A stretch of DNA of 64,000 bases from positions 152,286 to 216,285 of the IMG/VR virus record IMGVR_UViG_3300032167_000002. The stretch is one strand, 5' to 3'. Positions 1 through 64,000 of this stretch are shown here, one piece after another (positions within the stretch are counted from its first letter, which is position 1; each line of letters starts with the position of its first letter). Below the pieces are notes generated by a model. It ran no database searches, had not been told where the DNA came from, and was given only the letters and a program-made list of their open reading frames with translations. The stretch is from a virus. Its lineage: Duplodnaviria > Heunggongvirae > Uroviricota > Caudoviricetes. The translations under genes and the position numbers were made by a program.

Positions 1-270
1 TGACTAGCTTACGCATCGCACCGGAGACTGCACGAGAACTGATAAACAGACCTTCAGCAATATCTCTTGCCTTCCACATAGGTGTTTCCTGATGCTCCTG
101 GAGGAACTTCAGAATTAACTTACCATTATCGGTAAACAAAGGTTTTTCGCCATTTTCGTCCAGTCCACAGAACGCAGACCAATAAAGACTTGCATCTTCA
201 TTCGGCTGAATATTCGGAGCCGCGACAATCAACTCATTTACATACTTAATAAATTCTTGCTTTTTACTCA
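1..270 (-). CDS. Hypothetical winged-helix-like protein, 3'-truncated at the window edge (start ATG at 270)
   Basis: Open frame MSKKQEFIKYVNELIV...GLFISSRAVSGAMRKLV runs off position 1. It is preceded by the stereotyped promoter at 311-344. It is absent from the ORF track because it is partial. Confidence 0.45.
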
Positions 271-312
271 TTTTTACAGATAACTCACTTTCTTTTTTAT
301 TTACCTTGTATA

Positions 313-344
313 TATATTATAACAAATTTAATTTAAAAAATCAA
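313..344 (-). promoter_or_regulatory. Stereotyped sigma-70 promoter for the leftmost partial gene
   Basis: + strand tatatattataacaaatttaatttaaaaaatcaa. Confidence 0.55.
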
Positions 345-838
345 CTAATTCTGTCATATTGCCAGAACTGATAAGTTAAGTCGTTATATGTTAGTAGCTG
401 TCCGCACGCAGCAGGCGCCCACTCTTCCGATTCATCTAGATTCGGAAAATAAGTATCAACATTATCGTGGTCTTTATAAATTTTTGTCACATAAACACGG
501 TCACAAACAGAAAGGAATTCTTGGTATATTGAGCCACCGCCAATAATAAACCATTCTTCATCATCATCAGACAAAGAAACTCGTACTTTAGCTTCATCCA
601 TTGGAATGCTAAAAGTCATGTTTCCAAGAGGACCTCTTGGCTATCTGGAGATAACAATATTTAGTCTATCTTTAAGTGGCTTTTGGGGTAATGAATCCCA
701 GGTTTTTCTTCCCATCACTACAACATGGCCAGTAGTGAGTGCCTTGAAATACTTCAAATCTTCTGGAATATGTTCCAATAGGTCTCCATTATAACCAATT
801 CCCCAATTATTATCAACAGCAACAATTGCAGAAATCAT
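341..838 (-). CDS. folA: Dihydrofolate reductase with a single in-frame TAG at 641-643
   Basis: Track ORFs 641..838 (MISAIVAVDNNWGIGYNGDLLEHIP...NIVISR) and 341..619 (...FIIGGGSIYQEFL...) are in the same frame (both codon tops congruent to 1 mod 3). They are separated only by TAG (+ strand cta at 641-643). The TAG aligns with Q in E. coli DHFR NIILSSQPG. The true stop is TGA at 341. Confidence 0.8.
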
Positions 839-839
839 T

Positions 840-1745
840 TTAAATTCCCAACTCCAATTTCAATTGTGGCTTCATAGGTTCATAATTCTCCATAGTGAAG
901 TCATCAATTGTCATTTCAAAAAAGTTAGTTGCGTTTGGATTCAATACGAGCATTGGCTTGCGTTGCTTTTTCCATTCTTCGGGGTCTGACTGGAATTTCT
1001 CCCAATCAGCGTTAGATTTTTCATCAAAGCGACGAAGCATTTCATCAGCAGCCTCAAGATGACGGTCATAAATCTGCTCATTAGCAACAACGTGAGTAAA
1101 AACGCCGGGCTGATAACCAGTATGACGAGCAATCATCATTAGTAATGCAGCATATTGAATTTCATTAATTCCACCGGGGCCAGAAGCAGTAAGCATATCA
1201 CCACTACGCTGAACAAGCATCATATCCAGGTACTCGCCACGAACATTCCAAATAGTAAGGAACGCACATGGAGCTAAGCCAGGAGTCTCATGCAAGTCAG
1301 TTTCTTGCCATAGTGAAACAATCTTGCGGCGACCATATGGGTCATTTTTAATATCTTCAATCAAATTATTGATTAAATCATAGCGGTCTACGGTTGCACC
1401 ATATCGTTGTCCGATAGTGCCATCGCCAATATCCCATTCATCCCACCAGGTAACTCCACGCTCATGCATCTCTTTGATGTTATTGGTTGGATGCTGATAA
1501 ATCGTGAAAATTTCTCTAATACCAGTTTTCCAAGCCTGGGGTCTTAGAGTGCAAATGGGGAAATTACCTCTACTCAAATCATAAGTTCTAAAAGTATGAT
1601 TTACAGAGTAGGTGTGTGCGGGAGTGCCGTCCGCATAATGAGGGCGGGGATTTTCATCCTTATATCCGTATTCTTTGATTTCCTTAATCATTGAATACAT
1701 ATACTGGTCAGCATTAGAAATAATTTTCATATTCTCAATCCTCAT
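840..1745 (-). CDS. thyA: Thymidylate synthase family protein (ThyA or dNMP hydroxymethylase-like)
   Basis: TS-fold motifs LAPCAFLTIWNV and LDMMLVQRSGDMLTASGPG. TAA stop at 840. Adjacent to DHFR. Confidence 0.8.
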   Translation of the reverse strand: MRIENMKIISNADQYMYSMIKEIKEYGYKDENPRPHYADGTPAHTYSVNHTFRTYDLSRGNFPICTLRPQAWKTGIREIFTIYQHPTNNIKEMHERGVTWWDEWDIGDGTIGQRYGATVDRYDLINNLIEDIKNDPYGRRKIVSLWQETDLHETPGLAPCAFLTIWNVRGEYLDMMLVQRSGDMLTASGPGGINEIQYAALLMMIARHTGYQPGVFTHVVANEQIYDRHLEAADEMLRRFDEKSNADWEKFQSDPEEWKKQRKPMLVLNPNATNFFEMTIDDFTMENYEPMKPQLKLELGI

Positions 1746-2007
1746 TTGACAAACTATATCCAGTTAATTTACAATCAATGTAATTTTGAACAAAAACTTC
1801 CAGTTCATCAATCATTACATCACCTTCGTACTCGCCATTAAAGAGCTGACTATAACTGATAAATTCAATACCAGTAATGCCATATGCGTGAGCTTTTGCT
1901 CTCATGGCATGTGGATTCATACAGGCAATTGCGGAATTAGTTTCCTTTGCCAAAAGCATCAATCTACTTGTCTTGCCGGAACTACGGCTATCAATAATAC
2001 GATACAT
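1735..2007 (-). CDS. Hypothetical small protein with a P-loop-like SSGKTS motif
   Basis: 90-aa track ORF. TGA stop at 1735. Confidence 0.35.
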   Translation of the reverse strand: MYRIIDSRSSGKTSRLMLLAKETNSAIACMNPHAMRAKAHAYGITGIEFISYSQLFNGEYEGDVMIDELEVFVQNYIDCKLTGYSLSNED

Positions 2008-2020
2008 AAATTAACTCCTT

Positions 2021-3013
2021 TTATTTAATACTATATCCAAACTCTTTTGCTTTAAAATAATCTTGCCAGTAATCTTCTCTCTCGTCCAGTCTGGAACGGT
2101 CGCACTCTTCAACAACCTCGAAAGTGAAGTTCTCGGGTCCGGCCGCAATCATTGCAGGATATAATTTATTACGAGTGGGTGCGTCTGCACCTACACCTCG
2201 TTTAATATGCTATTTCCAGCGGTCTGCTAAATTGGCAGCCTAACCAACATAACATTTTCCAGAAGAGATTTCAGTAATTTTATAAATTCCAGTATGAACA
2301 CCAGAACCAATAACTCTACCAATCATATCTGTCGTTGGTTTTTCATAATAGCATTTCCAAATAACCTTATTTAAAGGTTCTTTATCACGCAAATAAGGTT
2401 CTACCTCACGCAGAAGCTCAATTTCGTGGAGGTCTGCGGCAGAAAGCTAAATGCGATAGTAGTCTTGTTGGTCTTTCATTTCTTCTGCTCTCTTGGCTGC
2501 GGCAACTGCGGCATCGTTTGTAGCACGCATAATAGCCACATTTCCTTCAAGAGCTTTATACTATTCCATCAAGCCAGCTACGGTTTCTTGATACTATACT
2601 TCAAAAGAAGCGACATTCTTTTGATATTTCTATGCTTCAAGCTCCAAAGAGCGAGCCAGATTTTCTTGAGCGACTTCCATTTTTGAACTATAAAATAAAT
2701 CTGCGGCTTCTTGAGCCTGCTTTTCCATAGCTGTAATACTACTATTTAATGTGTTAATCTATTCAATGGTTGAGTCCTTTTGGAGCAACAACCTACTATT
2801 TTCTTCTGTTAGTCGTTTAGTTTCAGCTTCAAGCCATATGCGGCCCTCTTCGGCTAAACGATTCTACTCCTAAATTCTTTCGTTCTCTTTGGCAGTCTGC
2901 GCATCCAACTCCAGCGCCGCGTGAATGCGGGGACGCAGAATGCGATATACAACATATCCCGTAATAAGGGACGACAAGATGAACGAAATTAGAAAAATAA
3001 GTAATTCCACCAT
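2021..3013 (-). CDS. Membrane-anchored coiled-coil protein with a C-terminal GIY-YIG nuclease domain; 9 in-frame TAG codons
   Basis: Manual translation of the minus strand gives one 331-codon frame from ATG (3013) to TAA (2021). N-terminal transmembrane helix MVELLIFLISFILSSLITGYVVY, then about 180 aa of coiled coil, then GIYKITEISSGKCYVG[TAG]AANLADRWK[TAG]HIKRG...YWQDYF. TAGs at + strand cta 2210-12, 2240-42, 2447-49, 2561-63, 2594-96, 2630-32, 2759-61, 2864-66, 2870-72. The first aligns with Q or S of the YIG(Q/S) motif. No standard-code ORF of 60 aa or more exists here. Confidence 0.7.
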
Positions 3014-3026
3014 ATGGAAGAAAAAT

Positions 3027-3054
3027 GGGGTAAGATATTTAATATCTTACCCCT
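3027..3054 (-). terminator. Rho-independent terminator for the 3070..3345 transcript
   Basis: Minus-strand GGGGTAAGATATT/AAATATCTTACCCC perfect hairpin followed by ATTTTTCTT. Confidence 0.65.
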
Positions 3055-3069
3055 TAGTATATGTCAAAA

Positions 3070-3345
3070 TTACTCAGCAGCTTCTTCAGTTGCGTCAGGG
3101 TCGAAGCTCATGCCTGCAGGAGTCAGAGACAGGAACTTAACCTGCTTGTGAGTACCATCCTCTAGCTCGATTTCAGCGGGAGTACGAACACCCAAGCCCT
3201 TACGCTGAATAGCGGAAGTAAAGATGCCATCAACAGAGCGCTTCTCTAGACCCAGAGCAGCAGCAACGTCAGCAGCAGTTACGTTCTCGCCGTTAATCTC
3301 CTTCAAATAATTCAGAACCTTCTTGGAATTTTCCTTCATAGCCAT
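3070..3345 (-). CDS. Hypothetical small protein, possibly DNA-binding
   Basis: 91-aa track ORF MAMKENSKKVLNYLKEING.... TAA stop. Confidence 0.35.
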   Translation of the reverse strand: MAMKENSKKVLNYLKEINGENVTAADVAAALGLEKRSVDGIFTSAIQRKGLGVRTPAEIELEDGTHKQVKFLSLTPAGMSFDPDATEEAAE

Positions 3346-3454
3346 AGTAAATAATCTCCTTCTTAATAAATAATATTTTTTTAGTTTATATTTTCTAACC
3401 TCTCGGTTATGTAAATATTATATCAAAAAATTTTTGAAAAGTCAAGAATTTTTT

Positions 3455-3646
3455 TTAATTTTTCTCAAGCAGTTCCATCACAAGCTCGTCAATAGCGACC
3501 ATATCTTCCAGTCTATCGACGGAACTTGAGAGACGCATAATTTCTTCTTCTGCTTGATGAACGGCTTTCTTATCATCGCTCGTTTGAATGATTCGTTCGC
3601 ACTTAGCGATTTTTACAGCCAGATTCTTGAGTTCTTTTTTCTTCAT
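3455..3646 (-). CDS. Hypothetical small coiled-coil protein
   Basis: 63-aa track ORF with its own promoter at 3676-3707. Confidence 0.3.
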   Translation of the reverse strand: MKKKELKNLAVKIAKCERIIQTSDDKKAVHQAEEEIMRLSSSVDRLEDMVAIDELVMELLEKN

Positions 3647-3707
3647 TGAAAATTTTCATCCTTAATCTTTACGATTTTATTATACAAAATTTTTTTCTTT
3701 TTGTCAA

Positions 3708-5699
3708 TTACTCGATTCCAAAAGTCTGAATGAAGTCAGATTCTGACAAGATTGGAATCCCCAATGACTTGGCAGTCATGTTCTTAGAGGAAGTGGAATT
3801 CACATCATTGTTAATGAGGAAATTTGTGTTCTTAGAAACAGAACCAGTTACCTTTCCTCCAAGAGCCTCAATTCGTGCCTTGATTTCATCACGGTTCTTG
3901 AAATGAGTGAGTTTTCCAGTAATTACAAAAGTTTTTCCAGTTAAACTCTCGCCGACCGGGGCGGGAGCGACTTCAGGTGCATTAAAGTGAATATAATGGT
4001 CAGCAAGTAGTTTTGCTTCGGCATAATTAAAGCTAACTAAACTATTATGCATTTCACCACCGAAATTAGGAAGAGTGTAGAAAGCGAAACCACCTTCCGC
4101 TGCCTCGACAAACTTTTCCCAAGTTTCAAAGTGCTTTGCCAATTCTTTCGATGCCGTTGAGCCAATCAACGGAATACCGAGGGCCGCAATGAACTGATGT
4201 AGTTCACAATTTGCGCCAGTATTAATAGCGTTCAGAACCTTCTCGACGGATTTGGCTCCAAATCCAGGCTTCTGGACCCATTCACTTCTACGAATGGAAA
4301 GTTCAAAAATGTCAGTAAAATCATTGACCCAACCCCAATCAATCAGTTTCTCTAAAGTTGCCTTTGAGATACCCTTCATATCAAGACCTTTCTTACCGCA
4401 GAAGTGGTCCAGACGATTGATTAGTTTACCAGGACAAGTTGGAGAGACACAGGTCAGATTCATAGAGTCATTCAACTTACTATACTTGACCTCACCGCCG
4501 CACACAGGACAACAATTGGGGCGTTCAAACCAAGGATAATCATACTGAGGTAAATCCTCGGGTTCTTCCGCAGACGCAATCTGAGGAATAATCATATTAG
4601 CCTTAAAGACGTCCACCTTTTGGCCTTTATAACCCCAACCATGTAAAGTTTCATTTAGAATACTTACATTGTGTAAGCTAGCTCTTTCTACGGTCGAACC
4701 ATCTACGTCGATTGGTTCAAAGACAGCAACGGGAGTAAGGACACCGGTTCTACCCATCGTCCATTCAATATCCAACAAGCTAGTCTGGTAAGTTTCATCA
4801 TAGAATTTATATGCCAGAGCATTTTTGAAATGATGCGTTGTTTCTCCAAGAGAACGACCATAAGCACAATCATTAAACTTAATAACTACACCATCAATTG
4901 GATAACTATATCCTTGAGCCATTTGAGTCACTTGCTCAATAAACATATCCATTTCAACCTCAGTATCATCTGCGTAATAAGCAGGACCAGTCGCATATGG
5001 AACTATAGTAAATCCAAAAGGTACAAGATAATTAAGTTTTTGGCTAAGTTTGTACTCGGTACCATCATCAAACATCATTGGAGTGAGAACATCCCACGCA
5101 ACAAATGTAAGATTGCGGCTTGCACATTCTTTGGAGTCTAAAAGACGAATACTGCCTGCGGCGAAATTTCTAGGGTTCTTATATTCTGAACTGAATTTTT
5201 CAAAATCAGTATAGGTGCAAATGATTTCTCCATCAATAACCAATTCATCCATATAAGGAATTTTACTTGGAATTGAAGGAAGAACTCTTGCATTATGCAG
5301 GATATCTTCACCGACAAGACCATTTCCCCTAGTCTCCGCAGAAACTAATTCTCCGTTGCGGTAAGTAAGAGAACAAGTTAAACCGTCCATCTTACACATA
5401 GCCAAGAAGTCCTTTTTACCTACAAAAGCAGAAACTTCATCAACGGATTTAGTTTTTTCAAGAGATAACATCTTATGAGAATGTTCAACTTTTTTCAAAG
5501 CATTTACAACTTCATAAGAAATAGATTGAGTAGGAGAATTAGATAAAATCAAACCTGTTTCTTTTTCTAATTCTTGTAACTCAAAATATTTATTATCCCA
5601 TTCTTCGTCCGTAATTTTTGGATTACCTTCATCGTATGCTTTTGTACATTCGTTAAGGTATCTTACAAGAAACTTGATTTTATCATAGATACTATCCAT
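3708..5699 (-). CDS. ligA: NAD+-dependent DNA ligase
   Basis: 663 aa. KMDG adenylation motif (AMCKMDGLTCSLTYRNG), Zn-finger cysteines CCPVCGG...C, C-terminal BRCT (GKTFVITGKL). SD AAGGAG before the ATG. Confidence 0.9.
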   Translation of the reverse strand: MDSIYDKIKFLVRYLNECTKAYDEGNPKITDEEWDNKYFELQELEKETGLILSNSPTQSISYEVVNALKKVEHSHKMLSLEKTKSVDEVSAFVGKKDFLAMCKMDGLTCSLTYRNGELVSAETRGNGLVGEDILHNARVLPSIPSKIPYMDELVIDGEIICTYTDFEKFSSEYKNPRNFAAGSIRLLDSKECASRNLTFVAWDVLTPMMFDDGTEYKLSQKLNYLVPFGFTIVPYATGPAYYADDTEVEMDMFIEQVTQMAQGYSYPIDGVVIKFNDCAYGRSLGETTHHFKNALAYKFYDETYQTSLLDIEWTMGRTGVLTPVAVFEPIDVDGSTVERASLHNVSILNETLHGWGYKGQKVDVFKANMIIPQIASAEEPEDLPQYDYPWFERPNCCPVCGGEVKYSKLNDSMNLTCVSPTCPGKLINRLDHFCGKKGLDMKGISKATLEKLIDWGWVNDFTDIFELSIRRSEWVQKPGFGAKSVEKVLNAINTGANCELHQFIAALGIPLIGSTASKELAKHFETWEKFVEAAEGGFAFYTLPNFGGEMHNSLVSFNYAEAKLLADHYIHFNAPEVAPAPVGESLTGKTFVITGKLTHFKNRDEIKARIEALGGKVTGSVSKNTNFLINNDVNSTSSKNMTAKSLGIPILSESDFIQTFGIE

Positions 5700-5721
5700 T
5701 TCTATTCTCCTTAATTACATA

Positions 5722-5753
5722 TATATTATAGAAAAAATTTTTTATTTTGTCAA
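5722..5753 (-). promoter_or_regulatory. Stereotyped promoter variant (-35 TTGACA) for ligA
   Basis: + strand acatatatattatagaaaaaattttttattttgtcaa. Confidence 0.55.
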
Positions 5754-6025
5754 CTCCAGAAATCACTGAAGTCAAATATATTGACATAAAAATCTGGAAC
5801 ATCTTCTACTAATTGGACTCTATAACCATATACAAACATAGGTTCATCAAAAAACATAATTTTATCATTTGGATTTATATTAATTCGATGTAAAATTTGA
5901 GCAAAAGTAAAATCGTTCATTCTGATTTCAATACCATTTTGTTCGCCAAACCACTCATAGAGTCGGGACATTTCTCGTCCCGACTCAACGATAGGCATAC
6001 TTGGTCTGAAATAAATCGTTCTCAT
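5750..6025 (-). CDS. Hypothetical protein
   Basis: 91-aa track ORF. Its ATG overlaps the TGA of the gyrA-like gene (ATGA). Confidence 0.35.
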   Translation of the reverse strand: MRTIYFRPSMPIVESGREMSRLYEWFGEQNGIEIRMNDFTFAQILHRININPNDKIMFFDEPMFVYGYRVQLVEDVPDFYVNIFDFSDFWS

Positions 6026-8397
6026 ACCTTACTTACAGATAGAACTTTACTATTCTTGATAACAACATTGCCAATAGAAGCTCTACCAAGGTTTGGAATT
6101 TCGGATGCTTCGATACAAATACTGCTCTTATCACCCAAAATCAATACACAATCACTATCTTCAACAAGGGTTGCCGCAACCACTTTACCAGTAGTATCAG
6201 TAGGCTTATAACACATCAGACCCTTACCTGCTCTCTTCTGGAGAGGAAGTTCGTCAAGACCAAACTTCTTACAGTATCCACCATTAACGAAGATTGCCAA
6301 TTTATCATTTGTATTACGGACAGGAATTGCGGCGACAATTTCATCATCGGCACCCAAGTTAATACCCTTTACACCAGAAGTGGCACGAGAAGTAGGACTT
6401 ACTTCCTTAGAATCAAATCTAATTGCCATACCATTCTTAGTTACCAGGATTAACTGTTCGTCCTTAACCAAAGATACTGCGGCAAGCTCATCACCATCTT
6501 TAATGGTAATTGCTGCAATGCCAGTCTTTTTCTTAGTCTTAACATATTCTTCAAGACTTGTTTTCTTAACTAATCCATTTTTAGTTACGAACAATACATA
6601 TGCAGCATCAGTATCTCTATAAATAGAATACATTACAGCAGGCTGTTCATCCATATCCATATTGATTAGGGACTTGATAGACTGACCCTTACTTACATTG
6701 GTTCCTACTGGAACATCATTGACAAGTAGACGATACATCTTGCCCTTATCAGAGAAAATCATCAAAGAGTCAATCGTATTAGTACGAATTACTGCATGAG
6801 TAATATCATCTTGAGTTTTTACACCCTTACCATTTCGCTTCTGGGTACGGAAGCTAGTTGCAGGAATTCTCTTAACGAGACCACCCTCAGTCATAATAAC
6901 AACACACTTCTCTGGCTCGACGAATTCGATTTCCTTCTCTTCCTTAGTGGAAGCAACCTGAGTTATAGTGCTTCTGCGAGCGTCGCCATAAGTCTTTTTA
7001 AGTTCTGTAAAACCCTTAACTAACTCTGGCGTTGGATTTTGCAGAATTCCCTGTAGTCTCTCTAACTCAGATATAAGCTCAGCTCTTTCATTTTCAATCT
7101 CAACTTTCTCTAATTTTGCCAACTTAGAAAGCTTCATATCAAGAATCGCCTTAGCCTGGGCTTCAGAGAAACCATACTGGTTCATAAGAACAACCTTAGC
7201 AGCTGCCGCAGACTCGCTCTTCTTAATAAGAGCAATGATATTGTCAATATCTTCAAGAGCCTTCAACAGACCTTCCAAGATATGAATACGAGCCGCAACT
7301 TTATTAGCTTCATATTTAGTTTTTCTCAACAGAACATCTTTCTGGTGAGCAATATAAATTTCCAAAAGTTGCTTAATATTCAAAAGCTGAGGTTTCTTCT
7401 CAACCAGAGCAACCTGATTGAAACTATAAGTATCCTCTAAGCGAGTTAATTTAAACAACTTTGCGATAATAGGTTCAGCAGAAATTCCCTTTGCTAATTC
7501 AATAACGAAACGCACACCATCTTTGTTACTTTCGTCTCGGATGGTAGTAATTCCTTCCAATTTACCTTCCTCACAAAGCTTATCAATTTCCTTTACAAGG
7601 TCTTCTTTAGATACCTTATAAGGAATGGAAGTAAAGACGATACTATCGCCACGTTTATCAGATTCAATTTTGTACTCTCCTCTGATTCTTGCTCTGCCCT
7701 TACCTGTTAGATAAGCTGCGGGTAATTCGTCTTTGTTAATAATTAATCCGCCAGTTGGGAAATCAGGTCCGGAAATGTAATTCAAAATTTCCTTAATATC
7801 ACAATTAGGGTTTTGAGTTACATGGATTGCCGCATCCATAACTTCATTTAAATTGTGAGGTGCGAAGCTACAAGCCATCGCAACTGCGATACCAGAAGTA
7901 CCATTCACAATCAAATTGGGAATACGACCAGGCAGATAGACTGGCTCTTCTTCCACATCGGTATATGCTAATTGCCAATCGACAGTATCTTTCTTAATAT
8001 CAGCAAGCATTTCTTCGCCTGCTTTAGATAGTTTACATTCAGTATAACGATAAGCTGCAGCCTCGTATCCATCACGTGAACCATTATTACCATGGAAAGA
8101 GATAAGAGGGTATCTCATATTCCAAGGTTGACTCAACCACACTAACGCACCATAAATAGAAGCATCGCCGTGAGGATGGAAACGACCCATCGTATCACCG
8201 ACTGGTTGAGCACATTTTACAAACTTTTTATTATTATGATAACCCTTATCGAACATATCCCAAAGAATACGACGAGCAACAGGTTTCAAACCATCTTCCG
8301 CTGAAGGGATGGCTCTATCGGTAATAACACTCAAACTATAATCAAGGAAACTTTGCTCAACTTCCCCGATAATCGGAGTCTGAATTATATCTCCCAT
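6022..8397 (-). CDS. Type II topoisomerase A subunit (GyrA/ParC-like)
   Basis: 791 aa. N-terminal DRAIPSAEDGLKPVARRILWDMF (GyrA-type motif). Strong SD AAGGAGG. Confidence 0.85.
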   Translation of the reverse strand: MGDIIQTPIIGEVEQSFLDYSLSVITDRAIPSAEDGLKPVARRILWDMFDKGYHNNKKFVKCAQPVGDTMGRFHPHGDASIYGALVWLSQPWNMRYPLISFHGNNGSRDGYEAAAYRYTECKLSKAGEEMLADIKKDTVDWQLAYTDVEEEPVYLPGRIPNLIVNGTSGIAVAMACSFAPHNLNEVMDAAIHVTQNPNCDIKEILNYISGPDFPTGGLIINKDELPAAYLTGKGRARIRGEYKIESDKRGDSIVFTSIPYKVSKEDLVKEIDKLCEEGKLEGITTIRDESNKDGVRFVIELAKGISAEPIIAKLFKLTRLEDTYSFNQVALVEKKPQLLNIKQLLEIYIAHQKDVLLRKTKYEANKVAARIHILEGLLKALEDIDNIIALIKKSESAAAAKVVLMNQYGFSEAQAKAILDMKLSKLAKLEKVEIENERAELISELERLQGILQNPTPELVKGFTELKKTYGDARRSTITQVASTKEEKEIEFVEPEKCVVIMTEGGLVKRIPATSFRTQKRNGKGVKTQDDITHAVIRTNTIDSLMIFSDKGKMYRLLVNDVPVGTNVSKGQSIKSLINMDMDEQPAVMYSIYRDTDAAYVLFVTKNGLVKKTSLEEYVKTKKKTGIAAITIKDGDELAAVSLVKDEQLILVTKNGMAIRFDSKEVSPTSRATSGVKGINLGADDEIVAAIPVRNTNDKLAIFVNGGYCKKFGLDELPLQKRAGKGLMCYKPTDTTGKVVAATLVEDSDCVLILGDKSSICIEASEIPNLGRASIGNVVIKNSKVLSVSKV

Positions 8398-8791
8398 AAG
8401 GAACCTCCTTTATCTCTACAAAATCTTTCAAAAAATTTTCTTCTGTCCAATTCGATTTCATTGTATTACTAATAACTTCCTCAACTAAATCAAAAATACT
8501 ACACTTATCTTCTGGTGTCATATATGAATATTGAGTAGGAAGTTCTCGTAACCTCTCAAGCATATAAGGTGGAATAGCTAAGGCACGAACTGCAGTATGT
8601 GCGGCTTCTGCTACGCCTTCTGGAATCCGCACATATTTTCGTTCCAAATCTTCTTTCCATAACTTATCTATTGGAGGTTTAATACATTGCATTTTTTCTG
8701 AATACTTAGTTATATGTGGCATATGCTTCTTCCTCAGAAATATAACCAGTAGCAAGCTGGTCAGCAAGTTCATTCCATTCATGTCCAGCAT
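8357..8791 (-). CDS. Hypothetical protein; true start probably internal (MPHITKYSEK near 8722)
   Basis: The track ORF overlaps the 3' end of rnh by 85 nt. An SD-like GGAAGAAG lies before the internal ATG. Confidence 0.3.
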   Translation of the reverse strand: MLDMNGMNLLTSLLLVIFLRKKHMPHITKYSEKMQCIKPPIDKLWKEDLERKYVRIPEGVAEAAHTAVRALAIPPYMLERLRELPTQYSYMTPEDKCSIFDLVEEVISNTMKSNWTEENFLKDFVEIKEVPYGRYNSDSDYRGS

Positions 8792-9182
8792 GACCTTTGA
8801 TTTTTCTCAAATCAATACGAAAACCTTGCTTATACCAATCATAATAGGCTTGAATTAAATCAAGATTTTCGGGAACTTTTTTATCACTTTTAACCCAACC
8901 ATTTCTTGCCCAATTAAACATCCATTCATTGAAAGTATTTACACAATATGCGGAGTCGCTATATACAATCGGAGGCTGGCCCCAATCATCGCATTTTTCT
9001 CCATAATTAAGCATAACATATAGAATAGCTTTCAATTCTTCTCTATTATTGGTAGTTCCATTTGTTCTCTTGGCACGGACGAACTGAACACAATCATTTT
9101 CGTCAACGCCAACAATGCCGTAACCACCACTTGCGTTCACTTTTCCGTTCCCAACGCAGGAACCATCAGTATAGAAAATCAT
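8706..9182 (-). CDS. rnhA: Ribonuclease HI
   Basis: 158 aa. MIFYTDGSCVGNGK...GGYGIV... and ...KIKGHAGHEWNELADQLA, typical of RNase H. Confidence 0.8.
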   Translation of the reverse strand: MIFYTDGSCVGNGKVNASGGYGIVGVDENDCVQFVRAKRTNGTTNNREELKAILYVMLNYGEKCDDWGQPPIVYSDSAYCVNTFNEWMFNWARNGWVKSDKKVPENLDLIQAYYDWYKQGFRIDLRKIKGHAGHEWNELADQLATGYISEEEAYATYN

Positions 9183-9570
9183 TCGGGTTTCCTTTCAATA
9201 GTTCTTCAAACATTTTATCTACATCAATTGTTGATAAAATATCAACTGTATCACTAATTTTTTCAGTTTCGCCTCGTAGAACTGTAATACCCTTCAAAAT
9301 GTGGTCATTACATAAAATTACTGTATTATTTGGAAAAGTTTCATTCATTTCTTTTTGAATTGTTTGACACTCTCTCAAACTTAAATTATCAGCAATTTTA
9401 AGTAAAATTACATCATTTGGTTGAATATTTACAACCTGGAAAGGATAACCAGTATACTTACCGATTACCCCACCAAAAATAGATGCTTTATTTGTATCAG
9501 CATAAGTATATTGTCTACGATTCTCCATAGAGATTACATTAGTAGCGTTGGTCATAAATATAACCTCCAT
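9166..9570 (-). CDS. Hypothetical protein
   Basis: 134-aa track ORF. Confidence 0.3.
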   Translation of the reverse strand: MEVIFMTNATNVISMENRRQYTYADTNKASIFGGVIGKYTGYPFQVVNIQPNDVILLKIADNLSLRECQTIQKEMNETFPNNTVILCNDHILKGITVLRGETEKISDTVDILSTIDVDKMFEELLKGNPNDFLY

Positions 9571-9775
9571 CTAAAAACATATTACTTGTTCCTGTTAGTT
9601 CACGCTTAAATACAGTCACATCTTTAATTGCATATTCAGGCATTAAAACTATATTAGGAGTATTTAATAGGCTAATTAGCTTTTCACTAATCGCCTTATA
9701 TTCATCAATATCAACATCATCACCAATGGTGAATAAAATTGTATCACCAGGAGCAACTTTAATTACATTCGCCAT
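9539..9775 (-). CDS. Hypothetical protein
   Basis: 78-aa track ORF. Confidence 0.3.
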   Translation of the reverse strand: MANVIKVAPGDTILFTIGDDVDIDEYKAISEKLISLLNTPNIVLMPEYAIKDVTVFKRELTGTSNMFLDGGYIYDQRY

Positions 9776-10019
9776 AATAAAATTCCTCCATATCTTTCAA
9801 CATTTCATTGAATTTTTTACTTTCATCGGGATGTGCGGCTTTATATAAATTGACACTAGCCTCTGTCTTAAATGGGCCAATAACACTTTGAGGGCAATTT
9901 AATAGACAATATTCATCCATTAAATCTTGAGCTTGGATGATTTTATCATCGCCCAAATCCCAAAACCAATATCCATGATACTCAGACATCGATATTTGCC
10001 CTCCAAGCGTTATCTTCAA
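9759..10019 (-). CDS. Hypothetical protein
   Basis: 86-aa track ORF. TAA stop at 9759-61. Confidence 0.3.
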   Translation of the reverse strand: MKITLGGQISMSEYHGYWFWDLGDDKIIQAQDLMDEYCLLNCPQSVIGPFKTEASVNLYKAAHPDESKKFNEMLKDMEEFYYGECN

Positions 10020-20745: not shown

Positions 20746-20914
20746 CGAATGTCTTACACTCGATATGATTTACTTCGCATTTGCAGTGAACACAGTAGAG
20801 TTTCTTTCGGTGCATCCCCTCGTGCTTGAAACCTTGCTTACGCATCAAGGGGATGCCCTTATTACCGCAGTTAATACAGTAAAAACTATGTTCTGCATAG
20901 CCCCTGCGGGCCAT
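20648..20914 (-). CDS. Cys-rich zinc-finger protein
   Basis: 88 aa with CINCGN...CVHCKC. Confidence 0.3.
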   Translation of the reverse strand: MARRGYAEHSFYCINCGNKGIPLMRKQGFKHEGMHRKKLYCVHCKCEVNHIECKTFDEVEEFRENFANGVYKDEAKESLSFVGASCVG

Positions 20915-21156
20915 TAAGACTTACTCCTTACAGTCACAGTATGACCGAACAGGATATGGCACAGCCACTGGAGACCAAAAGCCTGCCAGTAACCAATCAC
21001 CGGGAGTCCAAACAGACTCACAGCAATCCAGTTCCACAGCCACATCGTAATAGCAGGACCCAGGAACAACAGGGCAATCAGACCGATGATGATGAGAATT
21101 GCGGCACCGCAACCAATTTCATCATGACTTGACCAAGCATTTCTACTCATTTTCAT
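20914..21156 (-). CDS. Small membrane protein
   Basis: 80 aa with two hydrophobic helices. Confidence 0.3.
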   Translation of the reverse strand: MKMSRNAWSSHDEIGCGAAILIIIGLIALLFLGPAITMWLWNWIAVSLFGLPVIGYWQAFGLQWLCHILFGHTVTVRSKS

Positions 21157-21182
21157 TTCATTCCTTTCTTTATCTTACATAT

Positions 21183-21213
21183 ATATTATATCATATTTTT
21201 TTATAAAAATCAA
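21183..21213 (-). promoter_or_regulatory. Stereotyped sigma-70 promoter
   Basis: + strand atatattatatcatatttttttataaaaatcaa. Confidence 0.6.
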
Positions 21214-21978
21214 TTAAGACAAATAGGGGTCAGAGCAGAAGACCTCTTCATCCCAAGTATCCAGGTTCAACAGAACACAGTAGCCAGTAAAGACGGCGCC
21301 GCAATCAATGCAGCATTTCTTTCCACCAGCGTACCAAAGTGCACCAGGTTCGATTTCTCCCATGCGGCAAGCAGGGTCAATATCTTCCAAAAGATATGGA
21401 ATTGGAGTGTGTCCGTGAACAATAATCGCCTTTTGGAAGATTTCATCTTCGGGCCAGGGGTCAAGGAAATGGTCTCTATCCCAAATTAAATCTTCAGTCC
21501 ACACCCAGCGCATTTGACCTTGGTGGTCAGTTTGTGGAGTGAAACCAGCATGAGAGAGATATACAGTTTCACCTTGTGTGTTGACATATGTTGCCTTATC
21601 AGGCAGTCCAGCAAGGCGGCCTTTCCAATTTTGCCAATCAGGCTCTTCCATAGCTTCCTCAAAGGTTTTCTTACCTCCGTTGCTACGAAGCAAAGCAAAT
21701 GCAGAGCCATAGCCACGGCCCATTGCTTTAACTAGCATATCTTCATGGTTGCCTTTTAAATAAATAAATTGGGGGTCATCAAGAATGGTTTTGATGCATT
21801 CCCAAGGGTGCGGTCCGCGGTCACCAGCGTCACCAAGGAAGTAAACTACATCTTCTGGCTGAAGCATATCCTTAATAGCCTTATAGAAGTGTAGCATACC
21901 ATGTAAATCAGAACAAGCATATACAGCCATTATTTTACCTCCTTCTCTGGAATTAATACGAACATATAGCCCGTACAT
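21214..21978 (-). CDS. Calcineurin-like metallophosphoesterase (paralog 2)
   Basis: ACSDLHGM...FLGDAGDRGP...GNHE motifs. Confidence 0.65.
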   Translation of the reverse strand: MYGLYVRINSREGGKIMAVYACSDLHGMLHFYKAIKDMLQPEDVVYFLGDAGDRGPHPWECIKTILDDPQFIYLKGNHEDMLVKAMGRGYGSAFALLRSNGGKKTFEEAMEEPDWQNWKGRLAGLPDKATYVNTQGETVYLSHAGFTPQTDHQGQMRWVWTEDLIWDRDHFLDPWPEDEIFQKAIIVHGHTPIPYLLEDIDPACRMGEIEPGALWYAGGKKCCIDCGAVFTGYCVLLNLDTWDEEVFCSDPYLS

Positions 21979-22151
21979 TTAGGAGGTTCACCCTCCTTAA
22001 TCATTTTTGCAAGACTTTTTTCAAGGGATTCGATAGTTGTTTGCATATATTCATGACCCTTTTCGTAGCCTGTAATCGCTGCGAAAGGAGGGTTATTAAT
22101 TGGCATTTTCATACCATCTATAAAAATATATCCCTTAATTCCAAACATCAA
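21930..22151 (-). CDS. Hypothetical protein
   Basis: 73-aa track ORF. Confidence 0.25.
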   Translation of the reverse strand: MMFGIKGYIFIDGMKMPINNPPFAAITGYEKGHEYMQTTIESLEKSLAKMIKEGEPPKCTGYMFVLIPEKEVK

Positions 22152-22726
22152 CCTTTCGCCTCGCTTAAATAGTTTCTAATTTCTTCTCGATAATTATAAA
22201 CATATCGAGGAACAAGTTTTTCAATCATCGGGTCGCTATTAGGCATCTGAAAAGCCTGGCGAACCAATGTTGCACTAATACCTTCGAATCTATCAAGAAA
22301 TTTAAATCGAAGTAACCATCTTTCATCTTGGGCAAACCAACCGAGCATAATACGGGGGTCATCACTGTAATAGATAGTCATATCAGAATCTTTGGTTTTA
22401 CTAAACATCTTGATATAAAGATATCGGCCCCATGCGTGGCTATTGTCAGCTTCATCAGTCATATCAGCTAAAGGAAAAATATGAATATATTTCATTTGTT
22501 CTGTTGTAAAATGTTCGTGAAGAGAGCCTTCCAAAAGCATGATACGAAAATCAATGGGTAGAGGATTGCGGACAGTGCCGCTCTTATCGGCAGAGCCAAC
22601 GAAGATATAAAGGTCGCAATTATTTGCGGCGCAATCTTCATAAGCCTTTTGAACCATATTTAAATGTCCTCTATGAAAAGGCTGTGCTCTAAATAAAATA
22701 ACACCTGTCATAATAATTCTCCTCAC
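22148..22726 (-). CDS. Nicotinamide-nucleotide adenylyltransferase (NMNAT, NatV/NadM-like)
   Basis: Nucleotidyltransferase HxGH motif in FRAQPFHRGHLNMV. 192 aa. Confidence 0.65.
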   Translation of the reverse strand: MRRIIMTGVILFRAQPFHRGHLNMVQKAYEDCAANNCDLYIFVGSADKSGTVRNPLPIDFRIMLLEGSLHEHFTTEQMKYIHIFPLADMTDEADNSHAWGRYLYIKMFSKTKDSDMTIYYSDDPRIMLGWFAQDERWLLRFKFLDRFEGISATLVRQAFQMPNSDPMIEKLVPRYVYNYREEIRNYLSEAKG

Positions 22727-23040
22727 TTAATCACTAAATCTTTTGCTTCTTCTTGAGTGATACCGAAATAGTCTTCAAAAATTTCCATATCACCAGGGTC
22801 ACAAGCCCCAGAACAGATACATTTTCCCTCATGCAACACCCAATACCACATACCATCGGGGTATTTAATTAAATGCTCTATTAAAGCAAAAAAATCTTTA
22901 ATATTGGGACAACCATATACAGCAACTAAACCCTCACCGGTAAATTCATCTGTGAAATAAATATAAGGGTCTGCTACGACACGGTCTCGAATTTTATCTG
23001 TAAAAGCTACAATGATAGGAGCATCAATATTCACAGTCAT
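22723..23040 (-). CDS. Hypothetical protein
   Basis: 105-aa track ORF. Confidence 0.25.
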   Translation of the reverse strand: MTVNIDAPIIVAFTDKIRDRVVADPYIYFTDEFTGEGLVAVYGCPNIKDFFALIEHLIKYPDGMWYWVLHEGKCICSGACDPGDMEIFEDYFGITQEEAKDLVIK

Positions 23041-23112
23041 TTATATCAATTCCTTTCTTAACTTTATATATATATTATAACATATTTTTTAATAAAAATC
23101 AAAGAGGAAGCA

Positions 23113-23640
23113 TTAAGCTTCCTCTAAGATATGGAGAATGTCGTCAACAATAGCATCATAACCAACTATATCGCCAGTGGAAATTGTATAAGGGAGTTGC
23201 TCCTTATTGAGCAATTCCAAAATTTCATCAGCAATCTTATCAGATTCTTCTTCAGTCTGGAATCGTCCTACTGGATTATATTCTTTGGTGCGAACTAGGA
23301 AATAGTTTTTACAATTGTAGCTGTTCATTACTTTGCGGACGACATTATTAAAATCTTCGCCCAAAACGGGGTCATGGTTATAAACTAAAGATAGAAGTAA
23401 GGGAGAGTCAGTAATAACAACATCAACTTTATCAGCACAACGGCTGATGCGGAAATATTGCTTACCAAAGATGTAAGCCTGATTATTGAAAACAGCTTTA
23501 CTCTCTTCCCATACCTTATCCTTAGCGAACTCAGTTACCAGCTCTGCGTTAATACCACGCATTTTGAGCTGGCTGAAGATATATGCGGCACCAGTAGACT
23601 TACCAGTACCAGGAGAACCAAAAAGATTAACTAAAATCAT
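23113..23640 (-). CDS. P-loop NTPase/kinase (possibly a nucleoside or nicotinamide-riboside kinase)
   Basis: Walker A FGSPGTGKST. Lies within the NAD-metabolism cluster. Confidence 0.4.
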   Translation of the reverse strand: MILVNLFGSPGTGKSTGAAYIFSQLKMRGINAELVTEFAKDKVWEESKAVFNNQAYIFGKQYFRISRCADKVDVVITDSPLLLSLVYNHDPVLGEDFNNVVRKVMNSYNCKNYFLVRTKEYNPVGRFQTEEESDKIADEILELLNKEQLPYTISTGDIVGYDAIVDDILHILEEA

Positions 23641-24156
23641 TTATTTTCCTCCATATGATAATTTGAAATCAGTTTTTTCTGTTTTTTTATAAGTAGATGC
23701 ATTTTTAGCATAGGTACTTTCTGCTTCGCGCAATTCTTGGCGCACATCCATTAAAATTTTACCAAGAATATTTTTACCTTCGATTTCTGCACACTTGGGG
23801 CAAACACAATTACCCCAAGTATTATCATGCCAAGTATTGCCTTCTACTAATTCTTCATCACCAGTGTCTAAAAGTTTTTGTTTTAAATCGGGGTCAGAAA
23901 ATTTGTATTTCAAACCATCATGCATTACACTAATCTTAATACGCTCCCAGTCAGGGCGCAAAGAGCAGTGTCGCCCCATTCGCTTTGCCTGTCCAGGTGT
24001 TTTTGCTTTTGCAATAGCTTTAAATTCACTTTCACTCTTGGTTTTCCAAGCTTGGAACCAGTGTTCCACAGTAGGAAAAGTTACACCATCTACAGTAAAA
24101 GGAGAGGGGAAAAAGTTGCTTAGGAAAGCGTACTTTCCATCAAACATCGCAATCAT
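23641..24156 (-). CDS. NADAR (YbiA-like) domain protein
   Basis: FLSNFFPSPFTVDGVTFPTVEHWFQAWK, typical of DUF1768/NADAR. Confidence 0.65.
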   Translation of the reverse strand: MIAMFDGKYAFLSNFFPSPFTVDGVTFPTVEHWFQAWKTKSESEFKAIAKAKTPGQAKRMGRHCSLRPDWERIKISVMHDGLKYKFSDPDLKQKLLDTGDEELVEGNTWHDNTWGNCVCPKCAEIEGKNILGKILMDVRQELREAESTYAKNASTYKKTEKTDFKLSYGGK

Positions 24157-24168
24157 AGCGATACCTCC

Positions 24169-24975
24169 TTAGAAACTAAATGGACTTTCTTCTTTGTTGC
24201 TGTTTTCGTGCCAAGCACGAGTCTTGATACGAATATAGGGCATGCAAATATCTCTTTTATGGAGATTTCTGGTGTGGCGCTCTTCAATCTTGCGAAGAGT
24301 CTCATAGTCGGGAAGTACTTCATCCAAAAGATAAGCATCCAGTACATCATAAGGAATACCAGTGTTATCTTCATCGGTCTTACCACTCATACCATCACCA
24401 GGTGCCTTATGAACCAGGTGTGCGGGCAACTCATCCAGATTGTCGCCAATCTCAATGACCTCACGGACGCAGTAATCCTTTAAGATAGCGAAGTCGCCAG
24501 CCAGGTCACCATACTTGGTAGTGTAGCCGATATACAGTTCGGATTTATTGCCAGTATTGATTACTCGACCGCCCATATCTGCGGCAACTGCGTAAAGAGT
24601 TGCCATACGGATACGAGCAGGCGTATTTGTATTAACTGCGGGATTTTTATAGGCGTCACCCACCATTCCCGCAAACATCTTGGTGATAGGGCCAATATTG
24701 TAGGCTCTATAGGGAATATGAAGAATGTTGCATACTTCCACAGAGTCCTTAATATCCTTCTGGTCACCATCGGGCATCAGCACACCAAAAACTCTTTCGG
24801 GACCCAGTGCTCGGACAAGCAGGGCGGCCGCAATCGTGGAATCCTTACCACCGGAAATACCAATAACTGCCTTGGTATTCTCATTACCATTCTTGACAAA
24901 ATATTTCTTAATTTCATCAACAATGTGCTGGATTTCCTCTTCAACATCAATTACTTTGAAATCAAAATCACCCAT
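24169..24975 (-). CDS. nadE: NH3-dependent NAD+ synthetase
   Basis: PP-loop GISGGKDST. 268 aa. Confidence 0.8.
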   Translation of the reverse strand: MGDFDFKVIDVEEEIQHIVDEIKKYFVKNGNENTKAVIGISGGKDSTIAAALLVRALGPERVFGVLMPDGDQKDIKDSVEVCNILHIPYRAYNIGPITKMFAGMVGDAYKNPAVNTNTPARIRMATLYAVAADMGGRVINTGNKSELYIGYTTKYGDLAGDFAILKDYCVREVIEIGDNLDELPAHLVHKAPGDGMSGKTDEDNTGIPYDVLDAYLLDEVLPDYETLRKIEERHTRNLHKRDICMPYIRIKTRAWHENSNKEESPFSF

Positions 24976-24977
24976 AT

Positions 24978-25484
24978 TTACGCCTCCAGTTTGTAAATAT
25001 ATACATCATAGTCCTCAGAAAGGGCTTCCCAAATCATCGTTTTAATTACTTCCCAATTTGCGCCACCAAGGCCGCAGCCAATATGGTCAGGAAAGCCAAT
25101 TTTACTGCCGTGGGGTACCTGGTCCCTAATCTTACCAAGACAAGACCAGAAGCCATCATAAGAAGTATATCTCTTACCATCATAGCCATAATATTGCTGT
25201 GCAAACATATTTATCACAGTCTTGTCTACATCAACAGGAACTAACTGAATCTCGCCCAGAAGGGTATCAGTCCAGTCGGGTCCGTTTTCCATCCCGCCGC
25301 ACATTTGATAGATTTCTTCTTCTCTCTTGGTGCAGAGGGCAATATAATCTTCATATACTCGATGCCATCTTGTTTTAATGTTCTTGGCGATGCCAGAGGC
25401 CATGCGCCCCTGGCAATTCACCTGATGGCAGTAATAATCCAATTTCGCTTCGAGCATATCACCTTTAATAAAGTGAATACTCAT
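24978..25484 (-). CDS. Macro domain protein (ADP-ribose binding/hydrolase)
   Basis: HQVNCQGRMASGIAKNI...GCGLGGANW motifs. Confidence 0.7.
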   Translation of the reverse strand: MSIHFIKGDMLEAKLDYYCHQVNCQGRMASGIAKNIKTRWHRVYEDYIALCTKREEEIYQMCGGMENGPDWTDTLLGEIQLVPVDVDKTVINMFAQQYYGYDGKRYTSYDGFWSCLGKIRDQVPHGSKIGFPDHIGCGLGGANWEVIKTMIWEALSEDYDVYIYKLEA

Positions 25485-27031
25485 TACGCAATCTCCGGAT
25501 ACAGACGAGCACGAATTTCGTGGAAATTTTCAATATTCTTCAGAAAACCATCTGCGAAGGAGGTGCGAAGCAGGGTTTCATCATCGGGAACCCATTCGCC
25601 ATAGCCGTCAATGCATACAAACTCATCCTTGTCGGGGTGAATCTGAACCGCGCAGCAACCTTTATGGGACTTCTTCAGTCCGCCCTCGTCAGTCTTGGGG
25701 TCCTTATAGATAGGAACTTCCTTGCCGCCAAAGATACCGTGAGTAGCCTTCATTGCCATGCCCCAGGTATCACGAGTCAGAACAGTGAACTTATTGTCGG
25801 GGCTGAACAGAGCGTGGAAGCAGAAAGCACCAACACCGAAGACCACATTGGTAGCCGCGAAGCCCAGCTGAGCCAGAGTTTCGTAAATTTCACGAACCTT
25901 ATTCAGAGTGCAGCCGTCACCATAAATCAGACCAATATGGGGGTCCAGAACCTTATAGCCAGCTTCATTGATGGTGCCACCAAACTCATCCCACAGTTTC
26001 TGGATAGTGCCGATGGTAATGGAAACCATGTCGCCAGAGTCAGGACGGATAAGCAGCTTGCCATTGTGAGCCAAAATTTCAGCCTTGCAGGCAGGAATGA
26101 TATTGTCTACCATATTCCAGTAGTCATAGGTATCAGATACCATAGAGAAACTGGTATTGGGGTAAATTTCAGTCAGCATACGCTTCACAAAAGTGATTTC
26201 ATCGCCGTCGATTGCGAAATTCGCAGCCATAACAGAGTGTTCAGTGGAAACGGCACCCAGACCCAGCTTATGCTCGGCGCACTGTGCGTCGTAATAGTCG
26301 TCCAGGTAGGGTAGCGCAGGAATGGTAGAGGTCTTATTGAAAGACAGGAGCCAAGAAGCGGAGCAACGAGTTGCGTCTTCCAGGCAGCTCATACCACGGA
26401 AACCGAAGTCAGCCATTGCCATAAAGGGGTCGGCGCCGGGGGCAGTCATATCGTAATACTTCTTTGCAATCTTGTGGTATTCCCAACCAACGGTCGCATA
26501 TGCACACATAGGCCACACTTCAGTCTGGAGCAGGCACTCAACCCACTGAACCAGCCATGCGAAACGAGGGTGAGTATTTCTCATCTCAACGATGGGAACA
26601 CCCATATTGACAACAGTGCCTTCGGGCAAGGCGCGGATTTCCAGGGGCAGATAACCCAGCTCATGCAGTTCAACGATGCGATTACGAGCGACATTGTTGA
26701 TACCCAGGTGAGCATCAATATAATGGTCATACTCATACATCACCCAGTCCAGAGGAGTGGCGAAGAAGCTGTCGAAGCCTTCCTTCATATCAGTGAGGAA
26801 AGGATGAACGCCCCAAACGACCATCTTGGGGAAATTCTCATTCATAGCCTTTCGAGGAGTCAGGTAAGAAGCCAGAAACTCCTGATTGTCAGGATACATC
26901 AGGGGGTGGCACTGCTTGTAAGAGTCGCTGTACAGCATAATCATTCTACGAAAATCCATATTATCAATTTCCTTTCTTTTTTCTCGCAATGCGGATTCGT
27001 TTACTTTCCATCTTGTTAGGAATATGCTCAC
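25484..27031 (-). CDS. nadV: Nicotinamide phosphoribosyltransferase (NadV/NAMPT)
   Basis: 515 aa with NAMPT-like GFRGMS and GDG motifs. Confidence 0.75.
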   Translation of the reverse strand: MSIFLTRWKVNESALREKRKEIDNMDFRRMIMLYSDSYKQCHPLMYPDNQEFLASYLTPRKAMNENFPKMVVWGVHPFLTDMKEGFDSFFATPLDWVMYEYDHYIDAHLGINNVARNRIVELHELGYLPLEIRALPEGTVVNMGVPIVEMRNTHPRFAWLVQWVECLLQTEVWPMCAYATVGWEYHKIAKKYYDMTAPGADPFMAMADFGFRGMSCLEDATRCSASWLLSFNKTSTIPALPYLDDYYDAQCAEHKLGLGAVSTEHSVMAANFAIDGDEITFVKRMLTEIYPNTSFSMVSDTYDYWNMVDNIIPACKAEILAHNGKLLIRPDSGDMVSITIGTIQKLWDEFGGTINEAGYKVLDPHIGLIYGDGCTLNKVREIYETLAQLGFAATNVVFGVGAFCFHALFSPDNKFTVLTRDTWGMAMKATHGIFGGKEVPIYKDPKTDEGGLKKSHKGCCAVQIHPDKDEFVCIDGYGEWVPDDETLLRTSFADGFLKNIENFHEIRARLYPEIA

Positions 27032-27212
27032 GGGTCGCCAGTTCAGCTTTTACACGAGCCTGGTAGGCTCTCTTGGCGGAATAATCTGCATCTTCCCAGT
27101 CATAATCGCCCCAGCGATATGTATGTCGCAGATGTGCCAGAAGCTGGCGAGTTTTCAGATTTTTCATCTGCTCTTCGGAGAGGATTCCGCAGTCTCTTTC
27201 AAAGTTACTCAT
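26964..27212 (-). CDS. Hypothetical protein
   Basis: 82-aa track ORF. Confidence 0.25.
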   Translation of the reverse strand: MSNFERDCGILSEEQMKNLKTRQLLAHLRHTYRWGDYDWEDADYSAKRAYQARVKAELATREHIPNKMESKRIRIARKKKGN

Positions 27213-27238
27213 TTAATCACTTCCTTTACTTTCTATAT

Positions 27239-27269
27239 ATATTATATCATATTTTTTTATAAAAATCAA
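27239..27269 (-). promoter_or_regulatory. Stereotyped sigma-70 promoter before NadV
   Basis: Same motif, placed directly after the terminator at 27273-27297. Confidence 0.6.
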
Positions 27270-27272
27270 AAA

Positions 27273-27297
27273 AGCCCCTTGAGTCTCAAGGGGCTTT
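27273..27297 (-). terminator. Terminator hairpin AGCCCCTTGAGTCTCAAGGGGCT
   Basis: Minus-strand stem-loop followed by a T run, placed directly before the promoter. Confidence 0.6.
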
Positions 27298-27300
27298 TAC

Positions 27301-27702
27301 TTATTCCACTCTATCTTCATATAAGGTGAGGCCGCATTCTCCAGATTCGGGGAACCACTCGCAAATAGAAGTGATTTTACCATCATAATCAGTGAAAATA
27401 ACATATTCCATTCCGTCACTCATTACGAGGAAATATGTCCAACAAGCGCACCTATACTCTTGGAGCATAAACACATCGGGAACGTGTGCAAGAACTGTGC
27501 CAATAAAATCTTCATTCCCAATTCTCGGACCAATCATATCCTCTAAAATGAGAATAGCGTTTTCGTTAAGGTCGGGAATGGATTCAACAATTGTTTCCGT
27601 AGACGATGGGGTTTCTTCATAAGGGGTGTCGCAAGCAATAAGTGATACACAAAGGCAAATTGCCAAAACAAAGCAAATAAAAAGTTTAATCGCTTTCTTC
27701 AT
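27301..27702 (-). CDS. Putative lipoprotein
   Basis: Signal peptide with lipobox: MKKAIKLFICFVLAICLCVSLIAC. Confidence 0.5.
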   Translation of the reverse strand: MKKAIKLFICFVLAICLCVSLIACDTPYEETPSSTETIVESIPDLNENAILILEDMIGPRIGNEDFIGTVLAHVPDVFMLQEYRCACWTYFLVMSDGMEYVIFTDYDGKITSICEWFPESGECGLTLYEDRVE

Positions 27703-28472
27703 TTCACTTCTCCTTCGGGAATTTCAATTAAATTGAAGACATCTTGAATATCTTCATGGAAGACCAGCTCAGCTCTGAAATCTGCTACTGTAGGGTCTCT
27801 GTTAATGACAACCAGATGACTATCATCGCAGTAGAATGGCAGGCTTGCGGCAGGTTGAACTACCAGGGAGCTACCAACCACAATCATCAGGTCGGCTTGA
27901 GCAGCTGCCACCTGGGCATTGCTCCAAGCAGGAAATGCCAGCCCTTCACCATACAGGACAATATCGGGTCGGATAGTGCCTTCGCCGCACAGAGGGCATT
28001 TAGGAATATCATTTAGATTATTGTAGTTTCCATCCAATACATCTTCTGGAATAAACAAGTCGTGACCACAATCCTGGCAATACCAACGACTCATAGTACC
28101 GTGGACAGCATATATCCTATCCATGCCAGTGTCTTCGTGTAAACCATCAATATTTTGTGTAATCACAGACACTTTTCTTGCTTCCTGCAGCTCAGAAATT
28201 CTTTGATGGGCGATGGTTGGCTTAGCTCCACGAAAATCCATTTTTTCACGCAGATACTCGAAAAAAGCCTGTTCGTGCTTCTGAAGGCAGGTGCTGCTCA
28301 GCATATATTCCGGACTCTTGCCTCCAATATACGGACTTGCGTACAGACCATCCGCACTGCGGAAATCCGGAATACCGGAGCCAGTTGAGATACCGGCTCC
28401 GGTAAAAAACACGATATGCCGAGCGTCCGCAATTATCTTATTTAGTTTCGCAATACGCTCATTAAAATCCAT
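27699..28472 (-). CDS. Sir2-family NAD+-dependent deacylase or ADP-ribosyltransferase (sirtuin)
   Basis: GAGISTGSGIPDFR, QNIDGLH, and Zn-ribbon CQDCG...CPLCG. Confidence 0.8.
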   Translation of the reverse strand: MDFNERIAKLNKIIADARHIVFFTGAGISTGSGIPDFRSADGLYASPYIGGKSPEYMLSSTCLQKHEQAFFEYLREKMDFRGAKPTIAHQRISELQEARKVSVITQNIDGLHEDTGMDRIYAVHGTMSRWYCQDCGHDLFIPEDVLDGNYNNLNDIPKCPLCGEGTIRPDIVLYGEGLAFPAWSNAQVAAAQADLMIVVGSSLVVQPAASLPFYCDDSHLVVINRDPTVADFRAELVFHEDIQDVFNLIEIPEGEVK

Positions 28473-28475
28473 ATC

Positions 28476-28994
28476 TTACTCTCCCATTTGTGCCTTGACG
28501 CAAGCATCGCCTGCAGCCATAGCTTCTTTCAGTGCCTCTTGGGCAACCTTCATATCGCAGCCCTCTTTCTTCAAGAAAGGCATCACATTCTTCATAATGA
28601 CACCCTTATTACCAGAGCAGATAGAAACTGCGTTACAAACTCCCCAGTAGTTAATCATCTTGACAATTTCATCCTTGTCGTCGATAACCTTAGGAGCATA
28701 CTCCAAAGCGATAGAGAGCTTCATCAGATATTCAGCCTTACGAGCCTTCAATTCTGCATCTCTCTTGGGGTCTGTTGCCCCATCGGGACAGGTATCGACC
28801 ATCTCTTGGACAGTCTTCTTATACTTCAACATCACTTCATCGACAAAAGCATCTGTGATTTCTACTCTCTTTTTACCAGAGGTAGCAGCTTTGTCGATTG
28901 TGGCGACCATATCAGCCAGAGTCAAACGTCTCAGCTTATCGCCGTTTTTCAAGGCAGTTGTCATATCTGCCTTAATAGACTCATACTTATTCAT
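28476..28994 (-). CDS. GatB/YqeY domain protein
   Basis: 172 aa resembling YqeY. Confidence 0.6.
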   Translation of the reverse strand: MNKYESIKADMTTALKNGDKLRRLTLADMVATIDKAATSGKKRVEITDAFVDEVMLKYKKTVQEMVDTCPDGATDPKRDAELKARKAEYLMKLSIALEYAPKVIDDKDEIVKMINYWGVCNAVSICSGNKGVIMKNVMPFLKKEGCDMKVAQEALKEAMAAGDACVKAQMGE

Positions 28995-29012
28995 TGGAGT
29001 CTACTCCTTTCT

Positions 29013-29840
29013 TTAATGATATACAGTAATCCATTCCTTCCAGTAAGGGTCATAACCTTCGTTGAATAACTCTTCGGGGAAAATGGACTTAGTGGTATAG
29101 ACATGGTCAACAAGACCATCAGTGCTGGCCATTTCACCCAAAATAATAGTCTTTTCGCAATGGGTGACATACAGACTTACGCTCTTGGCGCCAGCAGCCT
29201 TAAGAGCTTTAGCAGAATGGTAGAAAGTACCACCACGAGAACAGATATCGTCAACGATAAGAACATTCTTATCCTTAACTGCTTCGGCGTTGATAATATC
29301 CAGGCCCTGAATCTGACCGGTCTTCCAATCTCGCTTTTTCATTCCAAAAGCGTAAGGAATATCAAACCCACCAGAATAACGCTTCATAGCACCTTCATCG
29401 GGGAAGAAGAGTACATCAGCCTGAGCCTCAAAAATTGCATCCAGAACATAATTAGTAATGGGCATTTCTTCTACATTGTTCAGAAGGGCCAGGCTTACGT
29501 TGCTATGTGCGTCACGCACATGAACAACCTTGAAATTCAGAGAGTTGATAACTTCGCAGAAATACTTGAGAGTGAAAACATCTTCATCAGACTTCACTCG
29601 GTCCATGCGGGCATGGGGGATGTAAGGCATTTCCAGAACAACATCGCTGTAAGAATAGACGCGGTCCAGATGGCGCTTTACGCAAATCAAAGAGAAAAGC
29701 TCTGCATCATTTTCATAATACCACTCGACCAGAATATTACCGCGAGTGTCAAATTCATCCCCATTGGGGTCAAACTTCATCAACAGAGTGCCATCGGGGA
29801 ACTGACCCTGCTTAATTTCGACATTACCTACTTTAATCAT
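29013..29840 (-). CDS. Phosphoribosyltransferase-domain protein (PRPP-synthetase-like)
   Basis: PRTase motif VLIVDDICSRGGT. Confidence 0.55.
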   Translation of the reverse strand: MIKVGNVEIKQGQFPDGTLLMKFDPNGDEFDTRGNILVEWYYENDAELFSLICVKRHLDRVYSYSDVVLEMPYIPHARMDRVKSDEDVFTLKYFCEVINSLNFKVVHVRDAHSNVSLALLNNVEEMPITNYVLDAIFEAQADVLFFPDEGAMKRYSGGFDIPYAFGMKKRDWKTGQIQGLDIINAEAVKDKNVLIVDDICSRGGTFYHSAKALKAAGAKSVSLYVTHCEKTIILGEMASTDGLVDHVYTTKSIFPEELFNEGYDPYWKEWITVYH

Positions 29841-30129
29841 ACATTTTCCTCCATGTTTCTCCCATTCCGAGTTCTAAATCGGCACTTCCATTCCAACCGA
29901 ATACTCGGAAAGCTCGTAATTTGATATATGCTTTATATCTTTTGAAATTGCCCTCGCAGTATAGAAAAGCTGAAGGACAATATGGCAAATCTTCTTCTTT
30001 CAATTCTGAAAGCTGTTCACGCGACATTAAGCAGCTTTCTCGCAAAGAGTTTAGATGATGTTGACCTGGCACAGCTTCATCGCCTCCAGAGCAGTCTTGT
30101 GGCTCTCGGGGGTAACACAGGCGCAGCAA
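29833..30129 (-). CDS. Hypothetical protein
   Basis: 98-aa track ORF. Confidence 0.25.
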   Translation of the reverse strand: MLRLCYPREPQDCSGGDEAVPGQHHLNSLRESCLMSREQLSELKEEDLPYCPSAFLYCEGNFKRYKAYIKLRAFRVFGWNGSADLELGMGETWRKMYD

Positions 30130-30641
30130 TCAGCAATCACATTCACAGGAACCTCGGGCAGCGTAGCCTTAGCCAGAATGGCATTGGACATAACACAGAT
30201 TCCGGTACACAGACCCATCAGAGTAACCTCTTCAACACCCAGACGCTCATTGATATCGAACAAAATGTTCTGCAGTTCGACAGAGCCAAAAGTAGGCTTT
30301 TCAACCTTGATAGGGTTAATGTCGGTCATGGGGTAGACCTCATAAGCGTCGGCATAGGTGTCGATAACATTGATGTAAGCCTTGAACACTTCATCAACAA
30401 TGGAATGACCGGCAGTGCCCTTGATGCAATGACGAACCGGCAGATTTTTACCCTCCAGGGTATCCATGTAATTTTCGGGATGAGTATCCTTGGTGAAGAT
30501 AACCACAGTATCGGGAGCTGCCATCTGCTCAATGGTCTCTGCGACCAGCGGAACGATAGCCTGCGCCTCCTTGGTGCCCAGGGAACCATCAACGAAATCC
30601 TTCTGCATATCTACGACAATAAGAACTTTCATATAATTCAT
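30051..30641 (-). CDS. pncA: Isochorismatase-family nicotinamidase
   Basis: Cysteine-hydrolase motifs VVDMQKDF and GLCTGICV. Confidence 0.65.
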   Translation of the reverse strand: MNYMKVLIVVDMQKDFVDGSLGTKEAQAIVPLVAETIEQMAAPDTVVIFTKDTHPENYMDTLEGKNLPVRHCIKGTAGHSIVDEVFKAYINVIDTYADAYEVYPMTDINPIKVEKPTFGSVELQNILFDINERLGVEEVTLMGLCTGICVMSNAILAKATLPEVPVNVIADCCACVTPESHKTALEAMKLCQVNII

Positions 30642-30664
30642 ATCCTTTCCTTTATCTTACATAT

Positions 30665-30695
30665 ATATTATAACATATTTTTTTATAAAAATCAA
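30665..30695 (-). promoter_or_regulatory. Stereotyped sigma-70 promoter before pncA
   Basis: Same motif, placed directly after the terminator at 30700-30719. Confidence 0.6.
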
Positions 30696-41279: not shown

Positions 41280-42170
41280 TCAGCATTTTTTGCCATAATC
41301 AGTCTCCATATCCCACAGAGCCATATAAGGACTCTTATCCAAATCCCACTCGTCAGCGTAAGTACACTGGTCATTCCACCGATTCCAGATGCTATCCAAA
41401 TCTTCATAATCCATATAGAACTGTTGAACATGAGGCCGCTCAATCCGGTCTGCATGGAAATGACCGAAAAGCCATACGTTCCAATCGAAAGTATCCTTAA
41501 CCTGGTTCATCCACCATTCCATAGAGGTATCTACAGTAGTCTGGTCAATGCAACCAAGAAAGAGGTCAGTAGGCTCCCAATCAAAGGGACAGGTATGAGT
41601 GAGCACAAGGTCAAACTTCTTGCCAACATTACTCTCCTGGATGGCAGTCATTTCCTCTTGGGTTAGACACTCATCTTTAAACCAGCCGCATTTCTTAGGG
41701 TCTGCAATAGCCCCATCAGTCGCAGAGTATCCGGCCCGAATGAGCCGCCAATACTTATCAACAGAATAAGCTCCGCCGATGACTAGAGTAGGATGACCGT
41801 CGATGACATAATTGCCACCATCGGCAAAATACCGAATATTGGGAAATTCTTCTTCCATCCAAGTCATATTACCAACTTGGAAATCGTTTTCAAGGTGCAT
41901 TCCGGGGATAAGTTCGGGCCGCTGTTCATGATTGCCCCGAACGCAGTAAATCTTAACACCCATATTGTTAAGCATTTTCTTATGCTTCTTGTCAGTTTTG
42001 TTCAGATAGAAGTTTAGACCAGCGTCACCTAGAATGATGACTCCGAGTTCACCATCTTCAAAACCGGGGTTATTCCGTTTAATATTGCTAATCCGAGTGA
42101 TGGTGCTGACTCCACCGTGAGTATCACCAGTGATAATCCACTTTTTAATCATCATCATTCTCCTTTCCAC
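41280..42170 (-). CDS. Calcineurin-like metallophosphoesterase (paralog 4)
   Basis: ITGDTHGG...ILGDAGLNFY...GNHE motifs. Confidence 0.65.
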   Translation of the reverse strand: MERRMMMIKKWIITGDTHGGVSTITRISNIKRNNPGFEDGELGVIILGDAGLNFYLNKTDKKHKKMLNNMGVKIYCVRGNHEQRPELIPGMHLENDFQVGNMTWMEEEFPNIRYFADGGNYVIDGHPTLVIGGAYSVDKYWRLIRAGYSATDGAIADPKKCGWFKDECLTQEEMTAIQESNVGKKFDLVLTHTCPFDWEPTDLFLGCIDQTTVDTSMEWWMNQVKDTFDWNVWLFGHFHADRIERPHVQQFYMDYEDLDSIWNRWNDQCTYADEWDLDKSPYMALWDMETDYGKKC

Positions 42171-42180
42171 TTTTCTATAT

Positions 42181-42211
42181 ATATTATAACATATTTTTTT
42201 ATAAAAATCAA
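42181..42211 (-). promoter_or_regulatory. Stereotyped sigma-70 promoter
   Basis: Same motif, placed after the terminator at 42215-42237 (AGGGAGCCTTATTCAGGCTCCCT). Confidence 0.6.
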
Positions 42212-42222
42212 AAAAGGGAGCC

Positions 42223-42648
42223 TTATTCAGGCTCCCTTCTCATATTACTTAAATCTTCAAACCAACCGCCATGTGGGTATTTTTCAGTTGCAGGTTGGTG
42301 CGCCCATCGTATGCCACCAGGCACAGGCTCATCATACATATCAATTTTTGGAAAATCTGGGTCAGGCTCTACATTTACAGGCGGAACATAAGGAGTCATA
42401 TCTCCATCTTTTAAGAATTGGATAGGACTTCTTGTTCCATCTTTCTTGATTGCCCAATAGGTTTGTGCTAGTTGAGTTTCTCTGCGAATTCGTTCCGTTT
42501 CTTCTGCTACACGAGTGCGCTCAGCACTTACATAACACTGAAGGGCCTGCCGCACAAGGCAATCACCGGTTTCGTCCGCAAAAGCACAGGACCTCCCCTA
42601 ACACTCTACAAACTGAGAGTGTTCCCAACTTTTTAATGGACACTTCAT
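42223..42648 (-). CDS. Hypothetical protein with an in-frame TAG at 42598-42600
   Basis: The ATG at 42648 overlaps the upstream TGA (ATGA). MKCPLKSWEHSQFVEC[TAG]GRSCAFADETGDCLVRQALQCY... runs in the same frame as the track ORF 42223..42555. Confidence 0.5.
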
Positions 42649-43532
42649 ACTTTTAGCTCCTTTTCTACAGAAATACGCATGATGTTGTAAGAAACGTCCT
42701 CCAAAAGCTCACGAACCCAAGCTTCTTCTTGGTCAGGGTGAGCCGCGCAGAACTCATCTGCGATTTCAACAACATGGTCTAAGATTTCTTTCGCAAGCAC
42801 TCGAGCTTCCTCAAGAGAGTACACGCTCAGCATTTTGAAATCCATCATTCTGGGTCTACGGCTGCTAGTAGGGATTAAGCAATCCTTGTAAGCCTCACCA
42901 GCGATATATCTCTCCAAGTAGTCATCTACTCTATCCAAATGAGATACTTGCTTACCATCATAGCCATATTTGTCGATGATATCAACTTTTGCGGGGTATC
43001 TATGTTCCATTGCGTGATATTTCTCCATCGCAATACCCTTCATAGATTTAACCGCACGATGGACGTTCATACGAGCGATGAATTCACGGGCCGCAACTAG
43101 TCGGTCCCACTGTTCCCTATACATCGGGTTGATGATATAGAAATCAGTAAACAGAATCTCAAGGAAGTTGAGGTTCTGTTTGCGGAAAGTTTCCATATAC
43201 AGACGGATATCTTTCCAGTCAGTATGCTCATCATTTGCTCGGACATGAGTAGTAGAAACGGGTTTCTTGTTCAAGCAAATGTCCTTGAAACTCGGAACTA
43301 CAATCAATTTGGTATCAACGTCAGAACCCTCATAGTCCAGCTCATAATTCTGACTACCCTGTAAGAACACACCTACGATTTGCTCTTCTGGAAAATACTG
43401 AAGTGCTTCATCATAGTGGTCTTGTACTCGCTTCATAATAAGGGCCGCACGGATTTCTTTAGGACTTGCGATATAAGTTTTTGCAGCCAAATCCGCGAAT
43501 GCTTTTTCAATTTCAGGATAATCTTTGGTCAT
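42645..43532 (-). CDS. Pol-beta-superfamily nucleotidyltransferase domain protein
   Basis: GSQNYELDYEGSDVD fits the NTase GS...D.D motif. Confidence 0.45.
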   Translation of the reverse strand: MTKDYPEIEKAFADLAAKTYIASPKEIRAALIMKRVQDHYDEALQYFPEEQIVGVFLQGSQNYELDYEGSDVDTKLIVVPSFKDICLNKKPVSTTHVRANDEHTDWKDIRLYMETFRKQNLNFLEILFTDFYIINPMYREQWDRLVAAREFIARMNVHRAVKSMKGIAMEKYHAMEHRYPAKVDIIDKYGYDGKQVSHLDRVDDYLERYIAGEAYKDCLIPTSSRRPRMMDFKMLSVYSLEEARVLAKEILDHVVEIADEFCAAHPDQEEAWVRELLEDVSYNIMRISVEKELKV

Positions 43533-43550
43533 TGCGACCCCCTCCTTTCT

Positions 43551-43883
43551 TTAATCATCAATATCGGAACGATATAGTTCCAAATCTCCATAATATCCAG
43601 AGTAAAAGAGCGTAATTTCAAATGAACAAATGGGGCTTTCAAACTTCATCCAGGTATCCTGTTGCCAGCCATTTTCATCCATATCATAACGCTCCCAGTG
43701 CATTTCTTCTAAATAGTCAACGACTTTAGCAGGAGAAATATACGAACCATGGAGCCAATCTCGTAGGTTAATTTTTTCTTCTTTATTCTGTGCGAGCCTA
43801 TCAATCGCATAGTTAAGGATAACTAAATTCGTAGAATGTTCCAGCTCCGCATAAAGTTCTTTATATGATTTGGGAGTTTCCAT
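43551..43883 (-). CDS. Hypothetical protein
   Basis: 110-aa track ORF. Confidence 0.3.
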   Translation of the reverse strand: METPKSYKELYAELEHSTNLVILNYAIDRLAQNKEEKINLRDWLHGSYISPAKVVDYLEEMHWERYDMDENGWQQDTWMKFESPICSFEITLFYSGYYGDLELYRSDIDD

Positions 43884-44239
43884 TACCTATATCTCCTTTC
43901 CAGAGCTTCAAGAATTTCAATGGCAGCTTCGCACAGGTCAATGTAGCTTAGTCCACGGAATGCAGTGTTAGGACAGTTATTAGAAGTTTCTCTTGCAAAA
44001 ATTTCTTCTACAAGCTCACACAGATAGCCAGCTTTATCACCATCATGGTCATAAACCTGGCTTAAAAGACGAGAAGTTATAGATTTAATTTCCCAATCCA
44101 AACCCAGCTCACCAAATCCCCACAGCTTACCTTGGACAGTAATCCAAGTTTTAGCCGCTTCATCGTCGGCACAAATATTATAATAAGTACAGGGCTTTTT
44201 GCCCGCACGCCAAATTTCAAAAGCATATTGCTTAGGCAT
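43883..44239 (-). CDS. Hypothetical protein (start trimmed to MPKQYAFEIW with SD GGGGAG)
   Basis: Track ORF 43883..44287 with an internal SD-linked ATG. Confidence 0.3.
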   Translation of the reverse strand: MPKQYAFEIWRAGKKPCTYYNICADDEAAKTWITVQGKLWGFGELGLDWEIKSITSRLLSQVYDHDGDKAGYLCELVEEIFARETSNNCPNTAFRGLSYIDLCEAAIEILEALERRYR

Positions 44240-44513
44240 TAGGTTCTCCCCATCCTTCCTCAAAATCTTCTTTGAGTACATACTCAACTAATACTTTATT
44301 ATCTCCACAAAGCATAGTCTGTAAAATGACAACATCTTTAACACAGTATCTATTAATGAATAGCTTAGGCTCATCATCAAATAGAGAACTATTAGCATCA
44401 AGATTGCGGATAATCATTTTGCTCTTGGGGTGGGATTTGCGGAGCGTACCGCTGACCGCATTTACATGATAGTTAAAATGGCTACCGCCAACATGAACAT
44501 TTGTATTAAGCAT
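44232..44513 (-). CDS. Hypothetical protein
   Basis: 93-aa track ORF. Confidence 0.3.
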   Translation of the reverse strand: MLNTNVHVGGSHFNYHVNAVSGTLRKSHPKSKMIIRNLDANSSLFDDEPKLFINRYCVKDVVILQTMLCGDNKVLVEYVLKEDFEEGWGEPNA

Positions 44514-44811
44514 CAGTTGTTTCCTCCACCCATTGATTATATTTATCTAACATTAGTTGCCAATAATTGGCTCTTTTCGTTAACGTTTGCCGAACGATTT
44601 CAACAGCTCGCTTCTTAGCAGCTTCAAAATCTTCAGCATTAATATGAACTTTAATATCGGTAAAGCCTCTATCATACCACCAAACAGTGTATCTATTTTC
44701 ACCAATTTTGGCGACAGAAATTTCACATTTATTCCTATTAGTAGGTTTGCCCCAAATGGCAGACCAACATTCAAAGCCTTCGGGTCGATAGTCATGATAT
44801 TCCCATTTCAT
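44506..44811 (-). CDS. Hypothetical protein
   Basis: 101-aa track ORF. Confidence 0.3.
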   Translation of the reverse strand: MKWEYHDYRPEGFECWSAIWGKPTNRNKCEISVAKIGENRYTVWWYDRGFTDIKVHINAEDFEAAKKRAVEIVRQTLTKRANYWQLMLDKYNQWVEETTDA

Positions 44812-44812
44812 A

Positions 44813-45196
44813 TTACTTTACCTCCGTCCAGCCATTTCGCTGAATAATTGCCTGCATTCTCTGTCTTGCCACAGGATTAGCAGAATGAATACGAATAGGA
44901 ACATTGTGACCAGTAGCTTCCAGCCAGTCCAAGAGCTTATAACCTTCGGGAATACCTTCGCCTAGGTCATTGTCGCAAGAAACTTCTTCGATATTGAAAA
45001 CTGCGAAGCACTTTTCAAACAGCTCTCGCTCCATATAACCCATGATATACTGCTTCCAGAGGAAGTCAGTTTCTTTTTTACAGCGGATAATCTCGCAGAT
45101 GGCGCCATCAACGTCATAAACTCGAATATATCCGGCCGGTGCGGGACGCACATCATCCATCCAAATCTTCATTGAGATTATCCTCCGTTTCTCCAA
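44813..45196 (-). CDS. Hypothetical protein
   Basis: 127-aa track ORF. Confidence 0.3.
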   Translation of the reverse strand: MEKRRIISMKIWMDDVRPAPAGYIRVYDVDGAICEIIRCKKETDFLWKQYIMGYMERELFEKCFAVFNIEEVSCDNDLGEGIPEGYKLLDWLEATGHNVPIRIHSANPVARQRMQAIIQRNGWTEVK

Positions 45197-45274
45197 AATA
45201 ACAGCCGTCTCGGCTTTCTTTCATTTCACAGTCTTCCCAATAGACACATTGAGAACAAATCACAAAGTCTCCCA

Positions 45275-45620
45275 TTATTCCTCCCGAATCTTAAAAGGAC
45301 ACCAATCGGGCACGGGAGGCATTTCGCTATCATACTCAATGTATCCAGTGATTTTGCGAGGTCCATTGGAAGTCTGACAGGCATTACAGTAGTAATCAAA
45401 AGCGAATCCAGCTCTTGGAGTGCGAGTTTCCTTAACACAAGGACATTCGTCGCATCGGCCAACGCCGATTACTACCATTGCGGCAGGCTCGAAAGAATGG
45501 TCGGAACAGTGACCCTTATCGCACTTGTATCCTTCAACATCGCACTTTTTCAGTTTACAATAAATTTTATTGCTATCCTCATAAGGAACACAATGCTTAC
45601 ACAGGACTCCTCTTTTCATA
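45275..45620 (-). CDS. Cys-rich protein (start trimmed; the N-terminus of the track ORF translates the promoter)
   Basis: MKRGVLCKHCVPYED...CDKGHC...CDECPC...CNAC. Confidence 0.35.
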
Positions 45621-45690
45621 ACCATCTTCCTTTCTATTCTTTGTATATATATTATATCATATTTTTTATAAAAAATCAATAAACAAAAAA

Positions 45691-45717
45691 AAGGCAGACT
45701 CATTAAGAGTCTGCCTT
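45691..45717 (-). terminator. Terminator hairpin AAGGCAGACTCATTAAGAGTCTGCCTT
   Basis: Stem-loop followed on the minus strand by T8. Confidence 0.6.
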
Positions 45718-45933
45718 AATATAATTGTCTGCATTAACAATAAAATCAATCATGTCCTTTGCTAAAATTTCTTTTTGTTCTAAAGAAATATCTGGTATTG
45801 GCATAGACAATATAACCTAATAATCTAGAATGTTTTTGCGAGGAGGGTAAAATGATAAAAATCCAAGTGTTACATCTCCATCTAGTGATTCCGCTCGGTA
45901 AATTACTTCTGGATTGTTGTCATATAATAACAT
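45703..45933 (-). CDS. Small hypothetical protein with an in-frame TAG at 45817-19
   Basis: SD AAGGAG before ATG 45933. MLLYDNNPEVIYRAESLDGDVTLGFLSFYPPRKNILDY[TAG]VILSMPIPDISLEQKEILAKDMIDFIVNADNYIKADS. TAA at 45703. Confidence 0.45.
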
Positions 45934-46204
45934 AAAAATTCTCCTTTCCAAGAACTATTATTCCTTTTAATGTTGAAAAATAAAATAATAAAATTGATTA
46001 TATATGCCCATTTACAATTAAAAATTAGTTAGGCCATTTTTAGTTTTGGGTTTTCGGCCCTTTCGACTGAGGCCGGCCGGAGCAGGTCTATTGCTCTTAT
46101 AAATGAGCAAAAAAAAATCCCTCCCGATTTCTCGGAAGGGAAAAGAGACCGATTAGTGAATAACGGCGTAGCGCTCGCTGTTCAGCCTCTCCATCATCAG
46201 GTCA

Positions 46205-46426
46205 TCACTGCTTAGGTTGGCGACTCTTAATGAGATTACTGTTAAAGATACGAGCATTCTCATTATAGGTTTCACATTCTTTGATAAAGGCATCATAACG
46301 AGCCTTTTTACCAGCCTGTGCCTTTTCATACATTTCAGTCATATAATTGACTTTATCCATATTCAAGGCATATTTACCACGAGCAGGCTTAACCAGATAG
46401 CCAAACTCATAAAGTTTATTAAACAT
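46205..46426 (-). CDS. Hypothetical protein
   Basis: 73-aa track ORF. Confidence 0.3.
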   Translation of the reverse strand: MFNKLYEFGYLVKPARGKYALNMDKVNYMTEMYEKAQAGKKARYDAFIKECETYNENARIFNSNLIKSRQPKQ

Positions 46427-46505
46427 ATAACTGCTTGTGGTAGAGTCTTTAGCAGCATTAAACTCAGCTGGAGTAAATACTTTATCAGTGCCGCCGCATT
46501 TTCAA

Positions 46506-47456
46506 TTAGCGGATACACTCATAACGAGGGGAGTCCAGCTTCTCAAACATCAAATCCAGACCAGTCTTGCCGGACATAATCTGCTCGAAGATGGAAGGAG
46601 ACATACCAGACACATAGGAAATGTTGCCAACTCCAATGTCCTCGGCATGGAAGCAACGGGTTGCCTTGTCAACAACCTCATAAGGATACAGGTCCTTGGC
46701 ATTAACCTTGGTAGTAGTATCCTTTGCGAAATCCGCATAAGTCTTAACCTCGGGATTGCGCTTCATACGCTCAATGTCATGACGAGCAAAGGCGTTCTTA
46801 TACTTTAGACCTGCCTTGGAAGGAATCTTGTCGAACTCGATTTCATCCCAACGACCCTCAGACATCAGACGCTCCAGGACGTTGATGCGGGCACGCAGAA
46901 CAGACAGAGTCTTACGATACTGCTTGGGAGTCATACCCATAAAGGCACGAACCTTTGCGGCAGTCTTACGAGTCTTAGCAGAGCTGGTGTTCTCGGAAGG
47001 CATCCACTTACCCAGCAGAGAGGGAGTCTTACACTGGACGTCCAGAGCCAGCTGGTGCTTAACGATGTTCAGAGCCTGGGTCTCCAGAGGAGTACCGATG
47101 AACACGAACAGGTCATCCCAGCGACCGAACTCAGGAACGTGAATCAGGTTGCGCTGCATAGCGTCGGTATTGTAGGAAGCCAGCCACTTGGTCGCAACAC
47201 GGAAGAAACGACGCTCACCCTGGCCACCACGCACGTCACGGATGTAGAACAGACACTTCAGCGCATAGGTAGGATCCTCGGCGAAGGCGTTCTTGAACAG
47301 CAGGATAACATCCTCGTCAGAACGAGTACGGTAGGCCGCACCCATGGCGAAGAGATCCAGCAGAGCATTCATAGTAGACTTGTGGGTAACTGCACCATTC
47401 TCAGTCAGAGTGTAGTTGGTAGCAGTCTTCATTCCATTCAGAAATGCATTACTCAT
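46506..47456 (-). CDS. Hypothetical protein (DUF2828/TROVE-like)
   Basis: 316 aa. The family assignment is from memory only. Confidence 0.35.
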   Translation of the reverse strand: MSNAFLNGMKTATNYTLTENGAVTHKSTMNALLDLFAMGAAYRTRSDEDVILLFKNAFAEDPTYALKCLFYIRDVRGGQGERRFFRVATKWLASYNTDAMQRNLIHVPEFGRWDDLFVFIGTPLETQALNIVKHQLALDVQCKTPSLLGKWMPSENTSSAKTRKTAAKVRAFMGMTPKQYRKTLSVLRARINVLERLMSEGRWDEIEFDKIPSKAGLKYKNAFARHDIERMKRNPEVKTYADFAKDTTTKVNAKDLYPYEVVDKATRCFHAEDIGVGNISYVSGMSPSIFEQIMSGKTGLDLMFEKLDSPRYECIR

Positions 47457-47630
47457 AGCAAATTTCTCCTTTTTCTCATTGTTTCCTCTTGGACAAGAGG
47501 AATTATTTTGTAGGTGATTTCTTTCTCATTTACCTTACATATATATTATATCATATTTTTTTGAAAAAATCAAATATGATAGTTTGAGCGGGACCCAGGC
47601 CATCCGCTCGGACAACCTGGGCGGCCGCGA

Positions 47631-48821
47631 TTAAGTGCCGTGTCGATGATGATGACATTCAGTACAAAGCATTACTCCATTTGCAAGCTCAGTAGTGCCA
47701 CCTTGACGCCAAGACTGAATATGATGAGCATGCATATCAGCCATAGCAAATGACTGCCCGCAATCGGGACAAATACCGTTTTGTCTATTGTAGAGTAATT
47801 TACGCTGACTATCAGTAAATTTACGATGTGTCAGTAACTGCTCATTTTTAGTAATACAATACTCAACGATAGCAGCTTTCGTACAGGTCAATTCCTTAGC
47901 AAGCTTAGCGCTGAATAATTCCTTGAGTAGATCAGCAATTTCGCTGGGATCTAACTCCTCATCTTTGTACTTGTTATATAGCCAGCCCCATTCAACAGTT
48001 TTAAAGCCGTCATCATAATATTCAAAATTGGCTTTAGTCCATGCAACTACTTCATTGAAATAATTCCACAAATCAGAAGCATCTGCATCATTCATATGCT
48101 GTTCCATGTACGCGCAAATTGCTTCATCACTCTTATCATTGACTCGCCAATAGATTACTTGCTCCAAAAGCTCTTGTCGGTTTGCATCTTTTTTACTGTA
48201 TTTCTTAAACAAAACCTCTGCAGGGCAGGAACCATTTTTACTTGCTCGACTAAAATATCTCTTAGCGTCTGTTAGCCACACGCTAGTGTGATTGGCATTG
48301 CGGATTTCTTGTGCAGACAATTGTGCACCAGCGATATTGATACGATTAAACCAATCTAACCGCTCTCTCTTGGTGCCTTTGCACAGATAAACCTCAATTT
48401 CATAATCAAGCAATGCTTCAGCTAAATCTGGATCATACTGTTCAAGGATGTCAAAATATGTTTCTTTGCCATTTCTCAACCAGTTTGCTTTAAAACTGGT
48501 CTGAGTTGTATCACCAGAAATAAAATCACACAAACTGATAGTTCTTTGCTGACCATCGAGACAATCATAAGTACCATCTTCGTTATCTACCCAATACATA
48601 ATGCTGAGAGGGAGATTTGCCAATGCAGTATCAATTACTGCATTGGCCTGTTCACGGTTATATACGAAAGAACGCTGGAATTCTGGACGGACACACAATT
48701 TACCGCCATAGGCATAAACGCCACGCTCTTCATTGGTATCGGAATTATTTACATAGCCGGCGCACAAATCACGCACTTTAACAAAAATGCGTTCAGTTTT
48801 CATATTATTCCGCTGAAACAT
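47631..48821 (-). CDS. DUF262 (ParB-like DGQQR) plus HNH nuclease fusion (GmrSD-like)
   Basis: N-terminal ...YDCLDGQQRTISL.... C-terminal HNH CPDCG...HAHHI...CTECHHHRH. Confidence 0.65.
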   Translation of the reverse strand: MFQRNNMKTERIFVKVRDLCAGYVNNSDTNEERGVYAYGGKLCVRPEFQRSFVYNREQANAVIDTALANLPLSIMYWVDNEDGTYDCLDGQQRTISLCDFISGDTTQTSFKANWLRNGKETYFDILEQYDPDLAEALLDYEIEVYLCKGTKRERLDWFNRINIAGAQLSAQEIRNANHTSVWLTDAKRYFSRASKNGSCPAEVLFKKYSKKDANRQELLEQVIYWRVNDKSDEAICAYMEQHMNDADASDLWNYFNEVVAWTKANFEYYDDGFKTVEWGWLYNKYKDEELDPSEIADLLKELFSAKLAKELTCTKAAIVEYCITKNEQLLTHRKFTDSQRKLLYNRQNGICPDCGQSFAMADMHAHHIQSWRQGGTTELANGVMLCTECHHHRHGT

Positions 48822-48835
48822 ATGTAGATCTCCTT

Positions 48836-50059
48836 TTAAGACTTTTTATGTCGGATCAAGATTCTAAAATATTTAGTCTGCCCATCAACAGTAGGACCGT
48901 TCCAAGTTTTAGTTTTACCAGTCTTACTATCTTGATAAGTGGTAGGAGTACCACAGATTAAACCATGCTCATAATCTGGATGAGCATATCCATTGAAACC
49001 TCCAACCAGTTCAAACTGATCAGGATTATATTTATCAATAAAGGAAATAGGAACACCCATTTCTCCATCGTAATTCATTGGAATATCTACAACACGATCC
49101 ACATTAATCGCGTCATAATTATCGTATTTAGGATGAATGGCGGGATCATAAGTTTTAGTAAGGATCAATTCTTCCTCTCTCTTAGAGGTGGGTAGATTGG
49201 TAAACCAACCAATATTACCGAAAGATTTAATAGATCCATCGGGTTGGATAAACTTATGAACTGCATTGTAGCCAGGCCAAATTTCATTTCGCCAAATACG
49301 GGTAAAAATTTCCTTATAGGTATAAGCATTTTTACTGCCAATAATAAGGAACTGCTTGTTGTGAGTGAGAATTGTATCAATGAATTCTCTAAACATAGAG
49401 AAAGGAGGATTGGTGCAAACAATATCGCACTCTTCCAAAATAGCAATGCACTCAGGACTGCGGAAATCACCATTTCCAGTCAAATCCTCTTGCAAAGCAT
49501 CGCTATCATCAATGGCGCCGTCGCCAGTGGTATCAGCATCAATCCAAATCTTATATGCCTTGCCATTCTCATCATAATGAGTGGCAATTAGTTTCTTTAG
49601 ACCAAAAGCATCAAACCGGTTAACAAAGAAAGACCAGAATTCGCTCTTTTTCTCAGCTGGATCATCACAAGGTAGATATACAACCTTATTATAGAAATAC
49701 TTACGATATTTCATAACCTCAGCTTCGATATCTTCATAGCGAGTATAAAATTCATCATTTTTTACTCTTTTTGCGGTACGTAGATTGGAATTATCGCATC
49801 CTTTGGAATTCTCTTCTTCCTCAAGGATTTTCATCAAATCCAAGAAATCATCTACGACTTCATAGCGCACCGGAGAGCCTCCCAGTCGGTTGAGGTATCC
49901 ATGATTTACAACGCCAGTTAATGTGGCAGGAGCAATTTTTACTCCGCAGGCATCACTCAACTCTTTTGCAGAAAAAGAAGTGAGTAAACAGTGCTGTTTA
50001 ATGTGTGTTAGTGCAGACCGTCCATTTTCAGTAAGTCCCATAATTAAACATCCTTTCAA
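48836..50059 (-). CDS. N6-adenine methyltransferase-like protein (NPPF motif)
   Basis: VCTNPPFS catalytic motif IV. 407 aa. Adjacent to the DUF262-HNH gene. Confidence 0.55.
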   Translation of the reverse strand: MKGCLIMGLTENGRSALTHIKQHCLLTSFSAKELSDACGVKIAPATLTGVVNHGYLNRLGGSPVRYEVVDDFLDLMKILEEEENSKGCDNSNLRTAKRVKNDEFYTRYEDIEAEVMKYRKYFYNKVVYLPCDDPAEKKSEFWSFFVNRFDAFGLKKLIATHYDENGKAYKIWIDADTTGDGAIDDSDALQEDLTGNGDFRSPECIAILEECDIVCTNPPFSMFREFIDTILTHNKQFLIIGSKNAYTYKEIFTRIWRNEIWPGYNAVHKFIQPDGSIKSFGNIGWFTNLPTSKREEELILTKTYDPAIHPKYDNYDAINVDRVVDIPMNYDGEMGVPISFIDKYNPDQFELVGGFNGYAHPDYEHGLICGTPTTYQDSKTGKTKTWNGPTVDGQTKYFRILIRHKKS

Positions 50060-50093
50060 TTTTTATAGTATATTTATAACCTGCTAAGCAGAA

Positions 50094-50339
50094 TTATATA
50101 CGATTATTTACATATCGGTCATACTCAGCATACCATTTATAAAATAGTTTGCGAGCGCTCCACCAAGAGAGTCCATCATCCCACTCAATAGGATCGGACA
50201 CTTGGGAGCCATGCGTGTCGCAAGGCCATACTTCAACAACCCAACCACGATCTGATTTTATCATCAAAACACCGTACAACTTGGGGCCATCTTTGCCCCA
50301 TCCATAGGTCACATATTTGATTTTATAGCCTTTAAACAT
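50094..50339 (-). CDS. Hypothetical protein
   Basis: 81-aa track ORF. Confidence 0.3.
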   Translation of the reverse strand: MFKGYKIKYVTYGWGKDGPKLYGVLMIKSDRGWVVEVWPCDTHGSQVSDPIEWDDGLSWWSARKLFYKWYAEYDRYVNNRI

Positions 50340-50362
50340 ACATCATACCTCATTGTTAAATT

Positions 50363-50448
50363 TGGAGTCAGCGGTGAGATTCGAACTCACGCCATTGAAG
50401 GCACGCGGTTTTGCAGACCGGGGTCTTAAGCCACTTGACTACGCTGAC
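50363..50448 (-). tRNA. Atypical tRNA, anticodon GCA (Cys-like, U73) with a long variable arm
   Basis: Minus-strand GTCAGCG...CCGGT CTGCAAA ACCG...GTGAG TTCGAATC CTCAC CGCTGAC T CCA. 86 nt with a 14-nt variable region. Manual fold. Confidence 0.45.
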
Positions 50449-50450
50449 AT

Positions 50451-50917
50451 TTATTCTTGCCACTCTTCACATTCTATGCCATTAGAGCGGAAATAATTTT
50501 GAATTACAACTCGCTCAGAGCACGGATTATCAGGAGCCTCATGCACAATAAATACTGGAATTGGTTCACCCTCATATCCGACTACTGAACGGACAGCTTC
50601 GCATAAATTGCGTGTACGAGTCATAATATCATTGATTTCCAAAAGACTTAGCTGATGAGCATATGCTTTGAGGAAATTACATTGATCGGGATTCTTATCA
50701 GAACAACTTCCGCAATTAGATACTGCGGTCGCCACCTTACCGGGCGCGAAGTCGGGCGCCCGCAATCCATTGATAACACCATTCTTATCAATGAACCAAT
50801 GTCCTTGGTCTCGATTTTGATGATACCATTTGGGGTCCCATAACGCAGTAGAAATAGGAATCATATTCGGTTTGAAAAATCGTATCTTATAGAAATAAGA
50901 TGTATAAACTTTCATAT
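50451..50917 (-). CDS. Hypothetical protein (start trimmed to MKVYTSYFYK, SD GGAGGA)
   Basis: The track ORF 50451..50984 runs into tRNA-Met, so an internal SD-linked ATG is used. Confidence 0.35.
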
Positions 50918-50929
50918 GCGTCCTCCTCT

Positions 50930-51006
50930 TGGTGGGCCCCCTGGGTCTCGAACCCAGATAGTCCCGGTTATGAGCCGGGCGCACTAGCCAATTGTACTAA
51001 AGGCCC
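50930..51006 (-). tRNA. tRNA-Met (CAT), elongator-type
   Basis: GGGCCTT TA GTAC AATTGGCTA GTGC G CCCGG CTCATAA CCGGG ... GGGGCCC A CCA. Confidence 0.75.
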
Positions 51007-51229
51007 GTGTGAATTGCCTCTTGGCGTGCTGTATTGCGTGTATTACACTAATCCTTCTTCCAAGAGGCTCATATTACCCAGTCACTAGTAAACTGTACCT
51101 AATATGATTGCAGTTTTTTGACCGTTCAAGTCTTAGTCTCGGCACTAAGGTTAACCCCTCTTTATTCGTATACTGCCAACCTTGGGAAGAGGCTCCACCA
51201 GCACTTCCGGACAAGCCCTGGCTTCATCG

Positions 51230-51260
51230 CCACCGCATTCCGCGGGATAATGGTGGATAC
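51230..51260 (-). ncRNA. tRNA 3' minihelix fragment (T-arm plus 3' acceptor plus CCA) with no matching 5' half
   Basis: CGAGG TTCGAGT CCTCG AGTATCC A CCA. No GGATACT partner upstream. Confidence 0.4.
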
Positions 51261-51424
51261 TCGAGGACTCGAACCTCGCTTTTTTCATGTAGCCTTCTGG
51301 AGAGACCCCATCCACGCTACACCGGTTTCGCGCACGCAAGGCGACAGTGGGCGTTTATCTCCACATCGCAGTTTTTACTTCCGTACTACTTACATTACTT
51401 ATCCTCCCTGTGAGGAGCTACCCT

Positions 51425-51500
51425 GGTGCCCGTTGGGGGATTCGAACCCTCGACACCCTGATTAAGAGTCAGGTGCTCTGACCAGCTGAGCTAAACGGGC
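51425..51500 (-). tRNA. tRNA-Lys (CTT)
   Basis: GCCCGTT TA GCTC AGCTGGTC AGAGC A CCTGA CTCTTAA TCAGG ... AACGGGC A CCA. Confidence 0.75.
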
Positions 51501-51672
51501 GTGGTATATTATCGTAGATAATTGTAATGTTATGCTCTTGGCAATATCCTTTCCAACAACGATAACATCTTTGCTCTCTTTCTATTGGCTCATAGCAAGT
51601 TGTTGCCACAGTGCATAAACATATTGTAGGGCATCTATGATTATCAATTTCCTTGTCAATATTGATTTCCAT
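51469..51672 (-). CDS. Small Cys-rich protein (3' end uncertain; the track ORF runs into tRNA-Lys)
   Basis: CPTICLC...CYRCWKGYC. Confidence 0.3.
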   Translation of the reverse strand: MEINIDKEIDNHRCPTICLCTVATTCYEPIEREQRCYRCWKGYCQEHNITIIYDNIPRPFSSAGQST

Positions 51673-51702
51673 AGGATTTTCCCCTTTCTTTATCTTACAT
51701 AT

Positions 51703-51733
51703 ATATTATAACATATTTTTTTATAAAAATCAA
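51703..51733 (-). promoter_or_regulatory. Stereotyped sigma-70 promoter (-35 TTGATT, 17-nt spacer, extended -10 TGATATAAT) reading leftward
   Basis: + strand tatatattataacatatttttttataaaaatcaa, the reverse complement of TTGATTTTTATAAAAAAATATGTTATAATATATA. Confidence 0.6.
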
Positions 51734-51950
51734 ATAAAATAAAAAACAGCGAATAAGGCTAATCTTTGGACTTAGGTCGGATCTGATTTCCAGATATCCG
51801 ATTGCCACTTAGTTCCAACTGTAAAACCTTATTCGCACCCCATAGGGCGGTCTCGAGGAATTTCTCCCAGTGCACTAAGGCGAGACCGGTCGAGCAATAA
51901 TGACTTGGTGCGCCGCCTGGGATTCGAACCCAGGACACCCGCCTTTTTCA

Positions 51951-52419
51951 GTCATTCGATGAAAGTATCTTCAAGTTTGAAATCTTTTGCGAAATTGATA
52001 TTCTTAGTCTGACCATTCTTTGTAGGCTTTAAACGCAATCTACAAGAACGACTACCAGCTTTATCAACTGGAACAAGATAGCACTGATGATTATGCATTG
52101 TAGCAAAATAATCAATGTCATCCGCAGAATAAGATTGATATACTGTCTTTTGAGTATTTGTATGAGAGGATTGAGTCTTAAACTCAATATAATCTTCATC
52201 TTCACTCAATGATGATGTCTTTACTTGAATACGATATAACTGATGGTTGATATCAACGATAAAGTCATAGCGACTATCAGATACCAAAGGCTTACACACT
52301 TGATACCCCAATGTCAAAAACGATTCGGCAACTTGGAGTTCAGTAATTTCACCTTGGAAATGAGTGTTTAACACTTAATTCACCTCCTGGGAAAATACTT
52401 TCTTCTCCTGTGTGAAAAG
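51951..52419 (-). mobile_element. Intron-like insertion in the tRNA anticodon loop carrying a homing-endonuclease-type ORF
   Basis: Lies between the two exon halves. The ORF stop TGA sits 8 nt before the 3' exon. Reminiscent of tRNA group I introns with PD-(D/E)XK endonucleases such as I-Ssp6803I. Confidence 0.5.
51952..52374 (-). CDS. PD-(D/E)XK-type putative homing endonuclease inside the split tRNA
   Basis: GTG start with SD AGGAGGTG. SRYDFIVDINHQLYRIQVK core. Paralogous to 56793..57200. Confidence 0.55.
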   Translation of the reverse strand: MLNTHFQGEITELQVAESFLTLGYQVCKPLVSDSRYDFIVDINHQLYRIQVKTSSLSEDEDYIEFKTQSSHTNTQKTVYQSYSADDIDYFATMHNHQCYLVPVDKAGSRSCRLRLKPTKNGQTKNINFAKDFKLEDTFIE

Positions 52420-52469
52420 GGCGGTGCTCTGAAACCTGCTGAGCTAGCGGCGCATATGAAGGGAAAAGT

Positions 52470-52496
52470 GGGATGGGCCTTTTGTTGACCCATCCC
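52470..52496 (-). terminator. Hairpin GGGATGGGCCTTTTGTTGACCCATCCC upstream of the split tRNA
   Basis: Stem-loop seen in the sequence. Confidence 0.4.
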
Positions 52497-52943
52497 GCAA
52501 GACATAAGATGTTTCTAAAAAGATCATTCTCTATGTTTGTTTGTCAAATATTGAGTATTATCATTTTGAAAATTTTGCTGTATATGTCTTGTATAAATAC
52601 TCTCCTTTGGTGGTAACTTTCATTTATGCGATGATGAGTGTCGAGAGCCTCATCACATCTACTACTGATTATCACATTCCCGGAGAGCCGAAAGTTTTTT
52701 TAGTAAAACCATTCTTCTTTCTATCATTTAAAAACGCGACTGTTAAGTCATCATAGAAGCTACTTGAAGTAGCGATCTGTACTATTAAGTACAAGCTGGT
52801 TTGCTGTATGGCTCTCAGTGTTTCTATAAATAATTACTTTTCCGTCGAGGCCACCTGTTAATAACGGAATTTGCGAGCTAGCCCTCCTCGAGCTTCTATC
52901 CGCAATAGACGGACCAGTATCAACACCTGGCGAATTATTTATA

Positions 52944-53018
52944 TGGAGCGGGTAAGGGGAATCGAACCCCTCTATCCTGCTTGGAAGGCAGGCGCACTAG
53001 CCGATGTACTACACCCGC
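52944..53018 (-). tRNA. tRNA-Gly (TCC)
   Basis: GCGGGTG TA GTAC ATCGGCTA GTGC GCCTGC CTTCCAA GCAGG ... CACCCGC T CCA. Confidence 0.75.
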
Positions 53019-53105
53019 AAAGAATGGGGCACTCCGAGGAATGCCCCCGAGAAGATAGGAACTTTAAAGAAAGGGGAGAAGATTTTTTCTTTATTTCCTG
53101 TACTA

Positions 53106-53136
53106 TTATTATACCAAAAAATTTTTGAAAAATCAA
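53106..53136 (-). promoter_or_regulatory. Stereotyped sigma-70 promoter reading toward tRNA-Gly
   Basis: + strand tattattataccaaaaaatttttgaaaaatcaa. Confidence 0.55.
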
Positions 53137-53137
53137 C

Positions 53138-53434
53138 TCATTTTCTAATGAACCAACGACGATATTCTTGATATGCTTCTTCGCGATCGGGAAATTCGGA
53201 ATATCTCCAATCCCACTCGTACCATCTTTTGACGAGACTCTCCCAATATTGCTCGAAAGAAGTGCCGACTGTTTCATAGTCGCAAATATCATATTGGCAA
53301 AACACCTTTTTGTATGTATTACCTTTAGGATGCTCGTCGATGGGAAGACGGCGCACTTTGCGATTAGCATATCTTTTAAAGAATTTGTCTTTTGTATCAC
53401 CCGAGCGAGGGGTGTGTTTGAATGATCTACTCAT
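53138..53434 (-). CDS. Hypothetical basic protein
   Basis: 98-aa track ORF, co-transcribed with tRNA-Leu. Confidence 0.35.
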   Translation of the reverse strand: MSRSFKHTPRSGDTKDKFFKRYANRKVRRLPIDEHPKGNTYKKVFCQYDICDYETVGTSFEQYWESLVKRWYEWDWRYSEFPDREEAYQEYRRWFIRK

Positions 53435-53511
53435 TACTTCTAACCTCCTTTACGGTAGTTAGAAGACACTCAACCTCCACATTGGAAACACATCCTTTCA
53501 ATAAAGATAAG

Positions 53512-53598
53512 TGGTGCCGGCGACCGGACTCGAACCGGTACGGGCACAGGCCCAAGGGATTTTAAGTCCCTGGTGTCTACCTATTCCACCACGCCGGC
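53512..53598 (-). tRNA. tRNA-Leu (TAA), type II
   Basis: GCCGGCG TG GTGGAATAGGTAGACAC CAGGGA CTTAAAA TCCCT plus a long variable arm ... CGCCGGC A CCA. Confidence 0.75.
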
Positions 53599-53698
53599 AG
53601 ATTTACAAGGCTCATTTTTTTTCTCTCAAGCATTACCAATTTTATGTCGGTTAGAAAAAGTGAAATTTGCTGTATGAGCCTTTCTTTATCTTCTATAT

Positions 53699-53729
53699 AT
53701 ATTATATCATATTTTTTTATAAAAATCAA
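53699..53729 (-). promoter_or_regulatory. Stereotyped sigma-70 promoter immediately downstream of the suppressor tRNAs
   Basis: + strand tatatattatatcatatttttttataaaaatcaa. Confidence 0.6.
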
Positions 53730-53741
53730 CTTTCCGCACAA

Positions 53742-53816
53742 TGGCGGGGGGCCTGGGATTCGAACCCAGCCACAACGGTTTTAGAGACCGCCGCGCTACC
53801 GCTACGCTAACCCCCA
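53742..53816 (-). tRNA. Amber suppressor tRNA, anticodon CTA, tRNA-Gln-like (U1.C72 open pair, G2-C71, G3-C70, G10, G73)
   Basis: TGGGGGT TA GCGT AGCGGTA GCGC G GCGGT CTCTAAA ACCGT TGTGG CTGGG TTCGAAT CCCAG GCCCCCC G CCA. + strand tag at 53782-84 inside tttagag. The acceptor end resembles tRNA-Gln(CTG) at 59382..59457. Confidence 0.8.
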
Positions 53817-53891
53817 TGGCACCGGCGCTCTGACTCGAACAGAGATATGCGGGGTTAGAGCCCGCCGTCCTAGCCATTGAACGACACCGGA
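53817..53891 (-). tRNA. Second suppressor tRNA, anticodon CTA, with Trp-like D and T arms (G73, U1.U72)
   Basis: TCCGGTG TC GTTC AATGGCTA GGAC G GCGGG CTCTAAC CCCGC ATAT CTCTG TTCGAGT CAGAG CGCCGGT G CCA. + strand tag at 53856-58. Abuts the first suppressor with no spacer. Confidence 0.7.
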
Positions 53892-53920
53892 ATATTCCAC
53901 AAGGCACAATTTGATATTTA

Positions 53921-53950
53921 ACGGCGCTCTACCATCTGAGCTACGACCCC
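53921..53950 (-). ncRNA. tRNA 5'-half fragment (acceptor plus D-arm) with no anticodon or T arms
   Basis: GGGGTCG TA GCTC AGATGGT AGAGC G CCGTT..., then unrelated sequence up to the second suppressor tRNA. Confidence 0.4.
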
Positions 53951-53954
53951 TATA

Positions 53955-53995
53955 TGGCAGGGGCGGTAGGATTCGAACCTACGACTTCCGGCTTG
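53955..53995 (-). ncRNA. tRNA 3'-half fragment (variable region, T-arm, acceptor, CCA) directly after the leader motif
   Basis: ...AAGCCGGAAGTC GTAGG TTCGAAT CCTAC CGCCCCT G CCA. Not complementary to the adjacent 5' fragment. Confidence 0.4.
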
Positions 53996-54040
53996 GCAGG
54001 CTTAATCAATAAATTGCTGTTTATGCCTTTATCTTATATT

Positions 54041-54071
54041 ATATTATATCAAAAATTTTTTATAAAGTCAA
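54041..54071 (-). promoter_or_regulatory. Stereotyped promoter variant (-35 TTGACT)
   Basis: + strand atattatatcaaaaattttttataaagtcaa. Confidence 0.5.
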
Positions 54072-54334
54072 TTATTGGGTTGAGGCAAATCTTCCCAGAT
54101 AGTAGATTCTTCAACGCAATCACACTCAATAATTGCGTCATCATTTACCGCCTTAGAATACCAGAGTTTGTCGCTACCAAGAATATAAGTTCTTTTTTCT
54201 TGAATAACATATACTTCACTACCCATAGCGAGTTCTGCTACCTTTAAAAGTTTTACATCATCTGCAGTGTCTGCTACAAATTGAACATAATGAGATTGGT
54301 AGCGATTATTCTAAAAAACTTTAATACTAGCCAT
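54068..54334 (-). CDS. Small hypothetical protein with an in-frame TAG at 54311-13
   Basis: SD AAAGGAAAA before the ATG. MASIKVF[TAG]NNRYQSHYVQFVADTADDVKLLKVAELAMGSEVYVIQEK...EDLPQPNN. TGA at 54068. Confidence 0.45.
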
Positions 54335-54529
54335 ATTTTCTCATTTTCCTTTCTATAAAAATTTTTTCATTTCGCTAAATTTTTCTTTTATTGCGACCTT
54401 TACCTTCAGCAATATAGCGTTTCAAAAATTTACACCCCGAACAACCATTTCGATTTTTACAACACCAACAACCATCTGTGTCGGGCCAAAAGTAACGAGG
54501 AGGCTGCGGCCGCATCTTGCGGTGCCCCA

Positions 54530-54859
54530 TTATGCGTAACGATTGCGCTTGTGTTTAGGCGCAAAATAACCGGCTTCGCGCAAATCTTCATCCATAGCAA
54601 CTACCTTCCGCAAATCGGAGGCACGATAAAGAATTGCTTGATTATAGTTTCCGCTTCTGTGTCTCTTGGAACCCTTGTTGCGAGTTTTGGTATTGCAATC
54701 GGGACAAGAACAATGGATTTTGTTTTTTGAATACTGATGGAGATTATTATACCAAGGAACAGGTTTTCCATCATTATAACTGGTTTTGTGCTGAATGTCA
54801 ATTCTACGCTTTCTCTTGGCTTTACGAATTGATACATCTCTATTATAAGCACCAATCAA
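54530..54859 (-). CDS. Hypothetical basic protein
   Basis: 109-aa track ORF. Confidence 0.3.
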   Translation of the reverse strand: MIGAYNRDVSIRKAKRKRRIDIQHKTSYNDGKPVPWYNNLHQYSKNKIHCSCPDCNTKTRNKGSKRHRSGNYNQAILYRASDLRKVVAMDEDLREAGYFAPKHKRNRYA

Positions 54860-54966
54860 ATCACATCATCCTCTCTATTTAGTTTAGGCTCAGTCGGTTT
54901 GGGCGGGTAGCACCAAACATCTCCTCGACGTCGACGAAGGTATTCTTCTTCTTGAACTACAACTGA

Positions 54967-55055
54967 TGGCGGACAGGGAGGGATTCGAACCCCCGGAGCA
55001 TTACGCCCGCCGGTTTTCAAGACCGGTGTAATAAGCCAGACTCTACCACCTGTCC
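54967..55055 (-). tRNA. tRNA-Ser (TGA), type II
   Basis: GGACAGG TG GTAGAGTCTGGCTTATTAC A CCGGT CTTGAAA ACCGG plus a long variable arm ... CCTGTCC G CCA. Confidence 0.75.
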
Positions 55056-55092
55056 ATCTCTATTGAAGGGGCATAGCGCCCCTTCTATCGAA

Positions 55093-55455
55093 TTACATCT
55101 TTGCCAGAATCTTCTGGAGATCACTCTGAGCTTCACAAACCTCAGCACAGGCATCAGCATTGTATTGAGCCATATCATCAACATACTTCTGGGCCATCTT
55201 CAGCTGCTCATGAGCCTTCTTCAGCAAGCGAGCGGAACGAGCCTGACGCTTGCGGGCGATCTTCTCAGCGCAGCGGGCAATAGCCAACTTCTTGCCCTTC
55301 TCTTCATCGTAGGTATCATTCTCGTGAACGATTGCATTTCCCTTTACAACCTTACCGGCGTAAGTGGAATAAGCGATGATTTCAGTGGTCTTGTAGTCCT
55401 TATGCTGATGCACAACAATATTGTACTTTTCAACTGGATATCTCATTTTCTTCAC
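55093..55455 (-). CDS. Hypothetical protein
   Basis: 120-aa track ORF. Confidence 0.3.
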   Translation of the reverse strand: MKKMRYPVEKYNIVVHQHKDYKTTEIIAYSTYAGKVVKGNAIVHENDTYDEEKGKKLAIARCAEKIARKRQARSARLLKKAHEQLKMAQKYVDDMAQYNADACAEVCEAQSDLQKILAKM

Positions 55456-55531
55456 CTTTTACTCTTTTTTATTTGTGGGAGTGTCAAAAAGGGTAACTCG
55501 TAAGTTTGCTCCCAGAACGAGTTTTCACCAT

Positions 55532-55606
55532 TGGAGCCCCGACCCGGACTTGAACCGAGAACGGAGGATTACAAATCCACTGTTTTACCGATTGAACTAT
55601 CGGGGC
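55532..55606 (-). tRNA. tRNA-Thr (TGT)
   Basis: GCCCCGA TA GTTC AATCGGTA AAAC A GTGGA TTTGTAA TCCTC ... TCGGGGC T CCA, with one anticodon-stem mismatch. Confidence 0.65.
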
Positions 55607-55735
55607 ATAAACAAGACCCTTTTCATTTATTACGCGGATTCGAACCGCTAAATTTTCATTTGAAGTAAAAATTATTATCCAAGAAAAAAGATTGCAGGAA
55701 GGGTCTTTTTTTATTTATTTTCATTTCTTATGTAT

Positions 55736-55766
55736 ATATTATACAAAAAAATTTTATAAAAATCAA
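55736..55766 (-). promoter_or_regulatory. Stereotyped sigma-70 promoter
   Basis: + strand tatatattatacaaaaaaattttataaaaatcaa. Confidence 0.55.
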
Positions 55767-56698
55767 GTGCGGACGGGTCGCCCAAATCCGCTGACAAGCA
55801 CACTATTGCGCGCTTTACGGACGGGCGGCCGCAAGAAAAAACCCATATTGAATTTCAAACTCTACCTACTCCATATGCGCTAACGGTCTTTCCGTCGCCA
55901 TATGCTACCACCTAACGCTCATACTTTGTCGGGTTTGTATCCGTGTTGTGACAAAATTGAGGTATTTTTACTTTCCATCGGTATTGTTTTCGATCCAATA
56001 TGGATTTTCCACTCAAAATCAATCTTTCGCTTTTCATCGCCTTACCTCAGTATTGGGCTATATTACCGAGCGCTACTCAATCAAGAATGAGATTTTTATA
56101 CTTTTATGTAATCATATAGCAGTTGCGAGTCTGTATCATTATCGCTACCCAATCTCACCTACTTATTTCGCAGTAGGGGCGCCTGGACTTAATCTTCATA
56201 TTCGGAACCCGACTCAGTTTATGCTCCAGGGACCTTACAGCAGAGGGATAATTTGCTTACAACATAGACCGTAGACTATGAAGAAGAAATTATCGTAATA
56301 TCAATTCATACAACTACTGCAATCTGATTATTCAACCAGACCGGTCAAAAGAGAAATCAGCAAACTCTTACCTTATCTAACGCAATAAGGAGCGTTGAAT
56401 TAGATGTCTGATACGTATCAGCACGGGCCGGGATGTATCGTTTCACCACAGTCACCAGGCGAAAGGAAAAAACCTCACCTAATCCAAATGCCACCAAGAA
56501 CCTTCAGCCATAGGAGCAGTTCTCACGTCATTACCCTAACGAGGATTTGGGAACTCATTTCTGAGCTTTGCATCGTACCCCGCCTATATTCGCAGCGAAT
56601 GGCATTCTATTTGATTGTAGAAGTTTTTGGAAGAGAACGATAACTCTAAGCGTTTCATTTTGACTTGTACGCATAACTATGTCTAGGCATGGAGCCTA

Positions 56699-56784
56699 TG
56701 GTGGGCCAGGTAGGACTTGAACCTACAATGTCATACGAACCCGATTTACAGTCGGGGGTGGTACCAATTACACTCTACTGACCC
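56699..56784 (-). tRNA. tRNA-Tyr (GTA), type II
   Basis: GGGTCAG ... CCCGA CTGTAAA TCGGG TTCGTATGACATT GTAGG TTCAAGT CCTAC CTGGCCC A CCA. Confidence 0.7.
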
Positions 56785-56792
56785 ATATGGTA

Positions 56793-57200
56793 TTACAAAG
56801 ACACCATATATTGATAAGTTTGGAAACCTTGTCCATTTGCAGATTTTTGAGTACGCAAAGAAATTTGTTTACTTACTCCATAATCTCGCAAATCTTGCAC
56901 TGGAATAACATACATATGCATTTCGCCATCTAAGCAGAACAAATAATCAACAGGATGATTTAGTACAGAATCATAAACACTACCTTTTGTGCCACCCGCA
57001 CTCTTCATAGAAACTACATTATCAGCACTGCCAGTTGCTTTACATTGAACGGTTTTGAACTCACCGTCTTTTTCAATAACTAAATCATACCATTGAGTAT
57101 CATTTAGAGGCACATTTACTGTATATCCATTGGCTCCAAAATAAGCGATTGCTATCGCCATACCAGCGCGACCCTTATCACGATTAGTTTCAAATAACAT
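56793..57200 (-). CDS. PD-(D/E)XK-type putative homing endonuclease, paralog of the tRNA-intron ORF
   Basis: ...GANGYTVNVPLNDTQWYDLVIEKDGEFKTVQCK... parallels ...TLGYQVCKPLVSDSRYDFIVDINHQLYRIQVK... in 51952..52374. Abuts tRNA-Tyr. Confidence 0.5.
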   Translation of the reverse strand: MLFETNRDKGRAGMAIAIAYFGANGYTVNVPLNDTQWYDLVIEKDGEFKTVQCKATGSADNVVSMKSAGGTKGSVYDSVLNHPVDYLFCLDGEMHMYVIPVQDLRDYGVSKQISLRTQKSANGQGFQTYQYMVSL

Positions 57201-57534
57201 AATAAAAACCTCTTTTCTTTTAGTTTCTACTATACTTCAAAACCAAATCAAATAAATTATCCAACGCCGGCCACGGTGTCCGCCGAAATATATAATGCCT
57301 TGTCAAAGTATATGTCTAACCTCAGCTTTGACTACCTACCGGTCTGCGCTCGTCCCGGGTGGAACCCAGATCGCTTAGACACTTCCCGACGCATCGTGAA
57401 AACGGGTCCGGTGCAGGCACCGGTCCTTGGAGGCTCAATACGTCACGCGAGGACTTTCGCTATAGCCTTGTTCAACAAAAAAGTTATTTATACGCAGTAG
57501 CGGCTAACTCTACTACAACAATAACCTTGGGCCG

Positions 57535-57593
57535 TGGTGAGGGACCTTGGACTTGAACCAAGAAGCCAATAAGGCGCCGGATTTACTGTCCGA
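57535..57593 (-). ncRNA. Partial Tyr-like tRNA (anticodon arm with GTA, long variable arm, T-arm, 3' acceptor, CCA) lacking a pairing 5' half
   Basis: TCGGA CAGTAAA TCCGG CGCC TTATTGGC TT CTTGG TTCAAGT CCAAG GTCCCTC A CCA. No GAGGGAC 5' strand within 600 nt. Confidence 0.4.
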
Positions 57594-58412
57594 TTTGAAT
57601 TGCTGTTAGCGGCTTTAGACCAAGACACTATTCGTTTCCGGTCCGGTGCGTCTACCAATTCCGCCAGTCCACTCATATTGAGAACTTTGAAAAGTTTTGC
57701 TGTCCTTCGACATACTCTCTATAACCTTCACCTATATTCGATCACTAGGGAGACAAGTCTGAGCTCAAGGGAGCGACCCTTAAACTTCTTGCCCCAGCTC
57801 CTACTGGAGCCAAGTCCTACACAGGGTTGTTTACCTGTAACTTTCACCCGCCATTCAGAATTATTTGATAATTTTTGCTATTACCCAAATACACTAAACA
57901 GCAATTTCTTTCTTCTCGTCATTGCGATAGGGCTACTCGTACCCCGACCTTACCTTATAGCCCGATTACTCGGACATCAACGCAGACTCTCTTATTGGTA
58001 TACTATGGTTTGAAACAGTCACCAGCTAATCCCTAACATAGCTTATTCCCCACAGGGGCGTCTATTGCGAGAGCGATAAGACGGTATCTTTAGATGCGAT
58101 TATCTTTGCACTCCTCTCCATCCAGGCCCCTCCGTTCGGAGGGCGGCCCGCACACATCACTGTATGCAGATCTACCTATTACTGGCTATCGTCAGTAAAT
58201 TGCTTTTCGGACTCCTGGCGCCCACGGGCAGGATGAGGATCTCGGCACGATGGTATTCGTTCTTCACCGAGGTGCAAAACTTTTCAAGGTTCAAACTGAT
58301 ATTAGTCGAAATCGCAACCACCAGGCTTACTCAGCGGAGGGTTATCAGTTATCGGTTGCTTCAAGGCAGGTTTAATCGTTTTCTAGAATGGAGCGTCAAG
58401 AAATGGATTATG

Positions 58413-58427
58413 ATTGCTGTGTCTGCC
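58413..58427 (-). repeat. Conserved transcript-leader motif, minus-strand GGCAGACACAGCAAT; one of at least 8 copies in the tRNA region
   Basis: + strand ttgctgt[a/g]t[a/g/c]tg[a/c]gcc also at 52571-87, 53665-80, 54011-27, 60228-43, 61137-54, 61680-96 and 62382-97. Usually 25-35 nt downstream of a promoter -10. Confidence 0.5.
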
Positions 58428-58445
58428 TTTCTTTATCTTACATAT

Positions 58446-58476
58446 ATATTATATCATATTTTTTTTATAAAATCAA
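58446..58476 (-). promoter_or_regulatory. Stereotyped sigma-70 promoter feeding the long noncoding stretch 58430-57240
   Basis: + strand tatatattatatcatattttttttataaaatcaa. Confidence 0.55.
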
Positions 58477-58478
58477 GT

Positions 58479-64000: not shown

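Follow-up and report, generated by a model that had tools for sequence, protein, structure and literature searches.

The window, that is, the whole stretch of 64,000 nucleotides that was analysed, belongs to a large (about 130–190 kb) uncultured gut phage. Its gene models, about 80 when TAG is read through, lie on the minus strand and include no structural genes and no terminase. A cluster running from a ligase gene to a dihydrofolate reductase (DHFR) gene carries the following features:

341–838, minus strand: dihydrofolate reductase gene, 165 codons, intact but for a single in-frame TAG
641–643, minus strand ('cta' on the plus strand): the in-frame TAG, codon 66 of DHFR, read as Gln
840–1745, minus strand: thymidylate synthase gene without TAG, matching annotated thymidylate synthase in tblastn; it ends 1 nt ahead of the start codon of DHFR
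2021–3013, minus strand: GIY-YIG nuclease gene with a hydrophobic N-terminus, a coiled coil and a GIY-YIG domain (PF01541), 9 TAG
3027–3053, minus strand: terminator-like hairpin (12 pairs, then a T run) immediately preceding the GIY-YIG, thymidylate synthase and DHFR genes
3417–3445, minus strand: sigma-70-type promoter (TTGACT-17-TATAAT with TG) preceding the gene cluster of which DHFR is the last member
3679–3707 and 5725–5753, minus strand: two more promoters upstream of the ligase-to-DHFR cluster, both with 12/12 matches

A preliminary description of this DNA had assigned one TAG to the DHFR gene, and this TAG was located at codon 66 with full-length homology running across it. With the TAG read through, residues 1–163 correspond to positions 1–159 of the 159 in the Pfam DHFR_1 profile (PF00186, E = 5e-44), and PHROG 316 (dihydrofolate reductase) matches the read-through open reading frame at 1.5e-46; since the profile matches are continuous across codon 66, DHFR homology is present both before and after the TAG. 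When aligned with E. coli FolA, the phage protein shows the catalytic Asp27, Leu28 and the GRKTW and IGGG (nucleotide-binding) motifs, all in place, and the TAG falls opposite Gln65 of FolA. The three best solved DHFRs have A, N or Q opposite codon 66. A split gene with a restart at Met73 was also considered and is ruled out by the profile match running unbroken over the TAG. The gene at 341–838 is functional-looking and would encode a FolA-type DHFR with predicted NADPH-dependent dihydrofolate reductase activity.

The same TAG is present in L001 (IMGVR_UViG_3300018430_000824), a contig from another sample and an independent assembly that is 99.8% identical to the window over positions 1–1223. 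The next relative after it (L081/L002) shares 87–88% nucleotide identity with the window, and the thymidylate synthase gene is 86% identical in L081. Elsewhere, DHFR codon 66 is AAA (L081), AAT (L106), ACT (L003), CAA (L083) or GTT (L082), encoding K, N, T, Q and V respectively, and among the relatives compared TAG at this codon is confined to the window and L001. The dN/dS ratio with respect to L081 was 0.09 for codons 1–65 and 0.30 for codons 67–165, the latter value indicating that the 3′ part of the gene, past the TAG, is under purifying selection. As judged from these comparisons, the DHFR TAG is a young substitution at a variable surface position, probably a neutral change of the CAG/AAG-to-TAG type. 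Because it is strain-specific and located at a variable residue, it carries little regulatory meaning; it looks like neutral drift and not like a conserved timing device. As a separate observation, the DHFR genes of L001 and the window differ by a single nucleotide (TTG to TAG), which gives L001 a second TAG at codon 28 (467–469 of L001), the active-site Leu28; decoding as Gln would produce L28Q. The DHFR of Mycobacterium tuberculosis has Gln at the position matching Leu28.

The other genes of the window that carry TAG, together with a lysin-like gene that does not, are as follows:

12928–15261, minus strand: lysin-like protein gene, 777 residues (Peptidase_M15_3, phage tail lysozyme, Amidase_2 and SH3), 0 TAG
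15337–16587, minus strand: PIN-PhoH ATPase gene, 416 codons, TAG at codon 370 (15478–15480)
16571–16825, minus strand: small gene of no assigned function, TAG at codon 51 (TAG also in L139, Q in L146)
16869–17297, minus strand: gene of no assigned function, TAG at codon 101 (Q in 4/6 relatives)
19490–20203, minus strand: metallophosphoesterase gene (phrog_547), TAG at codon 196 with a Cys-rich tail of 41 residues beyond it
42223–42648, minus strand: gene of no assigned function, TAG at codon 17 (137/141 residues aligned in L219)
59474–59878, minus strand: HNH endonuclease gene within the tRNA array (phrog_2255, E = 9.5e-36), 2 TAG

The single TAG that had also been noticed in the PIN-PhoH gene is present at codon 370, so that recoded TAG does occur in two early-type genes. 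Pfam places PIN_4 at residues 9–125 and PhoH at 217–411, the latter match spanning the TAG, and the predicted product is of the PhoH2 type, in which a PIN domain at the N-terminus is joined to a PhoH P-loop ATPase that carries a GDxxQxD motif. The TAG aligns with the Q of 'GDI-TQVD' in PDB 3b85, which is the invariant Gln of this motif, and relatives encode Gln (CAA/CAG) at this codon in 7/7 cases. Some relatives have TAG elsewhere in PhoH, at codons that are CAA/CAG in the window. In the metallophosphoesterase gene, codon 196 is TAG in L139 and GAA in L141, and the alignment runs on beyond it. Homology likewise extends to either side of the TAGs in the GIY-YIG and HNH genes. The two genes named by the preliminary description are both real cases, but they represent an undercount, given that at least 10 of the about 80 gene models (~12%) carry TAG, with 19 in-frame TAGs in total.

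Eleven of these 19 TAGs are found in two nuclease genes (nine in the GIY-YIG gene and two in the HNH gene). In the GIY-YIG gene, 9 of 19 Gln-type codons are TAG (47%); the remaining gene models together have 10 of 490 (Fisher p = 1.2e-9). The gene is conserved and syntenic, its orthologs hold 0–13 TAG depending on the lineage, and at codons 258 and 268 (within 'YVGxA' and 'RWKxH') TAG and CAA/CAG replace each other among relatives. No TAG was found in the large replication genes of the window (NAD-dependent ligase, GyrA and GyrB) or in its sigma factor, NAD-metabolism and lysin-like genes. Orthologs of the lysin-like gene in L140, L144 and L147 contain 2–4 TAG; its freedom from TAG in this genome is the opposite of a strict rule that lysis genes are recoded.

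Several properties of the window as a whole indicate that TAG is a sense codon. The 80 gene models terminate in TAA (54) or TGA (26) and never in TAG, and the Gln-type codons within them comprise 19 TAG, 202 CAA and 288 CAG, TAG representing 3.7%. Coding density over 1–50.4 kb amounts to 91.9% with read-through compared with 87.6% if genes are cut at the first TAG, the protein extensions beyond TAG are conserved in relatives, and no interruption by TAA, TGA or a frameshift was observed in window genes with recognisable homology. Of 46 ortholog comparisons at window TAGs, 21 show Gln opposite, and at the TAGs of relatives the window has Gln in 8 of 22 comparisons, whereas the background frequency of Gln is 2.8%; about half of the TAG positions face non-Gln residues, mostly within poorly conserved segments. 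These patterns argue that TAG is glutamine in this phage (genetic code 15). Some plus-strand open reading frames do end in TAG (e.g., 29982–30737); they were rejected as antisense shadows of Pfam-matched minus-strand genes (in this case an isochorismatase gene, 30051–30641). Annotation under the standard code would split DHFR, PhoH and some ten further genes of the window into fragments.

Between 50.3 and 63.7 kb, ARAGORN predicted 24 tRNA genes, two of which are adjacent and have the anticodon CUA. This region of the array contains:

53742–53816, minus strand: suppressor tRNA 2, anticodon CUA, 50.1 bits with the Rfam tRNA model; U1:C72, G2-C71, G3-C70 and G73
53817–53891, minus strand: suppressor tRNA 1, anticodon CUA, 48.7 bits with the Rfam tRNA model; U1:U72 mismatch and G73
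53921–53990, minus strand: permuted tRNA-like (YrlA-like) element, RF02553, 33.5 bits, E = 2.8e-5, below the gathering score
54043–54071, minus strand: promoter TTGACT-17-TATAAT with TG, 11/12 matches, upstream of the YrlA-like element and both suppressor tRNAs

An unpaired or weak 1:72 position, G2-C71, G3-C70 and G73 are the acceptor features of tRNA-Gln. Suppressor tRNA 2 displays them, and at its 5′ end (UGGGGGUUAG) the first ten bases are those of the phage tRNA-Gln(CUG). Suppressor tRNA 1 has C2-G71 and C3-G70, and its amino acid is not certain since it is without the classical G2-C71 and G3-C70 pairs of tRNA-Gln. Its type is conserved in relatives, and some orthologs carry G2-C71 and G3-C70, as in L164. 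In four related contigs a tRNA-CUA gene is likewise located between tRNA-Ser(UGA) and tRNA-Leu(UAA). Both tRNA-CUA appear Gln-like and would be charged with Gln by a host enzyme, which the alignment of TAG with Gln supports indirectly. The 'Pyl' label given by ARAGORN led to pyrrolysine being considered and rejected, because both tRNAs match the general tRNA model as an ordinary cloverleaf and TAG aligns with Gln. A second tRNA-CUA of L164 (8313–8409) is 97 nt long and has a ~22-nt insertion in the region of the variable arm, and its acceptor is that of a canonical tRNA-Gln (U1-A72, G2-C71, G3-C70, G73).

Neither release factor nor aminoacyl-tRNA synthetase genes were noticed among the window ORFs scanned. 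HDV-like and theta ribozymes are described beside suppressor tRNAs in other recoded gut phages; in the segment 53400–54400 they gave no match at E ≤ 1. The YrlA-like element lies between the promoter and suppressor tRNA 1, with its T-arm and 3′ acceptor strand including CCA placed first, followed by the 5′ acceptor strand and D-arm, and it is kept upstream of the suppressor in L154 (about 1800–1900). A gene for a DUF2828 protein is located at 46506–47456. The tRNA array contains other structured RNAs on the minus strand: a full-length ROOL RNA at 57682–58295 (Rfam RF03087, 327.8 bits, model positions 1–574 of 574), a 'drum' RNA at 62889–62999 (RF02958, 78.1 bits) and a partial OLE-like match at 51749–51836 that covers model positions 437–594 only (RF01071, 53.4 bits).

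The tRNA-CUA genes lie ~150 nt downstream of the TTGACT-17-TGnTATAAT promoter at 54071–54043. The preliminary description had stated that a strong promoter recurs many times in the tRNA array, which the promoter scans bore out. A 29-nt module (TTGATTTTTATAAAAAAATATGATATAAT), in which a 17-nt spacer separates a -35 hexamer from an extended -10, is present at 14 sites with ≤3 mismatches where 0 are expected. These sites span 21185–61003 on the minus strand, and a consensus scan added further near-perfect sites, all on the minus strand, including 316–344. One copy precedes the sigma factor gene:

37241–38143, minus strand: gene for a phage sigma-70-family factor with regions 1.2, 2, 3 and 4, TAG-free
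38190–38218, minus strand: 29-nt promoter module before the sigma gene

Since this module class must drive the phage sigma gene, it should be readable by the host RNA polymerase, and as the suppressors and the DHFR cluster have this host-readable class in common, the class would be early and the suppressors would be made together with the DHFR message. The proposal that suppressor tRNAs are expressed from the start of infection fits this promoter anatomy, in which the promoter at 54071–54043 is of the class found at the sigma gene and the DHFR cluster; promoter similarity, in other words, suggests early suppressor expression. The primary-like sigma factor of the phage could also read the 29-nt-module promoters. 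Additionally, transcription of the GIY-YIG, thymidylate synthase and DHFR genes may be attenuated or otherwise timed because of the strong hairpin (3053–3027) located after the nearest upstream promoter.

The module also serves to trace relatives. Exact copies are present in 77 IMG/VR contig stretches, many of them belonging to contigs of about 100–190 kb. A further 39 stretches, from MAG contigs, contain a slightly degenerate version, and several of these come from ruminant gut samples. The module marks a large clade of phages from animal and human guts. The module-bearing MAGs are mostly Clostridia or other Firmicutes, with some Bacteroidales, Treponema and Methanobrevibacter that represent binning noise, and these noisy bins point weakly to a Firmicutes host. 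In the promoter-matched loci, TAG accounts for 8.9% of Gln-type codons in window-homologous ORFs and 10.0% in other ORFs, a coarse comparison that mixes lineages and gene classes. The terminase of L156, a promoter-matching contig, was considered as a late-gene anchor for the clade and discarded given that its relatives are phages of 15–45 kb from another clade.

Among the relatives, TAGs in other genes come and go between close strains. Recoding of early genes is far heavier in two AT-rich (29–32% GC), more distant members of the clade: L160 (IMGVR_UViG_3300032038_000374) carries 13 TAG in DnaB, 17 in a RecJ-like gene, 5 in an SSB-like gene and 3 in the ligase gene, and L170 (IMGVR_UViG_3300031867_001403) carries 2 in ThyX and 13 in a RecJ-like gene, with an AAA ATPase of this set holding 6. 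With such heavy early-gene recoding in L160 and L170, a single TAG in DHFR is unremarkable for the family. As for described phages, megablast of window positions 1–6000 gave no match among GenBank phages, the best tblastn matches of the thymidylate synthase in the same set were Bacillus phages with <50% identity, and a search for a recorded protein identical to the thymidylate synthase gave no match.

Taken together, the best explanation overall, and in our opinion a probable one, is that of a code-15 phage with its own suppressors, a recent and tolerated TAG in DHFR, and a presumably early promoter class shared by suppressors and target. The TAG would be tolerated because the phage supplies two tandem Gln-like tRNA-CUA (53742–53891). 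These tRNAs would be transcribed from a near-consensus promoter of host type (sigma-70/sigma-A, extended -10), and the same promoter class would drive the phage sigma gene and the ligase/thymidylate synthase/DHFR cluster. Suppressors and DHFR mRNA would then appear together early in infection, and ribosomes would insert Gln at the DHFR TAG in competition with RF1 of the host.

A more far-reaching version, which we put forward tentatively and regard as possible rather than likely, is that the code switch is immediate and not delayed, with TAG drifting freely into replication and nucleotide-metabolism genes and selection for TAG acting on dangerous genes. If the immediate switch were true, recoding in this family would not be a timer of late genes or lysis, and the membrane-anchored GIY-YIG nuclease would be locked to cells with active phage suppressors; the TAG enrichment of its gene may serve to lock the translation of a dangerous nuclease.

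The first alternative is that TAG works as a translational timer that delays DHFR, and PhoH with it, until suppressor tRNA has accumulated, which would extend the timing model to middle genes. DHFR activity would indeed be fully dependent on suppression, as a fragment of 65 residues cannot be active, and regulation of such a kind has been proposed (Borges et al., bioRxiv 10.1101/2021.08.26.457843). The GIY-YIG gene of the same cluster is also TAG-enriched (p = 1.2e-9), and as this enrichment holds in several relatives, gene-specific selection for TAG does exist in the family. On the other hand, the DHFR TAG is single, sits at a variable residue and is shared only with the 99.8% identical twin, five more distant lineages having sense codons; the PhoH TAG is likewise unique to its lineage while the PhoH TAGs of relatives are at other Gln positions, a pattern of turnover and not of conservation; and the suppressors have the same promoter class as the genes supposedly timed. 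A timer at DHFR is thereby an unlikely explanation.

It could also be argued that DHFR is a decaying pseudogene, the TAG being a plain nonsense mutation in a dispensable auxiliary gene. The TAG is recent, the closest strain (L001) gained a second one at the active-site Leu28, and DHFR is absent from some relatives (L160 and L170). However, the interruptions are all TAG and never TAA, TGA or a frameshift, the DHFR motifs are all kept with dN/dS of 0.09–0.30, TAG also occurs in essential-looking motifs (the PhoH Gln) and faces Gln family-wide, and matching suppressor tRNAs are encoded by the phage. Decay of the gene is therefore very improbable.

A third possibility, raised in the preliminary description, is that the host itself decodes TAG, which would make its presence in the phage trivial. 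To our knowledge, no bacterium with TAG read as Gln has been described. Phages of code-25 hosts do mirror the code of their host, and where the host is recoded about 90% of the phage genes are recoded too (Borges et al., bioRxiv 10.1101/2021.08.26.457843). In the window, by comparison, only 10/80 genes carry TAG, at 3.7% of Gln-type codons, and the phage possesses two dedicated suppressors with a promoter of their own. Moreover, the MAG bins of clade contigs are mostly Clostridia/Firmicutes from animal guts, i.e., standard-code phyla, and standard-code hosts are predicted for all TAG-recoded clades (Borges et al., bioRxiv 10.1101/2021.08.26.457843). With ~12% of genes containing TAG and suppressors encoded by the phage, a TAG-decoding host is disfavoured and we hold it to be highly improbable. 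Finally, a sequencing or assembly error, for which the TAG being one nucleotide away from sense codons might speak, has a negligible probability given the same TAG in the independently assembled L001 from a different sample and 18 further in-frame TAGs in the window.

The preferred reading, of a self-suppressing code-15 phage with a tolerated TAG, places the window phage among systems that are already known. Code 15 has been reported in gut phages including the Lak, crAss-like, Jade, Sapphire, Agate and other clades (Borges et al., bioRxiv 10.1101/2021.08.26.457843). Like these, the window phage has in-frame TAG at Gln positions, a phage tRNA-CUA, depletion of TAG as a terminator, a large genome, an animal or human gut origin and a minority of recoded genes. 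Unlike them, it shows no apparent late-gene bias in the part covered by the window, which holds no structural genes, its lysin-like gene has 0 TAG, and the strongest TAG enrichment in the window concerns the GIY-YIG nuclease gene and not a lysis gene.

In phAss-1 and the proposed Phassvirus (roughly 136 kb, 28–36 tRNAs, 2–3 tRNA-SUP-CTA genes), most recoded ORFs are virion genes, the suspected host is Clostridia, and TAG is present in the dUTPase and the RNR-activating protein of some strains only (Babkin et al., 2023, PMC10607447). The window phage is similar in that TAG is read as Gln and that its presence in nucleotide-metabolism genes varies between close relatives; it is not closely related to phAss-1, judging from the megablast and thymidylate synthase searches of the GenBank phage set. 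That TAG in a non-late gene is unexpected, as had been implied for DHFR, is consequently overstated with TAG known in the dUTPase and RNR-activase genes (Babkin et al., PMC10607447). In crAss-like phages, reading of TAG as Gln in a standard-code host was reportedly established by metaproteomics (Peters et al., 2022, PMC9523058). The window phage belongs to a different order, the recoding of those phages is concentrated in a late block, and their code 15 is experimentally validated whereas that of the window phage is predicted from sequence.

At the level of the tRNA, suppressors of the E. coli supE type consist of a tRNA-Gln body with a CUA anticodon that competes with RF1 at UAG and inserts Gln there. 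Suppressor 2 resembles them by its weak 1:72 pair, G2-C71, G3-C70 and G73, and suppressor 1 departs from them by C2-G71 and C3-G70. Unlike supE-type suppressors, those of the window are phage-encoded, duplicated, diverged and apparently co-transcribed with a YrlA-like element.

That recoding varies among replication and nucleotide-metabolism genes is already documented in published surveys. The DHFR TAG is an ordinary codon swap of a kind reported before in recoded phages and not a new phenomenon; by itself it changes little, adding one more code-15 phage. Its value is modest and lies in being a data point against stop-codon recoding as a strictly late-gene device: TAG sits in early-type genes of this family, it turns over between strains 88–99.8% identical, and the suppressor genes have seemingly early, host-readable promoters.

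Other genes on the minus strand of the window were recorded in passing. A major-vault-protein-like gene with shoulder and repeat domains (30734–33250, 838 residues) and an SPFH/flotillin-like gene (17479–18987, 502 residues) are both TAG-free, and their products are strongly conserved among relatives, with 94–98% identity in the closest. A cluster of NAD genes at 22148–30641 comprises NAMPT/NAPRTase-like, NAD synthase, Sir2, cytidylyltransferase-like, phosphoribosyltransferase-domain and isochorismatase/nicotinamidase-like proteins. Elsewhere in the window, an RNA ligase is encoded at 33993–35411, Thg1 at 38624–39478 and a GmrSD_N+HNH protein at 47631–48821.

What the first reader, a model, noticed from the sequence alone, without database searches (positions are those of the whole stretch)
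2021..3013. Unusual architecture: membrane anchor, long coiled coil and a GIY-YIG nuclease domain, with the densest TAG usage in the window
Free-standing GIY-YIG homing endonucleases normally carry DNA-binding domains, not an N-terminal transmembrane helix followed by a 180-residue coiled coil. This protein may be a membrane-tethered nuclease, for example for host DNA degradation at the membrane, for superinfection exclusion, or as an effector. Its nine TAG codons in 331 codons, against none in neighbouring housekeeping genes, suggest that its translation depends strictly on suppressor tRNA supply and is therefore a temporally gated, late function.
Basis: partly seen in the sequence, partly recalled or inferred. 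Interest (0 to 1): 0.55.

Follow-up and report, generated by a model that had tools for sequence, protein, structure and literature searches.

The report
Membrane-tethered phage nuclease gated by recoded stops
A large gut phage encodes a DNA-cutting enzyme on a long helical stalk anchored in the cell membrane, and its many in-frame stop codons mean it can only be made once the phage's suppressor tRNAs are active; the design resembles the bacterial SNIPE defence nuclease but arose independently.

Summary
Window 2021-3013 (minus strand) is one 330-codon gene with nine in-frame TAGs, read as Gln, and a TAA stop. It encodes an N-out/C-in transmembrane helix, one continuous ~160-residue helical stalk, a conserved two-helix adaptor, and a C-terminal I-TevI-type GIY-YIG nuclease with an intact catalytic set and no DNA-binding domain.

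It is not a mobile homing endonuclease. It is a core gene of a large clade of 130-200 kb gut phages, always in the gyrase/ligase replication module and almost always paired with a small HTH protein.

Three features appear to restrain its expression:
- TAG share is above the local background in 70 of 70 TAG-containing loci.
- A covarying terminator hairpin ends 7-21 nt before the ATG in 50 of 50 distinct upstream regions.
- 49 of 50 upstream regions lack a Shine-Dalgarno motif.

In a TGA-recoded subclade the same gene carries in-frame TGAs while its neighbours do not.

The closest functional analogue is SNIPE, a membrane-bound nuclease that cuts injecting phage DNA. BLASTP, Pfam and hhalign find no homology to it. 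The function is inferred, not shown: superinfection exclusion is most likely, with host-DNA degradation or phage DNA processing as alternatives. "Late" timing is unproven.

The parts
2021..3013 (-). Complete gene: 330 codons plus TAA, with nine in-frame TAG (=Gln) codons whose first bases are at 2872, 2866, 2761, 2632, 2596, 2563, 2449, 2242 and 2212
   Evidence: TAG=Gln follows from invariant Gln columns in 67 orthologues: column 258 has 17 TAG + 50 Q, column 268 has 10 + 56, column 317 has 6 + 60.
2945..3007 (-). Transmembrane helix (residues ~3-23), N-terminus outside, rest of the protein cytoplasmic
   Evidence: Hydropathy 2.19. A hydrophobic segment is conserved in all full-length relatives. 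Positive-inside rule: 0.09 K+R before the TM against 3.4 K+R in the 15 residues after it, and a median of 3 residues precede the TM.
2456..2944 (-). Cytoplasmic helical stalk (residues 24-186), a probable coiled coil about 24 nm long if straight. Sequence varies but length is conserved.
   Evidence: AF2 single helix 2-186, pLDDT 85-98. Heptad periodicity. TM-to-GIY spacing median 222 residues, IQR 213-226.
2294..2455 (-). Conserved adaptor (residues 187-240): two helices (192-202, 212-234) packed on the nuclease. No Pfam match; it is not DUF4041.
   Evidence: AF2 pLDDT 95-98. High conservation. Pfam negative in 38 members. hhalign against SNIPE negative.
2024..2293 (-). I-TevI-type GIY-YIG nuclease domain (residues 241-330). 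Catalytic set: Y244, Y255, R265, H269, E313.
   Evidence: These residues are invariant or nearly invariant across 68 diverse family members.
3017..3053 (-). Intrinsic-terminator-like hairpin (12-bp stem at 3053-3027, then a T-run) ending 13 nt before the ATG. No Shine-Dalgarno motif lies between it and the start codon.
   Evidence: Conserved in 50 of 50 distinct upstream regions, and 49 of 50 lack an SD. All 10 predicted pairs show compensatory changes. The arrangement is unique among the window's genes.
3070..3345 (-). wH91: 91-aa acidic helix-turn-helix protein and near-obligate neighbour of the nuclease. It has its own near-consensus sigma-70 promoter at 3445-3417.
   Evidence: Adjacent in 83 of 85 nuclease-seeded loci and 76 of 79 wH91-seeded loci. 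In Phass-1 it is still adjacent but on the other side. HTH similarity to ComA, E 0.003, and weak Z-alpha similarity. Promoter.
3455..3646 (-). s63: 63-aa conserved small protein upstream of wH91, with a perfect sigma-70 consensus promoter at 3707-3679
   Evidence: Present in 78 of 85 loci. Promoter. No family match.
1735..2007 (-). s90: 90-aa protein immediately downstream, often overlapping or abutting the nuclease stop. It has an invariant Walker-A Lys (GxGKT) and Walker-B Asp (IDELE).
   Evidence: Present in 53 of 85 loci, at distances of -3 to +16 nt in most. Alignment invariants. phrog_1828, unknown function. No PDB relative.
53742..53891 (-). Two adjacent, different tRNA(CUA) amber-suppressor genes within a 24-tRNA array. 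They are required to read the nine TAGs.

Best explanation
SHOWN FROM SEQUENCE AND COMPARISON. This is one gene, read with TAG as Gln, for a single-pass membrane protein with its N-terminus outside. The cytoplasmic part consists of:
- a rigid helical stalk of about 160 residues, probably a coiled-coil oligomer;
- a conserved two-helix adaptor;
- a C-terminal I-TevI-type GIY-YIG nuclease with a complete active site and no DNA-binding domain.

It is a vertically inherited core gene of a large clade of 130-200 kb gut phages, probably of Clostridia. It sits in the gyrase/ligase replication module and is paired with a small HTH protein (wH91). The gene carries three conserved features that should throttle its expression: in-frame recoded stop codons (TAG here, TGA in a sister subclade), a terminator hairpin just before the start codon, and no Shine-Dalgarno motif.

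INFERRED MECHANISM.
- The I-TevI catalytic domain, which has little sequence specificity, has exchanged its DNA-binding tether for a membrane tether.
- Anchoring keeps a potentially lethal nuclease away from the bulk of the phage's own replicating DNA. It restricts cutting to DNA that comes to the membrane.
- With nine TAGs, full-length yield scales roughly as (suppression efficiency)^9. Essentially no enzyme is therefore made until the phage's tRNA(CUA) genes are expressed and effective, which is after the phage's own 200-kb genome has entered.
- The most likely substrate is DNA injected by later-arriving phages. That would be superinfection exclusion by the same spatial self/non-self logic shown for SNIPE.
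- wH91, and possibly s90, would act as regulator, inhibitor or DNA-targeting partner.

CONFIDENCE. About 0.9 for the anatomy and the expression-restraint features. About 0.4 for the specific function. The confidence value given is for the whole statement, function included.
For: One gene and TAG=Gln. Suppressor tRNAs.

Architecture. Nuclease identity and catalytic residues.

Family size: 717 clusters at 50% identity with E<=1e-30, nearly all 300-360 aa and matching end to end; 271 IMG/VR loci.

Core-gene synteny and wH91 pairing.

TAG enrichment: 47% against 4.8% in the window, and above the local background in 70 of 70 loci. Convergent TGA enrichment in the TGA-recoded subclade: L155 has 5 TGA and 2 TGG against 0 and 12 in its neighbours, and five further loci have TGA at codon 3.

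Conserved covarying hairpin and absent SD.

Precedent that membrane tethering of a nuclease of the GIY-YIG superfamily provides self/non-self discrimination, that the untethered form is toxic, and that it cuts injecting phage DNA: SNIPE, PMC13190303. The founding SNIPE gene itself sits in a lambdoid prophage.

Precedent that recoded stops mark genes expressed after a code switch: Borges et al. preprint 10.1101/2021.08.26.457843. TAGs occur in TerL, portal, TMP and tail fibre of the related phAss-1: PMC10607447.
Against: - There is no sequence or profile homology to SNIPE. DUF4041, the module that binds DNA and tape-measure proteins in SNIPE, is absent. The adaptor region here is not basic (net charge -3).
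- Classical superinfection-exclusion genes are expressed early (own knowledge: T4 imm/sp), whereas the features here suggest delayed or very low expression.
- The gene's invariant home is the replication and nucleotide-metabolism module, which fits a role in DNA metabolism at least as well.
- A stalk of about 24 nm places the nuclease well away from the membrane surface.
- Timing is not measured. The holin and lysin in the window have no TAG, while RecJ and DnaB homologues in a relative do. TAG content is therefore not a clean late-gene marker in this lineage.
- About nine relatives in non-recoded phages have no TAG. Phass-1 has a normal SD and a promoter-like site in place of the hairpin. No single restraint is essential to function.
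- Many of the 70 loci are related, so the 70 of 70 figure overstates the number of independent observations.
Confidence: 0.4

Rival explanations
1. Host-chromosome degradation and nucleotide salvage. The nuclease cuts host DNA, like T4 endonuclease II (DenA), itself a GIY-YIG enzyme. This would feed the adjacent dTMP-synthesis genes. Tethering or partner proteins would spare phage DNA.
For: The gene lies next to thymidylate synthase and DHFR in the window and in many relatives. In Phass-1 it lies next to class III RNR and ThyX. The nuclease domain is of the low-specificity I-TevI type. That T4 denA is GIY-YIG and sits beside nrd genes is own knowledge, not tested here.
Against: ThyA and DHFR are present in only 16 of 85 loci, while the nuclease, wH91 and s63 persist, so the link to nucleotide genes is loose. 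Host-DNA degradation is normally an early function, whereas this gene looks throttled or delayed. A membrane anchor and a length-conserved stalk are not needed to attack a nucleoid. No basis for sparing phage DNA is visible.
Confidence: 0.2
2. Phage DNA replication, recombination or maturation at the membrane. The protein anchors replicating or concatemeric phage DNA and nicks or resolves it. This would be analogous in architecture to phi29 p16.7 (TM + coiled coil + DNA-binding domain). wH91 would provide DNA binding.
For: The gene has an invariant position between gyrase/ligase/RNase H and other replication genes across relatives at 40-98% identity and in Phass-1. It is tightly paired with an HTH protein. 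Late resolution of branched DNA before packaging would fit delayed expression. The p16.7 and Slx1 analogies are own knowledge.
Against: No structure-specific or DNA-binding module was detected in the protein. The multiple brakes on expression contrast with its strongly expressed, SD-bearing, TAG-free replication neighbours. I-TevI-type domains are not known resolvases.
Confidence: 0.2
3. An ordinary free-standing homing endonuclease (Seg/I-TevI-like selfish element) with an odd N-terminal extension.
For: The catalytic domain scores best against group I intron/homing endonuclease models (TIGR01453, phrog_5123/314/7168, PADLOC HEase). All annotated phage hits other than Phass-1 are homing endonucleases.
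Against: The protein ends at the catalytic domain and has no NUMOD, IENR1, HTH or zinc-finger DNA-binding module. Its position is fixed and its neighbours conserved in about 80 of 85 loci, and wH91-seeded loci contain it in 76 of 79. TM and stalk length are conserved. The full-length family has 717 clusters at 50% identity.
Confidence: 0.03
4. Artefact: two or more separate genes, or a decaying pseudogene, joined only by reading through TAG.
For: Under the standard code the frame has nine stops. GenBank annotates the Phass-1 orthologue as two fragments of 46 and 144 aa.
Against: There is no TAA or TGA in 330 codons. Two TAGs fall inside the GIY-YIG core at invariant Gln positions. TAG and CAA/CAG interchange between orthologues. 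The full-length architecture is conserved in hundreds of relatives, including non-recoded ones with no TAG. Suppressor tRNAs are present.
Confidence: 0.01

Closest known systems
SNIPE (PD-lambda-1; DUF4041 + T5orf172 membrane-bound nuclease; Saxton et al., Nature 2026, PMC13190303)
   Same: Single N-terminal TM helix with the N-terminus outside, an elongated helical cytoplasmic region, and a C-terminal nuclease of the GIY-YIG superfamily. The N-terminal part is variable and the C-terminal part conserved. It is encoded on a phage genome: the E. coli SNIPE gene lies in a lambdoid prophage. Membrane tethering gives a plausible spatial form of self/non-self discrimination.
   Different: No detectable homology: BLASTP E 1.6; hhalign probability 33% over 20 coiled-coil columns. 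DUF4041 is absent. The nuclease is classical PF01541/I-TevI type, not T5orf172/MUG113. The protein is 330 aa against 500 aa. It is a core gene of the replication module in large phages of apparently lytic type, not a moron or defence-island gene. It has recoded stops, an upstream hairpin and no SD.
I-TevI catalytic domain (PDB 1MK0/1LN0) and Seg-type GIY-YIG homing endonucleases
   Same: Residues 240-329 align end to end with I-TevI residues 2-91 (E 5e-12, TM 0.80). Y6, Y17, R27, H31 and E75 are all matched.
   Different: There is no linker or DNA-binding domain. The catalytic domain is C-terminal rather than N-terminal. It carries an N-terminal TM, stalk and adaptor. It is not mobile, because its synteny is fixed. 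I-TevI N90 is Ser328 here.
Uzume (UzuA) single-gene defence system / phrog_26160
   Same: A protein of ~280-310 aa with the GIY-YIG domain at the C-terminal end. The PADLOC UzuA model matches residues 241-327, E 1.8e-8. phrog_26160 matches the same region.
   Different: Only the nuclease core aligns (model positions 184-275 of 278); the N-terminal 180 positions do not. Uzume's mechanism is unknown. It is listed only as having GIY-YIG homology.
Stop-codon-recoded late genes of code-15 and code-4 phages (Borges et al., 10.1101/2021.08.26.457843; phAss-1, PMC10607447)
   Same: In-frame TAG read as Gln, with phage tRNA(CUA) genes. Recoded codons concentrate in particular genes while nearby replication genes stay in the standard code. 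Close relatives use TAG, TGA or no recoding.
   Different: Here the recoded gene is neither structural nor a lysis gene. It is an isolated island inside the replication module. The window's holin and lysin are TAG-free. The same gene is the recoded one under both TAG and TGA reassignment.
T4 endonuclease II (DenA) and phi29 p16.7 (comparisons from own knowledge, not tested here)
   Same: DenA is a phage GIY-YIG nuclease next to nucleotide-metabolism genes that attacks host DNA. p16.7 is a phage replication-module protein with an N-terminal TM, a coiled coil and a C-terminal DNA-interacting domain.
   Different: DenA is soluble and relies on phage DNA modification for self-protection. p16.7 has no nuclease domain.

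Membership tests
GIY-YIG nuclease superfamily (PF01541, I-TevI type) | GIY and YIG motifs within a profile match above the curated threshold | tested here: met
   GIY at 242-244 and YVG at 255-257. Pfam 37.5 bits against 22.6; TIGR01453 67.2 against 56.
GIY-YIG nuclease superfamily (PF01541, I-TevI type) | Catalytic Arg, His and metal-binding Glu (I-TevI R27, H31, E75) | tested here: met
   R265, H269 and E313 align to R27, H31 and E75. R265 and E313 are invariant and H269 is at least 90% conserved in 68 diverse members.
GIY-YIG nuclease superfamily (PF01541, I-TevI type) | Conserved Asn (I-TevI N90) | tested here: inconclusive
   It aligns to Ser328 in this clade ('GYSIK'). Phass-1 and the TGA subclade have 'GFN/GYN'.
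GIY-YIG nuclease superfamily (PF01541, I-TevI type) | Alpha/beta fold with a three-stranded sheet | tested here: met
   AF2 model pLDDT 95-98 for residues 242-325. Foldseek to 1MK0/1LN0: TM 0.78-0.81, rmsd 2.0-3.0 A.
Free-standing homing endonuclease (I-TevI/Seg-like) | Separate DNA-binding domain (NUMOD, IENR1, HTH, zinc finger) tethered to the catalytic domain | tested here: not met
   No such Pfam, NCBIfam or PHROG match in this protein or in 38 relatives. The protein ends at the catalytic domain.
Free-standing homing endonuclease (I-TevI/Seg-like) | Sporadic, mobile distribution | tested here: not met
   Fixed position with the same neighbours in about 80 of 85 loci. wH91-seeded loci contain it in 76 of 79, and the one apparent absence was a TGA-recoded copy.
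SNIPE (PD-lambda-1) | N-terminal TM anchor, N-terminus out, nuclease in the cytoplasm | tested here: met
   By prediction only: hydropathy, the positive-inside rule and AF2. Experimental topology is not testable here.
SNIPE (PD-lambda-1) | DUF4041 (PF13250) domain between anchor and nuclease | tested here: not met
   SNIPE itself scores 70 bits for DUF4041. None of 38 family members match at E<=1. hhalign between the two families is negative.
SNIPE (PD-lambda-1) | T5orf172/MUG113-type nuclease domain and overall sequence homology | tested here: not met
   PF01541 only; BLASTP E 1.6.
SNIPE (PD-lambda-1) | Cleaves phage DNA during injection; binds tape-measure protein or entry receptor | not testable with these tools
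   Requires infection assays and proximity labelling, as in PMC13190303.
Uzume (UzuA) | Full-length match to the UzuA model | tested here: not met
   PDLC03973 matches only model positions 184-275 of 278, the nuclease core (E 1.8e-8).
Genetic code 15 (TAG=Gln) phage gene | In-frame TAG at positions that are Gln in relatives, plus phage tRNA(CUA) | tested here: met
   The related Phass-1 is classified in the 'Caudoviricetes code 15 clade'.
Intrinsic (rho-independent) terminator | GC-rich stem-loop followed by a T-run, with conserved structure | tested here: met
   12-bp stem plus T-run. Present in 50 of 50 upstream regions. All 10 pairs have compensatory changes. Termination activity itself is not testable here.

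The most novel reading that the evidence does not exclude
Large gut phages independently built a SNIPE-like membrane-tethered nuclease from a homing-endonuclease catalytic domain. They use stop-codon recoding as a gene-specific translational fuse for it. The same toxic gene, isolated among standard-code replication genes, has accumulated in-frame TAGs in TAG-recoded lineages and in-frame TGAs in TGA-recoded lineages. It is reinforced by a conserved terminator hairpin and an SD-less start. If so, the enzyme appears only after the code switch and then destroys DNA arriving at the membrane, which would be phage-versus-phage exclusion.
Probability: 0.35. Interest if true: 0.8.

Novelty: new variant of a known kind. 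Interest (0 to 1): 0.62.

Why it matters
- It would be a second, evolutionarily independent case of the 'tether the nuclease to the membrane' solution to self/non-self discrimination. This one is owned by large, apparently lytic phages, suggesting the SNIPE principle is general and is used in phage-phage competition.
- It offers an unusually clean natural test of the hypothesis that stop-codon recoding times gene expression. A single heavily recoded gene sits among recoding-free neighbours, with the same pattern under two different reassignments and with non-recoded relatives as controls.
- It has a practical consequence. The gene is fragmented or missed by standard annotation: GenBank splits the Phass-1 orthologue into 46-aa and 144-aa hypothetical proteins. 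A family of more than 700 clusters at 50% identity is therefore effectively invisible in annotated phage records.

Tried and rejected
- Megablast of window 1-12000 against 50,697 phage records found no match.
- tblastn of the protein against the same records found only Phass-1 matching beyond the nuclease core.
- DUF4041 and T5orf172 membership was tested by Pfam on 38 relatives, BLASTP against SNIPE and hhalign between the two families. All were negative.
- The PADLOC ZorA, DruC and LmuB hits, and the PDB hits to ATP synthase b, apolipoproteins and SMC, cover the stalk only. I treated them as coiled-coil composition, not homology.
- The first AF2 run, on a shallow alignment, gave a poor globular half (pLDDT 42-73). 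It was superseded by the run on the diverse alignment.
- The afdb50 fold library was unavailable.
- Rfam found nothing credible for the hairpin region.
- Neither suppressor tRNA could be assigned to Gln by similarity to the phage tRNA-Gln genes. The amino-acid identity of TAG rests on alignments.
- s90 and wH91 have no confident family assignment.
- The hypotheses 'two genes or pseudogene' and 'mobile homing endonuclease' were considered and rejected, as set out under the rival explanations.
- I could not sample the structural module of this exact lineage to compare its TAG share with that of the nuclease.
Full report
OBSERVATION. The finding's coordinates delimit a real ORF on the minus strand. 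Its ATG is at 3013-3011 and its TAA at 2023-2021, with 330 sense codons. It contains exactly nine in-frame TAGs (codons 48, 50, 85, 128, 140, 151, 189, 258, 268) and no internal TAA or TGA. The window also holds a 24-gene tRNA array that includes two adjacent, different tRNA(CUA) genes at 53742-53891. Under a TAG-sense reading most minus-strand genes have no TAG at all. In this gene TAG is 9 of 19 Gln-type codons (47%), against 4.8% in the other minus-strand ORFs of 100 aa or more (Poisson p 3e-9). The only ORFs of similar TAG density overlap tRNA genes and are probably not genes.

TAG IS GLN AND THE ORF IS ONE GENE. More than 120 full-length homologues of 319-338 aa at 71-98% identity exist in public metagenomes, on contigs up to 203 kb. 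The DNA of a 75%-identical orthologue has 12 in-frame TAGs, partly at different positions. TAG and CAA/CAG interchange between orthologues. In an alignment of 67 distinct orthologues read from DNA, invariant Gln columns are filled only by Q or TAG. Column 258 (YVGQ) has 17 TAG and 50 Q, column 268 (RWKQH) has 10 and 56, and column 317 has 6 and 60. Two of the window's TAGs lie inside the nuclease core, so the domain is intact only if TAG is read.

ARCHITECTURE.
- Residues 3-23 are strongly hydrophobic. A comparable segment is present in every full-length relative.
- Across 67 relatives a median of 3 residues precede the TM, with 0.09 K+R. The 15 residues after it carry 3.4 K+R. This indicates an N-out/C-in orientation.
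- AlphaFold2 on a diverse 68-sequence alignment gives a confident model (mean pLDDT 92.9). It has one continuous helix over residues 2-186, two helices (192-202 and 212-234) packed on the catalytic domain, and an alpha/beta GIY-YIG core at 242-325.
- The stalk shows 3.5-residue hydrophobic periodicity; about 2% of shuffles reach the observed value.
- The TM-to-GIY spacing is length-conserved (median 222 residues, IQR 213-226), although its sequence is the most variable part.
- The nuclease passes Pfam and TIGRFAM thresholds. It aligns end to end with the I-TevI catalytic domain (1MK0, E 5e-12), mapping Y244/Y255/R265/H269/E313 onto Y6/Y17/R27/H31/E75. It superposes at TM 0.80 and 2.0-2.4 A.
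- Those residues are invariant or nearly so in members down to ~30% identity, which argues for an active enzyme.
- No DNA-binding module was found, and the protein ends with the catalytic domain.

DISTRIBUTION AND CONTEXT.
- An exhaustive profile search finds 717 clusters at 50% identity with E<=1e-30, nearly all 300-360 aa and matching end to end.
- IMG/VR holds 271 loci, mostly on 100-200 kb contigs.
- The hits in 'bacterial genomes' are MAG-binned contigs of the same size and synteny. They are assigned to Clostridia, Acutalibacteraceae, Gemmiger, Mollicutes, Bacilli and Erysipelotrichaceae. This weakly suggests Bacillota hosts.
- The gene order is GyrB - RNase H - GyrA - (ligase) - s63 - wH91 - [nuclease] - s90 - (ThyA - DHFR). 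wH91 is present in 83 of 85 loci and s63 in 78 of 85, while ligase, ThyA and DHFR come and go.
- Seeding independently from wH91, 76 of 79 loci have the nuclease 40-70 nt downstream and two run off the contig. The single apparent absence was a TGA-recoded copy.
- Among 50,697 annotated phage records only Phass-1 matches beyond the nuclease core. Phass-1 is a 136-kb human gut phage in the NCBI 'code 15 clade', with Clostridia predicted as host (PMC10607447).
- In Phass-1 the true ORF (TM, a coiled coil with 8-9 TAGs, and the GIY-YIG) is annotated as two hypothetical proteins of 46 and 144 aa. It follows GyrB-GyrA. A wH91 homologue abuts it on the other side, and two tRNA-Sup(CTA) genes lie just downstream.
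- The fixed position, the conserved partner and the conserved architecture rule out an ordinary mobile homing endonuclease.

EXPRESSION RESTRAINTS.
(i) Recoded stops. In all 70 distinct loci where the gene has any TAG, its TAG share exceeds that of other ORFs within +/-10 kb. In several lineages it is the only TAG-containing gene in 21 kb (for example L018, L019, L082, L088). Many loci are related, so this is not 70 independent events. The first TAG precedes the nuclease domain in 59 of 60 TAG-containing relatives (median codon 46). Without suppression only a short membrane peptide could be made.
(ii) Convergence. A subclade uses TGA as a sense codon. L155 has five in-frame TGAs against two TGG, while its co-directional neighbours have 0 TGA and 12 TGG (Fisher p 0.002). 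L152, L154, L159, L165 and L170 have TGA at codon 3, where TAG-clade orthologues have a TGG Trp. Their neighbours have essentially none.
(iii) Hairpin. A 12-bp GC-rich hairpin plus T-run (3053-3017, minus strand) ends 13 nt before the ATG. An equivalent hairpin ends 7-21 nt before the ATG in 50 of 50 distinct upstream regions. All ten predicted pairs show compensatory double changes.
(iv) No SD. 49 of those 50 regions lack an SD-like motif. By contrast 43 of 58 ORFs in the window have one, and no other gene has a strong hairpin that close to its start.

The upstream genes s63 and wH91 each have a near-perfect sigma-70 promoter. The phage also encodes its own sigma factor at 37241-38143. The nuclease may therefore depend on read-through or on a phage-specific promoter.

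CAVEATS ON 'LATE'.
- The window's holin (12019-12423) and multidomain lysin (12928-15261) have no TAG.
- RecJ-like and DnaB-like genes of a relative have 8 and 3 TAGs.
- About nine relatives in apparently non-recoded phages have no TAG.
- Phass-1 has a promoter-like site and a good SD instead of the hairpin.
- The literature reports recoded stops mainly in structural and lysis genes, with variable use in replication genes. TAGs occur in TerL, portal, TMP and tail fibre of phAss-1.
- Timing was not measured. Dependence on suppressor tRNA is a logical consequence of the sequence. 'Late' is an inference.

COMPARISON WITH KNOWN SYSTEMS. SNIPE (PD-lambda-1; PMC13190303) is an E. coli nuclease anchored in the inner membrane by an N-terminal TM helix, with its N-terminus in the periplasm. 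It has an elongated cytoplasmic region, DUF4041 and a C-terminal GIY-YIG-superfamily domain. It cleaves phage DNA during injection, and its TM-less form is toxic. I recovered the SNIPE gene through published primers. It lies in a lambdoid prophage, between ren/P and ybcN. It scores DUF4041 at residues 198-252 and T5orf172/MUG113 at 357-449.

Against the present family I found no homology. BLASTP gives E 1.6. No family member hits DUF4041 or T5orf172. hhalign of a 68-sequence profile against a 25-sequence SNIPE profile gives 33% probability over 20 coiled-coil columns. The two families therefore share a design, not ancestry.

PADLOC's UzuA (Uzume) model and phrog_26160 match only the nuclease core, and Uzume's mechanism is unknown. 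No paper in the searchable library describes this family.

MECHANISM. The best-supported reading is as follows. A low-specificity I-TevI-type nuclease has swapped its DNA-binding tether for a membrane tether on a length-conserved stalk. Tethering would spare cytoplasmic phage DNA, by the logic shown experimentally for SNIPE. Multiple recoded stops would make full-length yield a steep function of suppression efficiency, roughly its ninth power (my inference). The hairpin and the missing SD would keep basal expression minimal.

The target I consider most likely is DNA entering at the membrane from later-arriving phages. I put this at about 0.4. Two rivals stand at about 0.2 each:
- Host-DNA degradation for nucleotide salvage. 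The ThyA/DHFR/RNR neighbourhood is suggestive but inconsistent.
- Processing of the phage's own DNA at the membrane. The gene's invariant home in the replication module and its HTH partner favour this.

wH91 is acidic (net charge -4 by residue count) and has a ComA/LuxR-like HTH. It could be a regulator, an inhibitor or a targeting subunit. s90 has an invariant Walker-A Lys and Walker-B Asp, but no known relative.

VERDICT. This is a new variant of a known kind, the membrane-tethered nuclease of the GIY-YIG superfamily. It is distinguished by its independent origin, its phage core-gene status and a convergent, gene-specific use of recoded stop codons.

Noticed in passing
window 30734-33250 (-): An 838-aa protein with Major Vault Protein shoulder (PF11978, E 2e-23) and vault repeat (PF17795) domains. 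A vault-protein-like gene in a phage genome, with no PHROG match.
   Followed up: no
window 47631-48821 (-): A 396-aa protein with a GmrSD_N (DUF262) domain and an HNH domain, which looks like a type IV restriction nuclease encoded by the phage. The next gene (48836-50041) has a weak DNA methyltransferase PHROG hit.
   Followed up: no
window 1735-2007 (-); alignment A8: s90, a 90-aa protein just downstream of the nuclease and often overlapping its stop. It has an invariant Walker-A Lys (GxGKT) and Walker-B Asp (IDELE), which makes it a possible miniature P-loop NTPase. It matches phrog_1828 (unknown function) and has no PDB relative.
   Followed up: partly
L098 5467-6447 (Phage Phass-1, OQ749652.1 63005-63985): GenBank annotates the Phass-1 orthologue as two separate hypothetical proteins (46 aa and 144 aa) with a 400-nt gap between them. 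Read with TAG as sense it is one ~326-aa TM + coiled-coil + GIY-YIG gene.
   Followed up: yes
L152, L154, L155, L159, L165, L170 (IMG/VR contigs): A subclade of related phages reads TGA as a sense codon, apparently Trp. The nuclease gene starts M-x-TGA in five of the six. No suppressor tRNA lies within the 8 kb fetched for L155.
   Followed up: partly
window 12019-12423 and 12928-15261 (-): The holin (phrog_13712) and a 777-aa lysin (M15 peptidase + tail lysozyme + amidase_2 + SH3) contain no TAG. This is unlike the usual picture of lysis genes being recoded in code-15 phages.
   Followed up: partly
window 53742-53891 (-): The two adjacent tRNA(CUA) genes differ greatly from each other (alignment score 12). 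Only the first shares the TGGGGG acceptor-stem start with the phage tRNA-Gln genes. They may be charged differently.
   Followed up: partly
L001 18924-20663 and 15538-17079: In a 75%-identity relative the RecJ-like gene has 8 in-frame TAGs and the DnaB-like helicase has 3, while gyrase, ligase and RNase H have none. Recoding within the replication module is gene-specific.
   Followed up: no
L099 2501-4003 (E. coli 118UI, NZ_CP032515.1): The founding SNIPE gene (WP_109866709, 'DUF4041 domain-containing protein') sits between lambdoid prophage genes (ren and replication protein P on one side; a P22AR-domain protein and ybcN on the other). It is found in 130 of 5,426 complete E. coli genomes.
   Followed up: partly
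L056 5369-5842: In one lineage the wH91 partner gene is a tandem duplication of the HTH domain (158 aa).
   Followed up: no
window 33993-35411 and 37241-38143 (-): An RNA ligase with a PHA02142 OB-fold domain, and a phage-encoded RNA polymerase sigma factor (phrog_351, E 1.5e-83). The sigma factor implies non-sigma-70 promoters for part of the genome.
   Followed up: no

Follow-up and report, generated by a model that had tools for sequence, protein, structure and literature searches.

A phage island of NAD+ and ADP-ribose genes that resembles NARP1 and may rebuild NAD+ by way of nicotinate

NARP1, in which Adps and Namat rebuild NAD+ from ADP-ribose and nicotinamide (Osterman et al., bioRxiv 10.1101/2024.02.11.579819), and NARP1-AP, which adds the macro-domain ADPR-1''-phosphate phosphatase Adpp (bioRxiv 10.64898/2026.01.28.702374), are experimentally proven counters to NAD+-depleting defences. 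They are the closest characterised relatives of an island of ten NAD+/ADP-ribose genes that follow one another head to tail at 22148-30641 on the minus strand of a large gut phage (Table 1; positions are those of the window, the whole 64,000-nucleotide stretch analysed). On balance, we think it probable that the island is an early phage module of the NARP1 type, rebuilding NAD+ from its cleavage fragments via nicotinate.

An earlier note, made from the letters of the sequence, had described a contiguous NAD+/ADP-ribose island of about 9 kb. All the genes it named are present and contiguous on the minus strand, profile searches uphold all ten domain calls (YqeY and NMNAT only weakly), and the family matches support NAD+/ADP-ribose salvage in a phage. 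There are three transcription units, each preceded by a copy of one repeated phage promoter, TTGATT-N17-TATAAT, which has 19 exact copies on the minus strand versus 0.02 expected. The promoters ahead of all three units appear to be of an early type, as would suit an early-expressed module. The entire gene order is found again in contigs of sister phages, 82-200 kb long, and the four-gene core in hundreds of loci, so the arrangement is not due to chance. Scattered in the island are four small ORFs, of 73, 105 and 82 aa and a lipoprotein-like one of 133 aa with no visible tie to NAD chemistry. The phage itself needs NAD+, since it encodes the NAD-dependent DNA ligase LigA.

Table 1. Features of the island, in order of transcription.
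Feature	Length (aa)	Position	Strand	Evidence
Unit 1 start: hairpin terminator 30721-30698, then phage promoter TTGATTTTTATAAAAAAATATGTTATAAT 30695-30667		30667..30721	-	
PncA-type nicotinamidase (predicted nicotinamide to nicotinate)	196	30051..30641	-	Isochorismatase 3.6e-24
Adps-like PRPS-family pyrophosphokinase	275	29013..29840	-	Pribosyltran 4e-9; phrog_619 8e-76
YqeY/GatB-like protein	172	28476..28994	-	Pfam YqeY 27.0 bits, exactly at cut-off; phrog_1460 2e-9
CobB-type NAD-dependent protein deacylase (sirtuin), CxxC...CxxC zinc ribbon	257	27699..28472	-	SIR2 9e-45
Lipoprotein-like ORF, signal peptide and LIAC lipobox	133	27301..27702	-	No Pfam match; kept as 132-aa ORF in sister phages
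Unit 2 start: terminator 27298-27270, same promoter as unit 1, 27269-27241		27241..27298	-	
Basic ORF	82	26964..27212	-	Kept as 82-aa ORF in sister phages
Namat-family transferase, remodelled pyridine pocket	491	25484..26959	-	phrog_448 2e-147
Macro-domain protein, candidate Adpp (ADP-ribose-1''-phosphate phosphatase)	168	24978..25484	-	phrog_335 4e-32
NH3-dependent NAD+ synthetase NadE (predicted NaAD to NAD+)	268	24169..24975	-	NAD_synthase 1e-50
NADAR domain protein	171	23641..24156	-	NADAR 1.8e-32; TIGR02464 108 bits vs 73.7-bit cut-off
P-loop kinase (AAA_28)	175	23113..23640	-	AAA_28 1e-10
Unit 3 start: terminator 23125-23103, same promoter as unit 1, 23102-23074		23074..23125	-	
ORF	105	22723..23040	-	No family match in profile searches (Pfam, phrog)
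Archaeal/NadM-type nicotinamide/nicotinate mononucleotide adenylyltransferase (NMNAT)	192	22148..22726	-	HRGH and ISATLVR motifs
ORF, downstream edge of island	73	21930..22151	-	No family match (Pfam)

The two genes first called a PRPP-synthetase-like phosphoribosyltransferase and NadV are, judged by sequence, the Adps/Namat pair of NARP1. The PRPS-like protein is no generic phosphoribosyltransferase but a partner of the Adps type. It scores 83.6 bits, under the 113-bit TIGR01251 cut-off for a true ribose-phosphate diphosphokinase. It is 38-40% identical to the Prs-like genes that phage NARP1 operons carry and aligns with the Adps of K354, SA3 and Felixounavirus, including the ARxDR, DPHS and DDIC motifs. 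Its predicted reaction is ADP-ribose plus ATP to ADPR-pyrophosphate. The transferase (full ORF 25484-27031, with its likely start at the ATG at 26959) has the SpbetaL1 Namat as its best solved relative, at 8e-100 versus 4e-49 for human Nampt. In a neighbour-joining tree, all sequences of its kind, with Ala or Ser at a key pocket position, form one clade nested in the Asp-type Namats and away from the Nampts.

That position is Ser235 in the window transferase. It aligns with Namat Asp215, which hydrogen-bonds nicotinamide (pocket residue roles are from PMC12774641) and is equivalent to Asp219 of human Nampt, a determinant of substrate specificity (PMC7096376). The Asp is present in 105/105 Asp-type representatives and replaced in all 48 of the Ala/Ser clade. 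The four columns of the whole protein that best separate the groups, His to a small residue, Gly to Lys/Asn, Asp to Ala/Ser and Ala to Ser, lie in or beside the pyridine pocket; the window transferase has Ala207, Lys233, Ser235 and Ser262 there. The catalytic core Phe, Arg and His are conserved. A 10-aa insertion interrupts the adenine-clamp motif that defines Namats, with the first clamp aromatic residue retained, so use of ADPR-pyrophosphate is less certain here than in the basal Ala-type loci, where the canonical clamp is intact and PncA is still adjacent.

PncA and NadE accompany the Ala/Ser-type transferase genes, usually in direct adjacency. Among loci flanked by 5 kb or more, each is found close by in 137 of 138 of the Ala/Ser type versus none of 62 Asp-type (Asp/Glu) loci; after clustering at 70%, the linkage is 20/20 versus 0/19. 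At least two Ala-type loci (L245 and L247) have PncA and lack NadE within the available flank. Because the Ala/Ser state arose once, the perfect association counts as one evolutionary event kept over deep divergence. The window PncA has the P. horikoshii nicotinamidase as its best solved relative (2.9e-15), and the two align at both the D/K/C triad and the DxH...H metal site. NadE reaches 169.6 bits against the 63.65-bit cut-off of TIGR00552. NMNAT is likewise confined to Ala/Ser-type loci (33/138 versus 0/62). Its Pfam match is weak (1.4e-5) and TIGR01527, at 1.6e-13, falls under that model's cut-off, while its top NCBIfam and solved-structure relatives are of the archaeal/NadM type (M. jannaschii NMNAT, 1.3e-8).

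From the loss of the pocket Asp, the three further pocket changes and the linkage to PncA and NadE, we infer a deamidated route, in which the pyridine base used by this lineage is most likely nicotinate rather than nicotinamide. The earlier note had the regeneration of NAD+ by salvage right and overlooked this route. The module would reassemble NAD+ from its cleavage products and so keep the cofactor available while the phage infects, and in this way it may act against NAD+-depleting defences. The macro-domain enzyme would act first, returning ADP-ribose-1''-phosphate, and possibly O-acyl-ADP-ribose, to ADP-ribose, which the Adps-like kinase would convert to ADPR-pyrophosphate. PncA would turn nicotinamide into nicotinate, the remodelled transferase would join nicotinate and ADPR-pyrophosphate into NaAD, and NadE would amidate NaAD to NAD+. 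Use of ADP-ribose is supported by the Adps-clade features, by a macro gene in 108/138 Ala/Ser-type loci and by NrtR, which in 56 of 80 genomes adjoins the related operon of bacteria. The pattern suggests a route through nicotinic acid that is as yet undescribed; we found no description of the four-gene PncA/Adps/transferase/NadE operon in the literature searched. What deamidation would gain the phage is not obvious, and we count this against the nicotinate route.

The remaining genes may work on ADP-ribose marks or widen the range of inputs, as NMNAT could by adenylylating NMN or NaMN. The P-loop kinase may be among these accessories. Its AlphaFold2 model (pLDDT 86) has thymidylate and deoxynucleoside kinases as top fold matches, at a TM of about 0.6, and comparison with the NadR kinase domain gave no similarity. 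The macro gene has no match in a Pfam search, but the DarG macro model finds it at 2e-14, and solved-structure matches include the DarG, Poa1p and TARG1 macrodomains. Vibrio phage K354 has a macro gene within its Adps-phosphatase-Namat operon, and the island's macro gene shares 33% identity with it (2e-21). The product of the island gene is perhaps an O-acyl-ADPR deacylase as well. NADAR and the sirtuin would act on, or generate, ADP-ribose derivatives; NADAR and the macro protein are plausible erasers or processors of them, in keeping with the handling of ADP-ribose marks first proposed. The CobB-type call for the sirtuin stands, with 253.7 bits against the 221-bit cut-off of NCBIfam deacylase model NF001752. 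A SirTM identity was considered and rejected for this protein, which passes the CobB-type model, and it is Namat that the macro gene accompanies. The sirtuin and macro genes lie three genes apart and belong to separate transcription units, and just 9/138 Ala/Ser-type loci have the sirtuin. YqeY is confined to loci of this type (10/138).

The same four genes form an operon in many gut Clostridia, pncA-adps-namat*-nadE-nrtR (the asterisk marks the remodelled type), and the operon occurs in at least 62 bacterial species. NrtR, usual in this operon, is an ADP-ribose-sensing regulator. In Pseudoruminococcus massiliensis the operon sits among the housekeeping genes asd/dapA/dapB, so the module may be ordinary NAD recycling borrowed by phages rather than a dedicated counter-defence. 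It is possible, at somewhat long odds, that the island is such general metabolic support, a host NrtR-regulated recycling operon copied for the phage's ligase and other enzymes; LigA fits this, and the idea concerns purpose and suits any mechanism. However, the phage versions have shed NrtR (in 243 viral loci we found it absent, save one Nudix match in phage G) and gained neighbours of the kind that counter-defence regions tend to have, namely macro, NADAR and RNA-repair genes, and the characterised relatives are active only once NAD+ has been cleaved.

A non-orthologous Preiss-Handler pathway is unlikely. The PRPS-like protein would make PRPP, the Nampt-family enzyme, turned into a nicotinate phosphoribosyltransferase, would make NaMN, and NMNAT or host NadD would make NaAD, with NadE last and ADP-ribose no substrate. 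Preiss-Handler salvage begins with PncA and ends with NadE, the island lacks PncB, NMNAT is exclusive to the Ala/Ser-type loci, the insertion disrupts the clamp, PRPP is still usable by the SpbetaL1 Namat in vitro, and Bacillus phage G, with its whole set, is an example of a phage carrying such a pathway. Yet the PRPS-like protein groups with Adps partners and scores too low for a ribose-phosphate diphosphokinase, the clamp keeps its first aromatic and is whole in basal members, about three quarters of the loci have no NMNAT, and a macro/Adpp gene and an ADP-ribose-responsive NrtR are sensible only if ADP-ribose feeds the pathway.

Less likely still is a canonical NARP1-AP working on nicotinamide, with PncA and NadE as independent add-ons boosting host deamidated salvage and the pocket changes neutral or affinity-tuning. 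The Adps, macro and Namat architecture is that of published NARP1-AP and the catalytic residues are kept, but the Asp invariant in the Asp type is lost throughout the clade along with three more pocket positions, the PncA/NadE linkage is near-absolute and mostly adjacent, and the transferase would lose its own substrate to a nicotinamidase encoded in the same operon. The combination first proposed, NadV plus NMNAT salvage (NARP2-like) with a SirTM-like writer-eraser pair, we consider very improbable: NMNAT, a Nampt-family gene, macro and sirtuin are all encoded, but the transferase is 28% identical to NARP2-type Nampts versus 37% to Namats, lies within the Namat radiation with its nicotinamide-binding Asp lost and is no KVP40-type Nampt, while the sirtuin is an ordinary deacylase, not adjacent to the macro gene and seldom found with one.

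The preferred reading, salvage through nicotinate, can be set beside known systems. In Bacillus phage G (PncA-PncB-NadD-NadE; NC_023719), PncA and NadE also bracket a phage-borne phosphoribosyltransferase and adenylyltransferase, but its PncB-type enzyme has no similarity to the window transferase, its adenylyltransferase is NadD-type, and it has no PRPS-like gene. NARP2 (KVP40 Nampt with NMNAT/Nudix) shares an NMNAT and a Nampt-family enzyme with the island; the island's enzyme is outside the KVP40 clade and its NMNAT lacks a Nudix domain. In published surveys, NARP1 and NARP2 were never found together in one phage. Bacterial prs-nadV-nrtR operons (Rodionov et al. 2008, PMC2330246) pair a second PRPS paralog with a Nampt-family gene under ADP-ribose-responsive NrtR, the same logic as in the Clostridial relatives, but they were described as having no PncA or NadE, and the Clostridial operon is absent from that paper. 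As in NARP1-AP, a macro gene of the Poa1p/DarG/TARG1 type directly adjoins Namat and resembles that of the Vibrio phage operon; the order is Namat-macro rather than Adps-macro-Namat, the Adpp activity is a candidate one, and the macro protein is as similar to the DarG macro domain (2e-14) as to Poa1p (1e-4). With NARP1 the island shares a phage-encoded, probably early-expressed PRPS-like gene and Namat-radiation gene, a pair that should turn ADP-ribose back into a dinucleotide. It differs in the Ser at the place of Asp215, the other pocket changes and the clamp insertion, in the splitting of the two core genes by four others into different transcription units, and in the obligate linkage of this type of pair to PncA and NadE.

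All ten NAD+/ADP-ribose genes that the earlier note had listed for the island are present, and profile searches confirm the family of each, two of them weakly. The YqeY score is exactly the Pfam cut-off, and the NMNAT is recognised chiefly through NCBIfam, solved archaeal NMNATs and the motifs HRGH and ISATLVR; it is assigned to the archaeal/NadM type from its motifs and from its closest matches in NCBIfam and among solved structures. Profile searches also establish that the island encodes both a PncA nicotinamidase and a NadE NAD synthetase. Every island ORF is intact under the standard code, which rules out TAG recoding inside the island, and megablast finds no match to it in deposited phages. 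Such an island is no surprise in a large phage; its nicotinate-linked core is a specific and apparently undescribed pathway. The genes that the earlier note called a PRPP-synthetase-like PRTase and NadV exist, but the names do not hold: by family placement they are the NARP1 gene pair. In NARP1, a PRPS-like enzyme (Adps) adds pyrophosphate to ADP-ribose, and a Nampt-like one (Namat) couples the resulting ADPR-PP with nicotinamide to form NAD+; the pathway defeats Thoeris, DSR1/2, SIR2-HerA and SEFIR (bioRxiv 10.1101/2024.02.11.579819).

The island is transcribed in modules. A 29-bp phage promoter, TTGATTTTTATAAAAAAATATG(A/T)TATAAT with an extended -10, has 19 minus-strand copies against 0.02 expected, and three of these, each just 3' of a hairpin terminator, split the island into three units. 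The first holds PncA, the Adps-like gene, YqeY, the sirtuin and a lipoprotein; the second an 82-aa ORF, the transferase (the Namat-family gene), the macro gene, NadE, NADAR and the kinase; and the third a 105-aa ORF, NMNAT and a 73-aa ORF. Near-identical copies of the promoter tile the whole early region, often directly after a hairpin terminator. The Nampt-family ORF opens at GTG 27031, overlapping the 82-aa ORF, but alignment with homologues begins at Met25, which puts the probable start at 26959.

Coordinates of the island, its surroundings and loci compared with it (window positions unless a locus is named)
Feature	Position	Strand	Remarks
341-codon frame that depends on readthrough of nine TAGs	2024-3046	minus	
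NAD-dependent DNA ligase	3708-5699	minus	LigA-type adenylation, OB, HhH and BRCT domains
SPFH/Band 7 flotillin-like protein	17479-18987	minus	502 aa
Metallophosphatase	19616-20203	minus	
AAA_33 kinase	20200-20745	minus	
Promoter copy	21185-21213		29 bp
Metallophosphatase	21214-21978	minus	
Island	22148-30641	minus	
NMNAT	22148-22726	minus	
Transferase	25484-26959	minus	
MVP-like protein	30734-33250	minus	838 aa; MVP_shoulder 2e-23, Vault_3 1.4e-8; long C-terminal coiled-coil-like tail
RNA ligase	33993-35411	minus	
Promoter copy	36967-36995		29 bp
Promoter copy	42183-42211		29 bp
GmrSD_N + HNH protein	47631-48821	minus	
Two tandem CTA-anticodon tRNAs	53742-53891	minus	within the 24-tRNA array
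Sister-phage transferase	L324, 6233-7978		581 aa
pncA-adps-transferase-nadE-nrtR operon, Pseudoruminococcus massiliensis	L348, 8614-14306		

The only phosphoribosyltransferase of the nicotinate/nicotinamide kind in the island is the Nampt-family transferase. It matches the solved SpbetaL1 Namat at 8e-100 and human Nampt at 4e-49, and it is ~37% identical (1e-90) to phage Namats as compared with ~28% (1e-30 to 1e-35) to T4-like/NARP2-type Nampts. A neighbour-joining tree nests it among Namats that have the usual Asp215 (Asp-type), with the Nampts as outgroup. A KVP40-clade (NARP2) Nampt, the type with a preference for PRPP, is rejected on that ~28% identity and on the place of the Nampts outside. 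PncB models reach 18-23 bits where their cut-offs are 297-503 bits, and the PncB of Bacillus phage G gives no match to the transferase.

Asp215 hydrogen-bonds nicotinamide in the Namat crystal structure (PMC12774641) and is the equivalent of human Nampt Asp219, shown by mutagenesis to set specificity (PMC7096376). In the alignment, the SpbetaL1 motif GTDT reads KTST in the transferase, which has Ser235 in this column. Among representatives taken as the best 150 when 1.84 billion proteins were searched, the position is Asp in 108, Ala in 30, Ser in 17, Val in 1 and Glu in 1, and one fragment lacks it. The Ala, Ser and Val sequences form a single clade inside the Asp-type Namats of the neighbour-joining tree; the column is Ala or Ser in 48/48 representatives of the clade and Asp in 105/105 others. 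The columns that best separate the groups cluster in the pyridine pocket. The His preceding the stacking Phe, found in 105/105 Asp-type sequences, is Ser, Gly, Cys or Ala in the Ala/Ser clade, where the Ala242 column is Ser in 46/48 and the Gly213 column Lys or Asn in 36/48. Comparison with solved structures finds this remodelled pocket in none of them. The adenine-clamp region of the transferase reads GAFCFH-ALFSPDNKFT-VLTRD, keeping the position-3 aromatic and TRD with a 10-aa insertion between; 8-12 residues interrupt the motif in most of the Ala/Ser clade, and basal members are intact. Several Namat homologues (representative proteins P0037, P0039 and P0135) carry a ~300-aa intein-like insertion with C...SHN boundaries exactly within the motif. 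The transferase of the sister phages has 581 aa as against 491 aa in the window.

The division by residue is also a division by neighbourhood. Namat-family loci came from four kinds of source (bacterial genomes, viral contigs, deposited phages and metagenomes), and their neighbours were scored with profiles from the island's own proteins. The 80 loci from bacterial genomes were scored apart; the counts start from the other 314 (viral, deposited-phage and metagenome) and include only loci flanked by 5 kb or more on each side.

Neighbours of Namat-family genes by residue in the Asp215 column
Neighbour	Ala/Ser-type	Asp/Glu-type
PncA	137/138	0/62
NadE	137/138	0/62
Macro	108/138	17/62
NADAR	57/138	18/62
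NMNAT	33/138	0/62
Sirtuin	9/138	0/62
YqeY	10/138	0/62

With clustering at 70% identity, PncA and NadE accompany 20/20 Ala/Ser-type and 0/19 Asp/Glu-type genes. The association is kept in distant branches such as Phass-1 (31% identical, clamp motif intact). An initial search of viral contigs for the basal Ala-type branch gave only Asp-type loci, which served as extra controls; the branch was then found in metagenomes, with the order Adps-PncA-transferase-NadE. Because the substitution arose once, the association counts as a single event, which has persisted while the lineages diverged deeply and their genes were much shuffled, and not as many independent ones.

An Adps gene lies within 10 kb of the transferase gene in 138/138 Ala/Ser-type loci. 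The PRPS-like protein of the island matches phrog_619 at 8e-76 and, with 83.6 bits, falls below the 113-bit cut-off for ribose-phosphate diphosphokinase. Its best phage relatives are Prs-like genes adjoining Nampt-like genes, phage NARP1 operons included, and it aligns with the Adps of K354, SA3 and Felixounavirus through the catalytic motifs. Judged by sequence, it is a member of the Adps clade, distinct from housekeeping Prs. The macro gene, which abuts the transferase gene, has no Pfam match; it matches a DarG macro model (2e-14), the solved DarG macrodomain (1.2e-6) and Poa1p (1e-4), the TARG1 structure and a PHROG annotated as phosphatase. In Vibrio phage Gary, such a gene encodes an ADPR-1''-phosphate phosphatase, Adpp, that enables NARP1 to deal with NAD+ phosphorylases of the RES-domain type (bioRxiv 10.64898/2026.01.28.702374). 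Gary, the experimentally tested source, is not among the matches listed. Vibrio phage K354, whose operon is laid out in the same way, stood in for it; the island protein is 33% identical to the macro protein of its Adps-phosphatase-Namat operon. It is predicted to be either a phosphatase or a DNA/protein de-ADP-ribosylase, which cannot be told apart by sequence.

A tight pncA-adps-transferase-nadE operon occurs in at least 62 bacterial species in a scan of one genome per species, mostly Lachnospiraceae, Ruminococcus and Oscillospiraceae. Some of these operons carry a long (~650 aa) glutamine-dependent NadE. An NrtR-like gene lies at most 4 kb away in 56/80 bacterial loci (L328-L407). NrtR is a Nudix-related repressor of NAD genes with ADP-ribose as its signal and a known controller of prs-nadV operons (PMC2330246). 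The Pseudoruminococcus massiliensis operon lies among asd, dapA and dapB and is on that account a housekeeping recycling operon. The pncA-adps-transferase-nadE-nrtR arrangement of many gut Clostridia looks like an operon for NAD recycling that responds to ADP-ribose and has escaped annotation. NrtR is absent from the viral versions, which have phage promoters, and sister phage contigs of 82-200 kb keep the entire island with its gene order unchanged. The Ser-type branch, with the window, occurs in phage contexts, one of them a prophage-like stretch in Lachnospiraceae bacterium A4. There, a 791-kb scaffold (L335) has a Ser-type island with a transferase 57% identical to ours, surrounded by phage-like genes: a DnaB helicase, AAA_24, a faint baseplate match and an IS605 TnpB. 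This hints at Lachnospiraceae as hosts of the window phage lineage.

In the route that we propose, PncA would convert nicotinamide to nicotinate, the Adps-like enzyme would pyrophosphorylate ADP-ribose to ADPR-PP, the transferase would join the two products into NaAD and NadE would turn NaAD into NAD+. NadE acts on the nicotinate dinucleotide only. Since the amide-binding Asp is lost and PncA and NadE are always present in the lineage, the transferase most simply uses nicotinate; ADP-ribose as co-substrate is supported by the Adps-type partner, the macro/Adpp linkage and the bacterial regulator NrtR. We lean slightly towards this deamidated ADPR route. We give an even chance to the fuller proposal, that the Ala/Ser-type enzymes are new nicotinate:ADPR-pyrophosphate transferases forming NaAD directly (a "deamidated NARP1" of PncA, Adps, transferase and NadE), serving NrtR-controlled ADP-ribose recycling in many gut Clostridia and captured and expanded by their large phages against NAD+-cleaving immunity. 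The main rival is a PRPP route, in which nicotinate would become NaMN, to be passed to NMNAT or host NadD and then to NadE. The interrupted clamp motif, seen in the window as in most of the clade, lends it some weight, as does the restriction of NMNAT to the Ala/Ser clade; we consider it unlikely. Unchanged use of nicotinamide, given the lost Asp, is quite improbable.

The remaining island genes may extend the deamidated ADPR route. Sirtuin deacylation would yield nicotinamide and O-acyl-ADP-ribose, and the macro, PncA and NARP1-type genes could, speculatively, recycle both. NMNAT would permit repair where NAD+ has been cleaved to NMN plus AMP, a cleavage reported for the Metis system. The kinase has a confident P-loop kinase model, and its fold matches generic thymidylate/deoxynucleoside kinases (TM ~0.6). 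A NadR-type nicotinamide riboside kinase, as in a NARP3-like branch, is rejected on that generic fold and on no solved-structure NadR match at E <= 1.

The window, part of a large phage genome, consists almost wholly of minus-strand genes and encodes gyrase, a sigma factor, a multi-domain endolysin and an RNA ligase. It also encodes a NAD-dependent DNA ligase, through which the phage itself directly requires NAD+. Its closest relatives among deposited sequences are metagenomic phages of the human gut, Phass-1 ("code 15 clade") among them. Among the 24 tRNA genes are two amber-suppressor tRNAs, and TAG is the stop in 5/69 ORFs, which suggests code-15 recoding of some window genes, as in Phass-1. 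Flanking the island, here and in relatives, are the RNA ligase, the AAA_33 kinase and the two metallophosphatases, which together resemble a split polynucleotide kinase-phosphatase/ligase set for RNA repair. The flotillin-like protein is near the island in 11/23 representative loci. The MVP-like protein directly upstream of the island, unusual in a phage, recurs in the five closest viral relatives, and an HD_4 protein takes its place in the sister phages; a link to a vault-associated NADase domain was dropped, as the preprint on that domain does not mention MVP. Proteins of the GmrSD_N + HNH kind usually act as restriction enzymes on modified DNA; here the phage itself encodes one.

Few bacterial defences against phages are commoner than NAD+ depletion, and of the known phage answers to it NARP1 is the commonest. 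NARP1, NARP1-AP, NARP2 and NARP3 are already published. In the literature searched, we found no paper that combines NARP1 with nicotinamidase or NadE and only a background mention of Namat with nicotinic acid; the 2022 survey of viral NAD+/ADP-ribose systems leaves PncA and NadE unmentioned. PncA homologues occur in 7/50,697 deposited phage records, all human gut, and this rarity explains why cultured-phage surveys missed the variant. The route via nicotinate, if true, would add an enzyme reaction to NAD biochemistry and would show that the published NARP surveys, made on cultured-phage genomes, miss a gut-specific branch. It would also account for a widespread, unannotated operon of human-gut Lachnospiraceae/Ruminococcaceae whose genes are now labelled "nicotinate/nicotinamide phosphoribosyltransferase" and "ribose-phosphate pyrophosphokinase".

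The comparison drawn in the earlier note with SirTM, a class M sirtuin that shares an operon with a macrodomain eraser, fails: the sirtuin of the island passes NF001752, a curated model of CobB-type deacylases, and is not operon-paired with the macro gene, from which three genes and a terminator/promoter separate it. NARP3, a NadR-like bifunctional NR kinase/NMNAT with a PnuC transporter, differs in that the island has neither a NadR-like kinase match nor a PnuC-like gene. With NARP2 it shares an NMNAT in the same phage, but without the Nudix domain of KVP40 NatV. PncA and NadE are shared with the Preiss-Handler pathway, but a PncB-type nicotinate phosphoribosyltransferase is not. NARP1-AP has a Poa1p-like macro-domain ADPR-1''-phosphate phosphatase in its locus; the macro gene of the island, of confirmed fold family and adjoining the Namat-family gene, is a candidate for that role. 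Finally, the island has the Adps-clade and Namat-clade genes of NARP1, and differs from it in the replacement of the nicotinamide-recognising Asp215 by Ser235.

Follow-up and report, generated by a model that had tools for sequence, protein, structure and literature searches.

Group I introns of bacterial tRNA genes are 184-894 nt long, and all of those with endonuclease genes exceed 500 bp (PMC13011429). Genes of the I-Ssp6803I family (PF11645) occur in group I introns of cyanobacterial tRNA-fMet and, in Bacteroidota and Campylobacterota, of tRNA-Arg(UCU) (PMC13011429), and a free-standing homing endonuclease, SegB, is known from the tRNA region of phage T4 (PMC13096335). The searches reported here also found free-standing PF11645 genes adjoining intact tRNA genes in Pectobacterium phage My1, Salmonella phage PM10, and the haloarchaeal virus HSTV-4. 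Some inserts are removed from RNA by protein enzymes: archaeal bulge-helix-bulge (BHB) introns, some of which carry homing-endonuclease ORFs, are cut by EndA and joined by RtcB, and the intervening sequences of bacterial 23S rRNA are excised by RNase III without re-ligation. RtcB and Rnl ligases are common phage RNA-repair genes; we know of no EndA in bacteria and of no bacterial or phage endonuclease that excises an insert such as the one described below.

The present analysis concerns a 64,000-nt stretch of viral DNA (hereafter the window), in which a tRNA-Lys(UUU) gene on the minus strand (52453-51906) is interrupted by 469 bp at 52414-51946. A sequence-only reading had proposed a tRNA gene split in its anticodon loop, with a gap of roughly 470 nt between the halves and an anticodon that could not be fixed from sequence. 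The split and the size of the gap were borne out, with slightly refined exon coordinates, and the statement on the anticodon was overturned: in-silico removal of 52414-51946 yielded a 79-nt product identical at 79/79 positions to the tRNA-Lys(UUU) gene that a related viral contig, L010, carries without interruption and in which the intron-less loop reads CUUUUAA. Because L010 has this identical uninterrupted gene, the insertion is placed between tRNA nt 36 and 37 and the anticodon is UUU. Such agreement lies far beyond chance and indicates that the split gene is real. The features of the locus, all on the minus strand, are as follows.

52415-52453, minus strand: 5' exon of 39 nt, with the acceptor 5' strand GCGCCGC and the D arm (sequence, ARAGORN intron mode, identity to L010).
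52424-52420, minus strand: anticodon-stem strand CCGCC of the 5' exon (sequence).
52419-52415, minus strand: loop nt 32-36 of the 5' exon, CUUUU, with the anticodon UUU at 52417-52415.
51946-52414, minus strand: insertion, an intron-like mobile cassette of 469 nt between tRNA nt 36 and 37 (bounds from the L010 comparison).
52409-52418, minus strand: 5' strand of the predicted junction helix, UUUU then CACACA, i.e., U33, anticodon U34-U36, and insertion nt 1-6 (MFE folds; covariation in 31 relatives).
52391-52402, minus strand: 5' strand of the predicted second long-range helix, GAAAGUAUUUUC, between the junction helix and the Shine-Dalgarno sequence (folds).
52381-52388, minus strand: Shine-Dalgarno sequence AGGAGGTG, 6 nt 5' of the GTG start (sequence).
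51952-52374, minus strand: predicted PD-(D/E)XK homing endonuclease gene of the I-Ssp6803I family, 140 codons, GTG start, TGA stop (ORF list, Pfam, PDB).
51961-51972, minus strand: 3' strand of the predicted second long-range helix, GAAGAUACUUUC, in the last ORF codons (folds).
51945-51954, minus strand: 3' strand of the predicted junction helix, insertion nt -9 to -1 UGACUGAAA, which holds the TGA stop, plus A37 (folds).
51906-51945, minus strand: 3' exon, with A37 A38, GGCGG, the GUGUC variable loop, and the T arm (sequence, identity to L010).
Within 51906-51945, minus strand: end of the 3' exon, with the acceptor 3' strand GCGGCGC, A73, and an encoded CCA (sequence).

The split gene was unseen by ARAGORN in its default mode and by the Rfam tRNA model, and was recovered by ARAGORN in intron mode. 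The register CU/AAAAA proposed by ARAGORN (Phe-AAA, with an intron ending in G at 33/34) was rejected because intron-less alleles fix the site at 36/37. Six independent pairs of interrupted and uninterrupted alleles were available, namely Lys UUU (two), Thr UGU, Asn GUU (two), and Gly UCC, and excision at 36/37 reproduced the uninterrupted sequence at 79/79, 75/75, 75/76, 76/77, 75/75, and 73/73 positions. One of these pairs comes from cultured viruses, the Enterococcus phages EFP01 (split tRNA-Asn) and EFDG1 (uninterrupted); about 29 sister Schiekvirus genomes have an intact tRNA-Asn without the EFP01 insertion, which is carried by one of approximately 31 genomes of that group. The endonuclease is therefore encoded at its own target site, with intron-plus and intron-less alleles in related genomes, and the window element reads as a mobile homing-endonuclease cassette, its presence/absence polymorphism being observed and its mechanism of spread deduced from the enzyme family. 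The nuclease would cut the uninterrupted tRNA gene of a co-infecting phage at the pseudo-palindromic anticodon stem-loop, and repair would then copy the cassette into the cut gene.

The ORF inside the insertion matched Pfam PF11645 (PDDEXK_5) over residues 3-134 (E=1.5e-31; 109.7 bits, cut-off 26.1) and the I-Ssp6803I structure in PDB 2OST (E=1.9e-8), with YDFIVD...IQVK aligned to YDLVFD...VQVK. The catalytic-motif residues D37, Q50, and K52 were invariant among its relatives, and the ORF belongs with the I-Ssp6803I/PF11645 family and its D...(E/Q)xK motif. These matches confirm the PD-(D/E)XK endonuclease recognized by the sequence-only reading, which was also right about the 140 codons, the GTG start, the Shine-Dalgarno sequence, and the TGA stop 8 nt before GGCGG; the true 3' exon begins 2 nt earlier, leaving the stop 6 nt short of it. 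The non-coding part of the 469 nt amounts to 40 nt 5' and 6 nt 3' of the ORF, and the insertion is almost entirely one 140-codon endonuclease gene.

The same reading had likened the locus to a group I intron of a tRNA, as in the I-Ssp6803I case, and had proposed a check against Rfam intron models. The likeness is genuine in several respects: the endonuclease family is shared with the cyanobacterial tRNA-fMet intron, the target is likewise the anticodon stem-loop of a tRNA, both elements are mobile with presence/absence polymorphism, PF11645 genes are already known from group I introns of two tRNAs, and the 5' exon in the window terminates in U. The insertion sites, 33/34 in tRNA-fMet and 36/37 here, are mirror images about the stem-loop's dyad, nt 35. 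Rfam scans for introns of either group, I or II, and for small ribozymes gave no match in the window region (E<=10) or in 32 related loci, but the group I model (RF00028) is insensitive here, since the group I-like tRNA-Leu introns of contigs L062, L003, and L011 escaped it too. The question was therefore examined by size, terminal nucleotides, synonymous sites, and a local profile. The profile of these three co-resident tRNA-Leu(UAA) introns, which find each other at E<=1e-37, together with R/S-like motifs, had no match in any cassette insertion. A catalytic core (P3-P9) comprises about 180 nt or more of structured RNA, whereas the window insertion has 46 non-coding nt and falls short of the known endonuclease-bearing introns in length; nor does the ORF supply the difference, as its synonymous sites drift freely without extended constraint (identical-codon fraction among identical residues, 0.49-0.72 throughout). 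The terminal G of group I introns is also missing, the last inserted nt being A in the window and A22, C12, G11, U8 over the family (n=53), and the U that ends the 5' exon of group I introns, in a U-G pair of P1, is not a family trait (nt 36: U34, C8, A7, G4). Unlike the tRNA-fMet intron, the window insert is essentially an ORF alone, and its ends pair with the anticodon rather than forming P1/P10. Taken together, these observations indicate that the insertion belongs to neither group I nor group II of introns, and a group I origin is scarcely credible.

The searches of phage tRNA arrays yielded a family of 53 distinct insertions that bear a PF11645-like ORF, are 445-846 nt long, affect 17 anticodon species, and all lie at 36/37; the known PF11645 introns, in contrast, concern one or two tRNA species. 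Upon excision at 36/37, ARAGORN typed the product as a tRNA with the expected anticodon in 53/53 cases, and when the anticodon loop was masked, most of the closest intact tRNAs shared the anticodon of the split tRNA. Among 47 split tRNAs, only one was accompanied in the examined flanks by an unbroken gene for its anticodon. In an 11-kb array of contig L099, the Gln, Met, and Asn genes are each split by an ORF-bearing insertion, and the Gly gene has a 31-nt ORF-less hairpin insertion, also at 36/37; an intron-less allele was searched for in the case of this tRNA-Gly and none was found. L008/L026 is assigned to Lys(CUU), in place of an initial Arg(UCU), and L038/L039 are probably Thr(UGU) instead of Asn/Asp. 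In L009 and L066 the in-frame stops are all TAG and the real stop is TAA; amber recoding, therefore, and not decay accounts for these ORFs, which were not taken as pseudogenes. A search of genome contigs gave matches in MAGs of Ruminococcus, Clostridia, and Oscillospiraceae, all of them on phage-like contigs; the cyanobacterial control was absent from the results of that same search. The carrier phages infect bacteria, namely Enterococcus and, probably, Clostridia. No published report of a tRNA split by such an endonuclease cassette in phage arrays was found in the literature searched, in line with the earlier reading.

The ends of the insertion are fitted to the tRNA that they interrupt. In the window, the final three inserted nt (AAA) pair with the anticodon UUU, and the rule that the last three nt complement the anticodon holds across 17 anticodons. 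The adjoining 6-7 nt are complementary to the 6-7 nt at the start of the insertion. The anticodon stem is thereby lengthened to about 17 bp, a covarying helix with nt 35 at its centre and the two junctions on opposite strands, 3 bp apart. Beyond this junction helix, the predicted fold has an internal loop and then the second helix, which closes the ORF as a large loop with the Shine-Dalgarno sequence exposed; in relatives, the cognate 5'/3' duplex of the second helix averages -14.0 kcal/mol (non-cognate, -8.5). The nine pairs that involve the insertion were 88.5% paired, compared with 37-48% when the partner was slid by 1-3 columns, and two-sided changes occurred in 9/9. The covariation score was 0.81 (slid partners, <=0.19) and was reached by 0/500 shuffles. 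Pairing is best preserved at the junctions, where 34:-1, 35:-2, 36:-3, and i1:-4 are paired in 30-32 of 32 sequences. Moreover, 41 cells were G-U and one was A-C, and the structure therefore belongs to the sense RNA. The C32-A38 mismatch was retained in 26/32 and U33-A37 was invariant; the decoding nucleotides are conserved though the helix does not require them.

The free-standing PF11645 genes provide a comparison from the same family and the same place beside tRNA genes, presumably with the same way of spreading as the window element. The tRNA beside them is unbroken, and they lack a long-range 5'/3' helix (z-scores of -0.4 to +0.8 in My1, PM10, and L078), whereas the window element lies inside the gene and has the helix (z-score -4.1). 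The helix accompanies residence inside a tRNA. A possible mimicry of the DNA target by the intron-side helix arm was dismissed on inspection, as the first inserted nt are unlike nt 37-43.

A conserved, covarying terminal structure might in itself suggest a new small RNA, made up of the insertion ends (about 45 nt and 30 nt, perhaps together with the tRNA body), that cleaves or splices itself without a protein endonuclease, the exons being rejoined by a ligase or by the RNA. Semi-conserved nt beside the junction helix in many members (C-G and A-U pairs at i5/i6; AAAC opposite CAUUG) would fit such an RNA. However, no single recognition motif is conserved: the internal loop next to the junction helix differs among subfamilies (window group, GGA/GAA; Asn group, UGAC/CUGAU; CAUUG group, A/CA), junctions inside a regular helix offer poor geometry for in-line attack, and none of the ribozyme families in Rfam gave a match, even at E<=10. 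A new ribozyme is thus considered very unlikely. The internal loop of the Asn group was also compared with K-turn or box C/D-like motifs, with a partial fit only (1x2 extra nt), and no such motif is present in the other subgroups.

Among known systems with protein-dependent removal, archaeal BHB introns are similar in being ribozyme-less inserts in RNA genes that can carry a homing endonuclease, in pairing anticodon-loop nt with the 3' part of the intron, and in having the two junctions on opposite strands, each 3' of a short central helix. Here, too, there is an RtcB ligase, encoded by EFP01 (gp162, E=3.3e-59). The window encodes instead an Rnl-type RNA ligase (phrog_968, E=4e-68) just downstream of the tRNA array, with phosphoesterases, a Thg1-like protein, a nucleotidyltransferase, and a Ro-like protein as neighbours. 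This ligase type was not found in Enterococcus phages. An enzyme capable in principle of exon joining is thus encoded by both carrier phages examined, as far as gene presence goes, and RtcB is probably also encoded by the intron-less sister phages. There are also differences from archaeal introns: the central helix has 3 bp instead of 4, both the folds and the covariation model give a continuous helix without the two 3-nt bulges, the site is 36/37 and not 37/38, the hosts are bacteria, and no EndA-like gene was found among 41 window ORFs scanned against Pfam or PHROGs. The 23S rRNA intervening sequences resemble the window element in forming an extra stem from a normal hairpin loop and in being removed by cutting of a long helix, but they carry no endonuclease gene. 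Furthermore, a ligation step would be needed for the window element because rRNA works in pieces and a tRNA broken in the anticodon loop does not.

We therefore favour, at a probability of a little under one half, a model in which the window cassette is a mobile ribozyme-less intron, excised by protein enzymes and an RNA ligase. The junction helix, the structure of which is supported by covariation, would display both junctions to protein enzymes. Endonuclease cuts at the junctions, one in each helix strand, would leave a 3-nt 3' stagger, and an RNA ligase would join U36 to A37 and so restore tRNA-Lys(UUU). Candidates for the ligase are the Rnl-type enzyme of the window phage, with its phosphoesterases, and the RtcB of EFP01, and candidates for the cutting enzyme are a host RNase specific for double strands or for tRNA shape, or the nuclease of the cassette itself. 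I-Ssp6803I reportedly leaves a 3-nt 3' overhang. In its boldest form, the model has the homing endonuclease make the RNA cuts as well. The RNA junctions are symmetric about nt 35 with a 3-nt 3' stagger, a geometry that would also be expected on DNA from a dimeric enzyme centred on the palindrome of the anticodon stem-loop; this is perhaps worth entertaining, at long odds. Since dozens of related phages carry the same ribozyme-less element, it may represent a new protein-dependent intron type, and we tentatively suggest, short of calling it probable, that these elements are a previously unrecognised intron class in bacterial viruses, a protein-spliced counterpart of archaeal introns.

Some members of the family speak against splicing. 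In L043 the cassette retains only an anticodon-arm-like helix, without a tRNA body, in a spacer between two intact tRNA genes, and the helix can therefore persist with no tRNA to repair. Several carrier tRNAs also appear partly decayed, with a shortened T loop and an acceptor mismatch in L002/L003, C56U in L054, an odd T loop in L056, and two acceptor mismatches in L063. The variation of the internal loop among subfamilies, with no one recognition motif kept, likewise counts against splicing by a protein. The L043 cassette and the decayed carriers would suit a selfish cassette that is never spliced, homes into individually dispensable phage tRNA genes, and inactivates them, with the tRNA halves and helix serving as scaffold only. 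It would also agree with the lack of ribozyme matches and of any known bacterial splicing enzyme for such an insert; its occurrence in a single Schiekvirus genome fits recent selfish invasion, and the identical exons of intron-plus and intron-less pairs point to young insertions. Recent homing into good alleles could, indeed, account for the intact exons as well. At the RNA level, RNase P and RNase Z might trim the ends, and the closed fold might stabilise the endonuclease mRNA or allow its release, much as rRNA intervening sequences are cut out by RNase III with no re-ligation. Against this stands the pairing itself, which is tightest exactly at the two junctions and re-fitted to 17 anticodons, whereas a merely stabilising stem would tolerate loops elsewhere, and within which the C32-A38 mismatch is preserved. 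In addition, all 53 excised products pass as tRNAs with an anticodon matching the body, arrays with 3-4 split genes and no spare flank copies would lose several tRNAs together, and the free-standing relatives demonstrate that the family can live by tRNA genes without breaking them. The unspliced cassette is held to be the main rival and a serious possibility, if a somewhat improbable one. As the cultured carrier EFP01 and intron-less sisters such as EFDG1 are at hand, the question of splicing is directly testable.

Because standard tRNA finders miss split genes, phage tRNA repertoires are under-counted; in the L099 array, four genes (Gln, Met, Asn, and Gly) are thus hidden. Nature has, in this family, re-targeted nucleases to the anticodon stem-loops of at least 17 different tRNAs, a useful resource for studying how endonuclease specificity changes. 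The protein-dependent intron pathway is not known outside archaea and eukaryotes. If the window cassette is spliced, a protein-dependent intron type would exist in viruses that infect bacteria, and the RtcB and Rnl ligases of phages would gain a role beyond the repair of anticodon-nuclease damage. If it is unspliced, a homing endonuclease would have come to travel within the fold of a tRNA whose gene it destroys, which bears on how selfish elements shape phage tRNA arrays.

The exon and insertion sequences upheld the sequence-only reading of a tRNA gene split in its anticodon loop, with the 5' end alone moved by one base. Default ARAGORN and the Rfam tRNA model both overlooked the split gene while detecting 24 others in the tRNA array (50363-63674); ARAGORN in intron mode recovered it.

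Split tRNA-Lys gene in the window (exons and insertion from the sequence, nuclease gene from the ORF list)
52453-52415, minus: 5' exon, GCGCCGC-UA-GCUC...GAGC-A-CCGCC-CUUUU
52414-51946, minus: insertion, 469 nt
52388-52381, minus: Shine-Dalgarno AGGAGGTG, the last element of the 40-nt leader
52374-51952, minus: nuclease ORF, GTG start, 140 codons
51945-51906, minus: 3' exon, AA-GGCGG-GUGUC-CUGGG-UUCGAAU-CCCAG-GCGGCGC-A-CCA

The insertion ends with the TGA stop and six more nucleotides. The predicted ORF product matched Pfam PF11645 (PDDEXK_5) over nearly its full length (E=1.5e-31) and the I-Ssp6803I crystal-structure sequence 2OST (E=1.9e-8), where the alignment takes in the catalytic motif YD...QVK, bearing out the earlier call of a PD-(D/E)XK nuclease. 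By protein and target, it is assigned from sequence to the I-Ssp6803I homing-endonuclease family.

In the sister contig L010, with flanks 79-96% identical to those of the window, the same tRNA gene is uninterrupted and has the anticodon loop CUUUUAA. Deleting 52414-51946 rendered the window gene identical to it at 79/79 positions, demonstrating that the gene is tRNA-Lys(UUU) with the insertion between U36 and A37; the spliced anticodon, previously held not to be fixable from sequence, is thus given by the intron-less allele. Five more interrupted/uninterrupted pairs from other phages showed identities of 75/75, 75/76, 76/77, 75/75, and 73/73 after excision. One of these pairs involves the cultured Enterococcus phage EFP01, which carries a 463-nt insertion in tRNA-Asn(GUU); ~29 sister Schiekvirus genomes, including EFDG1, have an intact tRNA-Asn at that place. 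Such presence/absence between near-identical alleles is the signature of a homing element and shows mobility of the DNA. Other intron-like or homing elements abound in EFP01 as well, its DNA polymerase gene being annotated as three pieces with HNH and other endonuclease genes between them (L101, 24172-29479).

Searches by protein and by alignment of relatives revealed 74 related viral loci, and 8 further loci in metagenome-assembled genomes labelled Ruminococcus, Clostridia, and Oscillospiraceae; a large protein database held at least 196 clusters at E<=1e-5, all without a name. A census combining the ARAGORN intron mode with a pairing rule identified 53 distinct insertions (445-846 nt) with a PF11645-like ORF, splitting tRNAs of 17 anticodons (Lys UUU, CUU; Asn GUU; Thr UGU, AGU; Trp CCA; Pro UGG; Asp GUC; Met CAU; Gly UCC; Ser GCU, GGA; Val UAC; Cys GCA; Glu UUC; Ala UGC; Gln UUG), to which hand inspection added Ile GAU, Ile UAU, and one UUA reader. 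Excision between nucleotides 36 and 37 (36/37) gave a tRNA typed by ARAGORN with the expected anticodon in all 53 cases, and in a loop-masked comparison the nearest intact tRNAs mostly shared the anticodon of the split one. The element targets 36/37 of many tRNAs. Longer insertions encode a nuclease with an added C-terminal zinc-finger/HTH region, which accounts for their length; the difference is not due to additional RNA. The UUA reader (L045, ~1440-1970) has the excised loop UUUUAAA, making it an ochre reader, and its insert ends in UAA, which pairs with the anticodon. In addition, a tRNA-Gly(UCC) (L029 2867-2971, equivalent to L097 5108-5212 and L099 9567-9671) bears a 31-nt ORF-less hairpin insertion at 36/37, perhaps the remnant of a cassette after loss of the ORF; a search for an uninterrupted allele of this gene found none.

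More distant homologues, such as those in Pectobacterium phage My1, Salmonella phage PM10, and the haloarchaeal virus HSTV-4, are free-standing genes adjoining intact tRNA genes, and the 5'/3' helix described below is absent from the free-standing genes compared (My1, PM10, and L078). In HSTV-4, a Halorubrum virus (L096, 1090-1700), an intact tRNA-Asn is followed by the PF11645 gene, beyond which the T arm and acceptor 3' strand of this tRNA recur in nearly identical form, as would result had the cassette entered the 3' part of the gene and duplicated it.

The sequence-only reading had likened the insertion to tRNA group I introns carrying homing endonucleases, a likeness that does not extend to its RNA. 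The window insertion has only 46 nt outside the ORF; the published size range of group I introns in bacterial tRNA genes is 184-894 nt, and all those that contain an endonuclease gene are longer than 500 bp (PMC13011429). Among eight Lys-type relatives, codon identity at identical residues, used as a test for hidden RNA, was 49-72% along the whole nuclease gene, with no extended constrained block in the ORF. Group I chemistry requires that the intron end in G and that the 5' splice site have a U. The window insertion ends in A, the family shows A22/C12/G11/U8 at this position, and tRNA nucleotide 36 is U34/C8/A7/G4. The proposed Rfam check of the window region (E<=10), extended to 32 related loci, turned up neither group I or group II introns nor small ribozymes, a negative that is weak alone because group I-like inserts in tRNA-Leu(UAA) genes of the same arrays were also missed. 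These inserts (~340 nt at U34|A35; L062 229-665, L003 1393-1809, L011 428-1227) have a terminal G and shared conserved blocks that are R/S-like, with an HNH endonuclease ORF in the L011 copy; they look like group I introns, and RF00028 gave no report on these three even at E<=10. A profile was therefore built from them, which recovered their mutual matches at E<=1e-37 and had no match inside any PD-(D/E)XK insertion. Locus L011 offers a direct contrast, as both kinds of insert lie ~200 nt apart. With too little space, free synonymous sites, and unsuitable terminal nucleotides, a group I intron was rejected as having hardly any probability, and the insertion is not one in RNA architecture.

The predicted fold of the window pre-tRNA keeps the cloverleaf and lengthens the anticodon stem. 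After the C32-A38 mismatch and U33-A37, U34, U35, and U36 pair with the AAA that ends the insertion; C-G and A-U pairs of the first inserted nucleotides with UG, a purine-rich internal loop, and a 12-bp helix of GAAAGUAUUUUC with GAAGAUACUUUC follow, closing off the ORF as a loop. Relatives of differing sequence share this plan. When 31 elements were aligned on their junctions, the nine pairs involving the insertion were paired in 88.5% of cells (37-48% with the partner slid), all nine changed on both sides, and the covariation score was 0.81 (<=0.19 for slid partners), a value reached in 0/500 shuffles. The three nucleotides at the 3' end of the insertion change with the anticodon (AAA/UUU, AAG/CUU, AUG/CAU, ACA/UGU, AGC or AAC/GUU, GGG/UCC, GUA/UAC, UGG/CCA, UGC/GCA, GAA/UUC, GCA/UGC, CAA/UUG). 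G-U outnumbered A-C in the helix (41 vs 1), indicating that the structure belongs to the sense-strand RNA. A second helix occurs at ~i8-i10 / -11 to -14 (inserted nucleotides from the 5' and 3' ends), and mean 5'/3' duplex energy was -14.0 kcal/mol for cognate versus -8.5 for non-cognate ends. A conserved RNA structure keeps both junctions in one helix. That the insertion ends form a new small ribozyme is improbable, because the internal loops vary from one subfamily to another.

The nucleotide-35 pair is flanked by 8 bp of helix on one side and 7-8 bp on the other, counting from the tRNA core, and the junctions are symmetrical, each 3' of the central three base pairs, such that cutting at both would leave 3-nt 3' overhangs. 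For DNA, the nuclease may recognise the pseudo-palindromic anticodon stem-loop and cut symmetrically about nucleotide 35; the family's insertion sites 33/34 (cyanobacterial tRNA-fMet) and 36/37 (here) are mirror images, and I-Ssp6803I is reported to leave 3-nt 3' overhangs. For RNA, excision by protein enzymes followed by ligation is proposed, with a probability of roughly 0.45. Splicing is favoured by selection focused on junction pairs (the best kept of the extension, 30-32/32), retention of nucleotides used in decoding but dispensable for the helix (C32-A38 mismatch, 26/32), a lack of spare copies (an intact gene of the same anticodon for only 1/47 split tRNAs in the flanks covered), three or four split genes in some arrays, the 31-nt ORF-less tRNA-Gly insertion, and RNA ligases in both carriers examined, namely RtcB in EFP01 and, in the window, an Rnl-type ligase with phosphoesterases, a Thg1-like enzyme, and a nucleotidyltransferase. 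The latter belong to an RNA-repair-like set directly downstream of the tRNA array (33993-47456, minus).

RNA-repair-like gene set
46506-47456, minus: Ro/TROVE-like
42645-43532, minus: nucleotidyltransferase
41280-42170 and 39661-40401, minus: two phosphoesterases
38624-39514, minus: Thg1-like
37241-38161, minus: sigma-70
36020-36928, minus: RNase T-like
33993-35411, minus: RNA ligase

The main alternative, somewhat less probable than splicing, is that the cassette is never spliced, the tRNA fold being a processing and stability scaffold and a dispensable gene being killed. It draws on signs of tRNA decay in ~5 carriers, on the fact that no enzyme is known to splice such an insert, and on locus L043 (~1465-1960), where a PF11645 cassette in the spacer between intact tRNA-Leu(UAG) and tRNA-Ala(UGC) genes is flanked by an anticodon-arm-like helix (UCUGC UUUGU ... 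ACA AA GCAGA) lacking acceptor, D, and T arms.

The array and its surroundings contain further features.

Other features of the window
62889-62999, minus: drum RNA, 78 bits, within the tRNA array
57682-58295, minus: ROOL RNA, 328 bits, within the tRNA array
57535-57673, minus: tRNA-Leu-like gene directly after ROOL
53742-53891, minus: two adjacent tRNA genes, anticodon CUA, amber readers (ARAGORN label Pyl)
51749-51836, minus: 88-nt hairpin matching part of the OLE model, 53 bits
30734-33250, 17479-18987, and 23641-29840, minus: unusual phage cargo

The OLE-like hairpin directly follows the split tRNA, precedes a U-run, and recurs after the intron-less allele in L010 (10084-10167). ROOL also occurs in EFP01 (L085, 3433-4019) and three related contigs (L007, L057, L063). 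The tRNA-Leu-like gene (also L010, 4435-4573) has 42-52 extra nucleotides 5' of the anticodon stem with a CCGGAC/TCGGAC repeat at either end, departs from the 36/37 rule, and differs in anticodon loop between the window and L010 phages (CAGUAAA vs CUUAAAA). The CUA tRNAs, together with relatives' endonuclease ORFs bearing 3-4 in-frame TAG and a terminal TAA (L009 3001-3420, L066 1501-1930), point to TAG recoding in this phage group. The cargo comprises an 838-aa protein with major-vault-protein shoulder and repeat domains, an SPFH/flotillin-like protein, and an NAD cluster (NAMPT-like, NAD synthase, SIR2, NADAR, phosphoribosyltransferase).

Among known systems, the element agrees with the I-Ssp6803I family in protein and target and differs from its group I intron in RNA architecture. 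With archaeal bulge-helix-bulge introns it shares a ribozyme-less logic, in which the anticodon is paired to the intron and the junctions lie 3' of a short central helix with RtcB at hand; however, their defining motif is lacking, since bulges are absent, the central helix has 3 bp rather than 4, and the site is 36/37. No description of such elements was found in the literature searched. The element is a mobile insertion that splits a tRNA gene and carries an endonuclease ORF, and there is an appreciable chance that it represents a new intron class for bacterial viruses.

Follow-up and report, generated by a model that had tools for sequence, protein, structure and literature searches.

Two abutting amber-suppressor tRNA genes in a large gut phage with TAG as a sense codon, most probably for glutamine

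Two tRNA genes with a CUA anticodon lie end to end in the window, the whole stretch of 64,000 nucleotides of phage DNA that was analysed in this study. Their presence raises the question of whether they are working amber suppressors, which genes of the phage would depend on them and which amino acid they would insert at UAG. The two genes are named here in the order of their transcription:

53817..53891, minus strand: SupA (transcribed first), amber-suppressor tRNA, anticodon CUA in the loop CUCUAAC
53742..53816, minus strand: SupB (transcribed second), amber-suppressor tRNA, anticodon CUA in the loop CUCUAAA

Both genes are confirmed as canonical CUA (amber-suppressor) tRNAs. The first-pass annotation of this DNA had described two abutting minus-strand tRNAs with CUA anticodons and had proposed a check with ARAGORN, which found minus-strand tRNAs at 53742-53816 and 53817-53891 with anticodon cta in both. 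The Rfam tRNA covariance model concurred, with full-model alignments scoring 50.1 bits for SupB and 48.7 bits for SupA (gathering score 29), and the two independent tRNA finders gave the same cloverleaf in the same register. The loops CUCUAAA and CUCUAAC are in the anticodon-loop register and hence place CUA at positions 34-36; the shift in register that the annotation had considered as a danger to its claim was not seen in either covariance-model alignment. The abutting arrangement was also found to be correct, whereas the labels 'first' and 'second' have to be exchanged, since on the minus strand 53891-53817 precedes 53816-53742. There is no spacer between the genes, the first base of SupB adjoining the CCA of SupA. 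SupA has a U1.U72 mismatch, C2-G71, C3-G70, G10-C25, G73, a 4-nt variable loop and an encoded CCA. SupB has an encoded CCA and a 5-nt variable loop, and all the Gln-type acceptor elements previously listed for it (U1.C72 mismatch, G2-C71, G3-C70, G10 and G73) are present.

The pair is conserved in related phages. The same tandem CUA pair, or an orthologous one, was found in seven related metagenomic contigs (L106-L111 and L115) in the same slot, between tRNA-Ser(UGA) and tRNA-Leu(UAA). One of them, L106 (JGI 3300024269 Ga0257076_10000374, about 158 kb), shows 100% identity to positions 53401-55100 of the window. In the alignment of ten related suppressors 94% of the cells are paired and changes on both sides have occurred in 12 of 21 pairs; none of 500 shuffles matched this pairing, and sliding the partners by 1-3 columns left only 39-56% paired. 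Compensatory changes are distributed over all four stems, and the 1:72 position is unpaired in all ten sequences, as a universally conserved pyrimidine-pyrimidine mismatch. Orthologues of SupA in L107-L116 carry compensatory changes: in comparison to them the acceptor stem of SupA has gone from GG/CC to CC/GG and every change in the T stem is paired, and in independent assemblies SupA is identical or differs by one D-loop base. Some relatives (L002, an IMG/VR viral contig, L113 and L116) have a single suppressor in the same place, and in the single-suppressor relatives L113, L114, L116 and L112 the retained one is of the SupA type. In related strains the second member is swapped for a 97-nt suppressor with a hairpin mimicking the Gln CUG anticodon arm, which suggests, as judged from these sequences, ongoing selection on the second-suppressor slot.

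The genes of the window in which TAG is read through are the following:

2021..3013, minus strand: GIY-YIG gene with nine in-frame TAGs and, ahead of the TAA stop, neither TAA nor TGA (Pfam GIY-YIG, E = 3e-9)
59474..59878, minus strand: HNH endonuclease gene with two in-frame TAGs, lying between two sense tRNA-Gln genes
341..838, minus strand: dihydrofolate reductase (DHFR) gene with one in-frame TAG at codon 66, aligned over its full length to solved DHFRs across the TAG
15337..16587, minus strand: PIN/PhoH-like ATPase gene with one in-frame TAG, the frame running 46 more codons to TAA

TAG is a sense codon in this phage. There are 13 in-frame TAGs across at least four genes with clear homology over the TAGs (GIY-YIG nine, HNH two, DHFR one, PhoH one). 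The first-pass annotation had invoked in-frame TAGs that need the suppressors, and this claim is upheld in the four genes, where homology spans the TAGs and orthologues have kept them. The GIY-YIG gene encodes a membrane-anchored coiled-coil protein with the nuclease domain at its C-terminus, and all nine of its TAGs are conserved in orthologues, which carry 9-11. TAG makes up only 10% of the off-frame stop triplets of the window, and the probability of nine TAGs without TAA or TGA in 330 codons is therefore about 1e-9 for a non-coding frame. The HNH gene gave no Pfam match although its PHROG match was strong, with residues 2-126 aligned to the phrog_2255 HNH endonuclease at E = 9.5e-36 and both TAGs spanned. 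Among 85 candidate ORFs the stops are TAA in 54, TGA in 25 and TAG in six; three of these six are read-through genes (DHFR, PhoH and the N-terminal HNH piece), two others are ambiguous and the last, judged spurious, overlaps a tRNA gene, and no confident gene of the window requires TAG as a stop. Thirty large genes in the 64-kb window are without any TAG, making it a rare codon there. Crude six-frame ORF totals under reassignment of TAG, TGA or TAA did not single out TAG, whereas the listing of in-frame TAGs for each ORF did.

Glutamine (genetic code 15) is the best-supported meaning of TAG on the sequence comparisons made here. In PhoH, the alignment with PDB 3b85 continues through the TAG and sets it opposite the conserved Gln of the GD-TQ-D motif. 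The DHFR TAG codon is replaced by CAG in one orthologue (L009) and by CAA in another (L010), and TAG-to-sense substitutions among orthologues are CAR in five of seven cases, the other two being TGG and TTG; the sample for the TAG-Gln correspondence is small. In the GIY-YIG protein, position 258 ('YVG-Q') is Q in two of three standard-code homologues, and at position 268, the site of the second TAG, the three annotated phage GIY-YIG homologues that were compared have R, N and R. The residues A, N, Q and S that align with the DHFR TAG in PDB entries are not decisive for Gln. Counts of Q at the TAG columns in 120 database homologues are partly circular, because the DNA of close homologues has TAG as well and had been translated with TAG as Q; they were replaced by the PDB alignments, the codon comparison and the standard-code phage homologues. 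Among the same 120 homologues, E comes second in frequency at several of the TAG columns.

Both tRNAs plausibly insert Gln, as judged from their identity elements. In E. coli, Gln identity is defined by U35, the 1-72 and 3-70 pairs, G10-C25 and the discriminator (PMC9976931). SupA and SupB both present the GlnRS-type set of U35, weak or unpaired 1:72, G73 and G10-C25. SupB also has G-C pairs at 2-71 and 3-70, whereas SupA has C-G at both, though its orthologues have G-C at both; G2-C71 and G3-C70 are required by E. coli GlnRS and the charging of SupA is hence less certain. That the host may lack GlnRS also counts against the Gln reading. G36 and U38 of the Gln set are absent. A36 is unavoidable with a CUA anticodon, and supE-type suppressors tolerate it; at position 38 SupB has A and SupA has C.

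The affinities of the two tRNAs are different from those proposed earlier. The sense tRNA-Gln genes of the window, as identified by ARAGORN, are:

59392..59467, minus strand: sense tRNA-Gln(CUG), acceptor strand UGGGGGU and G73 as in SupB, but with paired U1-A72
60056..60131, minus strand: sense tRNA-Gln(UUG), the same acceptor strand UGGGGGU, G73, paired U1-A72 and a 4-nt variable loop

The first of these had been placed at 59382-59457, and its correct position is the one given above. The reported sharing of the 5' acceptor strand TGGGGGT between SupB and both sense tRNA-Gln genes was reproduced. The origin built on it, that is the duplication of a resident tRNA-Gln followed by anticodon mutation, is rejected. 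Beyond the 7-nt acceptor strand SupB has about 64% identity to the Gln tRNAs of the window (64% to Gln(UUG)), no higher than to those for His, Val and Met, whereas its identity to CUA tRNAs elsewhere, with compensatory acceptor changes, is 96% (L004), 85% (L002) and 81% (phage phAss-1). The nearest relatives of SupB are thus suppressors in other phages, on unrelated viral contigs and in phAss-1, which places it in a circulating suppressor lineage. SupA had been credited with Trp-like D and T arms, and a Trp (su7-type) origin is likewise rejected. Its U8-C9, GUUC/GGAC D stem and 4-nt variable loop are as in phage tRNA-Gln(UUG) genes (L082 and L053) and in its own orthologues, in which the acceptor is wholly Gln-type (UGGGGUG/CGCCCCC, G73). 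Its identity to Trp tRNAs of related arrays (0.67) is no better than to Gln tRNAs (0.68), and those Trp tRNAs, unlike SupA, have U8-A9 and 5-nt loops. A 20-mer of the SupA anticodon arm had no occurrence in IMG/VR, and a 15-mer matched only unrelated CUA tRNAs.

The surroundings of the pair include two promoters and a leader:

54043..54071, minus strand: sigma-70-like promoter of the SupA-SupB unit, TTGACT, 17-nt spacer and TG-extended TATAAT, with 11 of 12 matches in the consensus scan
53892..54036, minus strand: structured leader ahead of SupA, with the motif GGCAUAAACAGCAA, its 3' partner GUGCCUUG and a tRNA-like module between them
53701..53729, minus strand: promoter of the next unit (leader and tRNA-Leu UAA), TTGATT, 17-nt spacer and TG-TATAAT, beginning 13 nt past the 3' end of SupB

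The upstream promoter (D6) is a member of a promoter repeat family spread through the tRNA array, and the copy beyond the pair (D3, 53679-53741) is 83% identical to the reference copy. The pair had been described as the end of a transcription unit immediately before a promoter, and the sequence agrees, since a conserved sigma-70-like repeat starts directly after it (53729-53701) and another lies upstream (54071-54043). The leader motif occurs in nine minus-strand copies, all inside the tRNA array. The module between GGCAUAAACAGCAA and GUGCCUUG is a permuted tRNA-like arrangement of a T arm, a closed acceptor stem and a D arm, and it resembles the tRNA-like domain of YrlA (Y RNA-like). The Rfam YrlA match at 53921-53990 is sub-threshold (33.5 bits against a gathering score of 69); another sub-threshold match, at 62420-62538, is a junction of two tandem tRNAs, which means that the YrlA model can be fooled. 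The single-sequence fold of the leader is not significant (z = -1.6). No ribozyme family was found at Rfam gathering thresholds, nor in a scan of 53650-54120 at E <= 10.

The window belongs to a large gut phage that is rich in tRNAs. Its array holds at least 24 tRNAs, and it also encodes a Thg1-like enzyme, an RNA ligase and phage genes for a tail lysozyme, homing endonucleases, gyrase, ligase and a sigma factor, together with a vault-like protein that is common to huge-phage records; no structural gene module lies within the window itself. In the databases the closest relatives are the huge-phage records LR756500 and LR756501, whose proteins are about 40% identical. The DUF2828 protein of the window gave no PDB sequence match in the full-length 519-aa form of L106. 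The relatives found with the EcoRI-like methylase as anchor do possess tRNA arrays, but no suppressor is in reach there. A scan of genome contigs gave one Ser-type CUA tRNA in a Gudongella MAG, which is uninformative on the host.

In the mechanism that we propose, the host-type (sigma-70-like) promoter would give one short transcript with the structured leader, SupA and SupB. An RNase P cut at the 5' end of SupB would at the same time free SupA, complete with its encoded CCA. The 3' terminus of SupA would be set by SupB, which abuts it, and the next promoter follows directly on that of SupB. The mature tRNAs would be charged by a host enzyme, probably through the features that steer amber suppressors towards GlnRS in E. 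coli, namely the CUA anticodon (U35), unpaired 1:72, G73 and G10-C25. The charged suppressors would then compete with release factor 1 at UAG, leading to full-length GIY-YIG nuclease, HNH nuclease, DHFR and PhoH.

Other readings differ from this one in the amino acid that is inserted. The two suppressors may carry different amino acids, with SupB charged with Gln and SupA by another enzyme (with Glu through a GluRS-type route, or with Asn, Trp or Lys), making UAG ambiguous. The C-G pairs of SupA at 2-71 and 3-70 speak for this, unlike the G2-C71 and G3-C70 of its A' orthologues (L107 and L113) and of L112, and so do its U11-A24 pair and 4-nt variable loop, which are features of GluRS-recognised tRNAs (E. 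coli GluRS identity). The single TGG and TTG substitutions and the E residues at TAG columns point the same way, although the E counts are weak evidence because Q and E replace one another frequently in proteins of any kind. It is also favoured by the isotypes predicted in the literature for phage tRNA-Sup, among which Trp makes up 19% and Ile 10% (PMC10879173). Against it, SupA retains U35, G73, G10-C25 and the 1:72 mismatch, the TAG-to-sense exchanges are mostly CAR, and in E. coli Gln is the residue inserted by amber suppressors whose 1-72 pair is weakened, one of them derived from tRNA-Asn (PMC9976931); we regard this reading as rather unlikely. A related and speculative idea, to which we give somewhat less credence still, is that the tandem pair is a deliberate two-architecture set, with UAG decoded through GlnRS or through a non-discriminating GluRS plus GatCAB and with the 1:72 mismatch as a shared phage-specific identity switch. 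SupA (U8-C9, U11-A24, 4-nt variable loop) is of the type of tRNA-Gln(UUG) and tRNA-Glu, and SupB (C11-G24, 5-nt variable loop) of the type of tRNA-Gln(CUG); if the idea is true, the recoding would be robust across hosts. The reading of both genes as pyrrolysine tRNAs, with UAG as Pyl, is rejected as practically untenable. It comes from the 'tRNA-Pyl' that ARAGORN prints for anticodon cta, which is its name for any CUA tRNA. In tRNA-Pyl the anticodon stem has 6 bp and the variable loop 3 nt, the D loop is short and lacks GG, and TΨC is missing. In both tRNAs here, by contrast, the anticodon stem has the canonical 5 bp, G18-G19 and a T54-T55-C56 loop are present and the variable loops measure 4 and 5 nt; moreover, the TAG columns correspond to Gln and no pylS or pylBCD-like gene was found among the window ORFs scanned against Pfam.

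Two further readings concern the role of the pair. Only one suppressor may be active, SupA being a duplicate that is in decay or has a regulatory role, such as a processing partner supplying no more than an RNase P site or a 3' end. Relatives with a single suppressor at the same place (L002, L113 and L116) and the departure of the SupA acceptor stem from the family norm would fit with this, but the cloverleaf of SupA is perfect, its differences from the orthologues are compensatory, it is nearly invariant in independent assemblies and its type is the one retained when a single suppressor is left in L113, L114, L116 and L112. We consider this reading improbable. The suppressors might instead be aimed mainly at the host, by causing host TAG stops to be read through, or by serving as decoys or replacements against defences that target tRNAs, and the array of at least 24 tRNAs with the Thg1-like enzyme and RNA ligase would fit such a tRNA-repair or anti-defence theme. 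However, the conserved in-frame TAGs of phage genes, which are inexpressible without suppression, give the pair a sufficient and direct role, and there is no sense tRNA with a CUA anticodon to replace or imitate; a mainly host-directed function is thus very improbable. SupA and SupB are therefore best read, with high probability, as functional amber-suppressor tRNAs of a large gut phage in which TAG is sense, most probably glutamine (genetic code 15).

Phages with TAG-to-Gln recoding (code 15) and suppressor tRNAs are known among crAss-like phages, Lak phages and gut clades (10.1101/2021.08.26.457843), and proteomic validation of such recoding is reported in PMC9523058. The present phage resembles them in its canonical CUA tRNA from a gut phage, in-frame TAGs where homologues have Gln, avoidance of TAG as a stop, no dedicated synthetase nearby and many replication genes compatible with the standard code. 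It differs in being of another lineage, a tRNA-rich large phage, and in that its window TAGs are concentrated in two endonuclease genes, with single DHFR and PhoH sites. Phage phAss-1 (Phassvirus; OQ749652; PMC10607447) also has two adjacent tRNA-Sup-CTA genes beside tRNA-Leu. Its 72-nt suppressor, the one 81% identical to SupB, has acceptor U1.C72, G2, G3 and G73, and the phAss-1 suppressors are about 400 bp away from a gene homologous to the TAG-rich GIY-YIG gene. On the other hand, its genome backbone (136 kb) is different, in the partner suppressor, unlike in SupA, the variable arm is long and the acceptor is A1-U72, and there are three suppressors in total and TAG in 28% of the ORFs.

Gln-inserting amber suppressors of E. 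coli include supE (tRNA-Gln CUA), su7 (tRNA-Trp CUA) and derivatives of tRNA-Asn and tRNA-fMet with a weakened 1-72 pair, the tRNA-Asn suppressors inserting Gln once this pair is destabilised (PMC9976931). SupA and SupB share with them the known recipe for GlnRS charging, that is CUA (U35), weak or unpaired 1:72, G73 and G10, though SupA is unlike them in being without G2-C71 and G3-C70. Whereas the E. coli suppressors are laboratory mutants of cellular tRNAs, SupA and SupB are natural conserved phage genes with the 1:72 mismatch fixed (10 of 10). The tRNA-associated HDV-like theta ribozymes (PMC10879173) are a further parallel, with gut-phage suppressor tRNAs having dedicated 3'-end formation; here the Rfam scans gave no ribozyme match, and the 3' end of SupA would be set by the abutting SupB.

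This phage is one more lineage of a well-documented phage genetic-code change, and tandem suppressor pairs have already been described in phAss-1. It has to be annotated with TAG as sense, since the standard code splits or truncates at least four genes of the window. Further, SupA and SupB provide a natural pair for studying suppressor charging, in which the fixed unpaired 1:72 and G73 are common and the 2:71 and 3:70 pairs and the body architecture differ, and the strain-level swap of one member supplies natural variants for comparison.

Twenty-four tRNA genes were predicted by ARAGORN in the window, all on the minus strand between 50.3 and 63.7 kb, and two abutting members carry the anticodon cta:

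53817-53891, minus strand, CUA tRNA transcribed first (SupA)
53742-53816, minus strand, CUA tRNA transcribed second (SupB)

Both were found to align end to end with the Rfam tRNA covariance model, at 48.7 bits for SupA and 50.1 bits for SupB against a gathering score of 29, which bears out the tandem CUA pair proposed in the first-pass annotation. Since this alignment puts CUCUAAC (SupA) and CUCUAAA (SupB) in the anticodon loops, CUA occupies positions 34-36, without the shifted loop register that could have undone the proposal. On the transcribed strand SupA (53891-53817) precedes SupB (53816-53742), both encode CCA, and no base separates the SupA CCA from base 1 of SupB; one RNase P cleavage at the SupB 5' end would thus also complete the 3' end of SupA. 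SupB has U1.C72, G2-C71, G3-C70, G10 and G73, as had been described, and SupA has U1.U72, C2-G71, C3-G70, G10, G73 and a 4-nt variable loop.

In-frame TAGs were searched for in ORFs delimited by TAA and TGA alone, and the following genes were identified:

2021-3013, GIY-YIG gene of 330 codons, nine in-frame TAGs
59474-59878, HNH endonuclease, two TAGs, both covered by phrog_2255 (E = 9.5e-36)
341-838, DHFR, one TAG, crossed by a full-length alignment to solved DHFRs
15337-16587, PIN/PhoH ATPase, one TAG, with the PDB 3b85 alignment extending 40 residues past it

The GIY-YIG gene occupies a gap without any standard-code ORF of at least 90 aa, and the C-terminal part of its product is the GIY-YIG nuclease domain. 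TAG makes up only 10% of off-frame stop triplets in the phage genome, and therefore a run of nine TAGs uninterrupted by TAA or TGA would be an event of about 1e-9 in a non-coding frame. All nine are kept in orthologues of 92-97% nucleotide identity, some of which have two extra. For the DHFR, PIN/PhoH ATPase and HNH endonuclease, the alignments show that read-through is required, and the expected need for suppressor decoding is supported; 16869-17297 and 19490-20203 are possible but unproven additional cases. Among 85 candidate ORFs, 54 end in TAA, 25 in TGA and six in TAG, none of the six being a secure true TAG stop. The 30 large core genes (10,847 codons, of which 321 are the Gln codons CAA/CAG) contain no TAG, so TAG is a rare sense codon concentrated in few genes; nine of the 19 Gln-type codons of the GIY-YIG gene are TAG. 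The in-frame TAGs cluster in homing-endonuclease-type nuclease genes (9 of 330 codons in GIY-YIG, 2 of 134 in HNH), a concentration not found described in the literature compared. The HNH gene is situated between the two tRNA-Gln genes, and two PD-(D/E)XK_5 ORFs (51952-52374 and 56793-57200) lie within the tRNA array.

In the alignment to PDB 3b85, the TAG of the PIN/PhoH gene falls on the GD-TQ-D motif Gln; at the DHFR TAG, one orthologue has CAG and a second has CAA. Of the seven TAG-to-sense exchanges in all available orthologous comparisons, five involve CAA/CAG. The other two are TGG (Trp) at window position 2836 (GIY-YIG codon 60) and TTG (Leu) at 4775 (NAD ligase codon 309), both TAG in the related strain L010; each is one base from TAG, and two cases are too small a sample to interpret. 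The 'YVG-X' position of GIY-YIG is Q in two of the three annotated phage homologues, and the second motif position is variable in them (R, N, R). Large Q majorities were seen at the nine TAG columns among 120 database homologues of the GIY-YIG protein, which are not to be taken at face value because the DNA of the closest homologues has TAG, translated as Q. Reading of TAG as Gln is well supported, though from a small sample.

The determinants of Gln identity in E. coli are U35, G36, base pairs 1-72, 3-70 and G10-C25, and the discriminator base. Amber suppressors derived from tRNA-Trp or tRNA-Ser accept Gln or switch to it, and those derived from tRNA-Asn insert Gln once the 1-72 pair is weakened (PMC9976931). 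SupA and SupB both fit this Gln-amber-suppressor recipe, SupA less completely owing to its 2:71 and 3:70 pairs. A host enzyme would be responsible for charging them; the window ORFs scanned included neither a synthetase nor a release factor gene.

The origin suggested for each tRNA in the first-pass annotation did not hold. SupB had been suggested to stem from duplication of the resident tRNA-Gln genes, Gln(UUG) at 60056-60131 and Gln(CUG), the latter truly at 59392-59467 and initially placed 10 nt off; its acceptor stem is Gln-like as claimed, but its identity to either is about 64%, no higher than to tRNAs for His, Val and Met, and a recent internal duplication is rejected. SupA had been called Trp-like, whereas in its U8-C9, its GUUC/GGAC D arm and its variable loop of 4 nt it agrees with the phage tRNA-Gln(UUG) genes of compared contigs L082 and L053 and not with the Trp tRNAs of related arrays. 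SupB-type tRNAs are found in unrelated viral contigs (L004, 96% identity; L002, 85%) and in phAss-1 (81%).

The same pair is present in contigs L106 (JGI 3300024269 Ga0257076_10000374), L110 and L115, L106 being 100% identical to the window across the compared stretch 53401-55100. Sister strains L107, L108, L109 and L111 have a GmrSD protein identical to that of the window, yet their tRNA region is only ~80% identical and holds a different abutting CUA pair, likewise between tRNA-Ser(UGA) and tRNA-Leu(UAA). Its first member is a 75-nt SupA orthologue (acceptor UGGGGUG/CGCCCCC, U1.C72, G73), and the second is a 97-nt CUA tRNA (3035-3131 in L107; 5236-5332 in the other three) whose acceptor is of Gln type (U1-A72, G2, G3, G73) and whose extra arm is long. 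That arm, a hairpin CACGG-CUCUGAC-CCGUG, resembles an additional anticodon arm of the Gln(CUG) type. A lone A-type suppressor occurs in L112, L113, L114 and L116. In a 10-sequence alignment, 94% of cloverleaf cells are paired, with double-sided changes in 12 of 21 pairs; none of 500 shuffles reached the observed pairing, and slid controls were 39-56% paired. A pyrimidine-pyrimidine mismatch at 1:72 is found in all ten suppressors. The unusual C2-G71 and C3-G70 pairs of SupA each reverse a G-C pair of its orthologues, so that both changes are compensatory. The fixed unpaired 1:72, the flipped pairs and the strain-level swap of the second member were not found described in the literature compared.

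The suppressor unit runs from a sigma-70-like promoter (54071-54043) through a ~145-nt structured leader to SupA and SupB. The next promoter of the same family (53729-53701) starts 13 nt past SupB, so the pair does sit directly before a promoter, and no terminator-like site lies between the two promoters. The tRNA array (50000-64000, minus strand) is split into many short units, each headed by a conserved ~55-63 nt promoter repeat (TTGAtT, 17-nt spacer, TG-extended TATAAT, then AGATAAAG). Its elements are:

51683-51745, 53084-53136, 53679-53741, 54019-54071 (suppressor unit), 55716-55778, 58426-58488, 59032-59094, 60953-61015 and 61721-61783, minus strand, promoter repeats
52588, 53680, 54027, 57613, 58427, 60244, 61154, 61696 and 62397, minus strand, 5' ends of leader motif GGCnnnnACAGCAA
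53921-53990 and 60135-60246, YrlA-like leader modules
51249-51278, 51904-51940, 57533-57562, 61088-61117 and 62842-62878, tRNA-like T-arm/acceptor fragments
57682-58295, minus strand, full-length ROOL RNA (Rfam 327.8 bits), among phage tRNA genes
62889-62999, minus strand, drum RNA (78.1 bits), among phage tRNA genes
51749-51836, minus strand, partial OLE-model match (53.4 bits, model positions 437-594), among tRNA genes

All nine minus-strand copies of the leader motif lie in the tRNA region; on both strands together there are 11 matches where 3.1 would be expected, and 11 was attained in none of the shuffles. The exact complement of its GGCnn bases, within nnGCCTTG, is found 60-130 nt downstream in seven of nine copies and covaries, the suppressor-unit copy pairing solely via G.U wobble. 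Positioned just 5' of a tRNA or of ROOL, it has the appearance of a structured RNA repeat outside Rfam's recognition. Within several of these leader elements lies a tRNA-like module in permuted order (T arm, closed acceptor stem, D arm), and two give sub-threshold matches to YrlA, a Y RNA-like family (33.5 and 26.4 bits; gathering score 69); the one at 53921-53990 is directly upstream of SupA, inside its transcription unit. A third YrlA match (62420-62538) is merely the junction of two tandem tRNAs, which advises caution on such hits. Unlike the other 23 tRNAs, the second tRNA-Gly(UCC) copy (61602-61675, ARAGORN; Rfam 52.7 bits) has no encoded CCA, and its acceptor stem, TTAGAAG...CTTCTTTAGT, is A/U-rich and atypical.

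The sizeable genes of the window are all on the minus strand and include GyrA, GyrB, NAD-dependent ligase, a tail-lysozyme multidomain protein, NAMPT and other NAD enzymes, a sigma factor, a GmrSD-like nuclease, an EcoRI-like methylase and a vault-like protein. In the phage collection this last protein matched just three records, each an 'uncultured phage' and 462-735 kb in size, with ~40% identity. No Rfam family reached threshold in positions 1-49500. A Thg1-like enzyme of 3'-5' nucleotide addition (38624-39514, Pfam E = 2e-28), an RNA ligase (33993-35411) and a DUF2828 protein (46506-47456) are also encoded, and a tRNA/RNA-repair or RNP theme is possible beside tRNAs with a mismatched first acceptor pair. 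In the window the DUF2828 protein has 316 aa; its L106 form has 519 aa and carries a vWA-like DUF7788 domain. More than 20 metagenomic contigs (JGI, ENA), mostly 50-200 kb and a few longer, encode identical proteins; the source is a large, tRNA-rich phage of gut and other metagenomes.

Phage amber suppressors for TAG-to-Gln recoding are already well documented, being established in crAss-like, Lak and several other gut phage clades, where suppressor genes and many replication genes are typically standard-code compatible (10.1101/2021.08.26.457843). Confirmation of this recoding by proteomics is reported (PMC9523058), and among 180 phage suppressors the predicted isotypes are Gln (69%), Trp (19%) and Ile (10%) (PMC10879173). 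Of the three Sup-CTA genes in phAss-1, two are adjacent and lie beside tRNA-Leu, and a homologue of the window's GIY-YIG gene is ~400 bp from the suppressors. SupA and SupB are very probably functional UAG-decoding tRNAs, and insertion of Gln by both is rather probable. The conserved TAGs and the Gln correspondences support the core of the initial reading, that these amber suppressors decode the in-frame TAGs of the phage, most likely as Gln.

Follow-up and report, generated by a model that had tools for sequence, protein, structure and literature searches.

Positions 55767-58476 of the window (the whole 64,000-nucleotide stretch of DNA that was analysed) hold a proposed RNA operon on the minus strand, within the tRNA gene array of a large uncultivated phage whose genes include endolysin, RNA ligase and phage-type topoisomerase families. 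Every feature of this region, the 24 tRNAs included, is encoded on the minus strand. Read 5′ to 3′, the order is promoter, leader, ROOL RNA, a tRNA-like gene with an insertion, a structured RNA termed R2, an endonuclease gene, tRNA-Tyr, and a further RNA termed R1. A sequence-only reading of the locus had noticed three noncoding stretches (55860-56690, 57230-57530 and 57640-58430) and proposed large structured RNAs transcribed from stereotyped promoters. This proposal is borne out by the presence of ROOL and by covariation in relatives, and all three stretches are kept in related genomes. Their GC content had been described as higher than that of coding DNA; this is true of 57230-57530 (0.482) and 57640-58430 (0.466), but not of 55860-56690, where 0.415 is on a par with the average over the first 50 kb (0.414) and over the window as a whole (0.416).

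The unit begins at a sigma-70-type promoter on the minus strand, 58448-58476 (TTGATT-17-TATAAT with a TG-extended -10; 10/12 matches), so the stereotyped promoter reported at 58446-58476 is real. It is among the three best-scoring sites within 55000-59600, and is one of 23 near-identical minus-strand promoters across the window. Going by its consensus alone, this promoter probably drives the RNA operon. A downstream minus-strand promoter (55738-55766; 10/12 matches) appears to serve the next unit, tRNA-Thr at 55532-55606, and marks the operon's end; the unit is flanked by the three best promoter matches. Between promoter and ROOL lies a leader of ~150 nt (58296-58447, minus strand) with ACAGCAAT at 58413-58420. 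The last 69 nt of this leader have an identity of 97% in locus L005 and 82% in L006, the closest relatives of the window. The motif ACAGCAAY is over-represented in the window, with 13 matches versus 4.6 expected.

The stretch 57682-58295 (minus strand) is ROOL RNA (Rfam RF03087), a class already known (Weinberg et al. 2017, PMC5737381). The Rfam covariance model matches over its full length, positions 1-574 of 574, scoring 327.8 bits (E = 6e-76; gathering score, 99.1), and finds nothing outside 57682-58295 at E≤10 within the window. This copy, 614 nt long and close to the ~580 nt size of ROOL, sits inside the array of 24 tRNA genes, a phage setting near tRNAs that is also that of ROOL. ROOL is likewise present in relatives L005, L006, L026 and L028. 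An Rfam scan that returned only the tRNAs would have counted against the sequence-only reading; the scan returns ROOL as well. The TTCG hairpin quoted in that reading corresponds to a ROOL helix at 58125-58148 in the Rfam alignment, while the limits 57640-58430 need revision, as they take in the 150-nt leader and part of the tRNA-like gene. Neither the identity of ROOL nor the tRNA-like gene had been noticed at that stage.

The tRNA-like gene (57535-57674, minus strand) is of class II type, as judged by sequence reading and folding. It has a D arm (GGCGGAAUUGGUAGACGC), a variable arm, a T arm, ACCA and an acceptor stem with a bulged U, and carries an insertion of ~55 nt ahead of the anticodon arm. 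The acceptor stems covary among the window, L005 and L006. In the window the gene is called neither by ARAGORN nor by Rfam; its L005 homologue is called as a tRNA (33 bits). A tmRNA, or a two-piece tmRNA made of the tRNA-like gene and R2, was considered and rejected, since ARAGORN and Rfam are silent and both acceptor strands are present. A variable hairpin linker (57477-57534, minus strand) joins this gene to the R2 core, and is replaced by unrelated sequence in L006, L093 and L099.

The R2 core (57291-57476, minus strand) is a structured RNA of 185 nt for which Rfam has no match at E≤10 and which is conserved in L005, L006 and nine metagenome contigs. Its 40 pairs are 97.8% paired, versus 32-40% in slid controls, and 16 of them show compensatory change, although the structure was derived from the same sequences in which the pairs were then counted, and these represent about four independent lineages. 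As for a wider R2 family, a scan of viral contigs returned only the four known close relatives, and a metagenome scan added nine, all of the same lineage. RNase P RNA was tried as an identity for R2, given that GAAAGUCC is present. This motif forms the loop of a covarying 4-bp hairpin, which is at odds with its being the P4 strand of RNase P RNA, and none of the RNase P models gives a match. Indeed, the sequence-only reading had found no convincing tmRNA-like or RNase P-like signature, in agreement with the lack of any model match for R1 and R2 at E≤10 and of any tmRNA called by ARAGORN.

R1 starts at the 3′ end of tRNA-Tyr (GUA; 56699-56784, minus strand; called by ARAGORN and by the Rfam tRNA model, 33.1 bits) and extends for ~850 nt (55842-56698, minus strand), matching no Rfam family. 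All of its parts lie on the minus strand: a window-specific 5′ stretch (56619-56698) that is missing from L005 and L006 in the alignment, the R1a core (56357-56618), a variable middle region (56005-56356) and the R1b 3′ domain (55842-56004). The middle region contains conserved elements, including the hairpin CCCCUACUGCGAAAUAAGUAGGUG at 56156-56179, and displays block conservation, indels and compensatory changes in L005, L006, L083, L085, L086, L089 and L090. An 11-bp long-range helix (55994-56004 with 55842-55852), intact in 9/9 sequences, closes the 3′ domain; 17 of the 27 pairs of this domain are compensatory, and a U run (55833-55841) follows directly. The domain is found without the R1a core in L089, L106 and L109. 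As far as these sequences indicate, R1 is composed of two separable modules, namely the R1a core and R1b, the latter comprising the middle region and the 3′ domain. Given that other phages carry either the core or the 3′ part by itself, R1 of the window could be two adjacent RNAs instead of one.

Beyond the U run lies a GC-rich insertion with a CCCGUCCG direct repeat (55767-55832, minus strand), which is missing from L005, L006 and L090; L089 has an analogous element with similar ends at the matching site. The direct repeat CCCGTCCG, reported earlier as part of a GC-rich element at 55776-55860, does exist (CGGACGGG on the plus strand, at 55770 and 55818), but the element, being absent from L005 and L006, falls outside the conserved RNA. 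Relatives of a neighbouring ORF of 120 aa were found in four loci, none of which has these RNAs.

The R1a core is ~260 nt long, folds into helices P1-P8 with an H-type pseudoknot, and represents an RNA family absent from Rfam. We define an R1a-type RNA by the invariant motifs GAAUAUAGGCGG, CUGCUCCUAUGGCUGNAGG and UGAAAYGAUAYAU, in this order, within a P1-P8 fold with a P2-loop pseudoknot. In the window, the invariant motifs are GAAUAUAGGCGG (56580-56590), the CUGCUCCUAUGGCUGAAGG hairpin (56496-56524) and the UGAAAYGAUAYAU loop (56431-56447), and the pseudoknot is CCC/GGG. The window copy has every R1a motif and scores 203.7 bits, a non-independent value, as the copy is among the 22 sequences from which the covariance model was built. 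In a MAFFT alignment, 88.5% of cells pair, versus 38-50% when slid, and 39/53 pairs are compensatory; in the model-fitted alignment of 48 distinct sequences, these values are 94.7% and 43/53. The pseudoknot is kept in 20/29 sequences, with 18 different tetramers, compared to 4.2 ± 1.7 after permutation. The two sides of a candidate AUAGG:CCUAU pairing are both invariant, so this pairing yields no covariation signal.

The exact 18-mer CTGCTCCTATGGCTGNAGG matches 35 viral contigs and a two-part R1a pattern matches 10 MAG contigs, while HMM and covariance-model matches lie in 46 loci, the covariance model yielding 46 members in 1.08 Mb of fetched loci. The core is present in 48 distinct sequences from uncultivated phage contigs, almost all of them tRNA-flanked. 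Where the MAG records name a source, it is faecal or sheep colon, and the family is widespread among uncultivated phages, apparently those of gut and rumen. Its members are modular and range from ~330 to 930 nt. R1a adjoins the 3′ end of either a tRNA or ROOL. In the window, R1 lies directly 3′ of tRNA-Tyr with the core 80 nt further on, a pattern repeated in 27 other loci. ROOL is found upstream of R1a on the same strand in 15/41 loci, which belong to several unrelated phage lineages; in one lineage the distance between the two is 61-62 nt. R1a shows no evident link to amber-suppressor tRNAs (13/36 loci versus 9/32).

No Rfam family matched R1a, either in the window at E≤10 or in other loci, under conditions in which the GOLLD positive control worked. 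Neither Rfam 15 nor a full-text string search contains R1a, a comparison that is separate from lists of unnamed candidates such as the 8,495 of an IMG/VR candidate-RNA catalogue (PMC10690425). The full-text search for the invariant strings returned only a chance 11-mer in staphylococcal phage coding sequence. Likewise, blastn of a composite core query against 50,697 phage records at E≤10 gave two short chance matches in coding genes, and window positions 55776-56700 and 57200-57700 gave nothing at E≤1e-5 in the same records.

In five loci (L045, L047, L059, L063 and L070), 115-nt tRNA-Leu-like genes were found in which R1a motifs replace the anticodon arm. These grafts retain the acceptor, D and T arms, in line with tRNA calls by Rfam. 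The grafted motifs are the two most conserved ones of R1a, AAUAUAGG and the CCUAU hairpin. A comparable arrangement is known from YrlA (bacterial Y RNA-like, RF02553), a tRNA mimic with another module in place of the anticodon arm. In the grafts, however, the module is that of R1a and not a Ro-binding stem, and the YrlA model does not match the L045, L047 and L063 grafts at its gathering score.

Taken together, these results are best explained by an operon in which ROOL, R1 and R2 are structured RNA genes, their RNAs probably being released from a common precursor, an explanation to which we assign a probability of about 0.8. Because no GC-rich or otherwise convincing terminator lies between promoter 58476-58448 and the U run of R1, the three noncoding stretches are probably a single transcription unit, and the operon would be transcribed as one precursor. 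RNase P and the 3′ tRNA-processing enzymes would then excise the embedded tRNAs, and this excision would free ROOL, R2 and R1 as discrete stable RNAs; the scheme is read from sequence. Phage T4 offers a precedent in its species 1 and 2 ("band C and D"), non-tRNA stable RNAs of ~120-140 nt in the tRNA cluster that are matured from a tRNA precursor by tRNA-processing enzymes. R1 and R2 are likewise non-tRNA RNA genes within a phage tRNA cluster, although R1 exceeds the T4 RNAs several-fold in size and folds into multiple domains that covary. The suggestion that the stretches are RNAs of the T4 band C and D kind found no support: blastn against the 50,697 phage records, among which T4 is assumed to be present, revealed no T4-like similarity of R1 or R2 at E≤1e-5.

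The locus thus joins ROOL to two or three more conserved structured RNAs within one probable transcription unit, which makes R1 and R2 concrete candidate partners for ROOL; the available portions of the ROOL and GOLLD papers mention no companion RNA. It also shows that the "spacers" of large-phage tRNA arrays are dense with unannotated RNA genes. R1 shares with ROOL the tRNA-adjacent phage context and often lies downstream of it, although neither R1 nor R2 has sequence or model similarity to ROOL. GOLLD and ROOL are, to our knowledge, the sole giant phage RNAs of this type, and both have recently been shown to assemble into cages made of RNA alone. We see about even odds that R1a is a new complex class of phage RNA, a third tRNA-array type beside these two and functionally coupled to ROOL, with a portable AAUAUAGG/CCUAU-hairpin module able to replace a tRNA anticodon arm, and that R1b and R2 are further new classes of the same operon. 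If so, the portable module would point to a tRNA-binding machine, such as the ribosome, a synthetase, a modification enzyme or a host anticodon nuclease.

As to function, the RNAs of the locus are most likely stable products of tRNA processing that either act on the tRNA and translation apparatus or assemble in the manner of ROOL. R1a is almost always tRNA-flanked, repeatedly follows ROOL, and has its motifs grafted into tRNA-Leu-like genes. On these grounds of context, we tentatively propose that R1a may be a trans-acting RNA whose invariant loops bind a component of the tRNA and translation apparatus, the likeliest of the roles considered but one with the odds somewhat against it. The module in the anticodon-arm position provides a lead towards the tRNA and translation machinery, and R1a itself, as a compact, pseudoknotted RNA with strong covariation, makes a good target for structural studies.

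The next most likely reading of R1, and one that we hold to be rather doubtful, is that R1, alone or with ROOL, might form a self-assembling RNA-only particle. Another ROOL member was seen by cryo-EM as a homo-oligomeric nanocage, and a few conserved contacts hold the cages of ROOL and GOLLD together (PMC12286853). R1 is large and multi-domain, its invariant loops are unpaired within the secondary-structure model, and ROOL precedes it on the same strand, closely so in the lineage with the 61-62 nt spacing. On the other hand, the shortest R1a family members measure only ~330 nt, and most R1a loci have no ROOL within the fetched flanks.

Could R1 instead be a divergent GOLLD RNA? Both are giant structured RNAs of phages or prophages beside tRNA genes, the ~850 nt of R1 is a similar size, and GOLLD is also described with a conserved and a variable half and, in some cases, tRNAs within it or next to it (PMC12286853). 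Such a context is insufficient for membership, and the GOLLD model RF02032 leaves R1 unmatched in the window (E≤10), in nine diverse loci (E≤1) and in ~45 loci (gathering score), whereas the same search recovers GOLLD in phage phiCbK with 165.3 bits. Furthermore, R1 has its own invariant motifs and its own pseudoknot, and its polarity is opposite: a conserved 5′ core, versus the conserved 3′ region of GOLLD. Hence, we regard a GOLLD identity as improbable.

R2 lies directly upstream, on the same strand, of an ORF of 135 aa (56793-57200, minus strand) for a PD-(D/E)XK endonuclease (Pfam PF11645, E = 3.5e-16; phrog_5018), and could in principle be its 5′ untranslated regulatory leader. This is contradicted by 6/8 metagenome relatives, in which the ORF is missing and R2 adjoins tRNA-Tyr directly; the ORF is thus an insertion that separates the two. 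Moreover, the ORF has an upstream element of its own (57201-57290, minus strand), consisting of a GC hairpin (57261-57284), an AT-rich stretch and a ribosome-binding site, which is seen only where the ORF is present, and ~57 nt of which are also conserved in the unrelated loci L009-L011, ahead of the ORF homologue there. The stretch drawn earlier as 57230-57530 is misplaced in that it takes in this element. A leader function for R2 therefore seems equally improbable.

The endonuclease gene also bears on the proposal that the stretches are degenerate group I or II introns, or remnants left by a homing-type endonuclease, as does the resemblance of a pseudoknotted core with peripheral extensions to introns. 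No intron model matches at E≤10, however, and nothing is interrupted by R1 or R2, which are bordered by intact tRNA genes. The cassette itself is a presence/absence polymorphism independent of R1 and R2, and many R1a phages have no endonuclease gene between the flanking tRNAs. Homologues of the endonuclease occur in 37 viral-contig loci, and 8/8 of those scanned have tRNA genes, mostly in dense arrays. We consider the intron reading, which the sequence-only account had listed among its candidates, to be very unlikely.

The same account also listed long leaders or spacers. If the regions were unstructured spacers or leaders of tRNA transcripts with chance hairpins, their conservation would reflect close kinship. 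Single-sequence folding is indeed no better than shuffles, both for R1 (z = -1.06) and for R2 with the tRNA-like gene (z = +0.39), and R2 is confined to close relatives. Nevertheless, the R1a core is retained across phages with different flanking tRNAs and different downstream sequence, and its invariant loops, combined with stems that vary freely yet compensate, contradict this reading for R1a. Compensatory changes in R1b and R2 are also well above slid controls. With the same RNAs found in distant phages and other contexts, and R2 persisting without a downstream ORF, the spacer reading has very little left to recommend it.

Finally, there is next to no chance that the regions code for proteins under a non-standard genetic code, as the two amber-suppressor tRNAs of this phage (tRNA-CUA genes at 53742-53891) might suggest: on the transcribed strand the longest stop-to-stop frames wholly inside the regions under any single reassignment reach 84 codons in R1 and 61 in R2, the longer ones (92 and 180 codons) extend into tRNA-Tyr or the endonuclease ORF, indels among relatives are not multiples of three, and substitutions are pairwise compensatory rather than codon-like. 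Re-annotation with other genetic codes turns none of the regions into a protein gene. The earlier statement that no plausible ORF exists on either strand is correct for the minus strand, under the standard code and with TAG, TGA or TAA read as sense. The plus strand does have open frames of 140-201 codons (55852-56274, 57573-58013 and 58080-58685), one of them complementary to ROOL. These frames are evidently spurious, because comparison of relatives shows indels of 1 and 2 nt across 55852-56274.

Among the genes of the window, a segment of a large phage genome, are those for phage-type gyrase/topoisomerase subunits, two ligases (an NAD-dependent one and an RNA ligase) and a multi-domain endolysin. 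The part past 50 kb contains 24 tRNA genes in an array, on the minus strand throughout, with an adjacent pair of tRNA-CUA genes (amber suppressors) at 53742-53891. The stereotyped promoters described in the sequence-only reading were confirmed: the minus strand has 23 near-identical sites of the form TTGAYT, an A/T-rich 17-nt spacer and TATAAT, including 58476-58448. Since the top three matches within 55000-59600 (59082-59054, 58476-58448 and 55766-55738) are all among these 23, the flagged interval was analysed in minus-strand orientation (58476 to 55767). ACAGCAAY is over-represented in the window (13 matches versus 4.6 expected; for example 58413-58420, 57599-57606, 54013-54020 and 61140-61147). 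At two promoters (58448-58476 and 54043-54071) it comes about 20-30 nt after the -10 hexamer; it likewise follows promoters in two related contig loci, L005 and L006, and is also found inside the insertion of a tRNA-like gene.

Three stretches (55860-56690, 57230-57530 and 57640-58430) had been described as lacking a plausible ORF, and this holds for all of them on the transcribed strand, both with the standard code and when any single stop is taken as sense. The long frames on the plus strand were dismissed as spurious: one is ROOL read on the opposite strand, and 55852-56274 has 1- and 2-nt indels among relatives. The proposal that their GC content exceeds that of coding DNA stands for 57230-57530 (0.482) and 57640-58430 (0.466) only, because 55860-56690, at 0.415, equals the window mean. 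The quoted hairpin was located at 58125-58148, and the CCCGTCCG repeat is present in the window.

Besides a ROOL RNA, the interval contains an inserted endonuclease gene, two genes of tRNA type and either two or three conserved structured RNAs that are uncatalogued; everything lies on one strand, with a strong promoter match at each end. The whole of it is probably transcribed as a single precursor, which RNase P, together with the enzymes that process tRNA 3′ ends, would cut, freeing the RNAs. An Rfam scan found more than tRNAs here, namely a full-length ROOL at 57682-58295 (minus strand; 327.8 bits versus a gathering score of 99.1; model positions 1-574). By this match the stretch 57640-58430 is assigned to a known class, and the hairpin at 58125-58148 is one ROOL helix. 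Two reports describe ROOL as a phage RNA class of roughly 580 nt, found near tRNAs, that assembles RNA-only cages (PMC5737381; PMC12286853).

The stretch nearest the 55766-55738 promoter, R1 (55842-56698, minus strand), matches no Rfam family in the window, even at E≤10. In its closest relatives (L005; L006/7/8) it is kept as blocks with intervening indels, and its 5′ part holds three invariant strings, GAAUAUAGGCGG, CUGCUCCUAUGGCUGNAGG and UGAAAYGAUAYAU. Exact matches to an 18-mer of this part were found in 35 IMG/VR contigs, versus roughly three expected by chance (a rough estimate), and 30 of the 35 match an R1 profile; a two-part pattern added 10 further members on MAG contigs, whose source, where the record names one, is faecal or sheep colon. 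No members were found in deposited phage genomes.

For the 260-nt 5′ core, R1a (56357-56618), 22 distinct members were aligned with MAFFT, and RNAalifold predicts 36 pairs from them, of which 25 show compensatory changes. A fuller model completed by hand has helices P1-P8 and 53 pairs (39 compensatory), with 88.5% of cells paired versus 38-50% when partners are slid, and a covariation score of 0.51 versus 0.19 for shuffles. A covariance model built from the MAFFT alignment identifies 46 members, the window copy among them, when run over 1.08 Mb of retrieved loci; among 48 distinct sequences aligned by it, 94.7% of cells are paired and compensatory changes occur at 43 of the 53 pairs, figures that lean in the model's favour because the alignment was fitted to it. 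The core further contains an H-type pseudoknot between the P2-enclosed loop and the four bases after UCGUUA, whose four Watson-Crick pairs are kept in 20 of 29 sequences, versus 4.2 ± 1.7 with permuted partners; 18 different tetramers occur. An invariant AUAGG is complementary to the CCUAU hairpin loop, which is invariant too, and the two may form a second pseudoknot.

R1a RNAs have no Rfam match at gathering score (about 45 loci) or at E≤1 (nine diverse loci), while the same search recovered GOLLD in phage phiCbK (165 bits) as a positive control; the available models therefore rule out GOLLD, an intron, RNase P RNA and tmRNA for R1. The core starts at most about 100 nt past a tRNA, or 61-62 nt past ROOL, and the whole RNA, if the next tRNA or promoter is taken as its end, is between ~330 nt (L050, L061, L076) and ~930 nt (window) long. 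No association with amber suppressor tRNAs is evident, tRNA-CUA genes occurring in 13/36 R1a loci versus 9/32 loci without R1a. In the lineage with a 62-nt ROOL-R1a gap, RAGATH-33 RNAs lie ~1.5 kb downstream of R1a (L026:13038-13150, L051, L053, L071, L080), and tmRNA genes are present in some related phage tRNA arrays (L028:5804-6134, L058:3464-3788).

In the subfamily between tRNA-Tyr and tRNA-Thr (window, L005, L006, L082, L083, L085, L086, L090), a middle region separates the core from a 3′ domain (55842-56004 in the window) with 27 predicted pairs, 17 of them compensatory. An 11-bp long-range helix, unbroken in 9/9 sequences, closes this domain and is followed by a U run. Locus L089 has the middle and 3′ parts with exactly the 260-nt core missing, and the core is also absent from L106 and L109, which do have the 3′ domain; the parts are thus separable, and the window R1 may be a single composite RNA or a pair of neighbouring ones. 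The first 80 nt past tRNA-Tyr (56619-56698) and a GC-rich element at 55767-55832 (minus strand) are additions missing from L005 and L006. Such GC-rich elements, of 66-70 nt between the R1 U run and the next promoter, occur only in the window and L089 (about 1895-1965); their ends are alike (GCGGCC...CCGCAC) and their interiors differ; candidate explanations are a small mobile element and an extra terminator hairpin.

Directly 3′ of ROOL and before R2 lies a tRNA-like gene (57535-57674, minus strand; counterparts L005:9527-9662 and L028:9543-9662), called a tRNA by neither ARAGORN nor Rfam in the window. Its body is of class II, with a D arm of tRNA-Leu type, a variable arm, a T arm and ACCA; the acceptor has a bulged U in the window copy, and an insertion of roughly 55 nt with UAACAGCAAU precedes the anticodon arm. 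The acceptor stems covary between relatives, and the anticodon loop, with GUA in both the window and L006, reads UAA in L005. Five of the 35 18-mer contigs (L045, L047, L059, L063, L070; for example L070:3965-4079) carry 115-nt tRNA-Leu-like genes, not R1 RNAs, and Rfam calls three of the five tRNA. Here GGAAUAUAGG, a small hairpin and a CCUAU-loop hairpin replace the anticodon and variable arms. The grafted motifs are the two most conserved of R1a, AAUAUAGG and the CUGCUCCUAUGGCUGAAGG hairpin, so they appear to form a portable module able to fill the anticodon-arm position of a tRNA.

We tentatively favour, at a probability of roughly 0.35, a reading in which R1a would act in trans by binding a component of the tRNA/translation apparatus. 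ROOL lies upstream of R1a on the same strand, at 61-1069 nt, in 15 of 41 distinct loci. That R1a would itself form a ROOL-like self- or co-assembling particle seems to us somewhat less likely than a translation-apparatus ligand, and ranks second. R1a, R1b (middle region and 3′ domain) and R2 are all missing from Rfam 15, and a full-text literature search for the invariant strings, with unnamed candidate catalogues outside its coverage, gave a chance match only. Large structured phage RNAs beside tRNAs are already known as a kind, as is ROOL; the R1a, R1b and R2 families appear to be new.

The stretch 57230-57530 covers three things: the 185-nt R2 core (57291-57476, minus strand), a variable hairpin linker (57477-57534) and the upstream element of an endonuclease cassette (57201-57290). 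Besides L005 and L006, nine short metagenome contigs conserve the R2 core. Its 40 predicted pairs are 97.8% paired versus 32-40% when slid, with 16 compensatory versus 1-3 slid, figures that represent about four independent lineages and a structure derived from the same sequences. R2 matched no Rfam family. A viral scan gave known relatives only, which restricts R2 to the window lineage. The endonuclease gene between R2 and tRNA-Tyr is of the PD-(D/E)XK type (PF11645). In 6/8 metagenome relatives R2 directly adjoins tRNA-Tyr with no ORF between them, which rules out R2 as a leader of this gene and marks the gene as an insertion. With its upstream GC hairpin (56793-57290, minus strand) it is a presence/absence polymorphism among the loci compared (L088, L090, L093, L095, L098, L104). 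Homologues occur at 37 viral-contig loci, with tRNA genes, mostly in dense arrays, in 8/8 scanned; this is how free-standing homing endonucleases typically behave.

Elsewhere in the window, an 838-aa ORF (30734-33250, minus strand) matches the shoulder (E 2e-23) and repeat domains of the major vault protein and has no PHROG family; a vault-like protein is unusual in a phage. A noncoding stretch of ~305 nt (59085-59391, minus strand; GC 0.485) between tRNA-Gln(CUG) and the promoter 59082-59054 gave no hit in Rfam and probably encodes one more structured RNA of the tRNA array, with 86% identity in L006, partial conservation in L005, L088 and L104, and weak conservation in L027 and L028. Just upstream of a stereotyped promoter, 51749-51836 (minus strand) partially matches OLE RNA towards its 3′ end (model positions about 437-594 of 616) at 53 bits, barely over the gathering score of 50; the match recurs in both relatives, at L005:15176-15259 and L006:15050-15139. 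The tRNA array also contains a full-length drum RNA (RF02958; 78 bits) at 62889-62999 (minus strand), with a further copy at L084:522-628.
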